Under the pieces are notes generated by a model. The model did no database searches. It had not been told where the DNA came from and saw nothing but the letters and a program-made list of their open reading frames with translations. 64,000 nt of DNA from contig CAWHXD010000017.1 of assembly GCA_963833225.1 (NCBI GenBank), positions 256,001 through 320,000 of the forward strand, in the 5' to 3' direction. Shown here piece by piece: positions 1 through 64,000 of the stretch (position 1 is the first letter of the stretch; each line of letters begins with the position of its first letter). Source of the stretch: an uncultured Chloroflexia bacterium (GTDB lineage Bacteria; Chloroflexota; Limnocylindria; Limnocylindrales; CSP1-4). The position numbers and the translations under genes are program-made.

Positions 1-378
1 CAGGGCTGGGACGTGTTCGGGACCGCATTCTTCGTCCCAACGGCTGCCTGGCTGCCGCCGGGCCTCGTCTGGACCGCCCAGCTCGCCGCGGTCGTGGGTG
101 GCCACATGCTCGGGGCCTGGGCCGGCCACGTCACCGCCCAGCGGGACCTGGAGGCGTCGGCCGCGGCCGCCAACGGCCGGGCGGCAAGGGACCTGCGTCA
201 CCGGAAGATCCACGACCCGGATCCGCTCCCGCCACGGCGCCGGAACCTGCGCGCCAGGGAGATCCCGCTGGCCGTCGTGATGGTGGCGCTGACGACGCTG
301 ACGCTGTGGTCACTCGGGCAGGCGATCGTCGTCGAGACCCCCGCCGCGTCGGTCGGAGGCGTCACCCAACCCGCGTAG
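1..378 (+). CDS. Membrane protein, C-terminal part (5' truncated by window edge)
   Basis: Frame open from base 1 (QGWDVFGT...); hydrophobic helices, VVGGHMLGAWAGH segment. Confidence 0.6.
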   Translation, partial: QGWDVFGTAFFVPTAAWLPPGLVWTAQLAAVVGGHMLGAWAGHVTAQRDLEASAAAANGRAARDLRHRKIHDPDPLPPRRRNLRAREIPLAVVMVALTTLTLWSLGQAIVVETPAASVGGVTQPA

Positions 379-431
379 GCGCAGCCAGCCCGGCGCCGGG
401 TGCGCCGGGGGCATCCTGGTGACGCGGTCGG

Positions 432-671
432 TCAGGCCTCTCCGAGCCAGGCCGCGATCGTGGGGACTGTCGGGATCTTCCCGGCCGAGACGACCCGGCC
501 GTCGATGACGAGCCCGGGCGTGCTCAGGACGCCGCGGGCGGCAATCTCCGCATAGTCGGTCACGTGGCGGACCTCCGCCGGGATCCCGAGCTGGGCGACG
601 GCCTCACGGGCATTTGCCTCCAGCTTCTGGCAGTTGGCGCAGCCGGAACCGAGAACCTCGATGACCTTCAC
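432..671 (-). CDS. Small redox-active disulfide protein (thioredoxin-like) of ars-type operons
   Basis: MKVIEVLGSGCANC, GVLSTPGLVIDG; downstream of ArsP-like permease. Confidence 0.85.
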   Translation of the reverse strand: MKVIEVLGSGCANCQKLEANAREAVAQLGIPAEVRHVTDYAEIAARGVLSTPGLVIDGRVVSAGKIPTVPTIAAWLGEA

Positions 672-716
672 TGGTGGATCTCCTTGAGAGCGGGTTGGCG
701 AATGGGTGCGCCCACG

Positions 717-1754
717 TCAGGCGAGCAGGTTGAACAGGTAGCCGACGATGACGATCCCGCCGGCCACGGTCGCAGCAAACGTCGCCAGGAGGCGCGGCTT
801 CATGACCTTGCGCAGGATCACCATCTCCGGGAAGGAGAGGGCCGTGATCGCCATCATGAACGCGAGGGCGGAGCCGAGCGGCAGCCCCTTGCCGATCAGC
901 GCCTCGACGATCGGGATGGTGCCGGCGGCATTGCTGTACAGCGGGACGCCGAGGGCGACCAGCGCCGGGACCGCGAGCGGATTGCCCGAGCCGCCGATCG
1001 AGACCACCAGGTCCTGCGGCACGAAGCCGTGGATGAACGCCCCGACCGCGATGCCGGCGACGACCCAGGGCCAGACCCGGCCGACGATGTCGAGCGTCGA
1101 TCGCCAGGCATCACGGACCCGGTCGCCGAGCGACGTGCGCATCTCGATGGCCCCGGCACCCGCCCGGATTGTCCAGACGTAGTCCTCGACATGGCGCTCC
1201 ATGTTCAGCCGTCCGATCAGCAGACCCGCGGCGACCGCCACGACCAGCCCCGCTCCCACGTACGCGGCCGTCACGCCGGGCCCGAACAGCCCCCACAGCA
1301 GGACGATCGCCACCTCGTTGACCATCGGCGACGCCACCAGGAACGCGAAGGTCACGCCCAGCGGCACCCCGGCTTCCACGAACCCGATGAACAGCGGCAC
1401 CGCCGAGCAGGAGCAGAATGGCGTCACCACGCCGAACCCGGCCGCCGCCATGGTCCCGGCCACGGCATTCCGACCAGCCAGCGCGCGCCGGACGCGATCG
1501 GGCGAGACGAACGAGCGCAGGAACGAGACCAGGGTCACGATCCCGGTCAGCAGCAGCAGGACCTTGGGCACGTCGAACAGGAAGAACGCCACCGCCTGGC
1601 CAAGCTGCGACGCCGGATCCTGGCCGAGGACCTCGAAGGCGAGCCACTCAGAGAGCGGCAGCGCCAGGAACCACGCCACCAGCCACGCTGCCGTGCCGGC
1701 GGCGACCACCAGCCACAGCGGAACCTGGGGCCGGCGAAGGGCCAGGGTCGTCAT
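717..1754 (-). CDS. arsP: ArsP/DUF318-family permease
   Basis: TPFCSCSAVPLF motif, FLVASPMVNE, multiple TM helices. Confidence 0.85.
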   Translation of the reverse strand: MTTLALRRPQVPLWLVVAAGTAAWLVAWFLALPLSEWLAFEVLGQDPASQLGQAVAFFLFDVPKVLLLLTGIVTLVSFLRSFVSPDRVRRALAGRNAVAGTMAAAGFGVVTPFCSCSAVPLFIGFVEAGVPLGVTFAFLVASPMVNEVAIVLLWGLFGPGVTAAYVGAGLVVAVAAGLLIGRLNMERHVEDYVWTIRAGAGAIEMRTSLGDRVRDAWRSTLDIVGRVWPWVVAGIAVGAFIHGFVPQDLVVSIGGSGNPLAVPALVALGVPLYSNAAGTIPIVEALIGKGLPLGSALAFMMAITALSFPEMVILRKVMKPRLLATFAATVAGGIVIVGYLFNLLA

Positions 1755-2080
1755 CCGAGGAGCTCGGCGAGGGCGTTGCGGGCGGCCGCGACGGCCGCCT
1801 CGTCGCGTTCGTAGTACTGGAAGCGCCCGTTCGTCTCGTGCCGGACCGAATGCACGAGGCCCGCGTCGCGGAGCCTGGCGAGGTGGTTGGACACGTTGTT
1901 CTCGCGCTCACCCAGGGCCGCCGCCATCTCGCACACGCAATGGGGGCCATCCGCGAGCATCCGCAGGATCGAGGCGCGCACGCGGTCCGCCATCAGCGCC
2001 GCGATGGCCTGCGCCTCGGCCACGTCCGGCGCGGCGAGGTCCATGCGAGGCTGGGCGATAACGGGCAGGTCAGCACGCAT
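1751..2080 (-). CDS. arsR: ArsR/SmtB family transcriptional regulator
   Basis: HCVCEM metal site, VSNHLARLRDAGLV HTH; ATGA overlap with permease. Confidence 0.85.
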   Translation of the reverse strand: MRADLPVIAQPRMDLAAPDVAEAQAIAALMADRVRASILRMLADGPHCVCEMAAALGERENNVSNHLARLRDAGLVHSVRHETNGRFQYYERDEAAVAAARNALAELLG

Positions 2081-2113
2081 GGCTGCGTCCCTGGTGGGAT
2101 CGGGGTGGTGTCA

Positions 2114-2152
2114 ACATCTCACCGGTGAATGTCTCACCATCCGATGAGATGT
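2114..2152. promoter_or_regulatory. Putative ArsR operator (nested inverted repeats)
   Basis: ACATCTCA(2114-2121)...TGAGATGT(2145-2152), with internal quasi-palindrome ACATCTCACCGGTGAATGT, just upstream of arsR. Confidence 0.5.
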
Positions 2153-2245
2153 CATAGGGCCAATCGGCAGGATTGGCAGGCCACCTTGGCTCGGGGCAGC
2201 GACCCGCCCGGGTGATACCCAGCCAAGCTCGCTATCGCTCGGCGA

Positions 2246-2799
2246 TCAGGTCTTGGCGGTCGTGAGGCCGGTCTCGCCGACGAGGCGCTCGAGGCGATCG
2301 TAGGCGTGGGCCGTGGTGCCGCCCGCAGCGTCGCCAATGATGCCGGTCCCGGTGAAGGTGCGGTCGCCGCCCGCGACGTTGTTCGCGCGGTGTAGGTCTG
2401 GGTCATCGAGACCACGGTGCTCTTGGCGGCGCCGGTGGGGCGCTTGGCCGCGTCGTGCGTGTCGGCGAGCGCGCTGGTCTCGCCGGCCCACTTCCGACCC
2501 GCGATCGTGCCGTCGAGGTTCCAGGTGGTGGTCGCGGTCGCCGACCACGGGGTCACCACCGACCGCAGGCGCCCGGCCGACGTGTCGGAGCCCGTTGCCG
2601 GGTTGCACGAGAGGCCGTAGACGGCGTTGTCCGGGCAGTAGCCCGTCTGCTCGCCGATCGAGTCGTACGCGAACCTGGACTTGACGTCGTCGGTGCCGTC
2701 CGCGCCCGAAGCCGCGCCGTTCTCGGAGTCGAGCGTGGTCGCGGCCACCCGGCCGAGGGCGTCGTAGGTCGCCCGGCTCGCGATGCCCAAGGGGGTCAT
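2246..2799 (-). pseudogene. RHS/YD-repeat protein fragment, frameshifted
   Basis: TYDALGRV and FAYDSIGEQ in one frame, AYDRLERLVGE in another; no intact start or end. Confidence 0.6.
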
Positions 2800-2883
2800 G
2801 GTGCCGGTCGCCCGATAGCTGCGCCGCCCGGATCTCGCCGCGGCCTTGCCCAGGCGGCAGCCGGTGGCCGGGGACGGTCGGGA

Positions 2884-3183
2884 GGGTATGTCGTCGCCGA
2901 GCTCGACTACCTCGTCGCGTCACGGCTCGGCGTGACGGCCGAGCTCGCAATCCTCGCAGAGCTGGTGGGCGGCGCATGGGACCTGCCGGCGATGGACGTC
3001 GAAGGGCTCAAGGACACACGCGACGTCATCGGGCACTATGCGCATCAACGGATCGGTGTCGCAGACGCCTCCAACGTCGTCCTCGCCGCGCGTTATCGGA
3101 CGCAGACGATCGTCACGCTCGACCATCGGCATTTCGACGTCCTTCGGCCGATCACCGGCGGTCGCTTCGCCGTGCAGCCGTAG
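2884..3183 (+). pseudogene. PIN-domain (VapC-like) toxin, N-terminally truncated
   Basis: YVVAELDYL...IGVADASNVVLAARY...IVTLDHRHF; first PIN strand (xxDT) and antitoxin absent. Confidence 0.65.
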
Positions 3184-3219
3184 CGCGGATCAACGAGGGA
3201 TCGGCCAAGGGCAACCGAC

Positions 3220-6200
3220 TCAGCCTGGCACCCACTCCGTGATGGCCCTGACTGCCGCGATCCCGTCCACGACCGCCGGATCCAGGGCCTGGGCCGCCGC
3301 GACCCCGGTCTCGATCGAGGTGAAGCACAGGATCCCCTCGGCGATGGTCGCGTGGCGGATGTCGGCCGCGTCGCGCACGGGACCTGAGCGCGGGGTGGGC
3401 GTGTTGACGACGAGCCTGACGGTCCCCGACGCGATCAGCTCCAGGATCCCGGATTCCTCCCCGACCGGCTCCTCGCCCAGCTTCGCGACCGGCGCGATCG
3501 CCACGATCCCGGCCTCCTCCAGCACCGCCCGCGTGCCACCGGTCGCGGCCAGCCGGTAGCCGGCCCGCACCAGTGCCTGGCCGAGGTCCACCAGGCCCCA
3601 CTTGTCGCGGTCGGCGATCGAGAGCAGCGCGAGCGGCGGCTCCCCTGCCCCGGCGCGCGGCGGGATGAGGGCGGCGCCGGTGAGCGCCTTGGCCATGGCG
3701 ACGCGCGGGTCCACGGCGATCCCGATGACCTCACCGGTGGATTGCATGAATGGACCCACCGAGGGATCCACGCCCTTGAGCTTGGACGTCGAGAACGCAG
3801 GCGACTTGACGGCCACGAACGGCGGCTCCGGGCGGAGCCCGCCCTCCCAGCCCATGTCGCGCAGGGTCTCGCCGAGCGAGATCCGGACGGCCAGCTCCAC
3901 CATCGGCACACCGGTCACCTTGGACACGAAGGGCACGGTGCGTGAGGCGCGCGGGTTGACCTCGATCAGGTACACGCCGTCGTCACGGACGATGAACTGG
4001 GCGTTGACCAGCCCCCTGACGCCAAGGGCGAGGCTGATCCGCTCCATGGTCGAGACGATCAGCGACTGGTCGCCCGCCGACACGCCCTGGGGCGGGAACC
4101 ACGCGATCGAGTCGCCCGAATGGATGCCCGCCCGTTCGACATGCTCCAGCAGACCCGGGATCAGGACCTCGGTGCCGTCGCACACGGCGTCGACGTCGAC
4201 CTCGAGGCCCTCAAGGAACCGGTCGATCCGCACCGGCCGGTCGGGGTCCACGATCGCCGCCGCGGCCAGGTGCCGGGCGAGGTCCTCCGGGGAGTAGGCG
4301 AAATCGATGGCCAGGCCGCCGATGACGAACGAGGGCCGGACGATGACCGGGTAGCCGATCCGATCGGCCAGCGTGAGCGCCTCCTCGATGGACTCGGCCA
4401 TGCCGCCCTCGGGCTGCGGGATGCCGAGCCGGTCCAGCAGGGCTGAGAACCGGGTGCGCTCCTCGGCCTGGTCGATGGTCTCGAGATCGGAGCCCAGGAG
4501 CGGCACGCCGGCGGCGACCAGCGGGCCGGCCAGGTTGAGCGGGGTCTGGCCACCGAACGCCACGACGGCGGGGAGGAGGCCGTGGCCGATGTCGTGCCCA
4601 TCGGCGGCCGCCGGGCTCTCGAACTCGATGATGCTGCGCACGCTCTCCGTGTCGAGCGGCTCGAAGTACAGCCGCGTCGAGGCGTCGAAGTCGGTCGAGA
4701 CCGTCTCGGGGTTGGAGTTGACCATGATCGCGCCCCAGCCCTGGCGGCGGAGCACGTCCGCCGCCTGCACGGCGCAGTAGTCGAACTCGATCCCCTGCCC
4801 GATCCGGACCGGACCGGAGCCGATGACGAGGGCGGCCGGCCGGTTGACGGGCGGTGCCTCCGGGGGCGACCCCGCCGATGCGTAGGTCGAGTAGAAGTAC
4901 GGCGTCTCGGCGGCAAACTCGGCGGCGCAGGTGTCGACCATCGCGTAGCCCGGCACCAGCCCCAGCGCCATCCGCGCCCCGCGCACGGCGGCCTCGATCG
5001 TTCCAGCGAGTCTGGCGAGATCCCGGTCGGCGAAGGCGGCCCGCTTGGCGGTGACGAGGAGCGAGGCGCCATCCGCGTCCTCGGGGTCGATGAGCCGCTG
5101 GCCCATGGTGCCCACCGCGGCCTCGAGCGCGACGTTCCGGCCCATCTCGGCCAGGAACCAGGCGCTGATCCCGGTTGCCCGCCTCACCACCTCCTGCGGA
5201 ACCCCGCGGCGCAGCAGCCCCAGGACCCGCCACAGGCGCGAGTCGGACGGCTCCACGAACTGGCGCAGCACGATCGGCGCCGCCGAGCGCTGGGCGAAGC
5301 GGGTGCTCTCGCAGGCCTGGCCGGCGTCGTCCGTCCAGCGGATCGGCGCATCGTCGACGGGGAGCGCGTCGAGGCCCTGGCCACCCTCGTCGGCGTCGAT
5401 CCCCGCGTAGACGGCGGCGAGGTAGTCGAAGGTCGGGCGCCACGAGGGATCCTCGCCCAGCGGTCCGGCACCAGCCTGCTCGAGGCCCCGGAGGGCCTTG
5501 TTGAGGGCGGCCCCGAAGGTGCGGTCGATGGCCATCACCTCGCCCGTCGCCTTCATCTGCGAGCCCAGGCGGCGGTCGGCGGTCGGGAACTTGTCGAACG
5601 GGAAGCGCGGCAGCTTGACCACCACGTAGTCGAGGGCTGGCTCGAAGGCGGCGACGGTCGTGCCGGTGACGACGTTGGGGATCTCCGCCAGCGTGCGGCC
5701 GGTGGCGATCTGGGCAGCGACACGCGCGATCGGGTATCCCGTGGCCTTCGACGCCAGCGCGGACGACCGCGACACCCGGGGGTTGACCTCGATCACCGCG
5801 TACTCGGTCGAGTCGGGCGAGAGCGCGAACTGGACGTTGCAGCCGCCCTCGACCCCCAGCGCGCGGATGATCGCGAGCGCCGCGCTGCGGAGCCGCTGGT
5901 GGACGGTGTCGGTCAGGGTCTGGACGGGGGCGACGACGATCGAGTCGCCGGTGTGGACCCCGAGCGGGTCCACGTTCTCCATCGAGCACACCGCGATGCA
6001 CGTGTCCTCGGCGTCGCGCATGACCTCGTACTCGATCTCCTGCCAGCCGACGAGGCAGCGCTCGATCATGACCTGCTTGATCGGGCTGGCCCGGAGACCG
6101 GCGCGGACACGCTCCCAGTAGGCAGGCTCGGTCTCGACGATCCCGCCGCCGGTGCCGCCGAGGGTGAACGCGGGCCGGATGATGGCCGGCAGCCCGATCT

Positions 6201-6744
6201 CCTCGAGCGCGCGTCGCGCCGAGGCCAGCCGCTCCTCGTCCGTCGCCCCCTCGATGATGGACGACGGCGCGTACGGCTGTTCGATCCGGTCGAGGAGGTC
6301 CCGGAACGCCTCGCGATCCTCGGCCATCCGGATGGCTTCCAGCGGCGTGCCCAGGAGCCGGACGTTGTGGCGCTCCAGGACCCCGGCCTCGGACAGCGCC
6401 ATCGCGAGGTTGAGCGCCGTCTGGCCCCCGAGACCGGCGAGCAACCCCTCCGGCCGCTCACGGGCGATGACGGCCTCGATCGCCGGGACCGTGAGCGGCT
6501 CGAGGTAGACGGCGTCGGCCACGGTGGGGTCGGTCATGATCGTGGCCGGGTTGGAGTTGACGAGGATCGTCCGGACGCCCTCGGCGCGCAGCGCACGGCA
6601 CGCCTGGGTGCCCGCGTAGTCGAACTCTGCCGCCTGGCCGATGACGACCGGCCCCGAGCCCAGGATCAGCACCGAGGCGGGCTTGGGCCGGTGCGCGTGC
6701 ACGGGCGGCACCGGGAGCGGCGCGGCGGCACTGCCCTTGGTCAC
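3220..6744 (-). CDS. carB: Carbamoyl-phosphate synthase large subunit
   Basis: GSGPVVIGQAAEFDY, IEVNPRVSRSSALASKATGYP, duplicated ATP-grasp, MGS domain. Confidence 0.98.
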   Translation of the reverse strand: MTKGSAAAPLPVPPVHAHRPKPASVLILGSGPVVIGQAAEFDYAGTQACRALRAEGVRTILVNSNPATIMTDPTVADAVYLEPLTVPAIEAVIARERPEGLLAGLGGQTALNLAMALSEAGVLERHNVRLLGTPLEAIRMAEDREAFRDLLDRIEQPYAPSSIIEGATDEERLASARRALEEIGLPAIIRPAFTLGGTGGGIVETEPAYWERVRAGLRASPIKQVMIERCLVGWQEIEYEVMRDAEDTCIAVCSMENVDPLGVHTGDSIVVAPVQTLTDTVHQRLRSAALAIIRALGVEGGCNVQFALSPDSTEYAVIEVNPRVSRSSALASKATGYPIARVAAQIATGRTLAEIPNVVTGTTVAAFEPALDYVVVKLPRFPFDKFPTADRRLGSQMKATGEVMAIDRTFGAALNKALRGLEQAGAGPLGEDPSWRPTFDYLAAVYAGIDADEGGQGLDALPVDDAPIRWTDDAGQACESTRFAQRSAAPIVLRQFVEPSDSRLWRVLGLLRRGVPQEVVRRATGISAWFLAEMGRNVALEAAVGTMGQRLIDPEDADGASLLVTAKRAAFADRDLARLAGTIEAAVRGARMALGLVPGYAMVDTCAAEFAAETPYFYSTYASAGSPPEAPPVNRPAALVIGSGPVRIGQGIEFDYCAVQAADVLRRQGWGAIMVNSNPETVSTDFDASTRLYFEPLDTESVRSIIEFESPAAADGHDIGHGLLPAVVAFGGQTPLNLAGPLVAAGVPLLGSDLETIDQAEERTRFSALLDRLGIPQPEGGMAESIEEALTLADRIGYPVIVRPSFVIGGLAIDFAYSPEDLARHLAAAAIVDPDRPVRIDRFLEGLEVDVDAVCDGTEVLIPGLLEHVERAGIHSGDSIAWFPPQGVSAGDQSLIVSTMERISLALGVRGLVNAQFIVRDDGVYLIEVNPRASRTVPFVSKVTGVPMVELAVRISLGETLRDMGWEGGLRPEPPFVAVKSPAFSTSKLKGVDPSVGPFMQSTGEVIGIAVDPRVAMAKALTGAALIPPRAGAGEPPLALLSIADRDKWGLVDLGQALVRAGYRLAATGGTRAVLEEAGIVAIAPVAKLGEEPVGEESGILELIASGTVRLVVNTPTPRSGPVRDAADIRHATIAEGILCFTSIETGVAAAQALDPAVVDGIAAVRAITEWVPG

Positions 6745-7904
6745 GCGTGCCGCCGGCAGGCGTCCGCGAACCGGTCGAACACGGCGAGCGCATCGAGCGG
6801 CCCGGGGGCGCCCTCGGGGTGGTACTGAACGGTCTCGATCGGTTTCTCGGCGTGCCGCAGGCCCTCGACCGAGCGGTCGTTGAGATTCAGCTGGCTGACC
6901 CGGAAGCCAGAGCTCGCCGGCAGGCTGTCACCGAGGACCTGGACCTCGTGGTTCTGCGCGGTGACCTGGACGTAGCCCGTGTCGAGGTCCTGGACCGGGT
7001 GGTTGGCGCCGTGGTGCCCGAACCGCAGGCGGCCGGTCTCCGCGCCCGCCGCGCGCGCCACGACCTGGTGGCCGAGGCAGATGCCGAGGAGCGGGCGCCC
7101 GTCGTCGATGATCGCGCGGGCGAGGGCGACCGGGCCGTCGAGCCGGGCGGGATCCCCGGGGCCCGGGCTCAGCACGACCCCCGCGATGTCGGCGGCAAGG
7201 ATCTCCGCCGCGCTTGCCGTATGGGGCAGCACGCGGACACGGACTCCCCGGCGGTTGAGGCTGCGGACGATGTTGGCCTTGAGCCCGTAGTCGATGATGG
7301 CCACCAGCGGCGCGGCCGGGTCGTCGCCGGACTCGCGAACGGCCGCGGGACTGACCTGGGCGACGAAGTCCTGGTCCTCCCAGCGCGGGACGTCGCGGGC
7401 CATCGCGATGGCCGCCGCGGGATCGGTCATGCCCGGCTGCGTGATGATGCCCCGGAGGCAACCTGTGCTCCGCAGGTGTCTCGCGAGGGCCCGGGTGTCG
7501 ACGCCCGCGATGGCCGGGATGCCGTTGGTTCGCAGGAGCGTGGCCAGCTGGCGCGCATCGTCGAGGACGGCCGCGGTGGCGTGCGCGACGACCAGGCCCC
7601 GCAGCCACGGCCGCTCGCTCTGGTCGTCCGCGAGGAGCCGGCCGTAGTTGCCGATCAGCGGGTAGGTCATCACGACGACCTGGCCCGCGTAGGACGGGTC
7701 GGTGGCGATCTCCTGGTAGCCGGTCTGCGAGGTGTTGACCACCAGGTCCCCGCCCGCCGGCACGTCGGCCCCGAAGGCGATGCCCGCGAACACGGTGCCA
7801 TCCTCGAGCGCAAGGAGCGCCGGACCCGCGTCGCCGACGCGCGGGTCGACGATCGCGTCGGCGCGCGGAAGCGGGGGCTGTCCGACGAACGGTGGGGTGA
7901 TCAC
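6741..7904 (-). CDS. carA: Carbamoyl-phosphate synthase small subunit
   Basis: TGYQEIATDPSY, SPGPGDP, GICLGHQ, QYHPE. Confidence 0.97.
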   Translation of the reverse strand: MITPPFVGQPPLPRADAIVDPRVGDAGPALLALEDGTVFAGIAFGADVPAGGDLVVNTSQTGYQEIATDPSYAGQVVVMTYPLIGNYGRLLADDQSERPWLRGLVVAHATAAVLDDARQLATLLRTNGIPAIAGVDTRALARHLRSTGCLRGIITQPGMTDPAAAIAMARDVPRWEDQDFVAQVSPAAVRESGDDPAAPLVAIIDYGLKANIVRSLNRRGVRVRVLPHTASAAEILAADIAGVVLSPGPGDPARLDGPVALARAIIDDGRPLLGICLGHQVVARAAGAETGRLRFGHHGANHPVQDLDTGYVQVTAQNHEVQVLGDSLPASSGFRVSQLNLNDRSVEGLRHAEKPIETVQYHPEGAPGPLDALAVFDRFADACRRHA

Positions 7905-7961
7905 TCAGGTCCCGGCGGGCCGCGGCGGGCGAGCGTCGCAGGCGGGCATGCGCGTGCGCAA
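7905..7961 (-). CDS. Putative 18-aa leader peptide (MRTRMPACDARPPRPAGT) abutting carA
   Basis: SD GGAGAGGT 9 nt before TTG at 7961; TGA at 7907-7905 directly followed by carA GTG. Confidence 0.4.
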   Translation of the reverse strand: MRTRMPACDARPPRPAGT

Positions 7962-7980
7962 GATAGGTCTACCTCTCCAA

Positions 7981-8022
7981 CACCGGCCTCACGGGACCGG
8001 TCCACCGGCCTCACGGGACCGG
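7981..8022 (-). promoter_or_regulatory. Tandem PyrR-binding-loop-like hairpins (2 x 20 bp perfect direct repeat)
   Basis: CCGGTCCCGTGAGGCCGGTG twice (period 22); core GTCCCGTGAGGC fits the PyrR consensus RUCCNGNGAGGY; upstream of carAB. Confidence 0.7.
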
Positions 8023-8097
8023 CTCTGCAGGATGGCCGAAGCGTAGCATCCCGGCGACCGCCCGGGCATCGCCGGGGGTCCCGCCGAGAGGCGAGCG

Positions 8098-9525
8098 TCA
8101 GCCCGCTGGCGCGGTGTCGCCGCCGGTGGCCGGCGCCGCGGGAGGCACGCTTCCGCCCTGCCCGGGCAGCTCCACCCGGAAGATCGCCCCGCCGGTCTCC
8201 GCGTTGCGCACCCCGATCCGACCGCCGTGCCGCTCGGTGATCCAGCGGGCGATCGCGAGCCCCAGGCCGGTGCCGCCGGACGGTGCGCCGGGCGCTCGAT
8301 AGAACCGGTCGAACACGTGGGCCATGTCCTCGGGCCGCACGCCGGGGCCCTGGTCCGCGACCTCCACCGTCACCATGGTGCCGTCCGTCCGCGCCTGGAC
8401 CGACACGACCCCTCCGCGTGGGCTGTGGCGGACGGCGTTGTCGACGAGGATGGTCACCAGTTGGCGCAGGCGAACTGGATCGCCATCGAGCATAGCCGGC
8501 TCGGGGTCCACCTCGAGGCGGACCAGCCGGTCCTCGGCGAGGCGACCCAGGGAGGTCGCCGCGTCCGACGCCACGTCGCCCAGGTCCAGCGGCATTCGAT
8601 CCAACGGGATCGCCCCCAAATCCGACCGTGCCAGCAGCAGGAGATCGTCCACGAGCAGCGACAGGTGGGTCACCTCCGCCTCGATGTCATCGAGCGCCTC
8701 GGAGGTCGTGCCGAGAGGCTCCTCGCGATGCCGGTTGAGGTGCTCCACGGAGGACCGGATGACGGTCAGCGGTGTCCGCAGCTCGTGCGAGGCGTCGGCG
8801 GCGAACTCGCGCTGGCTCCGAAGCGCGGCACGCTGGGCGGTGAGCGACTCGCGGATCGGCACCAGGGCGCGGCGGGCGTAGAGCGCCCCAAGACCGAACG
8901 ACACGAGGACCACCAGGAACCCACCCCCAAGCAGCACGGCGAGCAGCGCGTTCAGGGTGTTCACCTCGGTGGAGCGGTCCTGGAGCGCCTGGACGTAGTA
9001 CGTGTTGCCGTCCCGGGCGTCGACGCGGTGGGTCAGGATCCGGATCGGGGCGACCGTCGTGGCGCCGCCCGCCTGGATCGTCAGCGTCGAGAGCCGGACA
9101 TCGGTGCGATCGGCGGCGGCTGCGGCGGCGCTCACCCCGTCGGACTCGGGAAGTCCGGCCGGCACGACCTGGCCCCGGTCGCCCAGCAGGACGGGCGTGC
9201 CCGTATCGTCGAACAGGTACAGCAACGTGTTGCCGTTGCCGAACAGGAACCCGAGACCCGGCTGCTCCTGGGTGTCCGGCGTCCCCTCGAGGAACGCGAC
9301 GATCCCCTGCGTCCTGGCCTCCAGCTGGGCAACCGACGCGGTCTCCAGAGCGCGTGCCGTGACCGCGTACAGCGCCGTCGCGAGCACGACCAGGACCGCC
9401 AGCGTGGACAGGCCGCTCCAGGCCACCAGGCGCCAGCGGGTGCGTCGGAGGAGCCGCGCCTGGTCGGCGAGCGCCCCCTGCTCGGCGCCGTCGTCGTCGG
9501 GCGCCAGGCCGACGCCGTCACCCAT
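8098..9525 (-). CDS. Sensor histidine kinase (MprB/CiaH-like)
   Basis: Two TM helices, ADASHELRTPL H-box, N/G boxes; start chosen at ATG 9525 overlapping the regulator. Confidence 0.92.
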   Translation of the reverse strand: MGDGVGLAPDDDGAEQGALADQARLLRRTRWRLVAWSGLSTLAVLVVLATALYAVTARALETASVAQLEARTQGIVAFLEGTPDTQEQPGLGFLFGNGNTLLYLFDDTGTPVLLGDRGQVVPAGLPESDGVSAAAAAADRTDVRLSTLTIQAGGATTVAPIRILTHRVDARDGNTYYVQALQDRSTEVNTLNALLAVLLGGGFLVVLVSFGLGALYARRALVPIRESLTAQRAALRSQREFAADASHELRTPLTVIRSSVEHLNRHREEPLGTTSEALDDIEAEVTHLSLLVDDLLLLARSDLGAIPLDRMPLDLGDVASDAATSLGRLAEDRLVRLEVDPEPAMLDGDPVRLRQLVTILVDNAVRHSPRGGVVSVQARTDGTMVTVEVADQGPGVRPEDMAHVFDRFYRAPGAPSGGTGLGLAIARWITERHGGRIGVRNAETGGAIFRVELPGQGGSVPPAAPATGGDTAPAG

Positions 9526-10204
9526 CGGACAGCCGGTACCCCACGCCGCGCACCGTTTCGACCTGCGCCCCCGCCGGCCCCAGCTTGGTGCGCAGGTAGT
9601 GGACGTAGGCGTCAACGGCGTTGGGCGTCACCGCGACGCTGAACGGCCACGCGTGATCGAGCAGCTGGTCACGCGTGAGCGCCTGACCGGGGTGGCGGAG
9701 GAGGGCTTCGAGCAGCGAGAACTCGCGGGGGCTGAGATCCACGTTGGCGCCATTCACCGTCACCCGGCGCGCGGCCTCGTCCAGCGTGATCGCACCGGCG
9801 GTCAGCCTCGGTTCTGAGCGTCGGGGTCCGGGCTCGGCCCGTCTCGCGAGGGCTCGCAGGCGCGCCGCAACCTCCGCATAGGCGAACGGCTTGACGACGT
9901 AGTCATCGGCGCCGGCATCGAGACCGGCGACACGGTCGTTGACCGTGTCACGGGCCGTCAGCATCAGGATGCTGACCTCCGCGCCCCGCGCGCCCTGCCT
10001 GCGGATCACGCGCGCGACATCGAGGCCGGACATGTCGGGCAGCCCGATGTCGAGGATCACGGCATCGAGGCCGTCGATCGCGCCGGCGAGCTCGATCCCG
10101 GAGCGACCGTCCGGCGCGTGCTCCACGACATGCCGGTCCTCCTCGAGGAGGCGGGTCAGGGCGCGGGCGAGACGCTGGTCATCCTCGACCAGGAGCAGGT
10201 GCAT
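9518..10204 (-). CDS. OmpR-family response regulator (MprA-like)
   Basis: LLVEDD, ILDIGLP, GADDYVVKPF, wHTH ETVRGVGY. Confidence 0.95.
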   Translation of the reverse strand: MHLLLVEDDQRLARALTRLLEEDRHVVEHAPDGRSGIELAGAIDGLDAVILDIGLPDMSGLDVARVIRRQGARGAEVSILMLTARDTVNDRVAGLDAGADDYVVKPFAYAEVAARLRALARRAEPGPRRSEPRLTAGAITLDEAARRVTVNGANVDLSPREFSLLEALLRHPGQALTRDQLLDHAWPFSVAVTPNAVDAYVHYLRTKLGPAGAQVETVRGVGYRLSDG

Positions 10205-10239
10205 GCGATGCCTCGAACAGCATTGGTCAGGAGACGATG

Positions 10240-11173
10240 CTACGTGCCCTGGCCAGTGGCGCGGGTGATCAGGGACGCGGCCCGGTCGATCGGGATCGCG
10301 AACCCGAGGCCCTCCGCGGTGGAGGCGATGGCCGTATTGATGCCGATGACCGCCCCGGTCGCATCGAGCAGTGGCCCACCGCTGTTGCCGGGGTTGATGG
10401 CGGCATCGGTCTGGATCAGGTCCTCCAGCGTCGTCGGGCGACCGGTGCTGTCGTCACGGACGGTGATCGTCCGCCCGAGGCCGGAGACGATGCCACGCGT
10501 GACCGTCTCGGTGTAGGTGCCCAGTGGGCTGCCGATGGCGATGGCGGTCTGGCCGACCTGGATGGCCGACGCGTCTCCGATCTTCGCCGCGGTCAGGCCG
10601 GTGGCGTCGACCTTGATCAGTGCCAGGTCCTCGTCCTTGGAGATCTCGACGACCGTCGCGGGCAGCTGCGCCGTCGTGTCCAGCTCCACCGTGAGCGTCT
10701 GGGCGCCCTCCACGACGTGGCGGTTGGTGAGGATGTAGCCGTCGCTGCTCAGGATGATGCCCGAGCCGACCCCGGTGACGGGGCCGCCGAACGGCGAGAA
10801 CCCCTGGGTCGTGATCCCGTCGGCGGTGATCGTGACGACCGAATCCCGGGCATGGGCCACGATGTCGGTGAGATCCGACGAGGTCACGGTCGTGGTCGCG
10901 GACGTCGTGGTGGCGATGGGCGCCGTCGGCCCCGCGGTGGGGGCCGGAACCAGCTCCTTCACCGCGATGGCGGTCCCGCCCGATGCGAGGGCCGCCGACA
11001 GCAGCGAGACGGCGACGATCGTCCCCAGTCCGGCCCGGCGGCGCGGGCGGACGGGAGGCGGCGCGTGCACGATCGGAGCGACAGGCCCCGCGGCGGGGAT
11101 GGCGGGTGCGGCGACCGGGGGCGGGAGAATTCGGCTCGTCGGGCCGTCCGTTGGGGGGAAGCGGCAAGGTCAT
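10240..11173 (-). CDS. HtrA/S1C serine protease without PDZ (PepD-like); apparent frameshift near 11100-11160
   Basis: ILTNRHVV, DLALIK, IQTDAAINPGNSGGPL; SD GGAG plus ATG at 11173 is out of frame with the 10240-11070 ORF. Confidence 0.88.
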
Positions 11174-11218
11174 CTGGAGACTCCACAGTGGGTGATGGGT
11201 CGATTGAAGCGGGTGCCG

Positions 11219-11235
11219 CTGAGACGCCTCTGAGA
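11219..11235 (-). promoter_or_regulatory. MprA-box-like direct repeat TCTCAG-N5-TCTCAG
   Basis: Minus strand TCTCAG AGGCG TCTCAG, about 45 nt upstream of the htrA ATG. Confidence 0.65.
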
Positions 11236-11281
11236 GCGGCCCCAGCCACCCTCGGCTCGGCGCATCCCCGGAGGAATCACG

Positions 11282-11328
11282 ACGCGGCGCTCCCGGTGGG
11301 GAGGAGAGAGCCACCCGGAGCGTCGCGT
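11282..11328 (-). ncRNA. Candidate sRNA/leader hairpin with C/U-rich anti-SD loop (or yceI terminator)
   Basis: 18-bp stem with 2 imperfections, minus-strand loop CUCUCUCCUCC; begins just after the second TCTCAG box and a -10-like element. Confidence 0.35.
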
Positions 11329-11353
11329 TCGATGACCATTCAAGCGCCGGTGG

Positions 11354-11370
11354 CTGAGAACGGTCTGAGA
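11354..11370 (-). promoter_or_regulatory. Second MprA-box-like direct repeat
   Basis: Minus strand TCTCAG ACCGT TCTCAG. Confidence 0.65.
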
Positions 11371-11374
11371 ACGA

Positions 11375-12142
11375 TCAGCCTTTTGTGAGCTGCAGCTGCA
11401 CCTCGAGGATGCCCCGGTCCTGGACGGACAGCACCGCCATCGCCTGGGGCTTGGTGATGCCGTAGTCAGCAAAGGCGATCTCGAGCGAACCCGTGATGGT
11501 GACCACGCCGCTCCCAAGGCGCGCCTGCAGCGGGATCTCCACCGCATTGGTCACGCCGTGGAGGGTCAGGTCGCCGGCCGCGGTGATGTCGATCACGGCG
11601 CCATCCGCGGGCGCAGGTTCGAGGTCGATGGGGGTCGTGAGCGTGAACGTGGCCGTCGGGAACTGCGAGGTCTGGAGCGCCTGCCGGCTCAGCTGACCGT
11701 CGCGCCGGGTTTCGTCGCTCACGAGGCCGGTCAGGTCAGCCGTGAACTCGGCGGCGCTGACGACGGTGCCATCGACCGTGACGGAGCCCGTGACGTCGGG
11801 GGTGCGGCCGACGGCCTCCGTGGCCCCGATGCTGGCGAGGGTCTCCTGGACGCGGTAGCCGACGAACGAGCCTGAGAAGTCGGAGAACGAACCCACCGCC
11901 GGATCGACCGACCAGGTGCCGCCAAGGCCTCCGGCGTCGGTGGTCGCGCTGCCGGACGTCGAGGCTGCCGGGCTGCGGCCCACAAGCGTGACCGGCGCCG
12001 GTCCGGCCGGGCGGAAGAACAGGTACCACGTCCCCGCTGCGGCGCCGATGAGCACGACGACCGCCAGGATGGCCAGAATCGGGGCCGGGCGCGGGCGGCG
12101 GATCTGCGTGTTCACGGACGACACCGGCAGCGACGCGGTCAT
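11375..12142 (-). CDS. YceI-family lipid/polyisoprenoid-binding protein, membrane anchored
   Basis: N-terminal TM, GTWSVD, RRDGQL, GDLTLHGVT, FADYGI; start ATG 12142 overlaps PRTase stop. Confidence 0.85.
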   Translation of the reverse strand: MTASLPVSSVNTQIRRPRPAPILAILAVVVLIGAAAGTWYLFFRPAGPAPVTLVGRSPAASTSGSATTDAGGLGGTWSVDPAVGSFSDFSGSFVGYRVQETLASIGATEAVGRTPDVTGSVTVDGTVVSAAEFTADLTGLVSDETRRDGQLSRQALQTSQFPTATFTLTTPIDLEPAPADGAVIDITAAGDLTLHGVTNAVEIPLQARLGSGVVTITGSLEIAFADYGITKPQAMAVLSVQDRGILEVQLQLTKG

Positions 12143-12614
12143 GCGCCGGCCTTGTAGGGGTACTGGACCCAGCCGTCGGCCGTGTCCGCCCAGAGGTCCG
12201 GGGCTCCATCCACCCGGGAGCGCCCCGGCTTGAAGTGGACCACGGCGGACAGCGGGATCCCGCCAGCTGTCTTCACGCGCGCGACGACCTCGGTCATCGT
12301 CTCGCCCGTCTCCCAGACCTCGTCCACCACCAACACCCGCTGGCCAGCCAGCAGCGCCGCGTCGGGGAAGTGCCCGATCACCGGGGCTGGGTGCGTGCCG
12401 CCCTCGGGCCGGTAGAACATGGCGCCCGCCACCAGGATCTCGCGCAGGTCCAGGCGGTAGGCGAGCATCCCCGCCGGGCACGAGGCCCGCCACGGGTGAT
12501 CGCGAGCACGAGGTCATGGTCGCGACCGGCCTTCACGGCGAGCCGTTCGACCAGGGCGTCGAGCGCGTCCCAGGTGATGATCTGCGTATTGGGCACAGCG
12601 CCATCATCGCGCAT
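12139..12614 (-). CDS. Purine phosphoribosyltransferase (Gpt/Hpt-like), frameshifted near 12470-12490
   Basis: IITWD...LAITRGG / LVP / GMLAYRL...VLVVDEVWETGET...WVQYPY; extra Gs in G runs. Confidence 0.8.
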
Positions 12615-12634
12615 GGCAGCGATGGAGCGTCCGA

Positions 12635-13387
12635 TCAGCCTCCGGTGCCGTTGCTCGGAGCGGGCGCGGACTCGGCGGGCCCCGCGGACTCGGCGGGGAT
12701 CCCGGACGCCACGGGCGTGGCCCTGATGTCGTGGCACAGGGTGCAGGTGCTGTCCTCACGCAGCGCATGGTCAATCGGCAGCGCGCCCACCTGTGCGCTC
12801 TGGTGGCACGCGCGGCAGGTGAGGTTCTGCGGGTCGGGATGGGGCTTCGTGGGCGGCGGGGCCGGGTTGGGCTTGTGGCACAGCCAGCACTCGTCCTGGT
12901 TGCGTCCCACCATGCTCGACGGGAGATGCGCCACCGATCCGTGGCAATCGAGGCAGGGCTCGTTGAGCTCGGCGTGCGCCTGGGTGATCGCCGGGCCGTC
13001 CTGGGCGATCTTGTGGCAGTTGAGGCACTCGCTCTCGGCGATGCCGGTGTGACCGGGCGCCTTGCGACCGAGCGTTTCATCCGTGTGACAGGTCAGGCAC
13101 GCGGTCCAGCCCTCGAGCGGGTGCCCGATCGCGGGGATCGGCTTGAGATCCGCGGCGCCACCCCGCTCGTGGCACAGCAGGCAGCTGTTCGAGGTGGGAA
13201 TGTGGGCCAGGCCCATCTGCATCGTCTCGGGTGTCGCCGCGACCGACGGTGCGCTGGTCTCGTCGGCGGTGCCGCGGGCCGGGATGACCTGCATCCAGTC
13301 GAGGACCATCGTGCCGGCCAGGAGAGCCACCACCACGAAGTTCGCCAGGATCAACAGCCGCAGCGTGCGGTCCAGCCGGGATCTCAT
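12635..13387 (-). CDS. Membrane-anchored multiheme cytochrome c (7 CxxCH)
   Basis: CLLCH, CLTCH, CLNCH, CLDCH, CWLCH, CRACH, CTLCH; N-terminal TM; ATGA overlap with protease. Confidence 0.9.
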   Translation of the reverse strand: MRSRLDRTLRLLILANFVVVALLAGTMVLDWMQVIPARGTADETSAPSVAATPETMQMGLAHIPTSNSCLLCHERGGAADLKPIPAIGHPLEGWTACLTCHTDETLGRKAPGHTGIAESECLNCHKIAQDGPAITQAHAELNEPCLDCHGSVAHLPSSMVGRNQDECWLCHKPNPAPPPTKPHPDPQNLTCRACHQSAQVGALPIDHALREDSTCTLCHDIRATPVASGIPAESAGPAESAPAPSNGTGG

Positions 13388-13935
13388 GCCATCGCCTCTG
13401 CCATGGGCCGGGTGGGGTCGCCACCTTGCCGCTCGTTGCTGAGAAGGAACGCCATTCGCGCGAGCTCGCGGCGGACAGCCGCGACAGCCGCCGGAATGGC
13501 GCCCGCCACCGCCGGCGAGAGGTGGACGCCGGCCTCGAGGTCCCCGACCTCGATCGCGACCATCGCCACCCGCGTCGGCAGCCAGCCCATGAGCCGGGCC
13601 ACCGCGAGGAGCTCGCCCACGGGCGTCCCCGCTCCCCCATCGGCGGCGCCGCCCGCCGAGCCCATCGCGTGGCCGTCCAGCACCCGGACCTCGCCGGCCG
13701 GCCCGCCGAGGCGCACGGCGTCCACGAGCACGAGGGCGCGCGACTCGCGGACTGGATCGAGCAGGTCGAGGCCGAGCGTCCCACCGTCGACCAGCCGCGT
13801 GCCCGAGGGAACGGTCCCGGAGGCCGCCTCCGCCTGGGCCCGCAGCGCCTCCACGACCCGCACGCCGACCGCATCGTCGCCGAGCATCACGTTGCCGACG
13901 CCGATCACGACCAGCGGAGCCACGGGGTGGTTCAT
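13384..13935 (-). CDS. Hydrogenase maturation protease (HyaD/HybD family)
   Basis: IGVGNVMLGDDAVG, VDGGTLGLDLL, LVDAV. Confidence 0.9.
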   Translation of the reverse strand: MNHPVAPLVVIGVGNVMLGDDAVGVRVVEALRAQAEAASGTVPSGTRLVDGGTLGLDLLDPVRESRALVLVDAVRLGGPAGEVRVLDGHAMGSAGGAADGGAGTPVGELLAVARLMGWLPTRVAMVAIEVGDLEAGVHLSPAVAGAIPAAVAAVRRELARMAFLLSNERQGGDPTRPMAEAMA

Positions 13936-14741
13936 GACTCGACCCGCTCCAGGAGCTCAGGCCCGCCGTCCCGCGACTCGACGACCTGGTGGCGGGTGGG
14001 GAACTTCCAGCCGCTGATGATGCTGCTGACCAGGCCGTTGTGCTCGATGTGGTCCACGAGCACGCAGCTGTACACGTGGAACAGCGCGATGGCGAGGATC
14101 AGCCACATCGAAAGGTGGTGGATCTGCCGAAGCAGCTGGGGACCCACGAGCTCGCGGAGCCAGGCGAACAGGGTGGCGCCGGGCTCAGCACCCATCAGGC
14201 CGTCGAGCGCGAAGCCGGTGACGGTCTCGACGAGGAGCAGCGCGAACAGGACGAGGTAGGCGGTGGCGGCCAGCTGGTTGTGGCCCAATACCTCCGGGAT
14301 CTCCTTGCGGATGAAGCCGTAGAACGCGCCCTGCCGGAACAGCTCCGTGAACTGGAACTTGGTGGTCGGGATGAACGCCTTCCAGCGAGCGAACCGGTTG
14401 CCGACCAGGAGCCAGTACGTGCGCACCAGCCCGGAGAGCAGGAACGTGAGCGCCGTCAGGATGTGGATGAGACGGACCGTCGACATCACGTTGCCGCCGG
14501 CGGGGATGAGGAACGGGTCGGCGATGTAGCCGCCGGTGACGGACAGGATCACGATGCAGCTCGCCGTGACCCAATGCGTCACCCGCACCGGGATCTGCCA
14601 GACGTACAGCCGGACCCGCTGGTCTGGGTTGGCCACATGGCCGTCATGAGGGACGGCGGCCACCGGGGGCTCAGCGACGGGCCCCACCTCGGACACGGGC
14701 TCCGGCTCGGCCGTTGCGAGGGGTTCGGAGACGGCGGTCAT
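13932..14741 (-). CDS. Ni/Fe-hydrogenase b-type cytochrome subunit (HyaC-like)
   Basis: YVWQIPVRVTHW, RLIH, GHNQLA, RQIHH, FHVY, SSIISGWK; four heme His present. Confidence 0.92.
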   Translation of the reverse strand: MTAVSEPLATAEPEPVSEVGPVAEPPVAAVPHDGHVANPDQRVRLYVWQIPVRVTHWVTASCIVILSVTGGYIADPFLIPAGGNVMSTVRLIHILTALTFLLSGLVRTYWLLVGNRFARWKAFIPTTKFQFTELFRQGAFYGFIRKEIPEVLGHNQLAATAYLVLFALLLVETVTGFALDGLMGAEPGATLFAWLRELVGPQLLRQIHHLSMWLILAIALFHVYSCVLVDHIEHNGLVSSIISGWKFPTRHQVVESRDGGPELLERVES

Positions 14742-16504
14742 CGGGGCTCCTCGGGAGCAGTGTGGCGGCCCGGGTGGAACCCCGGGGCCTCGAACACATG
14801 GGCTGCGCACGCCGCGCACGGCGCGAACGAATGGATGACCCGGAGGAGCTCCACGGGCCTGGCCGGGTCCACCACCGCAACGCCTTCGAGCGCCGACTCC
14901 ATCGGGCCGGGCATCCCCCGGGCATCTCGCGGGGACGCGTTCCACGTCGACCCGTCGACGACCTGGTAGTGGTCGATCACCGCATCCTTGATCCGCAGCC
15001 AGTGACCGACGGACCCGCGGGGCCCCTCACCCAGCGACCAGCCCTCCACCTCCGACGGCCAGGAGACCGGATCCCACAGCTCAACGCTCGCGATGGCCAC
15101 GTCGCCGGTCGCGAGGCTGGCAGCGAGGTCGTCGAGCCAGCCCGCGAGGGCGGTCGTCACGACATCGAGCTCCACGGCCCGGGCAAGCGTTCGTCCCAGG
15201 GCACCGGTCACCTGCGCCGATGACAGACCCGCGTCGCCGAGCATCCGCCCGAACGACTCCCGGATCTCCGGCCGTCCATTCGCGGTGCCCACGAGGACAC
15301 GCGCCAGGGGGCCCGTCTCCATCACGAGCCCATCGAGCCGGGCGGACTTGACCCACGTGTACTTCTCGCCGGCATTGAGCTGCGAGAGGGGGATCTGCCC
15401 GGTGTACCTGGGCGTCGTCTCGCCCTCGGCGGGCGGGCGGAGCGAGTCGTCGACGTCGCTGTAGGCGTACCAGGCGTGTGAGACGGACTCCCCGACCGAT
15501 GCCTCGGCCACCGGCTTGGGTCCCTCGAGGTTGCCGCCGACCAGCCGTCCGCTCGAGAACAGGCGAGCCGGATCCCGGCTGGCGTCATCGGGGAACTCGC
15601 CGCTGCACAGGTAGTTGCCCGGCCCCGCCCCGATGGTGAGCCATTCCGGGTACGCCGCCATCAGCAGGGCGGTGTCCGGCAGCACGACCTGGTCGACGAA
15701 GGTCCGAGCGCTCCGCACGAGCGTCCGCATCAGCGCGATGCCCTCGTCGCTCAGGGCGAGGGGAGCGTTGTGATCCGGCACCTGGGGGTGCTGCCGGGTC
15801 TTGGCCACGTCGGGGCCACCCCACGGCGGCGCGAGCGCCATGCCGCCGACGAGGAAGGTCTGCGGGTGGGCCTCCTTGCCCGACAGCAGCGTGTGGATCC
15901 GCATGAAGTCCCGCTGCCAGTCCAGCGCGTCGAGGGCGTGGGTCATCAACAGCAGGCTCTGTTCCGGGCTCAGCAGATAGGCCGGGTGACCTGCCCAGGC
16001 CGGCGCGAACGGGCCCGGCTGCGAGGACGACACGACGGCAGCCAGGCGATCCCGGATCGACGCGAAGACCTCTGGCGTGGCTCCCGGCCAGGCGCTGCGA
16101 CCCTGGGCGAGCCGCGCGGTCGCTCCGGGGTCCGCGGTGATGGCCGCCGTCACGTCGACCCACTCGGGCAGGGCTCGCTGGTAGAGCGTCATCACGTGGT
16201 CGCGGACGAGCAGCGCGCCGCCGAGGACGTTGCGGATCAGGCGCGCGTTGGCCGGGATCTCGATCCCCAGCGCCTGCTCGACCGCGCGCACGGACGCGAG
16301 CGCGTGGACGCCGGTGCACGTCCCGCAGATGCGCTGCGCGAGCAGCCACGCGTCGCGCGGGTCGCGGCCGCGGAGCACCGACTCCATGCCGCGGAACATC
16401 GTGGCCGAGGCCCAGGCCGCGGACACGGAGCCGGCGGTGACGTCGGCCTCGACGCGGAGCTGGCCACCGAGGCGGGTGACGGGGTCGATGACGATGCGGG
16501 CCAT
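14738..16504 (-). CDS. Group 1 [NiFe]-hydrogenase-like large subunit with altered active-site motifs
   Basis: RGMESVLRGRDPRDAW...RICGTC (L1), GPRG, FAPCAACAAH (L2) plus 19-aa C-terminal extension. Confidence 0.9.
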   Translation of the reverse strand: MARIVIDPVTRLGGQLRVEADVTAGSVSAAWASATMFRGMESVLRGRDPRDAWLLAQRICGTCTGVHALASVRAVEQALGIEIPANARLIRNVLGGALLVRDHVMTLYQRALPEWVDVTAAITADPGATARLAQGRSAWPGATPEVFASIRDRLAAVVSSSQPGPFAPAWAGHPAYLLSPEQSLLLMTHALDALDWQRDFMRIHTLLSGKEAHPQTFLVGGMALAPPWGGPDVAKTRQHPQVPDHNAPLALSDEGIALMRTLVRSARTFVDQVVLPDTALLMAAYPEWLTIGAGPGNYLCSGEFPDDASRDPARLFSSGRLVGGNLEGPKPVAEASVGESVSHAWYAYSDVDDSLRPPAEGETTPRYTGQIPLSQLNAGEKYTWVKSARLDGLVMETGPLARVLVGTANGRPEIRESFGRMLGDAGLSSAQVTGALGRTLARAVELDVVTTALAGWLDDLAASLATGDVAIASVELWDPVSWPSEVEGWSLGEGPRGSVGHWLRIKDAVIDHYQVVDGSTWNASPRDARGMPGPMESALEGVAVVDPARPVELLRVIHSFAPCAACAAHVFEAPGFHPGRHTAPEEPR

Positions 16505-16505
16505 C

Positions 16506-17741
16506 TCAGCGCTCCTCGGTCATCGGAGCGTCGGGGGCGGCCACGCCCTCCGGATCGGACGGGGCCGGACTGGTCGTCTCGGGCGGGGCGGGATCAATCG
16601 TCTCGGGGGTGGCCGCATCGACAGCCTCCGCGACCGCGGCTCCCTCGGCGGCGGCGAGCGCTTCACGGCGCTCGTTCCGCGCGCGTCGCCGGTACCTCAC
16701 GCTCATGCCTACCGCGTGCGCGGCGGCCACCGCGCCGATACCGCCGACCATCGCGGCGCCCACGACATCCGTGGTCAGGTTCGGGAGGAATGGCACCGGG
16801 GACGGGAGACGGCGATACGCGGGGCCCATCTGTTCCCAGAAGTTGGGGGTCACGCAGCCGATGCAGCCGTGGCCGGCGCGAATGTTCCAGCTCACGCCCT
16901 CGCCGTAGCGAACGACCGGGCAGTTGCCCATGCTCTCGGGGCCCTTGCAGCCGACCTTGTACAGGCACCAGCCACGCTGGGCGCCCTCGTCGCCCCAGGC
17001 GAGGGCGAACTCGCCGAACTCGAAGTGGGGCCGGCGCTCGCACTCGTTGTGGATCAGGTTGCCGTAGGCGGCGAGGGGCCGGCTGGCGAGGTCGAGCGCC
17101 GGCCACTCGTTGAACGTGAGGTAGTGGACGATGACCGACACCAGGTTGACGACATTCATCGGGCAGCCGGGCAGGGCGATGAGCTTGGTATCGCCGGCGA
17201 TGCCACGGATCCCGTGCGCCTCCGTGAGACCACCTGGCGCCGCCGGCGCACCACCGTCCACGGCGCACGAGCCCACGGCGATGACCGCGAGGGCGCCCGC
17301 GATGACCTCCCGGGCGACGTCGCGAACGGGCCGGCCGCCAACCAGGCAATAGGCACCCGAGGCACCGTCGGGGATCGATCCCTCCACGACCGCGACGTAC
17401 CCCTTCGGGTAGCGCTCCATGGCGGTGGCCCGGGCCGCGTCCGCCCCGGCGCCGGAGGTCGCCATCAGCGACTGGTGGTATTCGAGTGACAGCGTGTCGA
17501 GCAGCAGCGTCTCGATCGTTGGATCCGGGCTGCGCAGGAACGATTCGGTGTTGCCGCTGCACGTCTGGCCCCGGACCCAGATCACGGGCAGGCGCGGCGC
17601 GGTCTCGAGCGCCGCCGCGATCCGTGGCGCGTACGACGCCGGCAGCGCGAGCGCCGCGGCCATCGCCGAGGAGAGCTTGATGAACGTTCGACGGGTCATC
17701 CCGCGCGCCAGCAGGGCGGCGTACAGACCGGCGTCGTCCAT
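16506..17741 (-). CDS. Group 1 [NiFe]-hydrogenase small subunit, Tat signal, C-terminal TM
   Basis: TRRTFIK Tat motif, CSGNTES, GSC, PGCP, HNEC, WCLYKVGCKGP, NCP, HGCIGC. Confidence 0.93.
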   Translation of the reverse strand: MDDAGLYAALLARGMTRRTFIKLSSAMAAALALPASYAPRIAAALETAPRLPVIWVRGQTCSGNTESFLRSPDPTIETLLLDTLSLEYHQSLMATSGAGADAARATAMERYPKGYVAVVEGSIPDGASGAYCLVGGRPVRDVAREVIAGALAVIAVGSCAVDGGAPAAPGGLTEAHGIRGIAGDTKLIALPGCPMNVVNLVSVIVHYLTFNEWPALDLASRPLAAYGNLIHNECERRPHFEFGEFALAWGDEGAQRGWCLYKVGCKGPESMGNCPVVRYGEGVSWNIRAGHGCIGCVTPNFWEQMGPAYRRLPSPVPFLPNLTTDVVGAAMVGGIGAVAAAHAVGMSVRYRRRARNERREALAAAEGAAVAEAVDAATPETIDPAPPETTSPAPSDPEGVAAPDAPMTEER

Positions 17742-17997
17742 CTTGTCTCACTTCCTGGCCGGCGCGACGGGCGGAGCCGGAGGCTCCGCGACGGGCGCAC
17801 CACTACATACCCACGGGACGCACTTCAGATCGTGACGGACTGGGGTACGGTCGCGGACCTGCCATCGGTGAGCGCACTGGGGTTCGAAGGGCACCCGGAT
17901 CGGGCCCGGATGGCCCGGGGCCGTTGGGGGCCTGACGGCCCGTCCCGGGCGGGGGCAACGGCCTGCCGCCGCAGCTGGCCAGTGGCGCGGGGCCTCC

Positions 17998-20106
17998 TCA
18001 GGCCACCCGGGCCTCCTCGACGGGTGCCTCGAACCCCGGCTCCTCGACAGGATCGTCGCGCCGGTAGGGCACATCCACGACCACGGTGTGCGGCCGCCCC
18101 AGCAGGATCGTTCGCAGTCGCCGCGCCGACTGGTTGTACAGCACCCGCTCCCACCAGTGGCGGGCAACGTACTCAGGGACCACCACGAAGGTGATCGGCT
18201 CCAGCCGATCCGGCGGCCAGGCACGGTCAAGGACGTCGAGGTAGGCGACCAGCGGACCGGCGAGGGCCCGGTATGGGCTCTCCACGATGACCAGCGGCAC
18301 GCCGGGAACCTGGCGCTCCCAGCGGGTCCGCATCTTCGCGGAATGCTCGGGGTCCACGCTGATGTAGACGGCGCTCACGTCGTCCGTGATGGATCGGGCG
18401 ACGTTGACGGCCCGCACGACCGCACGGTTGAGCGACGGGACCGGAACGATCGCGCGGTCCAGGCGGGTGGGTGGCCCGACGACGTAGTCCGGGCGGATCG
18501 CCAGCTGCGTTGCCGAGGCGGCGTACTGCCTCCGGATGAACAGCATCGCGACCACCATGGTTGGGACCAGGACCGCCACGATCCACGCCCCGGCCTCGAA
18601 CTTCTCGCTCAGCACGATGATCAGGACGACAAAGGTCAGCATTGCCCCGAAGGCGTTGATCCCCAGTCGCCACCACCAGCCCGGGACGCGGCCACGCAGC
18701 CAGTGGCGGACCATGCCGGCCTGGCTCAGGGTGAAGCACACGAACACGCCAACCGAGTACAGCGGGATGAGGCTCGTGGTGTTGCCCCTGAAGGCGACGT
18801 ACAGGCCGGCGGCGATCCCGGCCAGCAGCACGATGCCCCAGCTGTAGGCGAGGCGATCACCGCGAAACGAGAACTGGCGCGGGAAGTAGCCGTCCTGGGC
18901 CAGGATCGCGGCCAGCCGCGGGAAGGCGTTGAAGCTGGTGTTCGCCGCGAGGAACAGGATGAGCGCGGTCGCCAGCTGGAACACGTAGAACGGCGGGCTC
19001 CCGGCGCCGAATGCGGTCTGGGCCACCAGCGCAATGACCGTCGGTCCGCCGGAGAGCGGCTCGGACGGCAGGATGTCGTAGGCGCGCGCGATCACGGTGG
19101 CCCCGATGAAGATGACCCCCAGCAGGGCTGCCATGGCGAGCATCGTGTTGCCGGCGTTCCTGGCTTCCGGCGGTTTGAATGCCGGGACGCCGTTGGCGAT
19201 CGCCTCAACGCCGGTCAGCGCGACAGAGCCGCTCGCGAACGCGCGCAGGATGAGGAACAGGCCGAGCGGCTCCGTCCCGAGTGACACGATCTCGGGTGGG
19301 TGGGGCAGCGGGTCAACCGCGCCGGTCATGATCCGGAGCACACCGTTGATCACGATGAACAGGGCCATCGAGACGAACAGGTACGTCGGGACGGCAAAGA
19401 TGTTCCCCGACTCGCGGAGTCCACGCAGATTGGCGATCGTGATCAGGGCGATGACGCCGACGGCGACCTCGATGCGGACCAGCTCCAGGCCAGGCAGGAT
19501 GGAGATCAGCTGGTCCATCGCCGACGAGGTGGAGACCGCCACCGTCATCACGTAGTCGATCAGCAGCGCCGCGGCGGCCACGAGCCCGAGGATCGGGCGC
19601 AGCTCCTGGCGGGCGACCGCGTAGGCGCCGCCTCCCCCGGGAAACGCGTTGCAGACCTGCCGGTAGGAGATCGCGACCACCGCCAACAGGATCGAGATCG
19701 CGATCGCGACCTCGATGGAGACCAGCAGCGCACCCGCACCCGCGAGCACCAGGACGCGCAGGATCTCCTCCGTGGCGTAGGCGGAGGACGAGATGGCATC
19801 GGAGCTGAAGATCGGCAGCGCGAGCCGCTTGGACAGGCGTTCGCCAATCTCCTCTTCGGACGCGAGTGGGCGCCCGATCAGCCACGCCTTCCAGCGGAGA
19901 AGGGACCGGCCGAACCCTGACCTTGGCAGCGACGCCTCCGGCTTGGCGACCAGCTGGTTGGGTCCCGTATATCGGAAGTACGGCGAGTGTGGCCGATCGA
20001 CGCGCACGCGGCGGTCGCCCGGCTTGCGCCCGGTGATGGGTCGGCGACCGCGGATCACGGGTGGGACCTCAGGATGGCTGGATGCGGATATTGGGCTTGG
20101 CTGCAT
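17998..20106 (-). CDS. kimA: APC-superfamily K+ transporter KimA/YdaO-like
   Basis: LPIFSSDAISSSAYATEE, GGGAY, LLIDYVMTVAVS, ALTGVEAIANG, C-terminal cytosolic ESPYR domain. Confidence 0.88.
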   Translation of the reverse strand: MQPSPISASSHPEVPPVIRGRRPITGRKPGDRRVRVDRPHSPYFRYTGPNQLVAKPEASLPRSGFGRSLLRWKAWLIGRPLASEEEIGERLSKRLALPIFSSDAISSSAYATEEILRVLVLAGAGALLVSIEVAIAISILLAVVAISYRQVCNAFPGGGGAYAVARQELRPILGLVAAAALLIDYVMTVAVSTSSAMDQLISILPGLELVRIEVAVGVIALITIANLRGLRESGNIFAVPTYLFVSMALFIVINGVLRIMTGAVDPLPHPPEIVSLGTEPLGLFLILRAFASGSVALTGVEAIANGVPAFKPPEARNAGNTMLAMAALLGVIFIGATVIARAYDILPSEPLSGGPTVIALVAQTAFGAGSPPFYVFQLATALILFLAANTSFNAFPRLAAILAQDGYFPRQFSFRGDRLAYSWGIVLLAGIAAGLYVAFRGNTTSLIPLYSVGVFVCFTLSQAGMVRHWLRGRVPGWWWRLGINAFGAMLTFVVLIIVLSEKFEAGAWIVAVLVPTMVVAMLFIRRQYAASATQLAIRPDYVVGPPTRLDRAIVPVPSLNRAVVRAVNVARSITDDVSAVYISVDPEHSAKMRTRWERQVPGVPLVIVESPYRALAGPLVAYLDVLDRAWPPDRLEPITFVVVPEYVARHWWERVLYNQSARRLRTILLGRPHTVVVDVPYRRDDPVEEPGFEAPVEEARVA

Positions 20107-20366
20107 CAGCAGATGGGCTCGACAACGACGTCAATGCGATCATCGCGGGCAGTGGGGCGGGCTAGCAGCCGGACGCCGGCCTCGAGCGCCGGACGTCTCT
20201 GGCGCTCCAGGACCTCATCGCCGCACGCGATCCCAGCCACCAGGACGCGACGTGCCCCGTGGGCGGCGACGAGGAGGATCGCCTCGCGAACGAGGCGCTC
20301 CTCCCCGCGCCACGGCTCCGACAGGGACGCGGGGGGCACGGGGGCAGGATGCCGCTCACTGATCAC
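20106..20366 (-). CDS. Hypothetical 86-aa protein translationally coupled to kimA
   Basis: TGATG overlap with kimA start; plausible alpha/beta composition. Confidence 0.55.
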   Translation of the reverse strand: MISERHPAPVPPASLSEPWRGEERLVREAILLVAAHGARRVLVAGIACGDEVLERQRRPALEAGVRLLARPTARDDRIDVVVEPIC

Positions 20367-20422
20367 CGGACGAGCATCCGGCGGGGCACCAAGAGGGATC
20401 GGCAGCGAACGGGCCTCGGATC

Positions 20423-20439
20423 CCTAAGGATTCCCTAAA
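20423..20439 (-). promoter_or_regulatory. Putative KdpE-type binding site (11-bp period direct repeat)
   Basis: Minus strand TTTAGG GAATC CTTAGG, an AT-rich patch upstream of the small ORF-kimA unit. Confidence 0.5.
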
Positions 20440-21187
20440 GACTCGTCCCGGGCGGCTCAGCATCTTCGGCAACCTCGGCGATCCGGTAGCCCACACCGGG
20501 CTCGGTCACGATCAGACCGTCGAGACGGTGATCAGGATCCGCGGCCGCGAGCTTCCGGCGCAGCTGGCTGACATGGACGTAGACGTAGCTGTCCTCACCC
20601 TGGTACGCCTCGCCCCAGACGGCACGGAGCAGACGGCCCTTGGTGACCACCCGTCCTCGATGGGTCAGGAGCACCCGCAGCAGCTCGAACTCCCTGGGCG
20701 TGAGATCGAGGGCGCGGCCACCGATCCGGACCGCGTGGCCCGCGACGTCGAGCACGAGGGGCCCCGCGGTGACGCGACCCGCCTGGTCGCCGGCCGGGCC
20801 TGCGGCACGCCGTAGCGCCACGCGGATGCGCGCGCGCAGCTCGTCGACCCCGAATGGCTTGGTCACGTAGTCGTCAGCACCGCGGTCGAGAGCCTCAACC
20901 TTCTCGTGCTCCTCGTATCGTCCGGACAGGATCACGATCGGTGTGGCGGCCTCGCGCCGGATAGCGGACACCACGCGTAGCCCATCCATGTCCGGCAGGC
21001 CGAGGTCAAGCAGCACGAGGTCCGGTCGTCGAGCCGCCCAGCGTTCGAGCGCCGTCCGCCCATCCGCCGCCTCCGCGACCGCGTAGCCTCCGGCCACCAG
21101 CTCGCGAACCAGGGCCGCCCGGGTCTCGGTGTCGTCTTCGACGACCAGGATCGTCGCACCCGAGCCGATGGGCACCGGGGGCCGCAT
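20435..21187 (-). CDS. kdpE: KdpE-like response regulator
   Basis: LVVEDD, LLDLGLPDMDG, KVEALDRGADDYVTKPFG, IVTEPGVGY. Confidence 0.88.
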   Translation of the reverse strand: MRPPVPIGSGATILVVEDDTETRAALVRELVAGGYAVAEAADGRTALERWAARRPDLVLLDLGLPDMDGLRVVSAIRREAATPIVILSGRYEEHEKVEALDRGADDYVTKPFGVDELRARIRVALRRAAGPAGDQAGRVTAGPLVLDVAGHAVRIGGRALDLTPREFELLRVLLTHRGRVVTKGRLLRAVWGEAYQGEDSYVYVHVSQLRRKLAAADPDHRLDGLIVTEPGVGYRIAEVAEDAEPPGTSL

Positions 21188-22755
21188 CACGCCGTCGCCT
21201 CCGCCGGCGACGGTTCGGCGAGGCCGTCCGGCACGCGTGTTGCCGGCAGGTCGATATCCACCGCAAGCCCACCAAGCTCGCTGCGGCGGGCGGCCACGCG
21301 CCCGCCGGTGGCCTCGACCAGCCCGCGCGCCACCGCGAGGCCGATCCCAGTCCCTTCCCGCGACGACCACCGGCGATTCGGGACCCGGTAGAACTTCTCG
21401 AACAGGCGCGGCAGCAGCTCGTCCGGCACGCCCGGCCCATCGTCCTCGATCGTGAGCCGGACCCGGTCGGGGTCGAGGTCCCGGGCCGTCACCCGGATCC
21501 GCGCTCCATCGGGCGTGTACTTCACCGCGTTGTCGAGGACGTTGCCAGCGGCTTCGTCCACGAATACCGGGTCCGCGGACACCGGGACTGCCCGGAGGTC
21601 GACGTCCAGGCGGCGGCCCGCGAGGCGGGTCCGCGTGCTCTCGACCGAGCGGGTCAGCAGATCGTCGAGATCGAACAGCTCACGCACCGGTCGCAGGGCC
21701 CCCGCCTCGATCCGCGACAGGTCCAGGAGATTTGTCACGAGTCGGTTGAGGTAGGCGACCTCCCGCTCGATGGCGTCGGCGCTCGCCTGCCGGTCCATAT
21801 CCGACAGCGCGCCGTCGGGCCGCAGGCTCCCCGCTGCCGCGCGGATCGTCGCCAGCGGCGTCCGCAGGTCATGCGAGACCGATTGGAGGAGCGCGGACTT
21901 GAGGGCGTCACTCTGGCGGGCCACCTCCGCCGCGCGTGTCTGGTCCTCGGACCGCTCGACGGCGATCGCCTGCCCCACCTGGCCCGCGGTCGCCGCCAGC
22001 AGCCGGGTCTGGATGCCGTCCGGCTCGCCCAGCGACCGGGCGCGCGTCGCCCAGATCGATCCGAGCGGCTCGCCGCCGGCCTCGATGCGGATGCGGTAGG
22101 CGTCACTGGGCGCCGAGGCGCGGATCATTCCCGGACGCTGGACGAGCACCCATCGCGGCGGCTGGTCATCGGGCAGGCGCTGGAGCACGCGAACGCGTCC
22201 GGGCTGGACAGGCGGGCGGCCCTCGCCGCTGTCGGCCGCCACGGTCTCCGTCGCCGGATCCGGGCCGATCCCGATCCAGGCACGTTCGAGATCGGCCTCC
22301 GCAGCGAGGACCTCGACGATCCCACGCAGCGCGCCGCGCATCGTGGTTCGACTGGCCAGCGAGCGGCTGACCCCGAACAGGGCGCGAGCCTCGCGCTCAC
22401 GGGCCGTGGCCGCCTCGGCACGCTCGCGCTGCGTGGCGGCCAGCCGGCCGACAACCACCCCGACGAACAGCAACAGCACGGTGCTGAGCAGCACGCCCGG
22501 GTCATGGATCAGGAAGGTGTAGCGAGGCTCGGTGAACCAGAAGTTGTAGAGCGCCGCGGAGCCCATCGCGGTCACGATCGCCCCGTCGGTGCCGACCAGC
22601 AGCGCCACGAACACCACGGCGACGAGATAGACGGCCGACGCGTTGTCGACGCCCAGGGCTCCCTCGAGCAGGGCGACGGCCGCCGTCGCCAGCGCGAGCG
22701 AGATGCCCGCTGCGGCGAGCAGCCGGACCAGGCGGCGGAGCGCAGTGGGCATCAT
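21187..22755 (-). CDS. KdpD-like sensor kinase (DUF4118 + GAF + HK), lacking N-terminal KdpD/Usp domains
   Basis: YNFWFTEPRYTF DUF4118 motif, SVSHDLRTPL, NLLDLSRIEAG, GIGLAV. Confidence 0.88.
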   Translation of the reverse strand: MMPTALRRLVRLLAAAGISLALATAAVALLEGALGVDNASAVYLVAVVFVALLVGTDGAIVTAMGSAALYNFWFTEPRYTFLIHDPGVLLSTVLLLFVGVVVGRLAATQRERAEAATAREREARALFGVSRSLASRTTMRGALRGIVEVLAAEADLERAWIGIGPDPATETVAADSGEGRPPVQPGRVRVLQRLPDDQPPRWVLVQRPGMIRASAPSDAYRIRIEAGGEPLGSIWATRARSLGEPDGIQTRLLAATAGQVGQAIAVERSEDQTRAAEVARQSDALKSALLQSVSHDLRTPLATIRAAAGSLRPDGALSDMDRQASADAIEREVAYLNRLVTNLLDLSRIEAGALRPVRELFDLDDLLTRSVESTRTRLAGRRLDVDLRAVPVSADPVFVDEAAGNVLDNAVKYTPDGARIRVTARDLDPDRVRLTIEDDGPGVPDELLPRLFEKFYRVPNRRWSSREGTGIGLAVARGLVEATGGRVAARRSELGGLAVDIDLPATRVPDGLAEPSPAEATA

Positions 22756-22935
22756 CGTTGAAGGTCGTCCGGCAGTCGGGCCGGAGCGCGTGGAGGTCGA
22801 GCGGCCCCCGGTATCCATGAGCTGGCGCGCTCCGTGCGCGTGCCGCGCAGCATATGGCACGACGGCCGACGATGAACTGGGCGTTCGGGCGCCCTGGGCC
22901 TGACCGGTCGGTTGCCGGTCGTTGCCGCCACGCAA

Positions 22936-22964
22936 GAGCCCCTCCTGGCAACCCGGAGGGGCTC
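22936..22964 (-). terminator. Hairpin terminator downstream of tRNA-Lys
   Basis: GAGCCCCTCC / GGAGGGGCTC 10-bp perfect stem. Confidence 0.7.
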
Positions 22965-22980
22965 GTTCGTGCATGAGAGA

Positions 22981-23055
22981 TGGTGAGCCCGCAGAGATTC
23001 GAACTCTGAACCTAGGGATTAAGAGTCCCCCGCTCTACCGTTGAGCTACGGGCCC
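22981..23055 (-). tRNA. tRNA-Lys (CTT)
   Basis: GGGCCCGTAGCTCAACGGTAGAGC...CT CTT AA...GTTCGAATC...CACCA. Confidence 0.97.
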
Positions 23056-23148
23056 GGACCGCGGGAAGGATAACGCACATCTACGCGGGCGCGCGGCGGC
23101 CTTGGCGTCGCACCGGGCTCCTTGGCCGTGCCAGGAGCGGAGGGCTCG

Positions 23149-24384
23149 TTAGACCCGCTCGACCGCCATCGCCACCGAGCCACCACCGCCCAGGCAGAGC
23201 GTTGCGAGCCCGAGGGTGCCGCCGCGCCGCGCCAGCTCGTGGAGCAGCGTCGCCACGATCCGCGCGCCGCTGGCGCCGATCGGATGGCCCAGCGCGATCG
23301 CCCCGCCGTTGACGTTGACCTTCGCCCAGTCGAGACCCAGCTCGCGTCCATCGGCGAGCACCTGCGCCGCAAACGCCTCGTTCATCTCGACCAGGTCGTA
23401 GGCACCGGGAGCGATCCCGGTCCGCGCTTCGAGCGCACGGACTCCCTGGATCGGCGCCAGGAACAGCCACTTGGGCGTCACCTCCGCCTGGGCGTAGCCC
23501 ACGACCCGGGCCATCGGTCGCAGCCCGTACCGCTCCACCGCGCGCTCGGATGCCACGACCATGGCCGCCGCCCCATCGGTGATCCCGGGGGCGTTGCCGG
23601 CTGTCACGGTCCCGGTCGTCGCGCTGCCGCGATCGTCGCCGGTCGGCAGGTCGAACACCGGCTTGAGCCGGCCGAGCGCCTCGAGGGTCGTGTCGGCGCG
23701 CGGTCCCTCGTCCGCGGTGACCACCGTCTCGCGCCCCTTCGCATCGCGGACCGTGACCGGCGCCATCTCCGCGTCGAACCGGCCGTCCGCCTGGGCGGCC
23801 ACGGCGCGCCGGTGCGACTCCAGTGCGAAGGCGTCCTGGTCCTCGCGCGAGACCGCGCTGTGGATCGCGACCCGCTCGGCATGGGTGCCCATGTGGCAGT
23901 CCTCGATGGCGCACCACAGCCCATCGGTCACCGCAGCATCATCGAGCAATCCCCGGCCCAGGCGGTAGCCGAACCGCGCCTTGCCCAGCAGGAACGGCGC
24001 CTGGTTCATCGACTCCATCCCGCCCGCGACATACAGGTCCCCGTCGCCGGCGCGGATCCCGGCCGCGGCCAGCATGATCGCCTTGAGTCCCGACCCGCAC
24101 ACGCGGTTGATGGTCGTGGCCGGGGTGGTGTCGGCAAGGCCGGCCCGAAGCAGCGCCTGGCGCGCCGGAGCCTGGCCGGCGCCGGCCTGCAGCACCTGGC
24201 CCATCAGGACCTCGTCCACGTGGACATCGAGCGGCAGCCCGGAACGGTCGATCGCGGCCCGGATCGCCACGGCGCCCAGCTCCACGGCGGGGACCCCCGA
24301 GAGGGCACCGCCGAACTTGCCGATCGGGGTGCGGGCGGCACCGACGAGGAAGACATGGCCGTTGGGCTGCGCGCGCTGGTCCAT
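23149..24384 (-). CDS. Acetyl-CoA C-acetyltransferase (thiolase)
   Basis: [44 protein letters not shown]. Confidence 0.96.
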
Positions 24385-24425
24385 TGCCCGACTCTACACC
24401 GCGGCGGGATGGCGGGCCGGGGGCG

Positions 24426-25286
24426 TCAACGGGGGTAGGTGTGGAACCCGCGACCGGTCTTCTGGCCGAGATGGCCCTCGGCGACGAGCCGCTCCAGGAT
24501 CGCGGGGGGAGCGAACTGCGCCTGACCAAACCCCTCGTGGAGGACGCGCATGATCCCGAGGCACACGTCGAGCCCGATGAAGTCGGCCAGCTCCAGCGGC
24601 CCCATCGGGTGGTTGAGGCCGACCCGGGCGCCGGTGTCGATGTCGTTGGCCGTGCCCAGGCCCTCTTCGAACGCGCGCATGGCCTCGGCGAGGAATGGCA
24701 TCAGGATGCGGTTGACGATGAACCCGGGCCGGTCTCCGGACACGATGACCTGCTTGCCGAGCTCGGCGGCCAGCGCCCGGACCGCGGCCTCGGTTGCGTC
24801 GTCTGTCGCCCTGCCCCGGATGAGCTCGATCAGCGGCATCACGGGCACGGGGCTGAAGAAGTGCATCCCGACGAAGCGGGCGCGCCGCCCCTCCCCGACC
24901 GCGGCCGCCAAGCGGTCGATGGCGATCGACGAGGTGTTCGAGGCGAATACGGCGTGCGCGGGAGCGATCCCGTCGAGCTCCGCCCACAGGCGCGTCTTGA
25001 CCTCCACGTCCTCGAACACGGCCTCGACCACCAGGTCCGCGTCGGCTGCGGCCGTGACGTCGGCGGTGGCGACGAGCCGCTCGAGGATGGCATCCCGGTC
25101 GGCGGCCGTGATCTTGCCCTTGGCCACGGCCCGGTCGAGGTTGCCGGCGATCCGTGCCCTGCCCGCCGCGGCTCGAGCGAGGTCCGGCTCATAGAGGGCC
25201 ACCTGCTTGCCGATGGCCGCATGGACCTGGGCGATCCCGTGCCCCATCAGGCCCGCGCCCGCGACGAAGACCCGCTCGATGCTCAT
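24426..25286 (-). CDS. hbd: 3-hydroxybutyryl-CoA dehydrogenase
   Basis: GAGLMGHGIA, ASNTSS, GMHFF, PGFIVNR, HPMGPLELADFIGLD. Confidence 0.93.
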   Translation of the reverse strand: MSIERVFVAGAGLMGHGIAQVHAAIGKQVALYEPDLARAAAGRARIAGNLDRAVAKGKITAADRDAILERLVATADVTAAADADLVVEAVFEDVEVKTRLWAELDGIAPAHAVFASNTSSIAIDRLAAAVGEGRRARFVGMHFFSPVPVMPLIELIRGRATDDATEAAVRALAAELGKQVIVSGDRPGFIVNRILMPFLAEAMRAFEEGLGTANDIDTGARVGLNHPMGPLELADFIGLDVCLGIMRVLHEGFGQAQFAPPAILERLVAEGHLGQKTGRGFHTYPR

Positions 25287-26284
25287 TGCCGTTCCTCCGG
25301 TCTGATGCCCAGCGCGGCGAGCAGCTGGTCCGCGGCGGCGTAGGGGTCACGGTCGTGACCGGCGACCGCCTCGATCGCCTCCCCGGTGGCCGCCTCCAGC
25401 GAGGGCGCCTCCAGGCGACCCCAGATCCGCTCCACCAGCACGGCCCGGACCTGTGCTCCGGCGCGAGCCCGGCGCGATGCGCTCGTCGCACCGGCGGTGC
25501 CGCTCGCACGGTGGCGGTCGAGCGCGGCAAGCAGCTCCGGGACCCCCTCGCCGGTCACGGCCGTGGTCACCAGGACGTCGGGCCGCTTGGGGGCCGGCCT
25601 TGCCGGATCGTCATCCACGGGCGCGCCCCCCGGCACCAGCATCGCGCGCAGCTGCGCCGCCGTTCGCTGGGCACCCGGCCGATCGCCCTTGTTGACGACC
25701 ACGAGATCCGCGACCTCGAGCAGCCCCGCCTTGATCGCCTGGACCTCGTCGCCCATCTCCGGAGCCTCGAGGACCACGGTCGTGTCGGCCGCTGCGGCCA
25801 CCTCGACCTCGCTCTGGCCCGTGCCCACGGTCTCGAGGAGCACCATGTCGAAGCCGGCGGCGTCGAAGACGCTGGCCGCGGTCGCGGAGGTGGCGGCAAG
25901 TCCGCCGGCATGTCCGCGCGAGGCCATCGACCGGATGAACACGCCGTCGTCGGCCGCGTAGGCCTGCATCCGCACCCGGTCGCCCAGCAGCGCGCCGCCC
26001 GTGATCGGCGAGGACGGATCGACAGCCACGACGGCCACGGTTCGGCCTGCCGCGCGGAGCTCCGCGATGAGCGCGGCGACCAGCGTGGACTTGCCGGCGC
26101 CCGGCGGGCCGGTGATGCCCACCAGGTGCGCTCGACCGGCCAGCGGGTAGAGACGCCGCAGGGCAAGCTCGGCGACGGGCGTGTGGTTCTCGACCGCCGT
26201 CAGCAGCCGGGCAAGCGCACGGCGGTCGCCCGCCCGGGCCGCGTCGCCAAGGGCCTGCGCGCGCTCCGCCGGACCCTGCGTCAC
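25283..26284 (-). CDS. meaB: MeaB/ArgK GTPase chaperone of B12 acyl-CoA mutases
   Basis: [44 protein letters not shown]. Confidence 0.95.
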
Positions 26285-26688
26285 TCGACCCGCGGCGTGG
26301 CGTTGGCGCGGATGAAGTCGGCGACCTCGCGGATCGTCGTCCCGGGTCCGAACACGCCGGCGACGCCCCCCTCCTTGAGCGGCTCCACGTCGTCGTCAGG
26401 GATGATCCCGCCCACCGTCACCAGCACGTCGTCCAGCCCGCGCTCGCGCAGCTGGGCGCACACCCTGGGCACGAGCGTCATGTGGGCGCCGGACAGGATG
26501 GACAGGCCCACGACGTCGACGTCCTCCTGGAGAGCCGCGGTCACGATCATCTCCGGGGTCTGCCGGAGTCCGGTGTAGACCACCTCGAAGCCCTCGTCAC
26601 GCAGCCCCCGCGCGAGCACCTTGGCGCCCCGGTCGTGGCCGTCGAGACCGGGCTTCGCGATGAGCACCTTGAGCGGTCGGTCGGTCAT
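26281..26688 (-). CDS. Acyl-CoA mutase cobalamin-binding small subunit (IcmB/MCM-C)
   Basis: [27 protein letters not shown]. Confidence 0.95.
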
Positions 26689-26882
26689 GCGCGGATTGTA
26701 GGCCGTGCCATGCCCCCCGGCGAAGTCACACATGGCCGGAGGTTTCGATTTGGCAACGGAGCAGGCGAATTTGCAGAATTCTGTGTAGCCGTGCTGGAAG
26801 CGCGGGTGGATACTCCGCCGGCCGGGGTCGCTGTCAAGCGCGCCACGGCGACCTCCCCCGAATCCGGCGCGCGGAGGTCTCC

Positions 26883-28007
26883 ATGAAGCGTCCCATCTCA
26901 GCGCTGGTTGCGGCTGCCCTGCTTGCCTCGGTGGCCATATCGACCGCCAGCGCCGCGGATCCGAGCTACACCGTTGTCGCCGACGGGCTCCACAGCCCGC
27001 GCGGCCTCGCCTTCGGGCCCAACGGCCGCCTGTACGTGGCCGAGGCGGGCCTTGGCGGCGGCAATCCCACCGACGGGATCATGCCCGGCTTCGGGTTCAC
27101 TGGCTCGGTCACCGAGATCCGCCATGCTCGCGGCACGCATCCGAGCGCCCGCGTCCTGATCTCGGGTCTGCCGTCCGCGGCCGACGAGGAGGGCACCGTC
27201 GGGCCTGACGGCATCTCCGTCCACGGCAACGGCAACATCCTGGTCCAGGTCTCCCTGTCGCAGGAGCAGACCGGCCTGCCAAGCGACCTCGTGGGGCGCC
27301 TGATCAAGGTCACGCCCAGTGGTCGATCCCGGGTGGTTGCGAACATCGGCGACATGAACTACGAGTGGTCCACGCAGCACCAGGATCTGGCCCCCAACGA
27401 CTTCAACCCAGGCGACTCCAATCCCTACGCGGTGCTCGCGGTAGCCGGAGGGGCGTACGTCGCGGATGCCGGCACCAACACCCTGAGCTGGGTTGCCGCC
27501 AACGGGAGGTCCCGGATCCTCGCCTACTTCCCGAACAACACATTCGCTGATGCCACGCCGACGTGCATCGCCAAGGGCCCCGACGGGGCCTTGTACATCG
27601 GGACGCTGGCCCTCGTGGACTCGGTCGGGACCCTCCTCGGCATCCCGGGCCTCCCGCCCCCGCACCCCGCAGCGACCGTGTATCGCGTCGACCCGGCCGC
27701 CGCGGATCCGTCCGATCTGTCAGCCGTGCTGAGCCTCGCGACGCCGTGGGCGGCCGGCCTGTGGCCGATCACCGGGTGCGCGGCGAGCCGAACCACGTTC
27801 TACGCTTCCGAGTTCATCTCGGGGGCGGGTCCGAGCGGTCCGTTCGGCGACGTGGTGGCCATCCCCTTCGCCCATCCAGACCAGCAGACGTCGCTGACGG
27901 ACGGCGGGCTGTCGTTCCCGGGCGGCGTCGCCATTGGCCGGGACGGTCACGTCTACGTGTCCAACATGAGCACGTCCGCGGCCGGCCAGGTCGTCCGCCT
28001 GCCCTGA
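26883..28007 (+). CDS. Secreted ScyD/ScyE-family beta-propeller protein
   Basis: Signal peptide, [40 protein letters not shown]. Confidence 0.8.
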
Positions 28008-28030
28008 CGCGATCTCGGCTCATCAGGCAC

Positions 28031-28059
28031 GGGGCCGCCCGCCACTGGCGGACGGCCTC
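28031..28059. terminator. Hairpin between convergent genes
   Basis: GGGGCCGCCCGCC-ACT-GGCGGACGGCCTC imperfect inverted repeat. Confidence 0.45.
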
Positions 28060-28127
28060 GTCCGATTTGCGTGCCACGCGGCCACCCGCGGGCGCGCGGA
28101 TGGAGGGTGGGTGCCGAGCGCGAGAGG

Positions 28128-28820
28128 TCAGGCGCCTGGCGCCGGCCGCCCGATGTGCGAGAAGAACTCGGCGCGGGTCTTGTCGTTGCGCCGGAACAGG
28201 CCCTGGACGGCCGCCGTGGTCATCACCGTGCCGGGCTTGCGCACACCGCGCATCGCGGCGCACAGGTGGGTGGCCTCGAGCACGACGCCGACCCCCTTGG
28301 GGGCGAGGCGCTCCATGAGGAAGTCCGCGATCTCCTGGGTCATCCGCTCCTGGATCTGGAGCCGGCGCGCATACATCTCCACCACCCGCGGGATCTTGGA
28401 CAGGCCGATGACCCGGCCGTCGGGCACGTACGCCACGTGCGCCGACCCGAAGAATGGCAGCAGGTGATGCTCGCACAGGGAGTAGAACGGGATCTCCTTG
28501 ACCACGACCATCTCGCTGTAGCCGACCTCGAAGATCGCGCGATTGATGAGGCGCTCCGGGTCCACGTGGTAGCCCGCGGTCAGCTCCTGGTACATCCGGT
28601 GCATGCGGTCAGGGGTCGCGACCAGGCCCGGACGATCCGGATCCTCACCGACCTCGAGCAGGATCTCCCGGACCGCCGCCTCGATCCGGCCGGTGGTGGT
28701 GGGCACGGGCTCGGGGGCCTGGGTGCTCCCGGGGTCGTCGTCGCCGATCTCGTGCTCAATCTGGTCGACGATGAGGCGGACGTTGTCGGGCAGGTCGCGA
28801 GGGTCGTGGTGGTCGGTCAT
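28128..28820 (-). CDS. folE: GTP cyclohydrolase I
   Basis: [35 protein letters not shown]. Confidence 0.97.
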
Positions 28821-29827
28821 CGTGCGGGGATGGTAGCGTCCCTGCGCCAGCGGCCGACGTCACGATCATGCGCCGCGAGGATGGCGCTGCAGACCTCGGC
28901 CGGGCGATAGCGCATCAGGTTGTGGGCGGCCGTGGCGAATCCCGCCACCCGGATCGGCCCATGCCCGGCGCTGACTCGTGCCTCGCCCGCCCGCCGCAGC
29001 TCGGCCAGTCGCGCGTCGCGCTCCCCGGATGCCAGGGCCACGAGCGCGGTGACCGGCGCCGTGACCCGCGTCAAAGCGTCGACCGGGTCGATCGCGAACA
29101 TCGTGCGCACGACCGCGGTGGCCACGTGGGGTCTCACGGCCCGGACGACATGCCCGGCCGCCGTCTCCACCACCGAGTCGCGCGCGGACCGCTCCTGGTC
29201 CAGATCCCAAGTCGACGGGTCGAACCCGCGCCGGTCCGCCAGCCAGGCGTCGAGCGTGCGAAGGACCTCCGGTGGCTCGTCGAGGTTGCGCAGGAAGTCG
29301 TCCACATCCACCCCGGTCGTCTCCTCCATGCGCTCCCAACCGCCGTCGACGAGCACCAGGCCGGCGCACCGCCGCCCGAGGGCCGCTGCGGCAACGGCGG
29401 CAGCCGCCGCCCCGAACCCGTGCCCGGCCAGCACGACCCGGCCGCCGTCAAGCGCCCCCGAACCCTCGGCGACGACGACGATGTCAGCGGCAAGGGTCGC
29501 AAGGTCGTAGCCACCGGATGACGCGTCCGAGAGACCGTGGCCCCGGAGGTCCGCGACCACCGTCCGCCGCTCCACCCGCAGCCGACGCGCGACCGGCGCC
29601 CACGACCACGCGACCGAGAGGAAGCCCGGGATCAGCAGGATGCCCGGGGCACCTGGATCGGCAGGGACGGGCGTCTCCGGCCCGCTCCAGTCGTGGAAAT
29701 GGATCCGTGTCCCGTCGTCGGCCGTCACCAGGTACCCCGCGGGCTCGGCCGACGGATCGGGCGCCGGGACGATCTCATCCGGGAACGTGATCGGCAGCAG
29801 CGGCTCGGGCGCGGGGTCGGGCGTCAT
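28817..29827 (-). CDS. Alpha/beta-hydrolase-fold protein lacking the nucleophile Ser (GHGFG)
   Basis: [31 protein letters not shown]. Confidence 0.8.
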
Positions 29828-29848
29828 GGCGGCTAGGATACGGGCGCC

Positions 29849-30265
29849 ATGACCAAGCGCCGCCGGGGATCCAGGACAGCCGCCCGTCACCCGCGAGCAC
29901 CGCACCACGTGCGGTTCGAGCTCCTCGTGGACCGGGCGGTCGCCACCATCTCGCAGCCGTTCCGCGCCGCGCTCGACGAGATCGCGCTGGTCATCGCCGA
30001 TGAGCCGTCCGGGGACCAGATCCGCGAGAACGACCTTGGGCCTGACGAGACCCTCTACGGCCTATACGAGGGCGTGCCACTCAACGAGTGGGGCGGCGAC
30101 TTCGTCCCCGTCCCCACCCGGATCACCATCTTCCGCCTGCCGCTCGAGGAGGACTTTCCGGACCCGTCAGACCTCGCCGACGAGGTGCGGATCACGATCC
30201 TTCACGAGCTTGCCCACCACCTGGGCGAGGATGAGGACCGGCTGATGGAGCTCGGGATCGGGTAG
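29849..30265 (+). CDS. Zincin-like metallopeptidase (DUF1025/Zincin_1)
   Basis: LYGLYEGVPL, RITIFR, ITILHELAHHLG. Confidence 0.88.
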   Translation: MTKRRRGSRTAARHPRAPHHVRFELLVDRAVATISQPFRAALDEIALVIADEPSGDQIRENDLGPDETLYGLYEGVPLNEWGGDFVPVPTRITIFRLPLEEDFPDPSDLADEVRITILHELAHHLGEDEDRLMELGIG

Positions 30266-30297
30266 GCGCCGCGCGACCCCGGCTCCGGCCGGCAGCG

Positions 30298-31443
30298 TCA
30301 GGCCGGCAGCGTCAACACCGCACCCACGAGCGAGAGCAGGGCAACGATCGTCACCAGCGCCATCCCGGGCGTGAGCCAGGGGCTGAACAGGCTCGTTCCG
30401 GCCACCGGGCGGTCTCGCCCATCCTGGAGACCCCGGGTGTAGTGCGTCAGCGCGGCGAACGCGTGAACAGCCGGTGCTGCCGCAATCGCTTCGACGAGGA
30501 AGGTCAGGGTGCCCAGCGCGAACACCAGCGCTGCGGCGATCGGCACCACCAGCGGCCGCGGGAAGTCCTCGACGACGCCGGCGCCAATGAGCACCCGGGC
30601 GACGATGTCGATGCCGGCGGACAGCCCGAACAGCACGATGAACTGGCCGAGCACGCTGAACAGGGTGACCACCACGGCGAGGCGCTTGCGGAGCCGGACC
30701 AGCTGCCACGAGCGGGCGATCGCATCGAACATCCCGACCTCGCCGAGCACGATCCCCGCCGCCACGTAGACGAACGGCACAGATACCAGCACCGATACCA
30801 CGAGCGACACACCGAACAGTGGCTCATCTCCCAGCCCGATCCCGAACCCGGCCACGAACTGCACGACCGAGCTGACGATGGCCGTGACGATGCCGACGAG
30901 GAACTGCGCGCCGAGGATCTGCCAGAAGCGCTGCCTGGCCACCGAAATCGACTCGCGAAGGTGCAGCGGTCGCCCCTCCACGCGGCCGCCGATGACGGCC
31001 GTCGCCAGCGAGCGGGCGTCGGTCCCGGCCGCCAGGTAGCCCAGGGCGGCGGGGATCGCGGCCAGGAGGAGCCATCCCAGCCAGGCCGCGGAGCCAGCGT
31101 CCAGCAAATAGGCGTCGGCGATCACCGGCTCGGTGACCATGGGCAGCGTCAGCAGCAGCCCGAAGATCACGATCAGCGGGGCCAGCGACACAAGCAGCAT
31201 GAACCCGACGTAGAAGGACGCCCCGCGCAGGCCGGTGTCCCGACGGGTGAGCAGATCGAGGGACACCTGGACGAGCTCCCGGGTCCCGAGCGGGATCTGG
31301 AGGACCGCCTCGCTGGCGACGGGCCTGGCCGGCGCGTTGGGCGTGTGGACGCCGGGCCGCGACACGCGTGGCGGCGGCGGGGGCAGCGGGACCGCCGGTG
31401 GCGGCGGGGGCGGCAGCGGGAACAGCTCCCCCGGCTCCGCCAT
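30298..31443 (-). CDS. Hypothetical multi-pass membrane protein with Pro-rich N-terminus
   Basis: Seven or more hydrophobic segments; ATG 31443 overlaps upstream stop. Confidence 0.7.
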   Translation of the reverse strand: MAEPGELFPLPPPPPPAVPLPPPPPRVSRPGVHTPNAPARPVASEAVLQIPLGTRELVQVSLDLLTRRDTGLRGASFYVGFMLLVSLAPLIVIFGLLLTLPMVTEPVIADAYLLDAGSAAWLGWLLLAAIPAALGYLAAGTDARSLATAVIGGRVEGRPLHLRESISVARQRFWQILGAQFLVGIVTAIVSSVVQFVAGFGIGLGDEPLFGVSLVVSVLVSVPFVYVAAGIVLGEVGMFDAIARSWQLVRLRKRLAVVVTLFSVLGQFIVLFGLSAGIDIVARVLIGAGVVEDFPRPLVVPIAAALVFALGTLTFLVEAIAAAPAVHAFAALTHYTRGLQDGRDRPVAGTSLFSPWLTPGMALVTIVALLSLVGAVLTLPA

Positions 31444-32459
31444 CAGCGAGGCGAGGCCAGCGGCGCCGCGTCGGCGAGCAGCGATCCGAGCTGGTCCGTC
31501 GCCACGTTGCCGCCCGACAGGATGACCGCCACCCGGTCGCCGCTGCGAATCGGGATCGCTCCGGTCAGCACGGCGGCCAGGGCCGCGGCCCCGGCGGGCT
31601 CCAGGACCTGCTTGAGCCGCTCCACCGAGAACCGGACGCCCGACAGGATCGTCGCGTCGTCGATCGCGACCACGCCCTCCAGGTACCTGACGGCGATCTC
31701 CAGCGCCAGCCGCCCCGCATACGGCGCGTTGAGGCCGTCCGCGACGCTGTGCGGCGTCAGAGGCACCGGCTCGCCGGCCGCCATCGCCCGGCCGAGCGCA
31801 TCGGATCCGGTCGGCTCCACGGCGTAGATCCGGGTCTGCGGCCGGAGCTCCCCGACCGCAACGGCAACCCCGGCCATGAGCCCGCCCCCGCCGACCGCGA
31901 CGACCAGCACGTCGACGTCGGGCAGGTCCTCGAGAATCTCGAGACCGCACGAGCCATTGCCGAGGAGCACCTCCGGGTCGTCGAACGGGTGAACGAGCGC
32001 GAGCCCCCGCTCGGCCCGCAGCTCCTCGAGACGCAGGAGCGACTCCCCCACGTGCTCACCGTGGAGGACGACCTCCGCGCCGTAATCGAGGCACGCCGCG
32101 ACCTTGGACTGGACCGCCCCCGCCGGCATCACCACCGTCATCGGCACGCCCGCCTCACGGGCCGCCCACGCGTATGCCTGGCCGGCGTTGCCGGCGGAGA
32201 TCGTGATCGCGCCGTGCAGACGCTCCTGCGGGGTGAGCGACGAGATCCTCGACAGCGCCGCACGAGCCTTGAACGAGCCCGTCTTCTGGAGGTGGTCCGC
32301 CTTGAGGTACAGGCGCCCATCCGCAAGCTGGGTGCCAACGCGATCCCCCGCCACCCGCGCGGCGGTCGTCGATGTCAGCATCGGGGTGTGGTGGATCCGC
32401 TTGCCCAGCAGCGTCCGGGTCTCGCGGATGCCGGCAAGGGTCACGGGCGACTGGCTCAC
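31443..32459 (-). CDS. PLP-dependent threonine/serine dehydratase (racemase) family
   Basis: LQKTGSFKAR, SAGNAGQ, VGGGGL, EPAGAAA, SGGN. Confidence 0.92.
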   Translation of the reverse strand: MSQSPVTLAGIRETRTLLGKRIHHTPMLTSTTAARVAGDRVGTQLADGRLYLKADHLQKTGSFKARAALSRISSLTPQERLHGAITISAGNAGQAYAWAAREAGVPMTVVMPAGAVQSKVAACLDYGAEVVLHGEHVGESLLRLEELRAERGLALVHPFDDPEVLLGNGSCGLEILEDLPDVDVLVVAVGGGGLMAGVAVAVGELRPQTRIYAVEPTGSDALGRAMAAGEPVPLTPHSVADGLNAPYAGRLALEIAVRYLEGVVAIDDATILSGVRFSVERLKQVLEPAGAAALAAVLTGAIPIRSGDRVAVILSGGNVATDQLGSLLADAAPLASPR

Positions 32460-32551
32460 GCCGCCGAGTATGGGGCCATCGCCCCGGCTCGCGCGACCGC
32501 GCGACGCAGCTGTGACTTGCGTCCTTGCGCAAACAGTGAGAAACTGGCCGC

Positions 32552-32848
32552 GTGATCGACATCATGGGCAGCACCGACGAGGATCGCAGCCGGTTTGCGG
32601 CTGTGGCCCGGGCGCTCGGTGACCCCAAGCGGCTGTGCGTCCTGGAATCCCTCGCCGGTGGCGAGGCGTCCGTGGGCGAGCTCGCCACGCGGGTCAGCTG
32701 CCAGGTGCCGAACATGAGCCAGCACCTCGCGGTGCTGCGCTCGGCCGGGCTCGTCACCGCTCGCCGCGATGGCAGCACGGTCTACTACCGCCTCGCGGAC
32801 CCCAGGGTGCTCGAGGCCTATCGGGTTCTTCAAACCATCGCCCGCTGA
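32552..32848 (+). CDS. ArsR-family transcriptional regulator
   Basis: ALGDPKRL, SVGEL, SQHLAVLRSAGLV, VYYRL. Confidence 0.9.
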   Translation: MIDIMGSTDEDRSRFAAVARALGDPKRLCVLESLAGGEASVGELATRVSCQVPNMSQHLAVLRSAGLVTARRDGSTVYYRLADPRVLEAYRVLQTIAR

Positions 32849-32896
32849 ACGGGACGAGACAGGTCCGCCGTCCTGGCGGAAGAAAGGAGCCGCCCC

Positions 32897-33241
32897 TTGG
32901 CGGAGATCAAGCAGGCGACTGACGATACGTTCGAGGCGCTGGTGCTCAACAACGACAAGCCGGTGGTGGTCGACTTCTGGGCCGCCTGGTGCGGGCCCTG
33001 CAAGATGGTCGCCCCCGAGATGGAGAAGCTGGCCGCCAAGTACGAGGGCGTGGTCGACGTGGTCAAGGTCGATGTCGACGCCAACCCGCGGTTGTCGCAG
33101 GCGTTCGGGATCATGAGCATCCCGACCATCGCGTGCTTCAAGCCAGGCGAGCAGCCCCAGGGCGTCGTCGGCTTCCGGCCGCTCGACCAGCTGGAGCAGG
33201 CGTTCGGCCTCACCGCGCTCGCGACGGCCCCGCAGAACTAG
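32897..33241 (+). CDS. trxA: Thioredoxin
   Basis: VDFWAAWCGPCK, SIPT; SD AAGGAG. Confidence 0.95.
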   Translation: MAEIKQATDDTFEALVLNNDKPVVVDFWAAWCGPCKMVAPEMEKLAAKYEGVVDVVKVDVDANPRLSQAFGIMSIPTIACFKPGEQPQGVVGFRPLDQLEQAFGLTALATAPQN

Positions 33242-33263
33242 CCTCTCCCTTCCCCAGCGTCCC

Positions 33264-33291
33264 ACGACCCTGGCCCGTCGGCCGGGGTCGT
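33264..33291. terminator. Hairpin terminator after trxA
   Basis: ACGACCCTGGCC-CGTC-GGCCGGGGTCGT. Confidence 0.6.
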
Positions 33292-33307
33292 TCCATGTCC
33301 AGCGCGA

Positions 33308-33706
33308 TCAGTCGCTGGCCGCCCGCCGGTGCGCCGATCGGATCCACGCCTCCGCGCGATCGAGCGCGAACCGGTCCACCACGATCGGCGTGAACGCAAT
33401 CCACCCGGCGCCACGTGGCGAGGTGAGCGTGTCCCCCGTCCGCAGCGCCGCCTTGGCGACCGCCGCATCCAGCGAGACCTCGAGCACGTCCGGCAACAGC
33501 ACGGCGAACGGCCGCCCGCCGGTCAGGTACGCGACCGACTCTCCATCCCGCACCCGCTCCACTCCGTCGAGGTCATCGACCACGGTCTCGACCCGCTCGT
33601 CCAGGGTCTCGTCGACCTCGGCCGCGGCCTCGAGCGCGGCGGCGGCCGCCTCGGACGGGTCAAGCGGCGCCGCATCGTCGACGTCGTCGGTCTCGTCGCC
33701 GGCCAT
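33308..33706 (-). CDS. Hypothetical protein (YjbR/TfoX-like fold possible)
   Basis: Acidic N-terminus, GGRPFA, GWIAF, W..SAHR. Confidence 0.6.
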   Translation of the reverse strand: MAGDETDDVDDAAPLDPSEAAAAALEAAAEVDETLDERVETVVDDLDGVERVRDGESVAYLTGGRPFAVLLPDVLEVSLDAAVAKAALRTGDTLTSPRGAGWIAFTPIVVDRFALDRAEAWIRSAHRRAASD

Positions 33707-33744
33707 CGGGTCGAAGTGCCCGTTGCCGGACCGCGGGCCGCCTG

Positions 33745-34230
33745 TCACGAGACAGCCGAGAGGATGGCCCGGAGGTCGGCGAGGTGCTCGTCGTAGTGCT
33801 CCGTGGTCTCGCCGAACAGCCACTCCTGGTTGGCGGCATGCTTGATCCAGCGCGACTCGGGGACCACCGTCAGGTAGCCGCGGAGCTCGCCGGCAACCTC
33901 GCCGAAGCGCGCCCGGAGCTCGTCGAGCGGCATCGCCCGATAGCGCTCCACAGCCTCGTCGTTGATCCGGTCCCGCGCCTCCGGTGACACCGACCACTCG
34001 GCCTCGAGTCGTTCCATCGTCGGGCTCCGCTCGCCGACCGCCAGCTCCTTGGCCGTCGCAAGGGCCTCCTCCTGGCACAGCAGGATGTGGCCGATCAGGT
34101 CTCGCCCGGACCAGCCGTGGGCGGCCTCCACCGGCGTCGAGAGCCGCTCGTCGGTCAGCGCGAGCAGCGCCTCATATCCGCGGAACGTATCGCGTTCGTC
34201 TTCGAGGAAGGAGAGGGCATCGAGATACAT
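33745..34230 (-). CDS. DinB/ClbS/DfsB-like four-helix bundle protein
   Basis: GWSGRDLIGH, EHYDEH. Confidence 0.8.
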   Translation of the reverse strand: MYLDALSFLEDERDTFRGYEALLALTDERLSTPVEAAHGWSGRDLIGHILLCQEEALATAKELAVGERSPTMERLEAEWSVSPEARDRINDEAVERYRAMPLDELRARFGEVAGELRGYLTVVPESRWIKHAANQEWLFGETTEHYDEHLADLRAILSAVS

Positions 34231-34278
34231 GACCGCATGGTAGTCCCGCTGTCGCGTCCCGATCCGCCGACCGGGCGG

Positions 34279-34620
34279 TCAGTTGAGGCGTTCCTGCCAG
34301 TCCGGGGGTACGCGGTCGGCCGGGCCGGGCCGGGCCTGGTCGAGTGGCCGGTTCAGTGGCGGCGCCAGCTCAGGCCCGTCCACGGGCTCGCCAGCGGCAA
34401 AGTCCCAGAACCAGTCCTCGCCGGGCTCGAAGCTCCGCGCCACCGGATGACCGGCGTCGGCGGCATGGCGGGTCGCGTGGCGGTTGGGCGAGGAGTCGCA
34501 GCAGCCGATGTGCCCGCAGGCGGCGCACCGGCGCAGGTTGAGCCACCAGCCGTCACCGGCCAGGCATTCCACGCAGCCGGTGCCGCTGGGCGGCACAGAG
34601 GGGTCGATCGGGACGGGCAT
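34279..34620 (-). CDS. UBP-type zinc-finger protein
   Basis: GCVEC...LRRCAACGHIGCCDSSPNRHATRH...SFEPGEDWFW. Confidence 0.9.
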   Translation of the reverse strand: MPVPIDPSVPPSGTGCVECLAGDGWWLNLRRCAACGHIGCCDSSPNRHATRHAADAGHPVARSFEPGEDWFWDFAAGEPVDGPELAPPLNRPLDQARPGPADRVPPDWQERLN

Positions 34621-34741
34621 TCGGCACCTCGAAGCCTGCGGGTCGGGCCGAGCACCATGCATGGGACGCGCGGACCGGGCCGACCGTGCCCATCGTACGT
34701 GGTGGGCACGCCGCTGGTCGCGCGATGCTAGAGTCGCCTCG

Positions 34742-35443
34742 ATGAGCGACGACGTCCCGTTCCGCCTGCCGCCGGTGGACCCGTCCGTGGCCGACGATGT
34801 CCCCTCCGCCTCCCTGTCGCCCGAGCTGCTGGCCGCCCTGCTGGCCGACGGTGATGACGAGCTGGCGGCGTGGACCCTCCAGCACGCGATGGAGGACTCG
34901 TCGCGGACGGCGGTCTACGACGGGATCCTGCGCGATGCCATGACCCTCGTCGGCGAGAACTGGTCGACGGGCCGCTGGTCGGTGGCCGAGGAGCACCTCG
35001 CATCGCGCACGCTGCTCCGGACCCTCGATCGCATCGGCCCGGAGCTCGGGCCGGAGGGCCGCATCGGGTCGCTGGCCGTCCTCGCAGGCGTGGCCGGCGA
35101 GCAGCACATGATCGGGCTCGTCTGCCTCGAGCACACCCTCGCCGAGGACGGCTGGACCGTCGCGAATCTGGGAGCCGACCTGCCCGCCGCGGATCTCGGT
35201 ACGTTCGTGGCCCGCAACGAGATCGCCATCGTCTGCCTGTCCGCGCTCGATCGAGGCCTGGTGGGCAGCCTGGCCGATTCGGTGAAGGCGGTCAAGGACG
35301 CGAACGCCGGGATCCCCGTGATCGTGGGCGGGCAGATCGCCGCGGTGCCCGGCCTCGCAGCGACGGTGGGCGCCGACGGCGTCGTGCATTCGCTCGCCGA
35401 GGCGGTCGCTAGCGCGCGGAGTCACCGCCCGCGTCCGCCCTGA
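34742..35443 (+). CDS. Stand-alone cobalamin-binding domain protein (CarH/AerR-type)
   Basis: W-x9-EH ([12 protein letters not shown]), [19 protein letters not shown]; no HTH. Confidence 0.85.
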
Positions 35444-37247
35444 TGCAGACGGAGACCGGCTCCCGGTACTCCCCGAAGACCTCGCGCAGCACGCGGCATT
35501 GCTCGCCGAGGGTGGCATAGGCCTGGGCGCAGCGGATGAAATGCGGCATCAGGTTCGTCTCGCTTGTTCCGGGCCGTGACGCCGCCTCGCGCAGCCCGGC
35601 CAGGGCCGCCGCCACCGCGACCCCGTCACGGTCCGCCCGGACCCGGGCCAGGCGGGCCAGGTGGCGCTCCTCCGAGCCAGCGGGCACCGACAGCACGGGA
35701 ACCCGGATCGGCTCCGCGTTCACGTACCGGTTGACCCCGACGATCGCGCGCTCGCCGGCATCGAACTCGCGCTGGAAGCGGTACGCCGAGTCGGCGATCT
35801 CGCGCTGCGGATAGCCCTCCTCGATGGCCCTGGTCATCCCGCCACGCCGGTCGATCTCGTCGAGGTACCGCCAGACTTCGCGCTCGACCCGGTTGGTCAG
35901 GCTCTCGACAAACCACGAGCCTCCGAGCGGGTCCACGGTGGACGCCACGCCCGTCTCCTCGAAGATCACCTGCTGCTGCCGCAGCGCGAGCAGCGCGGCC
36001 TCGGCGGTGGGGACGGCGAGCGCCTCGTCGTAGGCATCCGTGTGGAGCGACTGCGTCCCACCCAGGATCGCGGCGAGGGCCTGGGTCGCGACGCGGGTCA
36101 GGTTGTTGAGCGGCTGCTGCGGGGTCAGCGATACGCCCGCGGTCTGGGTGTGGAAGCGCATCCATGTCGAGCGCTCGTTCTCCGCCCGGTAGCGCTCGCT
36201 CATCAGCTTCCACCAGATCCGGCGCGATGCCCGGAACTTGGCGATCTCCTCGAAGAAGTCCGAGTGGCTGTTGAAGAAGAAGGACAGCCGCGGGGCGAAG
36301 TCGTCAACCCGGAGTCCGCGAGCGATGGCCGCCTCGACGTAGGCCATGCCGTCGGCGATGGTGAACGCGAGCTCCTGGACGGCCGTCGAACCCGCTTCGC
36401 GGATGTGGTAGCCGCTGATGGACACGGTGTTCCAGCGCGGCAGCTCGCGCGTCCCGAACTCGATCGTGTCCACGACCAGGCGCATCGACGGCTCGGGCGG
36501 GAACAGGAACTCCTTCTGGGCAACGTACTCCTTGAGGATGTCGTTCTGGATCGTGCCCTCGAGCCGTGCCCGGGGCACGCCGGACTTCTCGGCCGCGACG
36601 ATGTACATCGCCCAGATCGGCGCCGCCGGCGCGTTGATCGTCATCGAGGTGCTCACGCGATCGAGCGGCAGGCCCTCGAGCAGCAGCTCCATGTCGGCGA
36701 GGCTGCTGACCGCGACGCCGCACGTCCCGAACTCGCCCTCGGCCTCCGGGTCGTCCGTGTCGTAGCCGTAGAGCGTCGGCATGTCGTAGGCGACCGACAG
36801 GCCGGTCTGGCCGGCGTCAAGCAGCTGGCGGAAGCGGGCGTTGGTGTCCTCCGCGCTGCCGAATCCGGCGAACATGCGCATGGTCCACGGTCGCGAGCGG
36901 TAGCCGGTGGGATGGATGCCGCGGGTGAACGGCGGCTCACCGGGCATGCCCAGGTCGCGGAGCAGGTCCGCGTCGGCGTAGGGGCCGGCGCCCGTGCGCA
37001 GTGGATCGCCATGGTGGTCGACGGCGGTCGGTCCGCCGGGACCCGGGTGCTCGTACGGGCCGGTGGGCGTCGTGCCGTGATCGGCGTCACCCGCCAGGTC
37101 CCACGGACCGTACAGGCCCTCGACCGGAAGATCGCCGAGGGTGGTGAATGCGTCGCGGCGCTCCGGCAGCCGGTCGAGCGAGGGGGCGAGGCGCTCGATG
37201 CGCCACATGCGGCGGCGCGAGGCCCAGGGGTCGGTGGGATCGCTCAT
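35409..37247 (-). CDS. AdoCbl acyl-CoA mutase large subunit, isobutyryl-CoA mutase-like
   Basis: [52 protein letters not shown]. Confidence 0.92.
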
Positions 37248-37313
37248 GGTCGCCGACTCTAGCACCCGGTCCCGACGAGCTTCCGCCGGCCGGCGTCAAG
37301 GACTCGATCCGCG

Positions 37314-37471
37314 CCATCGTCGGCGCTCGGGTCCGCGCCCGGATCCGCGCCACACCATCGTCGGCGCTCGGGTCCGCGCCGGTATCCGCGTTCCGTTGAC
37401 TGGGAGTCCTCGGAATCGCCGGCGCCGGCATCGGAGAGCCCGATCCGTTGGCTGGGAGCCACCGAAATCGC
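37314..37471. repeat. Two pairs of short direct repeats upstream of the mutase
   Basis: CCATCGTCGGCGCTCGGGTCCGCGCC at 37314 and 37355; degenerate 28-mer TCCGTTGRCTGGGAG... at 37392 and 37444. Confidence 0.7.
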
Positions 37472-37611
37472 GGCCGGTGCCCACCAGTGCGGACTCCGGC
37501 GCAACGAAACCGGCGGATCGACGAGCCAAGCGGCGTTCGCGTGGACTGGCAGTCCACGCCCGGCGAGCCTGCGGCTTGGGCAACGCGACAGCGATCGATT
37601 GGCGATCAAGG

Positions 37612-38034
37612 CTACGGGTCGTCGCAGCTGACCATGTCGTCGGAGAAGTAGCCGCACGCGACCAGCACGGGCTCGCGGCCCTCCATCGTGAGCAGCGCGG
37701 CCCAACCGTCCTCCGGGAAATCCGCGCGTTCACTCCAATCCGGGGGCGCGTCGCGGACATCGACCGCGACCAGGCGCGCTGGCAGCGGCTCGGTGAACAC
37801 CAGGTCCCGGCTGAGGCGATCGGAGATCGAGATCCTGGTGTCGTGGCAGGCGGCTGCGCTCGACGTCGAACAGGTGACCGTCGGAGGCTGGAGCTCCCGG
37901 CAGAGCAGGAAGCCCGCAACGGCGAGGACACCGATGGCGACGACCAGCGCCCCCGCCAGCAGCCGCTGAGGCCCAACACGCCTGACGTCGTTGCCGTGCT
38001 CGAGTGGAGCGTGATCCGTGATCGTCACTCCCAT
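37612..38034 (-). CDS. Hypothetical membrane-anchored exported protein
   Basis: TM LLAGALVVAIGVLAVAGFLL; Cys pairs; start uncertain. Confidence 0.55.
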   Translation of the reverse strand: MGVTITDHAPLEHGNDVRRVGPQRLLAGALVVAIGVLAVAGFLLCRELQPPTVTCSTSSAAACHDTRISISDRLSRDLVFTEPLPARLVAVDVRDAPPDWSERADFPEDGWAALLTMEGREPVLVACGYFSDDMVSCDDP

Positions 38035-38117
38035 CCCCTGTCGCTGCTTCTCGCGCCGCCTATTGGCCACACCGTGATGAGACCGGCCTCACCGTGACAC
38101 CGGCGCTGCCGTGTCAC

Positions 38118-38732
38118 TCAGGGGGTGCCGAGGGTCTCCAGCAGGGCGGCCACCTTCGCGTCACCGAGATCCGCCGCGAGCAGGACCCGGACCACGTCCT
38201 CGCCCGCCACCTGCCAGGCGACAACCGTCTGGCCAGTGCCATCGGAGCCGAGGACGTCAAGCCGCTTCGCGGGAGTCCCTCCCACGGTCGTGTCGGAGCG
38301 CTGGAGCTTCTCCGTCCGGCGCGCGCTCTCGGCCGACAGGGCATAGAACTCCAGCATCTTCGTCGCGTCCAGGCCGTCCGCCTTGAACACGGCGAGGGTC
38401 AGGCCGCTCGTGCCGCCGGTCTGCCACGTCGCACCCGCGAACCGCAGCCCGGCGATCCCCGCATCGGCGAGCGATCCCAGCGCCTCGGGCGAGCAGACGC
38501 GGCCACTGTCCACGCTGTCCGGCGCTCGGCCCTCGTAGTCAGTGGCGAGCATGGCCTCGAGCTCCGGGTACGCACCCGGCTGCTGGCCCTCAGCGGGACA
38601 GGGAGCGGCTGGATCGAAGGTCACGACCACGGGATCGGACGCCGCGCAGGCGCCCAGCAGCAGCATGACGGCAAGCAGGCCGGCCGGGGCGAACAGGCTG
38701 GCCAGGAGGGGGCGGCGGCGATGTGTGGACAT
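38118..38732 (-). CDS. Hypothetical lipoprotein
   Basis: Basic N-terminus, hydrophobic core, lipobox LLGAC. Confidence 0.7.
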   Translation of the reverse strand: MSTHRRRPLLASLFAPAGLLAVMLLLGACAASDPVVVTFDPAAPCPAEGQQPGAYPELEAMLATDYEGRAPDSVDSGRVCSPEALGSLADAGIAGLRFAGATWQTGGTSGLTLAVFKADGLDATKMLEFYALSAESARRTEKLQRSDTTVGGTPAKRLDVLGSDGTGQTVVAWQVAGEDVVRVLLAADLGDAKVAALLETLGTP

Positions 38733-39262
38733 TGCCGTGTGAGCGTACCGGCAGCGGCCTCAGCACGCCGGGCGGCGCGTCGCCACAGGGGGGCCGGTGG
38801 CCGTGTTGGCTCCCCCTTTGGTGCGCCCATGGCCGTCTGATGGTCCCGAGGGGTCCCCCGTCAGATGGTCCGGGCGGTGCGCGGGTGCGCCTGACCTTCG
38901 CTCGCCGCTGCCCCGGACGCGAGGCCCATTGAGCCTCCATGGGTCGGCGGTTACGTTGTCCCTGCGTTCGAAACGCGCCGACCCACGACGATCCGGGAGC
39001 ACCCTGGGGCGTCGGCCACGGATCGACCGGCCGGACAACTCGACCGTTGGGGACGCCTGACGGCACGGGGGTACCGTGCTCCGATCACGAGCCGAGTAAC
39101 TGGGCACCTCGGCCATCAGGCCCGGACGTACGAGGGCGGCTGCACTGATCAGGCGTCATCTGCACCCGTCATCTGCACCCCCGGTTCGTTGGGCCGGGGG
39201 TGCGTTCATGTCCCCGACGCCCCATCGCCGGTCGAGGGCGTCCGAACCGACGCGCGGCTTAG

Positions 39263-40289
39263 TGAAGTTCCCCGGTGAAGATGAGACTGGGTAGCGTGCC
39301 CTTCGAGGAGGGCACGGATGCCGGAGGTCAGGTCTCGGTCCTATGCGAACCCGCGGCGTCTGCCGCGCCGGAACCACTACCAGGAGGGCCCGGACTTCCT
39401 GTTCGTGGCGACGCAGGGTGGTCGTCCCCCTGACCTGGTCCTCGGGCCAGGCATCGCGGCGGTCGTTCGACGCCGCCGGGCCGCGCTCCGGCGCTGGGCG
39501 GAGGGAGTGCCGCTCGCCGGGATCTGCGCCGAGACCGGGTGCAGCCGGGCGAGCCTGTTCCGCTGGCGCACCCGCTTCGAGCAGGACGGTCTTGATGGAC
39601 TCCGGGATCGACCCCGGGTGGGACGACGGAGCGATCTGCCGCCCGCGCTCGAGCGGCTCATCCTCACCGTCCGCCTGCTGACCTACTGGAACAGCCGGCG
39701 GATCGCCGCCGAGTTCCGGAGGCGATCCGTCTGGCCGCTGACGCACGGCCAGGTCGACCGGGTCCTCGCCCGCCACGGGACGCACCGTCCGAGCTACGTC
39801 CGGACGCCGGGTCCGCGCTACGAGCGGGCCACCGTCAACGAGCTCTGGCACATCGACCTCAAGGGCCCGTTCTACTTCGTCGGGGCGACCGGCCTGGACA
39901 CCGTTCGTCGCGATCACCCGCACGATGCTCAGCCGCTTCCAGCGCAGCCTCTCCGAGCTCGCGATCCGCCACATCCGGACCCAGATCGACACGCCCTGGA
40001 CGAACGGCAAGATCGAGGCGTTCTGGCACACGCTTCAGGCGGAGGTCCTCGACCGCCAGCAGCTCGCCGATCTCGCCGCTGCCGAGGCGGCCGTCACCGG
40101 TTACGCCGGCTACTACAACTACCACCGGCTCCACGGCGAGCTCGACTGGCAGACACCGGCCGAGCGGTTCGACGGCACGCCGTTCACCGACCGCGGCTTC
40201 GGCAGCGTCCCGTCCCTCGCCGGCGTGGCCGCTCTACTCGACGCGATCCTGGCCGCCTGAGCCAGTCTCATCTTCACCGGGGAACTTCA
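39263..40289 (+). mobile_element. IS481-like insertion sequence, internally deleted (1027 bp)
   Basis: Perfect 28-bp TIRs TGAAGTTCCCCGGTGAAGATGAGACTGG (39263-39290 / 40262-40289); 5-bp TSD CTTAG (39258-62 / 40290-94). Confidence 0.92.
39318..40260 (+). pseudogene. DDE (rve) transposase with internal deletion and frameshift
   Basis: HTH (SRASLFRW), YERATVNELWHIDLK, then jump near 39900 to PWTNGKIEAF...YYNYHRLH; DNG segment missing. Confidence 0.85.
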
Positions 40290-40290
40290 C

Positions 40291-41028
40291 TTAGCGGTAG
40301 GGGTTCGACTGCCAGCCCGGCCGCGGCGGCCGGTGCACCCGCCTGATCCCACGGCGGTCCAATTCCGCCACGATCACCCGTGCCGCCATCGCAACGTCCG
40401 GCTGACGGACGATAGTGCTGGCGAGCCAGTCGATGTAGCTGGGCTCGAACGCCGCGATCTCGCCCAGCGTGTGGCCGTGGAACTTGCCGAAGGTGACCTC
40501 GGTCTCGAGCGCGTCGCTGAGCGCGGGCGGTTCTGGGGCCACGTGTCCAGCCCGGCGACCGCGCTCCATCGGGCCCGAGGGCTGCGAGGCGCGAAGCTCC
40601 GGTTCGGAGCGGTCATGGCGGAGCGGCGGCTGGCCCGTGAGCGAGAGCCGCAGCCCCGGCGGCGTCGTCGTCTGGTTCCGCGGATGGAATGTGGCGCTGG
40701 TGTCCACCCGTCCCGTCACCGGGCGGCTGCGGACGGCTGGGGGTGGACCACCGGCCTTCCATTGCGGATCCTGGGTGGCCGAGGTTCGGGCGCGGTCCGC
40801 CGGTGACCCGGGGCGGCGGCGCGGCTCATCGTCCGCTCCGGCACGCGTGAGGGCGGCGTAGGCGGCATTGATCTCGGCCATCCGCCGCGTGGCGCGCCGG
40901 GCGACGTCGGGATCGTCGCCGGTCAGGTCCGGGTGATGCCGGCGCGCGAGGGCACGCCAAGCAGCCTTGATGGCGTCGGGCGGGGTGCCCGGCGCGACGC
41001 CAAGCACGAGATGCGGATCCTTGGGCAC
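40291..41028 (-). CDS. J-domain protein with C-terminal FGK-motif (DUF3820/ExoX-C-like) domain
   Basis: DPHLVLGV...HHPD...MAEINAAY; TFGKFHGHTLGEI...PSYIDWL. Confidence 0.85.
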   Translation of the reverse strand: MPKDPHLVLGVAPGTPPDAIKAAWRALARRHHPDLTGDDPDVARRATRRMAEINAAYAALTRAGADDEPRRRPGSPADRARTSATQDPQWKAGGPPPAVRSRPVTGRVDTSATFHPRNQTTTPPGLRLSLTGQPPLRHDRSEPELRASQPSGPMERGRRAGHVAPEPPALSDALETEVTFGKFHGHTLGEIAAFEPSYIDWLASTIVRQPDVAMAARVIVAELDRRGIRRVHRPPRPGWQSNPYR

Positions 41029-41047
41029 GTGCCCGAGTGTATCGCCG

Positions 41048-41143
41048 GGCCGACGGAGGTCGCACTGGCGCCGCGATCCCGTCGGGCGCCGGGGGCCTGT
41101 CGGCCGACGCAGGTCGCACTGGCGCCGCGATCCCGTCGGGCGC
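41048..41143. repeat. Two 42-bp palindromic (REP-like) direct repeats
   Basis: GGCCGACG(G/C)AGGTCGCACTGGCGCCGCGATCCCGTCGGGCGC at 41048 and 41102; each folds CCGACG/CGTCGG. Confidence 0.75.
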
Positions 41144-41440
41144 GGGGAGCCCGAACGGTCTCAGCGCGGAACGGGCTGGGCGCCCGGCGCCTCAGACGTC
41201 ACGCGAGGCGCGCCGGGGGGCAACAGGTGAGGCTCCAAACGCCCGATCCGGCGCGCCGCGTCCTCGTTGGGGCGCCGGGGGCCCGCTGGGCGCCAGGGGC
41301 CCGCCGTCCGTCGGCGGGAGCGCCCTGGCGCGGGTGGCCCGCCGCCGGCGCGACCGCCTCGCACCCGCCGTCGGCGCAGGCGCCCGGGCGCCGCGGCTCC
41401 CTCGCTTGACAGACCCGCCCGCCGGGGGTCCGATTCGCGC

Positions 41441-42562
41441 ATGCTCCGCCTCCACCGGGCCCACCGCGCAGGTCTCGTCGCCGCCGTCGCTGCCCTGCCT
41501 CTCGCCCTCGCCTACCGCTTCGCGCTCGTCTATCGCCTTCGTGCCGGGTACCCGCAGCGCCACCCACCCGCCTACCGGCCGGACATCGCCGGGCTGACCT
41601 GGGACGAGGTCCTCGTCCCCAGCTCGGATGGCGTGGAGCTGCCCGGGTGGTTCATCCCTGCCGGCAACAATCGCGCGCCCGGCGTGGCGCTGATCCACGG
41701 CTGGGAGTCGGCGCGCGACCGCACCCTCCCTCACGCCCAGATCCTCCACGCGGCGGGGTTCCATGTCCTCACGATCGACGTCCGCGGCCACGGCAGCAAC
41801 GGGCCGGAGGCCCTCCCCCTGTCCGCGGGCGAGTACGCAGCCGATGCCCGAGCCGCCGCCGCCTGGCTCCGCGCGCGGCCGGAGGTGGATCGCGTGGCAC
41901 TCCTCGGCCATTCGATGGGCGCCGCCGGTGCGCTCGTCGCAACGGCCGATGACCCCGATATCAGCGCGGTGGTCGCGGTCGCCGCACCGGCCGATCCGTC
42001 CCGCCTCACGCGCCAGACCTTCCGCCTCGCCAGGCTGCCGATCCCGGGCGTCATCGCCTGGCCGCTCGCCTGGTTCACGACCCGCGTCTACCTCCGACCC
42101 CGCGGTCACACGGTCGCATCGATCAGCGCGACGCACGCGGTCCGGGCCATCACCGTGCCGGTCATGCTCTGCCACGGGACCGACGACGGCGTCGTGCCCT
42201 TCTCCGACCTTGGCCGGCTCGCGGCAGCCCGCCGGGCCGCCCGGCCCACCGCCGTCACCGAGACCCACGTCGTCGCGGATGGTCGGCATTCATGGCTGTA
42301 CGAAGATGCGCCATACCGGGCCGCGATCGCGCGCTTCCTCGCCACCGCGCTGGGCGGCCCCCTCGCGCCCGAGACGGCAGCCGCCGTCGCCGCGACCGTC
42401 GACGCCCGCCGCCTGCCCGACCCGGAGCGACTCGCCACCCTCGACGAGCAGCCGGGCGGTCTGCGATCGCTGGTGCTGCTCATCCGCCGCCACGAGCTTC
42501 GGCCGTCGGTGGCCGATGCCCCGGGTGTGGCTCTCGCGGCCCCCGAAGGGGCCGGACGATGA
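41441..42562 (+). CDS. Alpha/beta hydrolase
   Basis: DGVELPGW, IHGW, DVRGHG, GHSMG, HGTDD, H near C-terminus. Confidence 0.88.
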   Translation: MLRLHRAHRAGLVAAVAALPLALAYRFALVYRLRAGYPQRHPPAYRPDIAGLTWDEVLVPSSDGVELPGWFIPAGNNRAPGVALIHGWESARDRTLPHAQILHAAGFHVLTIDVRGHGSNGPEALPLSAGEYAADARAAAAWLRARPEVDRVALLGHSMGAAGALVATADDPDISAVVAVAAPADPSRLTRQTFRLARLPIPGVIAWPLAWFTTRVYLRPRGHTVASISATHAVRAITVPVMLCHGTDDGVVPFSDLGRLAAARRAARPTAVTETHVVADGRHSWLYEDAPYRAAIARFLATALGGPLAPETAAAVAATVDARRLPDPERLATLDEQPGGLRSLVLLIRRHELRPSVADAPGVALAAPEGAGR

Positions 42563-43086
42563 ACGTCTGGGACGCGGTCCACGCCAAGCGGGCGGTGCGC
42601 GAGTTCTCGGACCGACCGATCCCGGACGAGGCGCTCGACCGGATCGTCCGGGCCGGGACTCGCGCCCACAGCTCCAAGAACCAGCAGCGCTGGGCATTCA
42701 TCGTGGTTCGCGACCGCCAGCGGCTCGCGGCGCTCTCACGCACCGGGCGGTACGCCGGTCATCTCGCCGGTGCCGCCGCCGCCGTGGCGCTGGTCACGCC
42801 GGATCCCGAGGGACCCGGACAGCCACTCAGCGTGGTCTGGGATGTCGGCGGCGCAGCCGCGCAGATGATGCTGGTCGCCTGGGAGCTGGGCATCGGGAGC
42901 TGTCCCGCCACCGTGTACGAACAGGCCGTTGCGCGCGAGATCCTGGGCTACCCGGAGGACCGATGGTGCGAGTACGTCCTGTCGTTCGGCTACCCGGCGG
43001 ACCCCGAACGGCTCACGGCCCCGAACCGGGCGGGTGGCCGACGCCCGATTGCCGAGGTGGTCCATCGCGAGCGCTGGGGGGGCTGA
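42559..43086 (+). CDS. Nitroreductase family protein
   Basis: KRAVREF, AHSSKNQQRWAFIVV, AWELGIGSC, FGYP. Confidence 0.9.
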   Translation: MNVWDAVHAKRAVREFSDRPIPDEALDRIVRAGTRAHSSKNQQRWAFIVVRDRQRLAALSRTGRYAGHLAGAAAAVALVTPDPEGPGQPLSVVWDVGGAAAQMMLVAWELGIGSCPATVYEQAVAREILGYPEDRWCEYVLSFGYPADPERLTAPNRAGGRRPIAEVVHRERWGG

Positions 43087-43093
43087 TGCCTCG

Positions 43094-44368
43094 CTAGCTC
43101 GTCGCGTCGTCGTAGGTCGGGTCGTCGCGCTCGACGTCGAGCGCGTCGAGCGCGGAGGTGCTGCCGGCGTGCGCCTGCTCCGGGGCCGGCGCGCCTTCGG
43201 CCAGGTAGGACTCGATCGCCATGTCCAGGCCCACGTCCCGGCCCGCCTGCTCGGACAGCAGCCACTTGTGCTCGAGCACGTCGCAGTACGCCTGGACCAC
43301 GTCGCGATCCGGGCCCACCCAGGATCGGATCCGGGCGAGGGTCGGTCGATAGACCTCGCGCAGCCACCGGTCGGTCGCCTCCTCCGACGACACGCTATGG
43401 CCACCCGACCACTCCAGCCAGCAGCGGTACTCGGCAATGTCGTTGAGCAGGATCCGAGCCTGTCCCTCGAGCGTGCGCAGCTTCGTCCGCCGCTCCAGCT
43501 CGTTGGCGTGGTACCGGCGTGTCGTGACCAGCGTCCGGAGGCGAACCGTCCCGGCCGGCTCGACCGGGTCCACCTCGACATCCACCGAGAACCCCAGGTC
43601 GTTGAGCCCACGCAGCCTGGCGCGGATGGCACGCCGGTCGCCGGGGATGAGGTCGGACACGTCGTGCAGCTCGTGCCACACCGCGTCGTACCGGACACGC
43701 ACGCTTTCGGCAGCCTCGATGGCGGCGTCCACGTCTTCCGGCCGGTCCTGGTAGGCGGCAAGGTCGGCAAGACCGAAGGCGACGTTCTCCACCAGGATGT
43801 CCAGGTCGAACCGCCGCTGGCCATCCGAGAGACCAGGGTGGACCTCGGATGTCTCGGCATCCACCAGGTACGCCTGGATGCGGTCGCCGTCTCGTCGGAA
43901 CAGGGTGTTCGCCAGCGAGCAGTCGCCCCAGAAGACACCGCCCCGGTGCAGGTCGACCAGGAGCAGCGCCATGGCGTCGAGGAGGCGATCGAGGTAGCCG
44001 GCGCTCACGGAGCGCAGGCGCATCAGGAGTCGGCGGTACTGCATCGAGTGGCGCAGGTACTCCGTCACGAGCACGGAATCTCCGCGCTCCAGCCGGTCCG
44101 CGAGGCCCACGGCTCGCACCGATGGCAGCCCGGCATCCTCGAGGTGGCGGAGGACGGAGAACTCGCGGCTGGCCACGGCCGCCGGCAGCTCCTTGAGCGC
44201 GTAGACCGTGCCGTCGTGGACAAGAAAGCGGACCAGGTGCCGCGATGGCCCAACGGGCAGGTCCCGGAACTCCTGGCTCGGATCGTTCCAGCTCGCGAGC
44301 GGCAGCTCCCAGGGCAGGTCGAGCAGCGAGGCAACCTCGTCGCGGAGCCGGAGACGGGGAAAGCTCAT
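43094..44368 (-). CDS. DUF4032 / LPS-kinase-like protein
   Basis: LDLPWELPL, SRHLVRF, FWGDCSLANTLFRRD, LEHKWLLSE. Confidence 0.85.
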   Translation of the reverse strand: MSFPRLRLRDEVASLLDLPWELPLASWNDPSQEFRDLPVGPSRHLVRFLVHDGTVYALKELPAAVASREFSVLRHLEDAGLPSVRAVGLADRLERGDSVLVTEYLRHSMQYRRLLMRLRSVSAGYLDRLLDAMALLLVDLHRGGVFWGDCSLANTLFRRDGDRIQAYLVDAETSEVHPGLSDGQRRFDLDILVENVAFGLADLAAYQDRPEDVDAAIEAAESVRVRYDAVWHELHDVSDLIPGDRRAIRARLRGLNDLGFSVDVEVDPVEPAGTVRLRTLVTTRRYHANELERRTKLRTLEGQARILLNDIAEYRCWLEWSGGHSVSSEEATDRWLREVYRPTLARIRSWVGPDRDVVQAYCDVLEHKWLLSEQAGRDVGLDMAIESYLAEGAPAPEQAHAGSTSALDALDVERDDPTYDDATS

Positions 44369-44406
44369 CGAGACGTGCAGGGAGCCTGGGCGCGGGTTGC
44401 CCGGAG

Positions 44407-44847
44407 TCAGGGCCGTTTGCGCAGGTAGGCGGCGAGCCCGGCGTCGTAGCCCAGCGACTCGAACAGCTTGCGTGCCTCCGGCCGATGGTGGCCGGCCGTG
44501 ACCTCGAGGAAGGCCGCACCGCGCTCGGTGGCCACCCGCTCGGCCTCGGTCATCAGCTGGCGGCCGATGCCCCGCGCCCTGACCCCGGGGTCCACCACGA
44601 GGGCGACGATCCGCGCGAACCGCTCGTCCGTCTCGAACCGCGGCATGACGTGGAACGCGATGAAGCCGATCACCTCGCCGGATGCCTCGGCCGCGAGCAC
44701 CCCGGAGTCATCGGTGGTGAACCGCTCGATGCGGGCCGCCAGGTCCGACGCACCGGCGGGATAGCCCTCATCCGTGAGGAGACTCGCGAACCGCTCGGCA
44801 TCGTCGGCCGTGGCGGGTCGCACCGTGACAGCAGCAGCGTCGCTCAT
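44407..44847 (-). CDS. GNAT acetyltransferase
   Basis: LVVDPGVRARGIGRQL, FESLGY. Confidence 0.88.
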   Translation of the reverse strand: MSDAAAVTVRPATADDAERFASLLTDEGYPAGASDLAARIERFTTDDSGVLAAEASGEVIGFIAFHVMPRFETDERFARIVALVVDPGVRARGIGRQLMTEAERVATERGAAFLEVTAGHHRPEARKLFESLGYDAGLAAYLRKRP

Positions 44848-45545
44848 GGGGCGATGGTACCCGGCGCCGCCGCTCCCGACACCGGCTGACGGCCCTCGGT
44901 CACGATGACGTGCGGCCCGGCCGGGCCGCCGGCGAGCAGCAGCTGGCGCCCGAAGGGCCCGTTTCGCGGCGAGCCAGCGGTGATCCCCCTCGCGCCGGCC
45001 GCCACGAGCCACGCCTCGAGTCCGGAGACCGGCCGGACATAGATCGCGCACGGTCCCTCGCCCTCCCGCGCCAGCGAGGCTGCTGCACGCCCCTCACGGA
45101 CTGGCTCCAGGAGGACCGTCCAGGTGCCCGGCAGCCCGCCGCCCGAGCGCAGCCGCGAGATCGCGTCGAGGTGTTCGTCCTCGACCGATCCCCCGGCTCG
45201 GGGACCAAGCCACATCTCGAGCTCCCGTTCGGCGCCGTCCAGCTCCACGGTCGCCCAGCCCAGGCCGAACAGAACAACCGGTGGCGAGGCGCCGGCCTCG
45301 TGCGCCGGCGGCTCCTCGCCGTCGGGGACGGGCTCCAGGATCAGCCGCCCCGCGGCGCGGGCGTGGTCGGTGGCCGCTTCGCGGATCCAGGGACGCACCT
45401 CGAGAAGCGCCGAGCCAAGGTCCAGCAGCCGGGCACCCGGAGCGAGACCACCAGCCCAGACCGGCACCTCCAGCCTCCGGGCCAGCTCCGCCGCGAACGC
45501 CACGGGTTCGCGCGCCTGCCACGTCAACCGCGCCCAGAGCCTCAT
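44844..45545 (-). CDS. Hypothetical protein (VOC/glyoxalase-like remnants possible)
   Basis: ATGA overlaps on both sides; VLLEP..EG, GPFG. Confidence 0.55.
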   Translation of the reverse strand: MRLWARLTWQAREPVAFAAELARRLEVPVWAGGLAPGARLLDLGSALLEVRPWIREAATDHARAAGRLILEPVPDGEEPPAHEAGASPPVVLFGLGWATVELDGAERELEMWLGPRAGGSVEDEHLDAISRLRSGGGLPGTWTVLLEPVREGRAAASLAREGEGPCAIYVRPVSGLEAWLVAAGARGITAGSPRNGPFGRQLLLAGGPAGPHVIVTEGRQPVSGAAAPGTIAP

Positions 45546-46372
45546 CCGAACAGCAGGTCCGGGGACTCGCCGACGGAGGCGAACCCGAGGCGTCCATAGA
45601 GCCGGAGGGCGGGTCCGTTGCCCGAGAACACGCCGAGGTAGGTGCGCCCCGCGACATGCCCGCCCGCAACCGTCATCGCGTGCCGGGTGGTCAGGGCGGC
45701 CAGCCCGCGCCCCCGATGGCCAATGACCGTCCCGATGGACGACAGGTAGGTGAGGCCATCGAACGTGGTGGCCTTCGCGGCAGCGGCCGGCTCGTCGTCC
45801 ACCCGGGCGAGGACCAGCACGATCCGCGGATCGTCGATGGTCGCCGCCAGCTCGACCGCCAGCTGCGCGGCGCGACCCGGTTGCGCCCCGAATGACTCGG
45901 CGAGCACGAGCGCAAGGTCGTCGACATCGGCGGGTCCCGCATCCGCGGCCGACCGGATCGCCTGCAGGGTGACACCCCGTCCCAGCTCGATCGGGCGCAC
46001 CGGCGGGCTCGAACCCGGATCGTCGAGCACCATCAGGTGCCCTCCGCCAATGTCGTGGAACCCATGGGCGACAAGGCGGTCCACGAGGTCCGCCGGGGCC
46101 GAGCCCACGGGTGACGGCCAGACATGCGGCCGACGGCCGAGGCTGGCGAACAGGGCCAGCGCTTCGGTGAGGCGGCGATCGAACCCGGCCGGCTCGTCAG
46201 GCCAGCGCACGCTCACCATTCGGTTCCAGAACACGTCCGTGTCGCGCGGGTCGTGGAGCACGACGGCATGACCCAGCTCCAGGACATCCCGGGCGGGGAT
46301 TGCGTGCGCACGGGTCTCGTGAAGCTCGAGCCTGCGGATGGCCGCGTCGTTGACCGTGAGGTGGCGGATCAC
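45542..46372 (-). CDS. GNAT acetyltransferase
   Basis: YLSSIGT..HRGRGLA, N.PALRLYGRLGF; GTG start at 46372 inferred. Confidence 0.82.
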   Translation of the reverse strand: MIRHLTVNDAAIRRLELHETRAHAIPARDVLELGHAVVLHDPRDTDVFWNRMVSVRWPDEPAGFDRRLTEALALFASLGRRPHVWPSPVGSAPADLVDRLVAHGFHDIGGGHLMVLDDPGSSPPVRPIELGRGVTLQAIRSAADAGPADVDDLALVLAESFGAQPGRAAQLAVELAATIDDPRIVLVLARVDDEPAAAAKATTFDGLTYLSSIGTVIGHRGRGLAALTTRHAMTVAGGHVAGRTYLGVFSGNGPALRLYGRLGFASVGESPDLLFG

Positions 46373-46441
46373 GCCGCCACGGTACCGCTGGAGGCGCAAT
46401 CGGAGCTGGGCGGGCCTGCTGGGCGGGCCTGCTGGACCGGC

Positions 46442-47452
46442 CTAGCGGCGCGCGACGATCGCCGTTGCCCCCGACGGAAGGTCGATCAGCTCGGGCGTGG
46501 TCACGCCCGCATCGGCGAACCAGCCCAGCGCCTCCGACCGCGTCACCAGGCGCGTGCCCATCAACAGCTCGTCGAGCTGGACGCCGGCAAGCAGCTCCGC
46601 ATGGCGCGTCTGGAGCTCGTCTGGATCCGTTGGCAGGTACCAGTCGAGCGCCACCAGCCAGCCCCCCGGCGCCAGCGCTGCCACCGCCGACCGGATCGCT
46701 GCCACGGGATCGGCCAGTTGGTGGAGCGCGTATTGGAAGTAGGCGAGGGTCGCATCACCCTCGTGGTCGATCGTGGTCACGTCGTCCTGCTCGATGGTGA
46801 TCCGGTCGCCCAGCACCGCGGCCGCGACGGCCGCGCGCGCGCGGGCGACGGAGTCCGCCTCGAACTCCACCCCGACCAGGTGCGTGCCCGGGAACCGTCG
46901 GGCCATCGCGATCAGCCAGCGGCCTCCGCCGCAGTGGATATCCAGGATCCGCGAACCCGGGGCCAGGTCAAGCACGAGCTGCGGCACGGCCGGCAGCACC
47001 TCGCCAAAGAAGACGGCAATGTCCTGCACCGTGAGCCGCTCGATCGCCTCGCGGTATCGGTCCGGCCGGCTCGCGAGCGGAACGCCCGTGCGGAGCACGT
47101 CGGGAAGACTCGCAAAATCGAGGCTGCCGATGGCTGCGTGCAGATACTGGCCGCCGAGGTACTCCGGGCGGTTGGCGTCCAGCAGGATGCGGGCGATGTC
47201 GTCGGCCAGCCGGATCCGCCCGTCACCAGCCGGCTCGACCAGGTCATGGGCCACGGCCCCCCACGCCCAGCGGGTGATCAGTGACGGGTCCGTGTCCGTT
47301 CGCCGCGCCAGCTCCTCCGGGGTGAGCCCCGGCACCCCCGCGCCCCGCAGGCGCGCGAACAACCCGAGCTTGATGCCGGTGACCGCGTACCACGCGCGGT
47401 AGAAGCCACCGAGACTGGCGACCAGGTCATCGAATCGGTCGTCGAGCTGCAT
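46442..47452 (-). CDS. Class I SAM-dependent methyltransferase with N-terminal wHTH
   Basis: LGLF...TPEELA, ILDIHCGGG, LHQLADP, LAPGGWL. Confidence 0.85.
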   Translation of the reverse strand: MQLDDRFDDLVASLGGFYRAWYAVTGIKLGLFARLRGAGVPGLTPEELARRTDTDPSLITRWAWGAVAHDLVEPAGDGRIRLADDIARILLDANRPEYLGGQYLHAAIGSLDFASLPDVLRTGVPLASRPDRYREAIERLTVQDIAVFFGEVLPAVPQLVLDLAPGSRILDIHCGGGRWLIAMARRFPGTHLVGVEFEADSVARARAAVAAAVLGDRITIEQDDVTTIDHEGDATLAYFQYALHQLADPVAAIRSAVAALAPGGWLVALDWYLPTDPDELQTRHAELLAGVQLDELLMGTRLVTRSEALGWFADAGVTTPELIDLPSGATAIVARR

Positions 47453-47501
47453 GGGAGCATTGTGGCATGCAACCGATGGCGCGCCGCTCGGGTTCTGAAC
47501 C

Positions 47502-48086
47502 GTGATGGACGACACGGAGCTCGCTCGCCGCCTCGCCCGGGATCTGGACGGATCGTTCGAGATCCTGGTCCGCTCCCACGTGGACCGGTGCCACTCGATC
47601 GCCCTGCGGCTGACCGGCAGTCCTCACGATGCGGAGGAGATCACCCAGGACGCCTTCATCCGTGCCCACCGTGCGCTCAGCGGCTATCCACCGCAGCGGA
47701 TCGAGGAGCTCCGGGTGCGTCCGTGGCTGGCCACGATCGTGCTCAACCTGTGCCGGAACCGTGCCCGCTCAAGACCCAGGACCGCCCACGCGTCGCTGGC
47801 GACGCTCGCCGAGATGGGCCTCGAGCCGGCCGCCGGCGCCGACTCGGACCCTGCGGGCCTCGCACTCGCCGGATCCGCCCGTGACCGGCTCGCGGCGCAC
47901 CTCGCCGCGTTGCCCGAGCGCTACCGCGTCCCCGTCGTGCTCCGCCATGTCGACGACCTCTCGTACGCCGAGCTCGCCGCCGTCCTCGGCCGTCCCGAGG
48001 GCACCCTGAAATCCCAGGTCCACCGCGGCCTCGCGCTCCTCCGGGAAGCGATGGCCGGTACCGACCTGGAGGAGCTGACCGCATGA
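47502..48086 (+). CDS. ECF RNA polymerase sigma factor
   Basis: DAEEITQDAF, WLATI..NLCRN, LSYAELA, GTLKSQVHRG. Confidence 0.93.
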   Translation: MMDDTELARRLARDLDGSFEILVRSHVDRCHSIALRLTGSPHDAEEITQDAFIRAHRALSGYPPQRIEELRVRPWLATIVLNLCRNRARSRPRTAHASLATLAEMGLEPAAGADSDPAGLALAGSARDRLAAHLAALPERYRVPVVLRHVDDLSYAELAAVLGRPEGTLKSQVHRGLALLREAMAGTDLEELTA

Positions 48087-48895
48087 CCCGTTCGCTGCAC
48101 CCGACCCTCACCGACGACGCCCCCGGCGCGTTTGGAGCGCTGGCGGTGCCCGCCCCGCCGCACGTGGCCGACGACGTCCTCGTCGAGGTCGGCCTCGCCG
48201 ACCGGATGGCGCCGTTCCCGTCGCCAATCGGGACGCTGTGGATCGCCTGGAACGGTCGTGGCGTCGCCGAGGTGGAGCTTGCCGACGATGGCGCCGATGC
48301 CGTGGCCCGGCACGAGACCCGGTCCGGACGTCGCACGATCCCCTCGGACGGGCTGCCCGTCGCGCTCGCGGATGCCTTCTCCCGTCGCCTCGCCGGCGAC
48401 AGGCGGGTGCGCGTCTCGCTCGACCTGCGCGGTCGTACGGAGTTCGAGGTGTCCGTGTGGACCAAGGCGCTTGAGATCCCTCGGGGTGAGGTGCGCCCGT
48501 ATGGGTGGATCGCTGCGGAGATCGGGCGCCCGAAGGCCGTCCGCGCGGTTGGGACGGCCCTCGGCCACAACCCGGTCCCGCTCATCGTCCCCTGCCACCG
48601 CGTCGTGCGCACCGACGGCACCATCGGCCAGTACAGCCTCGGCGGGCCCGGCAACAAGCGGACGATCCTCGCTGCAGAGGGCCTGGACCCGGACGCGCTG
48701 GAGGAAGCCGCCCGGCGTGGCGAGCGGCTGTCCGGGTCCACCACGACCCGGATCGTCTGCTGGCCGACCTGCCGCCACGCCCGGCGGACGCAGGAGCGGT
48801 ACCGGGTGTCGTTCCGCTCCCTGCGCGAGGCGGGGGCTATGGGGTATCGCCCGTGCAAGGTGTGCCGCCCCACGGCGATCGCGACGGCCGCCTGA
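48083..48895 (+). CDS. O6-methylguanine methyltransferase (Ogt) fused to C-terminal Ada Zn-binding domain
   Basis: IPRGEVRPYG, RAVGTA, NPVPLIVPCHRV; then TTRIVCWPTC...GYRPCKVCRP. Confidence 0.92.
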   Translation: MTRSLHPTLTDDAPGAFGALAVPAPPHVADDVLVEVGLADRMAPFPSPIGTLWIAWNGRGVAEVELADDGADAVARHETRSGRRTIPSDGLPVALADAFSRRLAGDRRVRVSLDLRGRTEFEVSVWTKALEIPRGEVRPYGWIAAEIGRPKAVRAVGTALGHNPVPLIVPCHRVVRTDGTIGQYSLGGPGNKRTILAAEGLDPDALEEAARRGERLSGSTTTRIVCWPTCRHARRTQERYRVSFRSLREAGAMGYRPCKVCRPTAIATAA

Positions 48896-48968
48896 CACAG
48901 GGCCGCCGCCCCGGCGAACGGCCCTGGTCCACTGCCAGGCCGTCATGGCGGCCCCGGAAACGACAGAA

Positions 48969-49012
48969 CCCCCGACCCGCGAGCCGCGATTTCGGCTCAG
49001 CGGGAGCGGGGG
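48969..49012. terminator. Hairpin between convergent genes
   Basis: CCCCCG.CCCGC.GAGCCG...CGGCTC.GCGGG..CGGGGG. Confidence 0.55.
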
Positions 49013-49053
49013 CTCCGTGTCGTCAGGCGGTGTTCAACCGCCCCTGGTCCGGG

Positions 49054-49716
49054 CTAGCGGTTGCGAGCGCGCCGCCGCGTGGTCGGCAGCAGGGCCAGCG
49101 TCGAGCCCGCAAGCAGGAGGAGGACAAACGGGAGACCCACACCCGGTCCACCCGAGGAGTTGTCGAGCCCATCGGTCGGCGGCGGCGTGATGCGCGGGGT
49201 CCCGGTCTCGGCCTCAACGGTCCCCGTCGGGGTGGCCTGGGGCGTCGGGGTGACGTCGGGCGTCGGGGTCGGAGTGACCTCGGGCGTCGGGGTCGGGTCA
49301 GGCGTCTGCGACGGCAGCGGCGAGGGATCCTCGCAAGCCTCGATCGAGCGGTCGAACGTCTTGCTCCATCCCTTTGACCCGGTCGGGTCGTCCCAGGCGG
49401 ACACGACGACCTTGGCCGTGTGCGATGCGGTCGGGGGCGTCACGGACCAGGTGTGGCTGTACGAGGATCCGAACGAGAACGGGGAGCCACTCACGGCGAC
49501 GTTGTCGATCGAAACCGCGACGGTGTTGGAGCCACCGCTGTTGTAAGCCGCCAGGTTGACCTTGAGGCCGTCCTGACAGGTCAGGGTCACATTGGGTGTA
49601 TGGGCCGACACGCCGCCGGCAAGCGCCAGCAGCAGGGTGCCTGCCATGAGTGCCGACAGCGCGGAGCGGACGCTCCGTCGCCCAGCGGTGCGGCCGAAGC
49701 CGAATCCCCGAGACAT
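49054..49716 (-). CDS. Secreted surface protein with PT linker and C-terminal PPTD-TM-Arg anchor
   Basis: Signal peptide (AGGVSA|H), beta-rich Cys-bounded domain, TPTP repeats, ITPPPTDG + hydrophobic helix + RRRARNR. Confidence 0.75.
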   Translation of the reverse strand: MSRGFGFGRTAGRRSVRSALSALMAGTLLLALAGGVSAHTPNVTLTCQDGLKVNLAAYNSGGSNTVAVSIDNVAVSGSPFSFGSSYSHTWSVTPPTASHTAKVVVSAWDDPTGSKGWSKTFDRSIEACEDPSPLPSQTPDPTPTPEVTPTPTPDVTPTPQATPTGTVEAETGTPRITPPPTDGLDNSSGGPGVGLPFVLLLLAGSTLALLPTTRRRARNR

Positions 49717-49900
49717 TTGCGATGACCTCCCCGGTATCGATTCACCCACCGCGGGGCGATACACCCGGCGGCGGCGCCGGTCGTCCAAGAAACCGGCAGT
49801 GGATAAGGACTCCCCGATGGTACTCGTCCGGGAACGCCATTGGTACCAGGCGATCGATCTCGTGGTGCGTGGCGGCACCCGCCGGACAGCCCCACCGACC

Positions 49901-51106
49901 TCAGCCTGGGCGCGTGAAGCCCTGCGCCGGCCATGGCTCGCAGCGGAGGGGCCGGTCCTCGCGATAGCCGAGCGCGTAGTCCGCCTGGATGAGCGTGTGG
50001 AGCTGGCTGGTGCCCTCGTAGATCACCGCCGCCTTCGCATTGCGCAGGTAGCGCTCCACCGGGAACTCGCTCGAGTACCCGTTGGCGCCGTGGATCTGGA
50101 TGGCGTCGAGCGCGGCGCGCACGGAGTGCTCCGTGGCATGCCACTTGGCCAGCGAGGTTTCGCGCGTGTTGCGCAGGCCCTGGTTCTTGAGCCAGCCCGC
50201 CCGGAGGACGAGCAGCCGCCCGGTCTCCGTGCCGGCGGCCATGTTGGCGATCATCTGCTTGACCAGCTGGTGCTGGCCGATCTCCCGCCCGAACGTCTCA
50301 CGCTCGTGGGCGTACCGGAGCGAGGCGTCGAGACATGCCTGGGCCAGGCCCACCGCACCGGCCGCGACCGTGTAGCGGCCCTGGTCGATGGCGCTCATGG
50401 CCACCAGGAAGCCCTCCCCTTCCTCGCCGATCCGGTTCTCGATCGGCACCCGGACGTTCTCGAAGTCGATGAGGCCGGTATTGCCCGCCCGGATCCCAAG
50501 CTTCCCGTGGAGCGTGCCGGTGGTGAGGCCCGGCATGCCCCGCTCCACCATGAACGCCGTGATGCCCTGGTGCCGCTTCGTCCGGTCGACCGACGCAAAC
50601 ACCAGGAAGTGGTCGGCAAGGTCGGCGAGACTGATCCAGATCTTGTGGCCGTTGAGGACATAGCTGTCACCGTCCCGGCGCGCGGTCGTCGCCAGCGAGG
50701 CGACATCCGTGCCGGCCCCCGGCTCGGTCAGGCCGAAGGTCGCCAGCTTGTCGCCCCTTGCCTGCGGCACCAGCCAGCGCTGCTTCTGCTCCTCGGTCCC
50801 CCACTGGAGCAACGTGAGGCTGTTGAGGCCGACGTGGACGCTCTGCACCACCCGGAAGGCGGTGTCTGCCCGCTCCAGCTCCTCGCACAGGAGCGCGAAG
50901 CTGATGTAGTCCATGCCCAGGCCGCCGTACTGCTCCGGGATCGGCGCACCAAGGAAGCCAAGGCCCGCCATCTTCGCGAAGACCTCGCGGTGAACCTCGG
51001 CGCCGGCATCCCATTCGCGGATATGGGGCAGGATCTCGGCCTCGACAAACGCGCGGGCGGTGTCGCGGACGAGGCGGTTCTCGTCGGTGAGGGAGAAGTC
51101 GATCAC
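49901..51106 (-). CDS. Acyl-CoA dehydrogenase
   Basis: FGLTEPGAGTD, LNGHKIWIS, RETFGREI, QIHGANGY, IYEGTSQ. Confidence 0.95.
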   Translation of the reverse strand: MIDFSLTDENRLVRDTARAFVEAEILPHIREWDAGAEVHREVFAKMAGLGFLGAPIPEQYGGLGMDYISFALLCEELERADTAFRVVQSVHVGLNSLTLLQWGTEEQKQRWLVPQARGDKLATFGLTEPGAGTDVASLATTARRDGDSYVLNGHKIWISLADLADHFLVFASVDRTKRHQGITAFMVERGMPGLTTGTLHGKLGIRAGNTGLIDFENVRVPIENRIGEEGEGFLVAMSAIDQGRYTVAAGAVGLAQACLDASLRYAHERETFGREIGQHQLVKQMIANMAAGTETGRLLVLRAGWLKNQGLRNTRETSLAKWHATEHSVRAALDAIQIHGANGYSSEFPVERYLRNAKAAVIYEGTSQLHTLIQADYALGYREDRPLRCEPWPAQGFTRPG

Positions 51107-51180
51107 GGGAGGGCCTCAGGTGCGGACGTCGCGGGGCGCCGCCGCATCCTACCGGGATCGGGCCCTCCTATACTCCGGCC

Positions 51181-52479
51181 GTGGACACGAACGACGCACC
51201 AACGCTTGATCTTGCCGCCCTCGCCGGGCCCAACATGTCGCCGGTCCTTGGCCGCTACATGGACCGCAGCTGGTCACACGGGGTCGGTCACCGCCTGTAC
51301 GACACCGCCGGGCACGCCTACCTCGACTTCGCCAACGGGATCGCCGTCACCGCGCTCGGTCATGCGCACCCGCGCGTCACGGCGGCGGTCCATGCCCAGG
51401 TCGACCGGCTGATGGGACCCGTGCATGCCATGGGCTTCGCCGAGCCGACCGTCAAGCTCGCGGCGATGCTGGCGGACACGTTCCCGGACCCGCTCGACGC
51501 CGTGCTGTTCCTCAACTCCGGGTCGGAGGCGATCGACGGGGCGATCAAGCTCGCCAGACGGGTGACCGGGCGTCCCGCGATCCTCGCGTTCCGCGGCGCC
51601 TTCCACGGCCGGACCATCGGGGCGACGAGCGTCACGACCTCCGCGCTCAACTACCGCCGGGGGTACGAGCCGCTCCTCCCGAGCGTCTACCACCTGCCGT
51701 TTCCGGCCGTATACCGCGACTTCGACGACGACGAGGACGCCGCCACCGAGGCCTGCCTCGCCCACCTCGATGACCTGCTCGCCACCACCATCGCGCCGTC
51801 ACAGGTGGCGGCCGTCCTGATCGAACCGGTCCAGGGCGAGGGTGGCTACTACCCGGCACCAGCGGGGTTCCTCCGAGCGCTGCGGGCGATCTGCGACGAG
51901 CACGGGATCCTGCTGATGGCCGACGAGGTGCAGTCGGGCTACGGCCGAACGGGCGAGATGTGGGCGTTCCAGCATGCGGGGATCGTCCCCGACGTCGTCT
52001 GCGTCGCCAAGGCCATTGCCAACGGGCTGCCGCTGTCGGCGATCGTGACCAGCCGGGATATCCAGGAACGCTGGGGCCGCGGCGCGCACGGCACCACGTA
52101 CGGCGGCAATCCAGTCGCCTGTGCCGCCGGACTGGCCGTGCTCGAGACGATCCGTGACGAAGGGCTCGTCGCCAACGCGCGCGCCCGGGGCGCGGAGCTG
52201 GCCGGCGGCCTCCGGGAGCTCATGGCCGAGCATCCCTCGATCGGCGACGTCCGGGGTCCGGGCCTGATGATCGGGGTGGAGTTCGTCCGCGACCGTGACA
52301 CGCGGGAGCCGGACGGCGCCCTGGCCGAAGCCATCACGGCCCGCGCCGCGGAGGCGGGGCTGCTCCTGCTCTCGTGCGGGATCCACCACCAGGTGATCCG
52401 CTGGATCCCACCTCTGGACGTGACCGTGCCAGAGGTCGAGGAGGCGCTGCGCCTGTTCGAGAACGCGCTCCAGGGCTGA
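51181..52479 (+). CDS. Class III PLP aminotransferase (GabT-like)
   Basis: NSGSEA, FHGRT, EPVQGEGG, DEVQSGYGRTG, AKAIANG, TYGGNP. Confidence 0.93.
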   Translation: MDTNDAPTLDLAALAGPNMSPVLGRYMDRSWSHGVGHRLYDTAGHAYLDFANGIAVTALGHAHPRVTAAVHAQVDRLMGPVHAMGFAEPTVKLAAMLADTFPDPLDAVLFLNSGSEAIDGAIKLARRVTGRPAILAFRGAFHGRTIGATSVTTSALNYRRGYEPLLPSVYHLPFPAVYRDFDDDEDAATEACLAHLDDLLATTIAPSQVAAVLIEPVQGEGGYYPAPAGFLRALRAICDEHGILLMADEVQSGYGRTGEMWAFQHAGIVPDVVCVAKAIANGLPLSAIVTSRDIQERWGRGAHGTTYGGNPVACAAGLAVLETIRDEGLVANARARGAELAGGLRELMAEHPSIGDVRGPGLMIGVEFVRDRDTREPDGALAEAITARAAEAGLLLLSCGIHHQVIRWIPPLDVTVPEVEEALRLFENALQG

Positions 52480-52546
52480 CGGTCGGCCTGCGCAGCCCGT
52501 TCAGGGACGGGGGGTTCCCTACCTGCCCCGGATCATCGACCGCCGA

Positions 52547-52741
52547 TCAGCGGTTCCGGGTGAGGAAGGCCATCACGTCCTCAAGGCGGAAGCGCCGGTC
52601 CCCGCGCTTGCACACACGGTAGAACGGAAGCTCACCGCGGTCGCCAAGGCGCTTCACGGTGTTCACGTGGAGGTGGAGCATCTCGGCAACCTCGCTCGCG
52701 GTGAGCATCGGGCCGAGGTCGTTGATCGCCATTGACGCCAT
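52547..52741 (-). CDS. BldC/excisionase-like HTH_17 DNA-binding protein
   Basis: MLTASEVAEML.LHVNTVKR...GDRRFRLEDV. Confidence 0.85.
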   Translation of the reverse strand: MASMAINDLGPMLTASEVAEMLHLHVNTVKRLGDRGELPFYRVCKRGDRRFRLEDVMAFLTRNR

Positions 52742-52919
52742 TCGTTGCCTCTGTCATACCGGCAGTCGGTCGGCCGCGGAGGGCACTGCGGTGCGGTCCG
52801 GCTTGCTGCTGAGTGGAGTGTCGGAGTTAGAAGCGGCATCGTGAAGCCGTACTCTCGTCTACCCGGTGGTACCAGCGAGCACGAGAGACGCGTCCACGGG
52901 GGTTCGGCGGGCCAAGGAG

Positions 52920-53296
52920 TCAGCGGCGGAAGCGCCCGACCGGGGCCGGGACCGCGCGAGCGGCGCTTGGGGGCACAACCATGCGTCGATCGATCGCGAT
53001 CACCGGCCCCCGGGCAATCGCCACCGGCGCGGCGAACCGCGCACGGACGACGGTCGCCATTGTGGGAGAAGCGGGCCGGCGGCGCACGACGTCGGCGCAT
53101 GGAGGTGATGTGGGCCCGCGACGCGGCCGCGGCGGGGGCGGCGATGTCGCCTACCGGGGGCCGGGTCGGCCGCCAGCGCCGGCTCGGAGGCGGAGACCGG
53201 GGCCGGACCTGACCCGCCGAGAGCCGCAGCGGCGAGGAGGGCGATGGCGACGATCCCGAGCCGGTGCCGGGTCGGGGCCGGATCGTGGGAGCTCAT
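52920..53296 (-). other. Possible small exported protein, apparently frameshifted
   Basis: MSSHDPAPTRHRLGIVAIALLAAAALGG signal-like start after hypA; continuation frame ambiguous. Confidence 0.3.
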
Positions 53297-53321
53297 CGCG
53301 GCCCACCATCGCCCGGATCCG

Positions 53322-53678
53322 TCACGCGTCGCCCGCCCCCGTGCGGAGCCTGACCTCGAGCAGCGCCAGCTCCGCCGTCGGCGGGAACGAGCGCAGCTCA
53401 TTGCAGCCCGGGCAGATGGCCTGGGACGGGCCGATGACATCGTCGTGCTCAAGGGCGCCATCGAACCCGCACGAGCAGGCCAGTCGCAACTCGAATGGGT
53501 CCACCGTCAGCTCCGCGCCCTCCAGCACGGTGCCGGGCACCAGCATCTCGAACGCCTGGCGCAACACGTCGTCCGGGATCGTGGTCGCGCGCTGGACGGC
53601 CACGAGCGAGACCGGCGACCCTCCTGCGCGGGCGATCGCCGCGTCAACGAGCGCTGCCACCAGGGACACCTCATGCAC
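53322..53678 (-). CDS. hypA: Hydrogenase nickel metallochaperone HypA
   Basis: (M)HEVSL, LEGAEL, CSC...CPGC. Confidence 0.85.
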   Translation of the reverse strand: MHEVSLVAALVDAAIARAGGSPVSLVAVQRATTIPDDVLRQAFEMLVPGTVLEGAELTVDPFELRLACSCGFDGALEHDDVIGPSQAICPGCNELRSFPPTAELALLEVRLRTGAGDA

Positions 53679-54138
53679 GCCGATGCGCCTCCACGACTCG
53701 CGCAACGGCGTCGGCGGCGCGCTCCACGGCGGCCGCCACGACGGGCGTCATCCGCTCCCCCACCTCAAGGGACGCAGGTCCCACCGAGACCACCACGACC
53801 GGAGGCGCGGTGCCCCAGAGCTCGCGGGCGAGCCCCACCAGGCCCGCCGGATCCAGGTGGTGGGTCCACGCGGTCCCGGCCTCGCCGGCCGCCTCCAGCC
53901 GGCGCACGGTCACACGACCCGGCTCAGCCTCCGCGTCGGCATCGACCAGGACCAGGAGCGACGCCCCGCTGGCGTCCTGGGCGAGCTCCGGCGTCAGCTG
54001 GTGCTCGCTGCGGATCGCCACCCCGGCCATCCGCGGATCGCGTTCCAGGCGCGCGGCCACCGCGGGTCCCGCGCCGTCGTCGGAACGAAGCGGGTTGCCG
54101 TACCCGATCACGAGGATGGGGCCGGACGCCACCGTCAC
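53671..54138 (-). CDS. hoxW: Hydrogenase maturation protease (HoxW-like)
   Basis: IGYGNPLRSDDGAG, HQLTPELA, VDA, THH. Confidence 0.88.
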   Translation of the reverse strand: MTVASGPILVIGYGNPLRSDDGAGPAVAARLERDPRMAGVAIRSEHQLTPELAQDASGASLLVLVDADAEAEPGRVTVRRLEAAGEAGTAWTHHLDPAGLVGLARELWGTAPPVVVVSVGPASLEVGERMTPVVAAAVERAADAVARVVEAHRRA

Positions 54139-55556
54139 CGGGCGATTTCGCCCAGGATCTCGCCGCCCGGGGCGAGGAGCTGGATGCGCAGCGCCATCTG
54201 CCCCAGCGCATGGGTGGAGCAGGACAGGCACGGGTCGTAGCAGCGGATGACCGCTTCGACCCGGTTGAGCATCGATTCCTCGAGCCGGTCGGCCTTGACG
54301 TGCTTGCGGGCAACCTGGAGCACGGCGCGGTTCATCGCCGCGTTGTTGTGCCCGGTCGCGATCACCAGGTTCACCCACTCGACGAGCCCGTTCTCATCCA
54401 CCTTGTAGTGGTGCATGAGGGTGCCGCGAGGGGCCTCGGCGACACCGATCCCCTCGAGCCGGTTGATGCCGGCCGTCGACCGCGTGCGGTGGTCGAGGAT
54501 GTCGGGGCCCCGGAGCAGCAGCTCGATCTTCTCGATTGCGTGCAGCGTGTCGATCAGGCGCGCGTAGTGGTAGTGGAAGGACGAGCCCGCGACACGGCCC
54601 ACGCGCCAGCGGAACTTCTCGAGCTCCTCGTCGGCGCGCGGTGTGCCCGTGCGCTCGGCCACGTTGAGCCGGGCCAGCGGTCCCACGCGGTAGATGCCGT
54701 CGGGGTAGCCCATCGGCTTCCAGTACGTCGTCTTGAGGTAGGACCACGGCTCAACGGCCTCGCCGATGTAGTCGTTGAACGCCTTGGGGTCGATCTTGTC
54801 GGCCAGGAAGTGCCCGTCGGCATCCACGACCCGGATCCAGCCGCCGTAGTGGTCGACGTTGCCCTCGCGATCGACGAGACCCATGAACGCCGAGCGGAAG
54901 TTGCCGAAGGTGGCCGCCTCCTCCTCCCAGCGCAGCATGTCCGTCTTGTACCAGGCGATCGCCCGTTCGGTGGCCGCCAGGGCCTCCGGAACGCCGGCCA
55001 GGATCCGGTCACGGACCTCCTCGGTGAGCTGGAACGCGACGCCACCCGGGACGATGCCCGTTGGATGGATCCGCTTGCCCCCCAGCCATTCGATGATCTG
55101 CTGGCCCCACTTGCGCAGCCCGATTCCGTCTCGGGCGAGGGCCGGGTTCTTCTGGGCCACCCCCACGATGTTGCGGATCGCGGGATCTGCGTCGAACCCG
55201 AACAGCAGGTCGGGCGACGAGAGGTGGAAGAACGAGAGCGCGTTGCTCTGGACGATCTGTCCGAGGTTGATGATCCGCCGGAGATCCGCACCGGTGGGCG
55301 TCGGCTCGACGGCCATGATGTCGTCCACCGCCTTGGACGAGGCGATGAGGTGGCTGACCGGGCAGATTCCGCAGATTCGGGCCATCAGCGCCGGCATCTC
55401 GTGCACCGGCCGGCCCTGGGTGATCCGCTCGAAGCCGCGGAACTGGGTGACGTGGAAGTGCGCGTCGACGACCTCGCCGCGGTCGTCGAGCTGGATCGTG
55501 ATCTTGGAGTGGCCCTCGATCCGGGTGACGGGATCGATCGTGATCGTCTGGCTCAT
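54135..55556 (-). CDS. hoxH: Bidirectional NAD-linked (group 3d) [NiFe]-hydrogenase large subunit
   Basis: DPVTRIEGH, RICGICPVSH, EAPRG, YDPCLSCSTH. Confidence 0.96.
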   Translation of the reverse strand: MSQTITIDPVTRIEGHSKITIQLDDRGEVVDAHFHVTQFRGFERITQGRPVHEMPALMARICGICPVSHLIASSKAVDDIMAVEPTPTGADLRRIINLGQIVQSNALSFFHLSSPDLLFGFDADPAIRNIVGVAQKNPALARDGIGLRKWGQQIIEWLGGKRIHPTGIVPGGVAFQLTEEVRDRILAGVPEALAATERAIAWYKTDMLRWEEEAATFGNFRSAFMGLVDREGNVDHYGGWIRVVDADGHFLADKIDPKAFNDYIGEAVEPWSYLKTTYWKPMGYPDGIYRVGPLARLNVAERTGTPRADEELEKFRWRVGRVAGSSFHYHYARLIDTLHAIEKIELLLRGPDILDHRTRSTAGINRLEGIGVAEAPRGTLMHHYKVDENGLVEWVNLVIATGHNNAAMNRAVLQVARKHVKADRLEESMLNRVEAVIRCYDPCLSCSTHALGQMALRIQLLAPGGEILGEIAR

Positions 55557-55567
55557 CGTCGGTCTCC

Positions 55568-56098
55568 TCAGCGCCCGAACCGGGCGCCAGCGACCTCGGG
55601 GGTCCGACCGGACAGCAGGTCGTCAAGCAGGGTGTAGATGATGTCGGCGCTGGGCGGGCAGCCCGGTAGGAACACGTCCACGTCCACGAACCGGTTGACC
55701 GGCTGCGAGGTGGGCAGAAGCTTGGGCACGACCTGGTCTGGGACCATCCGATTGAGCGTCGCATTCTCGAGGTACGCCCGGTCCAGGAGAGGCCCCGGGC
55801 CGATGGGATTGCGCATCCCGGGCACGTTGGAGGTCACGGCGCAGTCCCCGAAGGCGATCAGCACCTTCGTCCGTTCGCGGACCGTCCTGATCCGCTCGAG
55901 GTCGTCCTCGCTGGACACCGCGCCCTCGACGAGACAGACGTCGACGTTCTCGGGGAACTCCTTGATGTCCACCAGCGGACCGTAGACGAGGTCCGCCCGG
56001 GAGAAGATGTCGAGCAGACGCTCGTCAAGGTCCACGAGCGACATGTGGCAGCCCGAACAGCCGTCGAGCCAGACCGTTGCAACACGCGGCTTGGTCAC
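55568..56098 (-). CDS. hoxY: Bidirectional hydrogenase small subunit
   Basis: WLDGCSGCHMS, GDCA, PGCPP. Confidence 0.95.
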   Translation of the reverse strand: MTKPRVATVWLDGCSGCHMSLVDLDERLLDIFSRADLVYGPLVDIKEFPENVDVCLVEGAVSSEDDLERIRTVRERTKVLIAFGDCAVTSNVPGMRNPIGPGPLLDRAYLENATLNRMVPDQVVPKLLPTSQPVNRFVDVDVFLPGCPPSADIIYTLLDDLLSGRTPEVAGARFGR

Positions 56099-56808
56099 AG
56101 CCCACGCTCCTCGGTGTGGACCCGCATCCAGGGCAGGAACGGGCGCTTGTGCCTGGAGCCCGCCGCGACCGGCCGGCCCTTCTCGAACAGGGCACCGGTG
56201 GGACACACCTGGACGCACTTCCCGCAGCTGGTGCACGTCGTCGAATCGCCCCACGGGATGCCCATGTCCGCCTGGACCCGGGTCTCGAGGCCGCGATGCA
56301 TCACGTCCCAGACGTGCGCTCCCTCGATCTCGTCACAGACCCGCACGCAGCGCAGGCACAGGATGCAGCGGTTGTGGTCCAGGCCGAACAGGCGGTGAGT
56401 CAGGTCGACGTCCACCTGGGGGTTGATCCGCGGCAGGTCGAAGTGGGTGACCTTGAGCTCCTCGGCCATGTCCTGGAGCTCGCAGTGATTGTTGGCCACG
56501 CAGACGGCGCACACGTGGTTGCGCTCGAGGAAGATCATCTCCGTCGCAGCGCGGCGGTACTCCTCGAGCTCCTCGTCGTGCGCGGTGACGTCCATGCCCT
56601 CGGCGATCTGCGTCACGCAGGCCGCGGCGAGCCGCGGCGAGCCTCCGATCTTCACCACGCACAGGCGGCAGGCGCCTCGGTCGTGGATCCCCGGCAGGTG
56701 GCACAGGCCCGGGATGTCGATCCCGTTCTCCTCGGCCACCTCCATGATCGACTGGCCCTCGTTGCCGGCGACGTCCTTGCCGTCGATCCGGAGCGTGTAG
56801 ACGGTCAT
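56095..56808 (-). CDS. hoxU: Diaphorase Fe-S subunit
   Basis: [40 protein letters not shown]. Confidence 0.95.
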
Positions 56809-58465
56809 GCCATCACCTCCGCCGGCTGATCGATCTCACAGACGCCGGCGGGGCACCGCTTGTCCACGATGTGGGCGAGGTACTCGTCCCGGAAGTAGCG
56901 CAGCGTGCTGAAGATGGGATTGGGGGCGCCCTGCCCCAGGCCGCACAGGCTCATCCGCTGCACGACCTTCGCGAGGCGCTCCAGCTGGGCAAGGTCGGCC
57001 ATGTCAGCACGGCCCCGGCAGATCTTGTCCAGCAGCATCCACAGCTGGGTGGTGCCCACCCGGCACGGGACGCACTTGCCGCACAATTCGTCCCGGCAGA
57101 AGTCCTGGAAGTAGCGCGCGACGTCCACCATGCACGAGGTGTCGTCCATCACGATCATCCCACCCGATCCCATGAACGAGCCGAGCTCGATCAGGGACTC
57201 GTAGCTGACGTTCGTGTCGAGGAACTCGGCCGGGATACAACCGCCGGACGGGCCGCCCGTCTGGACCGCCTTGAACGGGCGGTCGTCGATGATTCCGCCA
57301 CCGATGTCGTAGATGATCTCGCGAAGGGTCATGCCCATCGGGACCTCGACGAGGCCCGTGTTCACGACCCGCCCGGCGAGGGCGAACACCTTGGTGCCCT
57401 TGCTCTTGCCGATGCCGATCGAGCTGTACCAGTCGGCCCCATTGCGCAGGATCGTGGGCACGTTCGCGAAGCTCTCGACGTTGTTGATCAGGGTCGGGCA
57501 GCCGAACAGGCCGCTGACCGCCGGGTACGGCGGGCGTGGTCGCGGGGTGCCACGCTTGCCCTCGACCGACTGGATGAGGGCCGTTTCCTCGCCGCACACG
57601 AAGGCGCCGGCGCCGAGGCGGATCTGGATGTCGAACGTGAACGAGGTGTCCGCGATGTTCGAGCCCAGGAAGCCGGCCCGCTGGGCCAGCCGGATCGCGT
57701 TTCGAAGGCGGGTCACCGCGAGCGGGTACTCCGCGCGGCAGTAGATGTAGCCCTCGGTCGCGTGGACCGCGAAGGCCGCGATCGCCATGCCCTCCAGGAC
57801 GCGGAACGGGTCACTCTCGAGGACGCTGCGGTCCATGAACGCGCCGGGGTCACCCTCGTCGGCATTGCAGATCACGTACTTCTGCGTGCCAGGCGCCTTG
57901 GCCACCGTCGTCCACTTGAGGCCGGTCGGATAGCCCGCGCCCCCGCGGCCGCGCAGCCCGCTCTCCGTGATCACCTCGCGGACCTCGGTGGAGGTCATGT
58001 CGGCCAGGACGGTGTTGAGGGCTTCGTAGCCACCGCGCTCGACGTAGTCGTCGAGGCTCTCCGGGTCGATGCGACCCATGTTCTCGGTGGCGACGCGGAG
58101 CTGCTTCTCGAAGAACGGACCCTGCGGCTGGGGCGTGTCCGCGTCCGTGACGGTCCTGAGCGCCTCGACGATCGGGGCGACGCGCATCGGGCGTGACCGC
58201 GCTGAACAGCTGTCCCGTCTGTGGGATCTCCACCAGCGGCCCAGCGGCGCACAGGCCGAGGCAGCCGACGCGCTTGACGACGACGTCGGTCAGGCCGGCC
58301 TCGGCGGCCGCCTCGCCCAGGCGCAGCGTGATGTCGTGGGACTGGGCAGAGACAGCAGGAGGCCGCCTCGCACACGTAGGCATGCGCGCGCACCGGCCCC
58401 TCGTGGATCTCCTCCGTGATCACGCGGCGGCGGATCGGCCGCGCCGCGGCAGGCTGCTCGCTCAC
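56805..58465 (-). CDS. hoxF: Diaphorase flavoprotein subunit; two apparent frameshifts (~58350, ~58190)
   Basis: N-terminal ferredoxin (YVC..SC / GCLGLC) split over frames; [28 protein letters not shown]. Confidence 0.9.
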
Positions 58466-58953
58466 ATCGCCTCCAGCTGGGCGACCAGGTCGCCCACGTT
58501 GACCTTGCCTCGCGCCTCGCCATCGACCACCGCCGCCGGCGCCAGGCTGCAGGCCCCGAGGCAGCGGGCGGTCAGCAGCGAGACCTTGCCGTCGGCGGTT
58601 GTCTGCTTGGGCCGGAGGCCCAGCTGCCGCTCAAGACCGGTCAGGATGTCCTTGGCCCCGTTGATGTAGCAGGCGGTCCCGGTGCACACGACGCAAGTGT
58701 GCTCACCCTGCGGCTTGAGCGTGAAGAACGAGTAGAAGGTCGCCACCCCGTAGACCCGCGAGTGCGGAACGCCAAGGGTGTCGCCGACGTAGTGCAGCGC
58801 GGCCTCGTCGAGGTAGCCGAACGCCTCCTGCGCCGAGTGAAGCGCCTCGATCAGCGCCGCGGGGCGGTCGCCCATCCGACGCATCCGCGTCTCGACGATC
58901 TTCCAGCGCTTGTCATCGCTGGGCGGCGCTGGCTTGGCGTATAGAGCGGGCAT
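58462..58953 (-). CDS. hoxE: Diaphorase 2Fe-2S subunit
   Basis: GVATFY, VCTGTAC, RCLGAC.LAP. Confidence 0.95.
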   Translation of the reverse strand: MPALYAKPAPPSDDKRWKIVETRMRRMGDRPAALIEALHSAQEAFGYLDEAALHYVGDTLGVPHSRVYGVATFYSFFTLKPQGEHTCVVCTGTACYINGAKDILTGLERQLGLRPKQTTADGKVSLLTARCLGACSLAPAAVVDGEARGKVNVGDLVAQLEAM

Positions 58954-59181
58954 CCCCACCCTCCGTTGGGTGCTGGCGTGGCGCCGGAGTGCCGGCGCGT
59001 ATCGTCGCAGGTTCAGGCCAGAGTCCGGGCGACGCCGGATCCAGCACCCTGAGCCTACGGGCGCTCGTCGTCCGCTTTCAAGGCCGGGAGTCCCCACCAG
59101 GCGGGCCTCCGCGAGCATGCCCGCGGGCCGACCGGTCCGCAGACCAAGGCCGAATGGACCGCCGCGCCTTCGGACGCTCGC

Positions 59182-59706
59182 TCAGGACCGGACGCCGAGG
59201 GGGATCCGCCACCGGGTCCGCCAACGTCCACCCCGGTCCTCCACGAGGACCTCGATCGTCGCCGCGCGCCGTTCCAGGGGCAGGGCGGACAAGGCATCGC
59301 CCAGGATCCGGTCGAGCGCGATGTCGGCGGAATCGGCGAGCGTCAGGTGCGGGACGATCTCGTCGAACAGGCCTTCGTACGGCAGGTACCCCGGGTAGCG
59401 GGCCATGACGGCCTCGGTCAGGCGCACGAAGGGCTCGGCTGGCTCGGGCACGAGGTAGGCAACGCCGGGGAAGCGCCCGACCCGCCGGAACTGGACGTCG
59501 AACGGTGGGTGCGTCCCGGCGATCTCGGCCAGCTCAGCACGGACCTCGAGGGTGAGGCGGGCAGCGGGCAGGAACGGGAACAGGATCGTGACATGCCCGG
59601 GCACGCCACCGGCAGCCGACCAGTCCCATTGCCGTCGGATCCGGACCAGGCTCGGCGGCAACGGCACCCGGACGATGATCGCGCTCCGCGTCTCGTCGCC
59701 CATCAA
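59182..59706 (-). CDS. 2H phosphoesterase (2'-5' RNA ligase family)
   Basis: Two HxT motifs: GHVTIL, PHLTLA. Confidence 0.85.
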   Translation of the reverse strand: MMGDETRSAIIVRVPLPPSLVRIRRQWDWSAAGGVPGHVTILFPFLPAARLTLEVRAELAEIAGTHPPFDVQFRRVGRFPGVAYLVPEPAEPFVRLTEAVMARYPGYLPYEGLFDEIVPHLTLADSADIALDRILGDALSALPLERRAATIEVLVEDRGGRWRTRWRIPLGVRS

Positions 59707-59772
59707 CCGACGCTCCTGACCTTGCGCGCGGCGCCTTCGCCGGGATCCTTGCCCGGATCGATGCCCGGCGGG

Positions 59773-59848
59773 TGGCGCCCCCGGCAGGAATCGAACCTGC
59801 GACCTACCGCTTAGAAGGCGGCTGCTCTATCCGCTGAGCTACGGGGGC
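59773..59848 (-). tRNA. tRNA-Arg (TCT)
   Basis: GCCCCCGTAGCTCAGCGGATAGAGC...CT TCT AA...GGTTCGATTCC...GCCA. Confidence 0.97.
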
Positions 59849-59999
59849 CGTTCGCGGGTCCGAGTCTAGCGCGATGCCGACCACCGACTCACCGCCCCCG
59901 ATAGGCCGATCGTCCCAGTTGCCGGCGCGCACCACGGTGCTACGCTGGCCGCCCTTCGCGCCGGAGCCCAAGCTGGCGCGTTCCTGATCGAGCCCGGGA

Positions 60000-61412
60000 A
60001 TGCCCGACCGGATGTTGTCACGAACCAGGCCAGTCGCCGGGGGCCAGCTCGCCCTCGAGCTCCCGAGTGCCCTTCCGTTCCTCGCGATCGAGCCCGAGTG
60101 GAAAGGCCAGCCGCGCCTGTGGGGCCACAGCCTGCACCCGATGTGCTCGTATCTCGCGAGCTTTCCGGCCGCGCTCGCGCATGCGTTCATCGCCCGCTAC
60201 ACGCGGCCGGGGGACGTCGTGCTGGATCCATTCAGCGGTCGCGGGACGGCGCCCCTGCAGGCCACGGCCGAAGGGCGGATCGGCGTCGGCAACGACCTGA
60301 ACCCGCTCGCCCAGGTGCTCACGACCGCCAAGCTGGACCCGGCGACATCGGCCGAAAGCCGCACCCGGCTCGCGGCCCTGCGCCTCGCCTGGGGGGCCGA
60401 CGCGCCATCCTGGCTCGCGCTCGCCGATCGCGTGAAGGCTCGCCCCGGCCATCCATCGGCGTTCATCCCGGCAGCCGGCTCTGGCGACGGGCCCGATGCA
60501 CGAACGGAGTCCGTCCCCGACGAGGTTGCGCTCGCCTTCCACCCGCGAACGCTGGCCCAGGTCCTGCTGCTGCGCAGCCAGCTCGACGCCGATGCGCGAC
60601 CGGACCGGTTCCTGCTCGGAGCGATGGTCGGGATCCTCCACGGGAAGACCCCGTCCTACCTGTCCACGATCATGCCCAACACGTTCAGCATGGCCCCCCG
60701 GTACGTGCGGGGCTTCGTGGCCTCCACCGGCTACGAGCCGCCGGAGCGAGACGCCTTTGACGCGCTCGCGGCCAAGCTGGACCGGCTGTATCGCCAGCCG
60801 CTGCCGACGGCGACCGGCATCGCCCTCAATGGCGATGCCCGAACGGCCGGCAGGCGTGCCCGGGCGGCGCTTCGTGCCAACGGCCTGCCGGATCGTGCGC
60901 GCCTCGTGGTGACCTCCCCGCCCTACCTGCGCGTGCTCAAGTACGGCTACTACAACTGGCTGCGCACGTGGCTCCTGGGCTACGACCCCGCCGTGATCGA
61001 TGCCGACCTCGATGCCGCCCACCGCCGCGAGCCGTACCTGACGTTCATGCGCGAGGTCCTCGCCGACCTCCGACCGGCCATGACCGACGACGGGATCGCC
61101 GTGGTGGTCATCGGCGACGTGGAGATGGACCGGGGCAAGCCGTCAAGCGATGGGATGGGATTGGCGGAGCGCGTGTGGGAGGAGGCCGCGCTCCCCGCGG
61201 GATACCGCCTGGCGGGCGTGGTCCGTGATGAGGTGGCCGCCAACCGGAAGATGACGCGCCTGTGGGGCGAGCAGGCCGGCCGCGCCACCAAGACCGACCG
61301 GATCCTCGTGATGGGCGCCAGCGAGGCGGGTCGCCGCCGGGCGCTTGCCACGGCCGACCTGCCCATCGACTGGACCTGGCCGCCGTCGAGGCTGAGGGCG
61401 ATTCCCGGGTAG
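60000..61412 (+). CDS. Orphan amino-DNA methyltransferase (m4C-type, SPPY)
   Basis: LHPMCSY.ASFP, VLDPFSGRGT (motif I), VVTSPPY (motif IV), VIGD. Confidence 0.88.
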   Translation: MPDRMLSRTRPVAGGQLALELPSALPFLAIEPEWKGQPRLWGHSLHPMCSYLASFPAALAHAFIARYTRPGDVVLDPFSGRGTAPLQATAEGRIGVGNDLNPLAQVLTTAKLDPATSAESRTRLAALRLAWGADAPSWLALADRVKARPGHPSAFIPAAGSGDGPDARTESVPDEVALAFHPRTLAQVLLLRSQLDADARPDRFLLGAMVGILHGKTPSYLSTIMPNTFSMAPRYVRGFVASTGYEPPERDAFDALAAKLDRLYRQPLPTATGIALNGDARTAGRRARAALRANGLPDRARLVVTSPPYLRVLKYGYYNWLRTWLLGYDPAVIDADLDAAHRREPYLTFMREVLADLRPAMTDDGIAVVVIGDVEMDRGKPSSDGMGLAERVWEEAALPAGYRLAGVVRDEVAANRKMTRLWGEQAGRATKTDRILVMGASEAGRRRALATADLPIDWTWPPSRLRAIPG

Positions 61413-61460
61413 CCGCCCTCGCGCCGCGGTATCGCCGCGGGGTAGCATCTGGCCAGCGCC

Positions 61461-63671
61461 ATGACACACCGTCTGTTCACGCTCTCCCCGATCCTTCGCG
61501 TTGCCGCGGCCTGCGTGCTGCTGCTCGCGTCCGCGATGCCCGTGCGCGCGGCGGGCGAGCTGATCCGCCTCCAGACCGAGGTCACGGACCAGGCGGGTGT
61601 CCTCACGGCGGCCGAGGAGCGCGAGGTCTCGAGCGCCCTCGCGCAGCTGCGCGACGACGCCGGGGTCCAGCTGTTCGTCGCCTACATCGACACGACCGCG
61701 GGCGAGGACATCAACACCTGGACCAGCGACACCGCCGACATCAGCTCGCTCGGCGGCAACGACGCCCTGATCGTCGTGGCGATCGAGGACCACACGTACT
61801 CGATGTGGGTGGGCCCGGCGCTCGACGAGCTCACCAACGACGCCATCGACTCCATCCTCGTCGACGGACTGGAGCCCGCCCTGGTCGACGGGGACTACGC
61901 CGGAGCGATGATCGCGGCCGCCAGGGAGACGGGCAGGGCAGTCGCCGAGGCCGGCCCGGTCGCAACCGACACCCCGGCAACGCCGGCAACCCGCACGGCC
62001 GCCCCGACGGTCGCACCCGGAACGACGGGATCCACGGGCGGCGGCTTCAACATCACCCCGATCCTCGCCTTCCTGCTCGTCGTCGGCGGCCTGTTCCTCG
62101 TCGCTCGCTGGATGATCACGAAACGGACCCGGGACAAGGCTGGAGCCGTCATGCGGGACCAGCTCAACACCGAGGCCAACCGGGCCCTCCTCGCGGCCGA
62201 CGAGGCGCTCAAGGATGCGGCCAACGACGTCGATTTCGCGGCTGCCCAGTGGGGCGATGCGGAGGTCGTTCCCTACCGCGACGCGATCCGCCAGGCGAAC
62301 GAGGAGCTGCGGGCCTCGTTCGCGCTCCGCCAGAAGCTCGACGACGCGTTCCCGGAGAAGCCGCCCGAACGGGTGCAGATGCTGCGCGAGGTCATCGCCC
62401 GGTGTGCGAAGGCCCAGCAGCTCCTCGATGCCCAGGAGCAGCGCTTCGACGACCTCCAGGAGCTCCAGCGGGTCGCCCCCGACCAGCTCGCCGCCCTCCC
62501 TGCCACCATCGCGGCCCTGCGCACCAGGATGGCGGCCGCAGAGCAGACGGCAGCGCGACTCCAGGCCACCTACGCGCCCACGGCCACGGCGTCGGTGGAG
62601 GGCAACATCGCCGAGGCCGGCAAGGCTCTCGATGCGGCTTCGACGGAGGCCGAGCGCGGTGGCGCGGTCGTCGCCACCAAGCCCCCCGAGGGCGTCGTGG
62701 CGCTTCGCCGCTCGCAGGAGGCGCTCGCCCGGGCAACCCAGCTCGTCGAAGGGATCGAGCGCCTGGCTGCCGGGCTTGACGATGCTGCGGCCCGACTCCC
62801 TGCGGAGCTCGATGCCGCCGCGGCCGATGTCGCTGCCGCCCACGACGCGATCGCCAGGCTCAGCCAGGCCCCTGGTGGCCCACCACTCGATGGGGCCTCA
62901 CCTGGTGACGCGGACCCGGCAGCGGCGCTGCGAGCCGCCGAGGGCGCGCTGGACGAGGCTCGACGGGCCGCGCAGGCCATCCCCATCGACCCACTCGCCG
63001 CCATCCAGCGGGCCACGGCTGCCAACCAGGCGGCAGACGCGATCCTCGCCCAGGTCGCGACCGTGCAGGCACAGGCCGCGCGGCGGCGGCAGGTCGTCGA
63101 GGCCGCGATCGCGAGCGCCCAGGGCCACGTCACGCGGGCCACGGACTTCATCACCACCCGCCGCCACGGCGTCGGGGAGACCGCGCGAACCCGGGCTGCC
63201 GAGGCGTCGATGCGCCTCGACGAGGCGCGAACGCTGGCGGCCACGAACCCCGAGGGTGCCGCGACGAGCGCCAACCGGGCGACTGCCCTCGCCGACGAGG
63301 CCTACCGGCTGGCCGCCGGCGAGTTCGACAGCTGGAACCGCGCTGGTGGCCCGGTCGCCGGCCCCTACGCCGGCGGTGGTGGCGGTGGCGACATCGCCGG
63401 GGCCGTCCTCGGTGGCGTCATCGGGGCCGTGCTGGCCGGTGCGGCCCGCGGTGGCAGTGCGGGTCGCCGGGGCAGCGGCTGGGGTGGCAGTCCATGGGGC
63501 GGGTCGGGTGGCATGAAGACGGGCGGCTTCGGCGTGCCGCGGGGTCCGATCGGCGGACGTTCCTCCGGTCGAACACGAGGCGGCGGTTTCAGCCTGCCGT
63601 CGGGCGGCGGAGGATCCCGGGGCGGCGGTGGCGGTGGCGGTGGCGGCCGCGTCCGCGGGGGTCGCTGGTAG
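61461..63671 (+). CDS. TPM-domain membrane protein with coiled-coil and Gly-rich tail
   Basis: Signal peptide, VTDQAGVL, QLFVAYID, TM, long helical region, GG-rich end RGGRW. Confidence 0.85.
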   Translation: MTHRLFTLSPILRVAAACVLLLASAMPVRAAGELIRLQTEVTDQAGVLTAAEEREVSSALAQLRDDAGVQLFVAYIDTTAGEDINTWTSDTADISSLGGNDALIVVAIEDHTYSMWVGPALDELTNDAIDSILVDGLEPALVDGDYAGAMIAAARETGRAVAEAGPVATDTPATPATRTAAPTVAPGTTGSTGGGFNITPILAFLLVVGGLFLVARWMITKRTRDKAGAVMRDQLNTEANRALLAADEALKDAANDVDFAAAQWGDAEVVPYRDAIRQANEELRASFALRQKLDDAFPEKPPERVQMLREVIARCAKAQQLLDAQEQRFDDLQELQRVAPDQLAALPATIAALRTRMAAAEQTAARLQATYAPTATASVEGNIAEAGKALDAASTEAERGGAVVATKPPEGVVALRRSQEALARATQLVEGIERLAAGLDDAAARLPAELDAAAADVAAAHDAIARLSQAPGGPPLDGASPGDADPAAALRAAEGALDEARRAAQAIPIDPLAAIQRATAANQAADAILAQVATVQAQAARRRQVVEAAIASAQGHVTRATDFITTRRHGVGETARTRAAEASMRLDEARTLAATNPEGAATSANRATALADEAYRLAAGEFDSWNRAGGPVAGPYAGGGGGGDIAGAVLGGVIGAVLAGAARGGSAGRRGSGWGGSPWGGSGGMKTGGFGVPRGPIGGRSSGRTRGGGFSLPSGGGGSRGGGGGGGGGRVRGGRW

Positions 63672-63747
63672 CGGCGAGCAAATCGGGGCTCGACGGATCG
63701 ACCGGGCGAGCCGAGAATCACCGGACTTGCACCAGTGGGAGGCACCA

Positions 63748-64000
63748 ATGGCACAGACCTCGATCCTCGGCCGTATCGGGCAGCTCGTCAGAGCGAACGT
63801 CAACACCCTCCTCGACTCCGCCGAGGACCCGGAGAAGATGCTCGACCAGCTGATCCGGGACTTCACCAATAACATCGCGGAGGCCGAGGAGGCGGTCGCC
63901 CAGACGGTGGGCAACCTGCGCCTGCTCGAGGATGATGCCCGCGAGGCACGCGGCGCCTCGGGCGAGTGGCTCACCAAGGCCCGGGCTGCGTCTGACCGTG
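63748..64000 (+). CDS. pspA: PspA/IM30 family protein (3' truncated; not in ORF track)
   Basis: SD GGAGG; MAQTSILGRIGQLVRANVNTLLDSAEDPEKMLDQLIRD. Confidence 0.92.
   Translation, partial: MAQTSILGRIGQLVRANVNTLLDSAEDPEKMLDQLIRDFTNNIAEAEEAVAQTVGNLRLLEDDAREARGASGEWLTKARAASDR

Follow-up and report, generated by a model that had tools for sequence, protein, structure and literature searches.

A clade of group-1 [NiFe]-hydrogenases from soil Chloroflexota with a systematically rewritten active-site surround

The window, i.e. the whole analysed stretch of 64,000 nucleotides from an uncultured Chloroflexia bacterium (GenBank assembly GCA_963833225.1, contig CAWHXD010000017.1, positions 256,001 to 320,000), carries an operon for a membrane-bound [NiFe]-hydrogenase. 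In the original prediction a large-subunit gene was placed at 14738..16504 with no strand given; the ORF is real and lies on the minus strand, together with the following genes.

16506..17741, minus strand: hydrogenase small subunit, 411 aa; Tat signal (RRTFIK), ligands for FeS clusters, membrane helix at the C-terminus
14738..16504, minus strand: [NiFe]-hydrogenase large subunit (P0001), a member of the variant clade, 588 aa, ATG start
13932..14744, minus strand: Ni/Fe-hydrogenase b-type cytochrome, 270 aa (PF01292; TIGR02125 130.8 bits, cut-off 121.5)
13384..13935, minus strand: HyaD/HybD-type endopeptidase for hydrogenase maturation, 183 aa (PF01750; TIGR00072 111.7 bits, cut-off 47.45)
12635..13387, minus strand: membrane-anchored heptahaem cytochrome c, 250 aa, with seven CXXCH motifs and an N-terminal hydrophobic helix
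11375..12142, minus strand: protein with a YceI domain, about 255 aa if Met126 of a long ORF is taken as the start (PF04264, 77.6 bits)

The genes for the two subunits lie side by side, separated by 1 nt and without any gene in between, and the ATG of the cytochrome b gene at 14744 overlaps the end of the large-subunit gene. The small subunit matches PF01058, PF14720 and PF10518 as well as TIGR00391 (375.7 bits, cut-off 179.5), and all its FeS ligand positions are occupied, the second Cys of the proximal cluster being replaced by Asn (C61-S-G-N64). The cytochrome b has four hydrophobic segments, the heptahaem cytochrome gives weak matches to the Pfam cytochrome c7/c3 families, and the YceI-domain protein, which is found downstream in 6 of 7 variant loci, starts with a hydrophobic helix. 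The order small subunit-large subunit-cytochrome b-protease-heptahaem cytochrome was observed in all seven variant loci. The heptahaem cytochrome gene, which follows the protease gene in each of them, is absent from the operon of a canonical group-1 paralogue found in the same genome on contig C6. Genes for a histidine kinase and a response regulator flank the operon on each side (8098-10204 and 20435-22974), and the upstream pair is syntenic in 5/7 variant loci.

The large subunit was confirmed as the catalytic subunit of a group-1, membrane-bound [NiFe]-hydrogenase from a soil lineage of Chloroflexota. It matches PF00374 over profile positions 1-508 of 508 with 539.4 bits, and its nearest solved structure in a HMMER search is that of Allochromatium vinosum (3myr_B, E 6.9e-149). 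The AlphaFold model (pLDDT 88.4, pTM 0.90) returned the same structure as the top Foldseek match (TM 0.90/0.95, 44 % identity). The equivalog cut-offs for Hyd-1/Hyd-2 were missed by far: 436.8 versus 1101 bits for NF007550 and 436.3 versus 969 bits for NF007778. The translation contains the metal ligands C60, C63, C563 and C566, the canopy Arg (R496), H569 and the C-terminal tail, together with every motif quoted in the prediction (DPVTRLGGQ, RICGTCTG, TLYQR, GKEAHPQ, EGPRGSVGHW, VVDGSTWN and SFAPCAACAAH). The codons were also as given there: GGT for G13 (16466-16468) and GCG for A561 (14822-14824); that for D517 is GAC (14954-14956). HoxH, used as an internal control (54135-55556, minus strand), retains RIEGH and DPCLSC, as had been claimed. 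The segments of the large-subunit gene discussed below are as follows.

16460..16474, minus strand: L1 motif R11-L-G13-G-Q15, with Gly at the position of the proton-gate Glu and Gln at that of the His
16319..16321, minus strand: Thr62, between the two N-terminal Ni-binding Cys, at the gas-channel Val position
16172..16204, minus strand: L3 region R101-D102-H103-V-M-T106-L-Y-Q109-R110-A111, with R110 in the place of the gas-channel Leu (L122)
15776..15829, minus strand: insertion specific to the clade, about 17 residues long (P226-P243), following VGGM
15011..15028, minus strand: L4 motif E493-G-P-R496-G-S, canopy Arg retained
14951..14956, minus strand: Asp517-Gly518 in place of Val-Pro ahead of the CN-binding Ser/Thr
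14798..14824, minus strand: L5 motif A561-P-C563-A-A-C566-A-A-H569, canopy Asp replaced by Ala, both Cys and the His retained
14741..14797, minus strand: C-terminal extension, the 19 aa that follow His569 and on which the endopeptidase presumably acts

An ungapped HMMER alignment to 3myr_B and to Salmonella Hyd-5 (4c3o_A) demonstrated that the motif changes are substitutions at canonical positions, namely E to G13, H to Q15, V to T62, VP to D517/G518 and D to A561. The C6 paralogue (large subunit of 570 aa, small subunit of 406 aa) retains RIEGH, CGVC, HFYHL, GKNPHPQ, EAPRGAL, VVPSTWN and FDPC.

Conservation was counted in the best 120 homologues, of 54-100 % identity, gaps being left out wherever the denominator is below 120. 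Glu does not occur at the gate position in any of the 118 sequences with a residue there (G 98, N 15, D 3, S 2), and Thr is present at position 62 in 110/118. Asp517 is invariant (120/120) and is followed by Gly in 75 and by Ala in 45 sequences. Position 561 is less uniform (A 79, N 19, S 11, D 6, G 2, with P, V and a gap once each), so that in the canopy Asp pair, D118 and D574 in Hyd-1, the counterpart of the former (D102) is retained in 120/120 and that of the latter is lost in 114/120; in canonical enzymes D574 helps to hold the Arg (available part of PMC10430524). Among the retained residues are C60 (118/118), C63 (117/118), C563 (118/119), C566 (119/120), H569 (118/120) and R496 (119/120), as well as D102, H103 and E445 (120/120 each). 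In L3, the Asp-His pair alone is left of the HxHxxHxxHxH motif, and the position of the gas-channel Leu varies (A 52, R 23, S 17, G 10, others), which would fit a relaxed or altered substrate access. Thr62 presumably corresponds to V74 of Desulfovibrio fructosovorans, a constant numbering offset being assumed. A gas-channel role of V74 has been described (PMC11023054).

The insertion was seen in 10/10 of the variant sequences shown and in 0/12 canonical ones. Its residues W228, G230, P231, H239 and P240 are invariant in the 120 homologues, and it forms a lower-confidence loop in the AlphaFold model (pLDDT blocks 59-73). In an unbiased divergence scan of the 145 positions that canonical group-1 large subunits conserve, 13 were found to be replaced in the family and 132 to be retained. 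According to the alignment and numbering offsets most of the 13 lie in or beside motifs L1-L4, and they include the flanks of L4 (A to G at 494, L to V at 499).

Tails of 9-23 aa were found in all 118 of the best 120 homologues in which the PCxxCxxH motif was located, and residues 567-588 of the window protein have pLDDT below 50 in the AlphaFold model. The tail is accompanied by the dedicated endopeptidase of the operon, and the canonical C6 paralogue has a separate protease. The hypA gene lies in the window and hypF, hypC and hypD on contig C19. One basal relative (L018) is tail-less and has no adjoining protease gene.

It had been proposed that the rewriting is systematic, and the data bear this out and show it to be under selection: the ORF is intact, orthologues carry the same changes, and dN/dS for the closest pairs is 0.13-0.18, far from the value near 1 named as a sign of decay. 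For the large subunit dN/dS was 0.17 (window versus L007 and L008) and 0.126 (L010 versus L011) at dS of 0.35-0.55, and the neighbouring genes were in a similar range (0.10-0.12 for the small subunit, 0.14-0.24 for cytochrome b). Because the pattern is a family signature, it goes far beyond chance. The expectation that orthologues share the rewriting was borne out family-wide for the loss of the gate Glu and for Asp517; FAPC, on the other hand, is a later change confined to a sub-clade, basal members having FDPC. The two family-wide changes are coupled: the representatives with Asp at the Val position all lack the gate Glu (3/3), whereas none of those with the Glu has the Asp (0/62), and a sample of the phylum was split in the same way, 7/7 against 13/13.

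In the tree the variants form a single clade nested beside canonical hydrogenases of the same bacterial family, the support for monophyly at the deepest node being weak (SH-like 0.23 with signature columns masked). No published description of this clade was found in the literature searched, and a look for RNA runs listed none that holds the gene. The variant was the sole PF00374 match above 500 bits in 4/5 related genomes searched, one of which is a 3.62-Mb record titled 'chromosome: 1', and it occurs alongside a canonical group-1 enzyme in two genomes. As the sole group-1 hydrogenase in those four genomes, it probably carries the ordinary uptake role there.

In canonical enzymes protons leave the active site from the terminal Cys through the Glu gate of the large subunit to Thr18 and Glu16 of the small subunit. 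This exit chain is given as Glu34(L)-Thr18(S)-Glu16(S) in the available text of PMC10498676. In the clade it is dismantled on both subunits: Gly stands for the Glu, Gln for the His, and Thr replaces the acidic residue in core small subunits. The small subunit of the window has Thr at the position of Glu16 of the DvMF small subunit, and the acidic residue ahead of the first Cys is replaced by Thr in 7/7 core small subunits; the same position is occupied by Asp in L012 (54 % identity), in the canonical paralogue and in Herpetosiphon (L013).

The best explanation of these observations, to which as a whole we assign a probability of about 0.6, is that the clade had a single origin in one Chloroflexota family, among its group-1 hydrogenases, and that, as far as its sequences indicate, it would encode an active, Tat-exported, membrane-anchored enzyme that oxidises H2, its proton path being rerouted and the end of its gas channel remodelled. 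The clade retains the canopy Arg and the ligands of the metals, along with the Asp-His pair and the downstream Glu. H2 would still be split at the Ni-Fe site, and protons would leave via Arg496-Asp102-His103-Glu445, possibly helped by Asp517, by His239 of the inserted loop or by water in the space vacated by Gly13; a part for either of the two residues in proton transfer is purely conjectural. At the end of the gas channel, residues that are polar or small (Thr62 and the variable position 110) might alter the access of gases and perhaps how the enzyme responds to O2. Cytochrome b and quinone would receive the electrons from the FeS chain, as would the heptahaem cytochrome c specific to the operon, on the outer side of the membrane.

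Mutagenesis of Hyn from Thiocapsa roseopersicina, a close relative of A. vinosum, from which the nearest solved structure comes, bears directly on the proposed proton route. In the part of PMC3325256 available, including its Table 3, R487I and D103L abolished activity (0 %), H104A/F left 0-18 % in vitro and E436I about 50 %, and a tetra-His mutant kept 64-85 % and E14Q about 50 % of the in vitro activity. The R, D and H essential in Hyn and the partly needed Glu436 are retained in 119-120 of the 120 best homologues, and what the family has lost, E14 and four His residues, is dispensable or partly needed in Hyn. The claim that the gate Glu is required for H2 turnover is thus not general, E14Q being half active in the same part of the study in which R487I and D103L were inactive. 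The same source reports that the E to Q exchange at the gate of D. fructosovorans abolished H2 oxidation, and the tolerance seen in Thiocapsa may therefore not transfer to the clade. The original prediction went on to suggest a pseudo-hydrogenase that may no longer oxidise H2 normally. This found no support, since the parts for NiFe(CO)(CN)2 assembly and for wiring are all retained: the four Cys, the canopy Arg, the tail with its endopeptidase, the Tat-exported small subunit, cytochrome b and hypA/C/D/F. Within the wider lineage the basal relative L021 lacks both the canopy Arg and Asp102, and to judge by such sequences part of that lineage may be catalytically dead.

It is possible, if only tentatively so, that the enzyme was repurposed, as the original prediction suggested, i.e. 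that the Ni-Fe site is built and its chemistry changed, through the Fe ligand sphere via Asp517, a substrate other than H2 or a strongly shifted bias. On this view the protein would mainly be the redox head of an electron wire that cytochrome b and the heptahaem cytochrome form together. The replaced positions lie in or beside the proton gate, the end of the gas channel and the neighbours of the Fe ligands; Asp517 and five residues of the insertion are invariant, and the gas-channel Leu position is frequently small or charged. The heptahaem cytochrome, missing from the operon of the canonical paralogue, points the same way, and the presence of both enzymes in two genomes fits a division of labour. 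These points are opposed by the retention of all known Ni-, Fe- and CN-binding residues, of the tail, the protease and the Hyp system, and by the genomes in which the variant is the sole group-1 hydrogenase. We know of no alternative substrate for any [NiFe]-hydrogenase of groups 1-3, and none was found in the literature searched.

We consider it unlikely that the first-shell chemistry itself has changed, as could be read from the invariant carboxylate at the pocket of the Fe diatomic ligands, the gate missing from both subunits and the widened and polar gas-channel end. The Val-Pro pair replaced by Asp517-Gly518 is taken by us to lie at the Fe-CO pocket, and to our knowledge a charged Asp beside the diatomic ligands is without precedent; such a residue could mean that the cofactor itself is changed. 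The cofactor might then differ in its ligand set or in where it is protonated, and the enzyme could turn over another small molecule, evolve H2 with a strong bias or work insensitively to O2, with electrons delivered to the extracytoplasmic heptahaem cytochrome.

Very doubtful is a role as an H2 sensor of the regulatory type, binding H2 but turning over slowly and signalling to one of the flanking two-component systems, even though kinase-regulator pairs stand on both sides of the operon, the upstream one in conserved synteny, the proton gate is lost and tail-less basal relatives resemble regulatory hydrogenases. The latter (group 2b) are cytoplasmic and have neither a Tat signal nor a C-terminal extension. 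The window protein, in contrast, has a tail and a protease, and the Tat signal, membrane anchor, cytochrome b and haem c constitute extracytoplasmic respiratory wiring and not a kinase-bound cytoplasmic sensor; assignment to group 2b was rejected on these features. The sensor hydrogenases known to us also retain the gate Glu. Finally, a decaying pseudogene, a scaffold-only pseudoenzyme or a sequencing or assembly artefact, to which the frameshifted L014 copy (a 467-aa ORF and two tblastn segments), the losses in L021 and the metagenomic origin of the assemblies might point, is largely refuted by the intact ORF, the low dN/dS, the same substitutions in 120 independent cluster representatives from several sources, and the 132/145 retained positions with new residues that are themselves invariant.

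The way in which protons leave the [NiFe] site has long been debated, a Cys-to-Glu gate being set against the pendant Arg and an Asp-His chain, and the evidence has so far come from impaired laboratory mutants. The clade is a natural, selected case in which both subunits have lost the Glu route and the Arg-Asp-His-Glu chain is conserved, and it offers a natural test of which route suffices and of the effect of an Asp beside Fe(CO)(CN)2. It also matters for annotation. Classifiers will call such genes ordinary group-1 uptake hydrogenases of soil Chloroflexota, and conclusions on H2 cycling would then rest on a variant known from sequence alone.

In comparison with known systems, groups 1l and 1m are high-affinity soil hydrogenases reported from Chloroflexota/'Eulabeiota' and Actinobacteriota and occur in soil lineages related to that of the variant, and group 1l has been reported in the same wider lineage (bioRxiv 10.1101/2021.08.23.457424, accessible part). 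As far as described in the available text of PMC9561532, the subunit genes of 1l are separated by five small transmembrane genes, and other accessory genes occur in 1m; the variant, with adjacent subunit genes, a Tat signal and cytochrome b, has an operon content unlike that description, and membership in these groups was rejected.

With Hyd-1 and Hyd-2 of E. coli the variant has in common the fold (TM 0.86-0.90), the Cys ligands and the pendant Arg. The proximal cluster motif is C-x-G-N in the variant and of CxxC form in the E. coli enzymes. The variant resembles a combined E28 and D574 substitution of Hyd-1, but as a co-adapted natural set, whereas the E. coli laboratory variants (E28Q/E14Q, D574, R509/R479) are impaired single-site mutants.

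The best match in both sequence and fold is group 1e HynSL (A. vinosum 3myr, Thiocapsa Hyn). In Hyn operons isp1 and isp2 lie between the subunit genes; the variant has nothing between them and cytochrome b downstream, and it was not assigned to this Isp-type group. The Arg-Asp-His-Glu hydrogen-bond chain defined by mutagenesis of Hyn (PMC3325256, part available) is fully conserved in the variant, and Hyn, unlike the variant, retains RIEGH, the full His-rich motif, VPSTWN and FDPC.

The gene order matches that of the group 1f hydrogenase of Frankia synton-3 (hupS3-hupL3-hupC-hupD), and subunit sizes are similar as well, HupL3 being of about 573 aa and HupS3 of 410-420 aa in the available part of PMC11879354. 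By subunit sizes and gene order, on which alone the likeness was drawn, the canonical C6 paralogue and the nearest sisters of the clade fit the 1f description. From these canonical sisters the variant differs by the Gly at the gate, Asp-Gly/Ala in place of Val-Pro, the 17-residue insertion and the gene for the heptahaem cytochrome.

The operon under study is encoded on the minus strand and comprises the following genes:

11375-12142, minus strand, YceI-domain protein
12635-13387, minus strand, membrane-anchored heptahaem cytochrome c with seven CXXCH motifs
13384-13935, minus strand, endopeptidase of the HyaD/HybD type
13932-14744, minus strand, cytochrome b, with the start at the ATG at 14744
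14738-16504, minus strand, hydrogenase large subunit of 588 aa, defined by the ORF and PF00374
16506-17741, minus strand, small subunit bearing a Tat signal and, at its C-terminus, a helix

The large subunit matched the PF00374 profile over its whole length (positions 1-508 of 508, 539.4 bits). The nearest solved structure was that of Allochromatium vinosum (3myr_B, E 6.9e-149), followed by Salmonella Hyd-5, E. coli Hyd-1 and Hyd-2, and the protein fell far short of the NCBIfam equivalog cut-offs for Hyd-1 (436.8 vs 1101 bits) and Hyd-2 (436.3 vs 969 bits). The AlphaFold model obtained with a 52-sequence alignment (pLDDT 88.4, pTM 0.90) superposed on 3myr_B with TM of 0.90/0.95. An ESM Atlas search with the large subunit returned generic hydrogenase clusters only.

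The original prediction held that the active site of this enzyme had been systematically rewritten. All the altered motifs on which it relied were found in the translated ORF, and ungapped alignments placed them as substitutions at the canonical positions. RIEGH of the L1 motif reads RLGGQ (G13, Q15), CGVC reads CGTC (T62), HDHxxHFYHLH reads RDHVMTLYQRA, GKNPHP reads GKEAHP, EAPRGAL reads EGPRGSV, VVPSTWN reads VDGSTWN (D517, G518) and FDPC reads FAPC (A561). Two features usually taken as universal, the L1 Glu (the proton gate) and the x-Pro ahead of S/TTWN, are thus absent. The translation likewise bore out the retention of C60, C63, C563, C566, R496, H569 and a C-terminal tail of 19 aa, and the codons for G13 and A561 are GGT and GCG, as had been read. 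HoxH (54135-55556, minus strand), proposed as an internal control, does keep RIEGH and DPCLSC intact; a second control was provided by a group-1 enzyme on another contig (C6) of the same genome, whose motifs are fully canonical.

The 120 best homologues, collected from NCBI, ENA, JGI and Logan as 90%-identity clusters and 54-100% identical to the query, all share the pattern, so that the changes are common to the orthologues. Among the 118 members with a residue at the gate position, none has Glu (G 98, N 15, D 3, S 2). Asp517 occurs in 120/120, the next residue being G (75) or A (45), Thr62 is found in 110 of the 118 members with a residue there, Arg101 in 117/120, and position 211 is Asp or Glu in 117/120. 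Position 561 is more variable (A 79, N 19, S 11, D 6, G 2, and P, V and a gap once each). The metal ligands are kept nearly throughout (C60 118/118, C63 117/118, C563 118/119, C566 119/120 and H569 118/120 of the members with a residue at the respective position), as is R496 (119/120), while D102, H103 and E445 are each present in 120/120. An insertion of about 17 residues (P226-P243), located after VGGM, was seen in all 10 variants inspected and in none of 12 canonical enzymes, the nearest sisters included; its residues W228, G230, P231, H239 and P240 are invariant in 120/120.

In an unbiased scan 115 family members were compared with 27 canonical group-1 large subunits at positions with canonical conservation of at least 85 %. 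At 13 of 145 such positions (13, 62, 106, 109, 110, 113, 190, 490, 494, 499, 512, 517 and 518) no more than 5 % of the family holds the canonical residue, and the other 132 are untouched. When placed by alignment and by numbering offsets, most of the replaced positions lie in or beside the L1-L4 motifs, which makes the wording of a systematically rewritten active site a fair description. They cover the proton gate and, judged by residue numbering and not by measured contacts, would also cover the end of the gas channel and the vicinity of the Arg and of the Fe ligands. The gas-channel residues are V74 and L122 in Desulfovibrio fructosovorans numbering (available part of PMC11023054), and the position of the channel Leu is not conserved in the family. 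By these sequence comparisons the rewritten site is a family signature and not an accident of one lineage.

A FastTree phylogeny of 80 sequences placed the variants in one clade with the homologue P0121 basal. A second tree was built from 59 sequences, 20 of them large subunits from a 401-genome phylum sample, with 16 signature columns masked. All 30 variants again formed one clade with no canonical sequence within it, and their sisters were canonical enzymes of the same bacterial family (loci L020, L022 and L025). At the deepest node among the variants, SH-like support was only 0.23. A match at E <= 1e-100 was found in 33/401 genomes of the phylum sample; of the 20 matches fetched, 7 were variant, all from the family of the window's genome, and 13 were canonical. 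Asp517 and the gate Glu exclude each other: among cluster representatives with both positions, 3/3 Asp carriers lack Glu and 0/62 Glu carriers have Asp, and the coupling recurred in the phylum sample (7/7 vs 13/13). Nineteen other, more distant representatives have neither residue, hence loss of the Glu is not unique to the variant clade, which speaks against the coupling being necessary.

Read from the trees, E to G, VP to D(G/A) and the insertion are the basal changes; V to T and H to Q came later, and so did the disappearance of the Asp from FDPC, a motif that basal members keep. On the basal branch (P0121 and the loci L018 and L021 of genomes G258 and G226) the protein stops directly after the C-terminal His and has no cleavable tail. 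The one tail-less locus with context, L035, encodes a small subunit, a large subunit and a cytochrome b, with no protease and no haem c gene; in L021 the canopy Arg (PGG) is missing as well, and so is Asp102. Selenocysteine at the in-frame TGAs of G258 and G226 was considered and rejected, the TGA being the stop codon right after the C-terminal His of these tail-less genes. Six large-subunit-like proteins of lesser length, about 460-470 aa (P0183, P0212, P0233, P0238, P0251 and P0258), belong to a clade of their own; they carry CGIC and TPxxWN motifs, have H, N or S in place of the gate Glu and lack the Asp. Three genomes of the same genus as the window's (G084, G306 and G354) have variant copies only 53-58 % identical to that of the window, the copies of the MAG loci L007 and L008 being 83-84 % identical; this spread suggests several deep subtypes, or exchange, inside one genus.

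In canonical enzymes the proton passes from the terminal Cys to a Glu less than 4 Å away (available part of PMC10430524), and from this Glu to the small-subunit residues Thr18 and Glu16 (available part of PMC10498676). In seven small subunits from core variant loci the residue ahead of the first Cys is Thr, and it is Asp in locus L012, in the canonical paralogue on C6 and at the Herpetosiphon locus L013. With Gly and Gln in the large subunit and Thr in the core small subunits, the classical proton exit is dismantled on both subunits. Mutants of the Thiocapsa Hyn enzyme, a close relative of the A. vinosum protein, have been characterized (available part of PMC3325256): with E14Q, uptake and evolution in vitro were still at about 50 %, the H102/107/110/112A tetra-mutant retained 64-85 % in vitro and E436I about 50 %, H104A/F retained 0-18 % in vitro, and R487I and D103L had no activity. 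Compared with this enzyme, the variant family lost exactly the gate Glu and the four dispensable His. It keeps R496, D102, H103 and E445 in all or nearly all members.

The reading we favour, at a probability of roughly 0.6, is an active H2-oxidising enzyme with an Arg-Asp-His-Glu proton route; it draws on the conservation, the coupled changes, the logic of operon and maturation, and purifying selection. H2 would remain the substrate, the proton would be carried along the Arg-Asp-His-Glu route, and Asp517, perhaps as a relocated carboxylate, His239 or water in the gap left by Gly13 might take part. Hydrophilic residues at the V74 position of the D. fructosovorans enzyme speed reactivation after O2 (available part of PMC11023054), and Thr at this position in the variants may affect O2 handling. 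Several points count against the favoured reading: the gate mutation abolishes activity in D. fructosovorans, as reported in the available part of PMC3325256, one of the two Asp residues holding the Arg is missing in 114/120 members, the Leu position of the gas channel is not conserved, and an Asp next to the Fe ligands has no known precedent and might alter the cofactor.

A repurposed active site is a rival reading that we regard as possible though clearly less probable. The Val-Pro pair, replaced here by D517-G518, presumably lines the Fe-CO pocket. These residues are not named in the available parts of PMC10875664 and PMC9886862. A sensor would also fit a site with an altered gate, yet the operon and maturation logic favours an active enzyme, and we consider sensing improbable.

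The dN/dS proposed as a check was low for the closest pairs by the Nei-Gojobori method; more divergent pairs, with dS of 0.8-1.4, were set aside as saturated. The large subunit gave 0.17 for the window against L007 and L008 (dS about 0.53), 0.18 for L007 against L008 and 0.126 for L010 against L011; the operon neighbours were in a similar range, with 0.10-0.12 (small subunit), 0.14-0.24 (cytochrome b), 0.09-0.25 (haem protein) and 0.36 (protease). These values and the sharing of the changes by 120 homologues make decay or artefact very improbable. The copy at L014:8001-9753 is frameshifted near residue 264 (a 467-aa ORF, two tblastn segments), which makes it a pseudogene or else the product of faulty assembly, and because of the frameshift it was left out of the dN/dS reading.

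Standard enzymes have a CxxC motif at the proximal FeS cluster. At 17550-17561 (C61-S-G-N64) the second Cys position is Asn, as in all 10 aligned small subunits (window, L001 and L007-L014). Since it also occurs in the canonical paralogue from C6 and in the Herpetosiphon enzyme, this Asn is a trait of the wider Chloroflexota group-1 lineage and not of the variant clade.

The genes from the small subunit through the haem protein keep their order in 7/7 variant loci (MAGs labelled 'uncultured Chloroflexia'), and the YceI gene is present in 6/7. The operon of the canonical C6 paralogue has its own cytochrome b and protease, and no haem c or YceI gene. A cytochrome b plus a multihaem c within one hydrogenase operon is unusual. 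The mechanically delimited cytochrome b ORF (13932-14945) shares 208 nt with the end of the large-subunit gene; the ATG at 14744 is the likely real start, giving by coordinates a 7-nt overlap, and such a short overlap suggests translational coupling. In the interval that separates the haem c gene from the YceI gene, a 109-aa ORF of high GC3 (12139-12468, minus strand) may be a gene remnant, because its match to PF00156 (phosphoribosyltransferase) is limited to the middle of the domain (profile positions 48-131 of 158).

The maturation genes hypF, hypC and hypD are located on contig C19 of the same genome, and hypA adjoins the Hox operon in the window. The Hox operon (53322-59118, minus strand) encodes a bidirectional hydrogenase of the HoxEFUYH type, is complete and includes hypA; some 40 kb separate it from the variant operon. 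Five related genomes have short PF00374 matches on the variant's contig at a comparable distance from it, which suggests a conserved spacing. In 4/5 related genomes, whose completeness is not stated, the variant is the sole PF00374 match above 500 bits, one of the four being a 3.62-Mb record with the title 'chromosome: 1'. The operon has two-component systems to either side (8098-10204 and 20435-22974, minus strand). The upstream set, in which a KdpD-like kinase containing DUF4118 is accompanied by a response regulator and by a permease-like protein of 702 aa, is syntenic in 5/7 variant loci. A search of sequencing runs listed 21 runs, 20 of which shared sampled words; none shared at least half of these words and none was recorded as RNA.

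No description of a Glu-less group-1 clade was found in full-text searches of the literature, and supplementary tables of Chloroflexi or cold-desert papers might list such genes under 1e or 1f. Assignment to groups 1l and 1m was rejected, as the variant operon lacks their gene arrangements as given in the available part of the sources. The best structural relative of the variant belongs to group 1e. Gene order and subunit sizes resemble those described for group 1f in Frankia (available part of PMC11879354). In build and in its probable working, as far as the sequence indicates, the variant is similar to the group-1 membrane-bound uptake hydrogenases.
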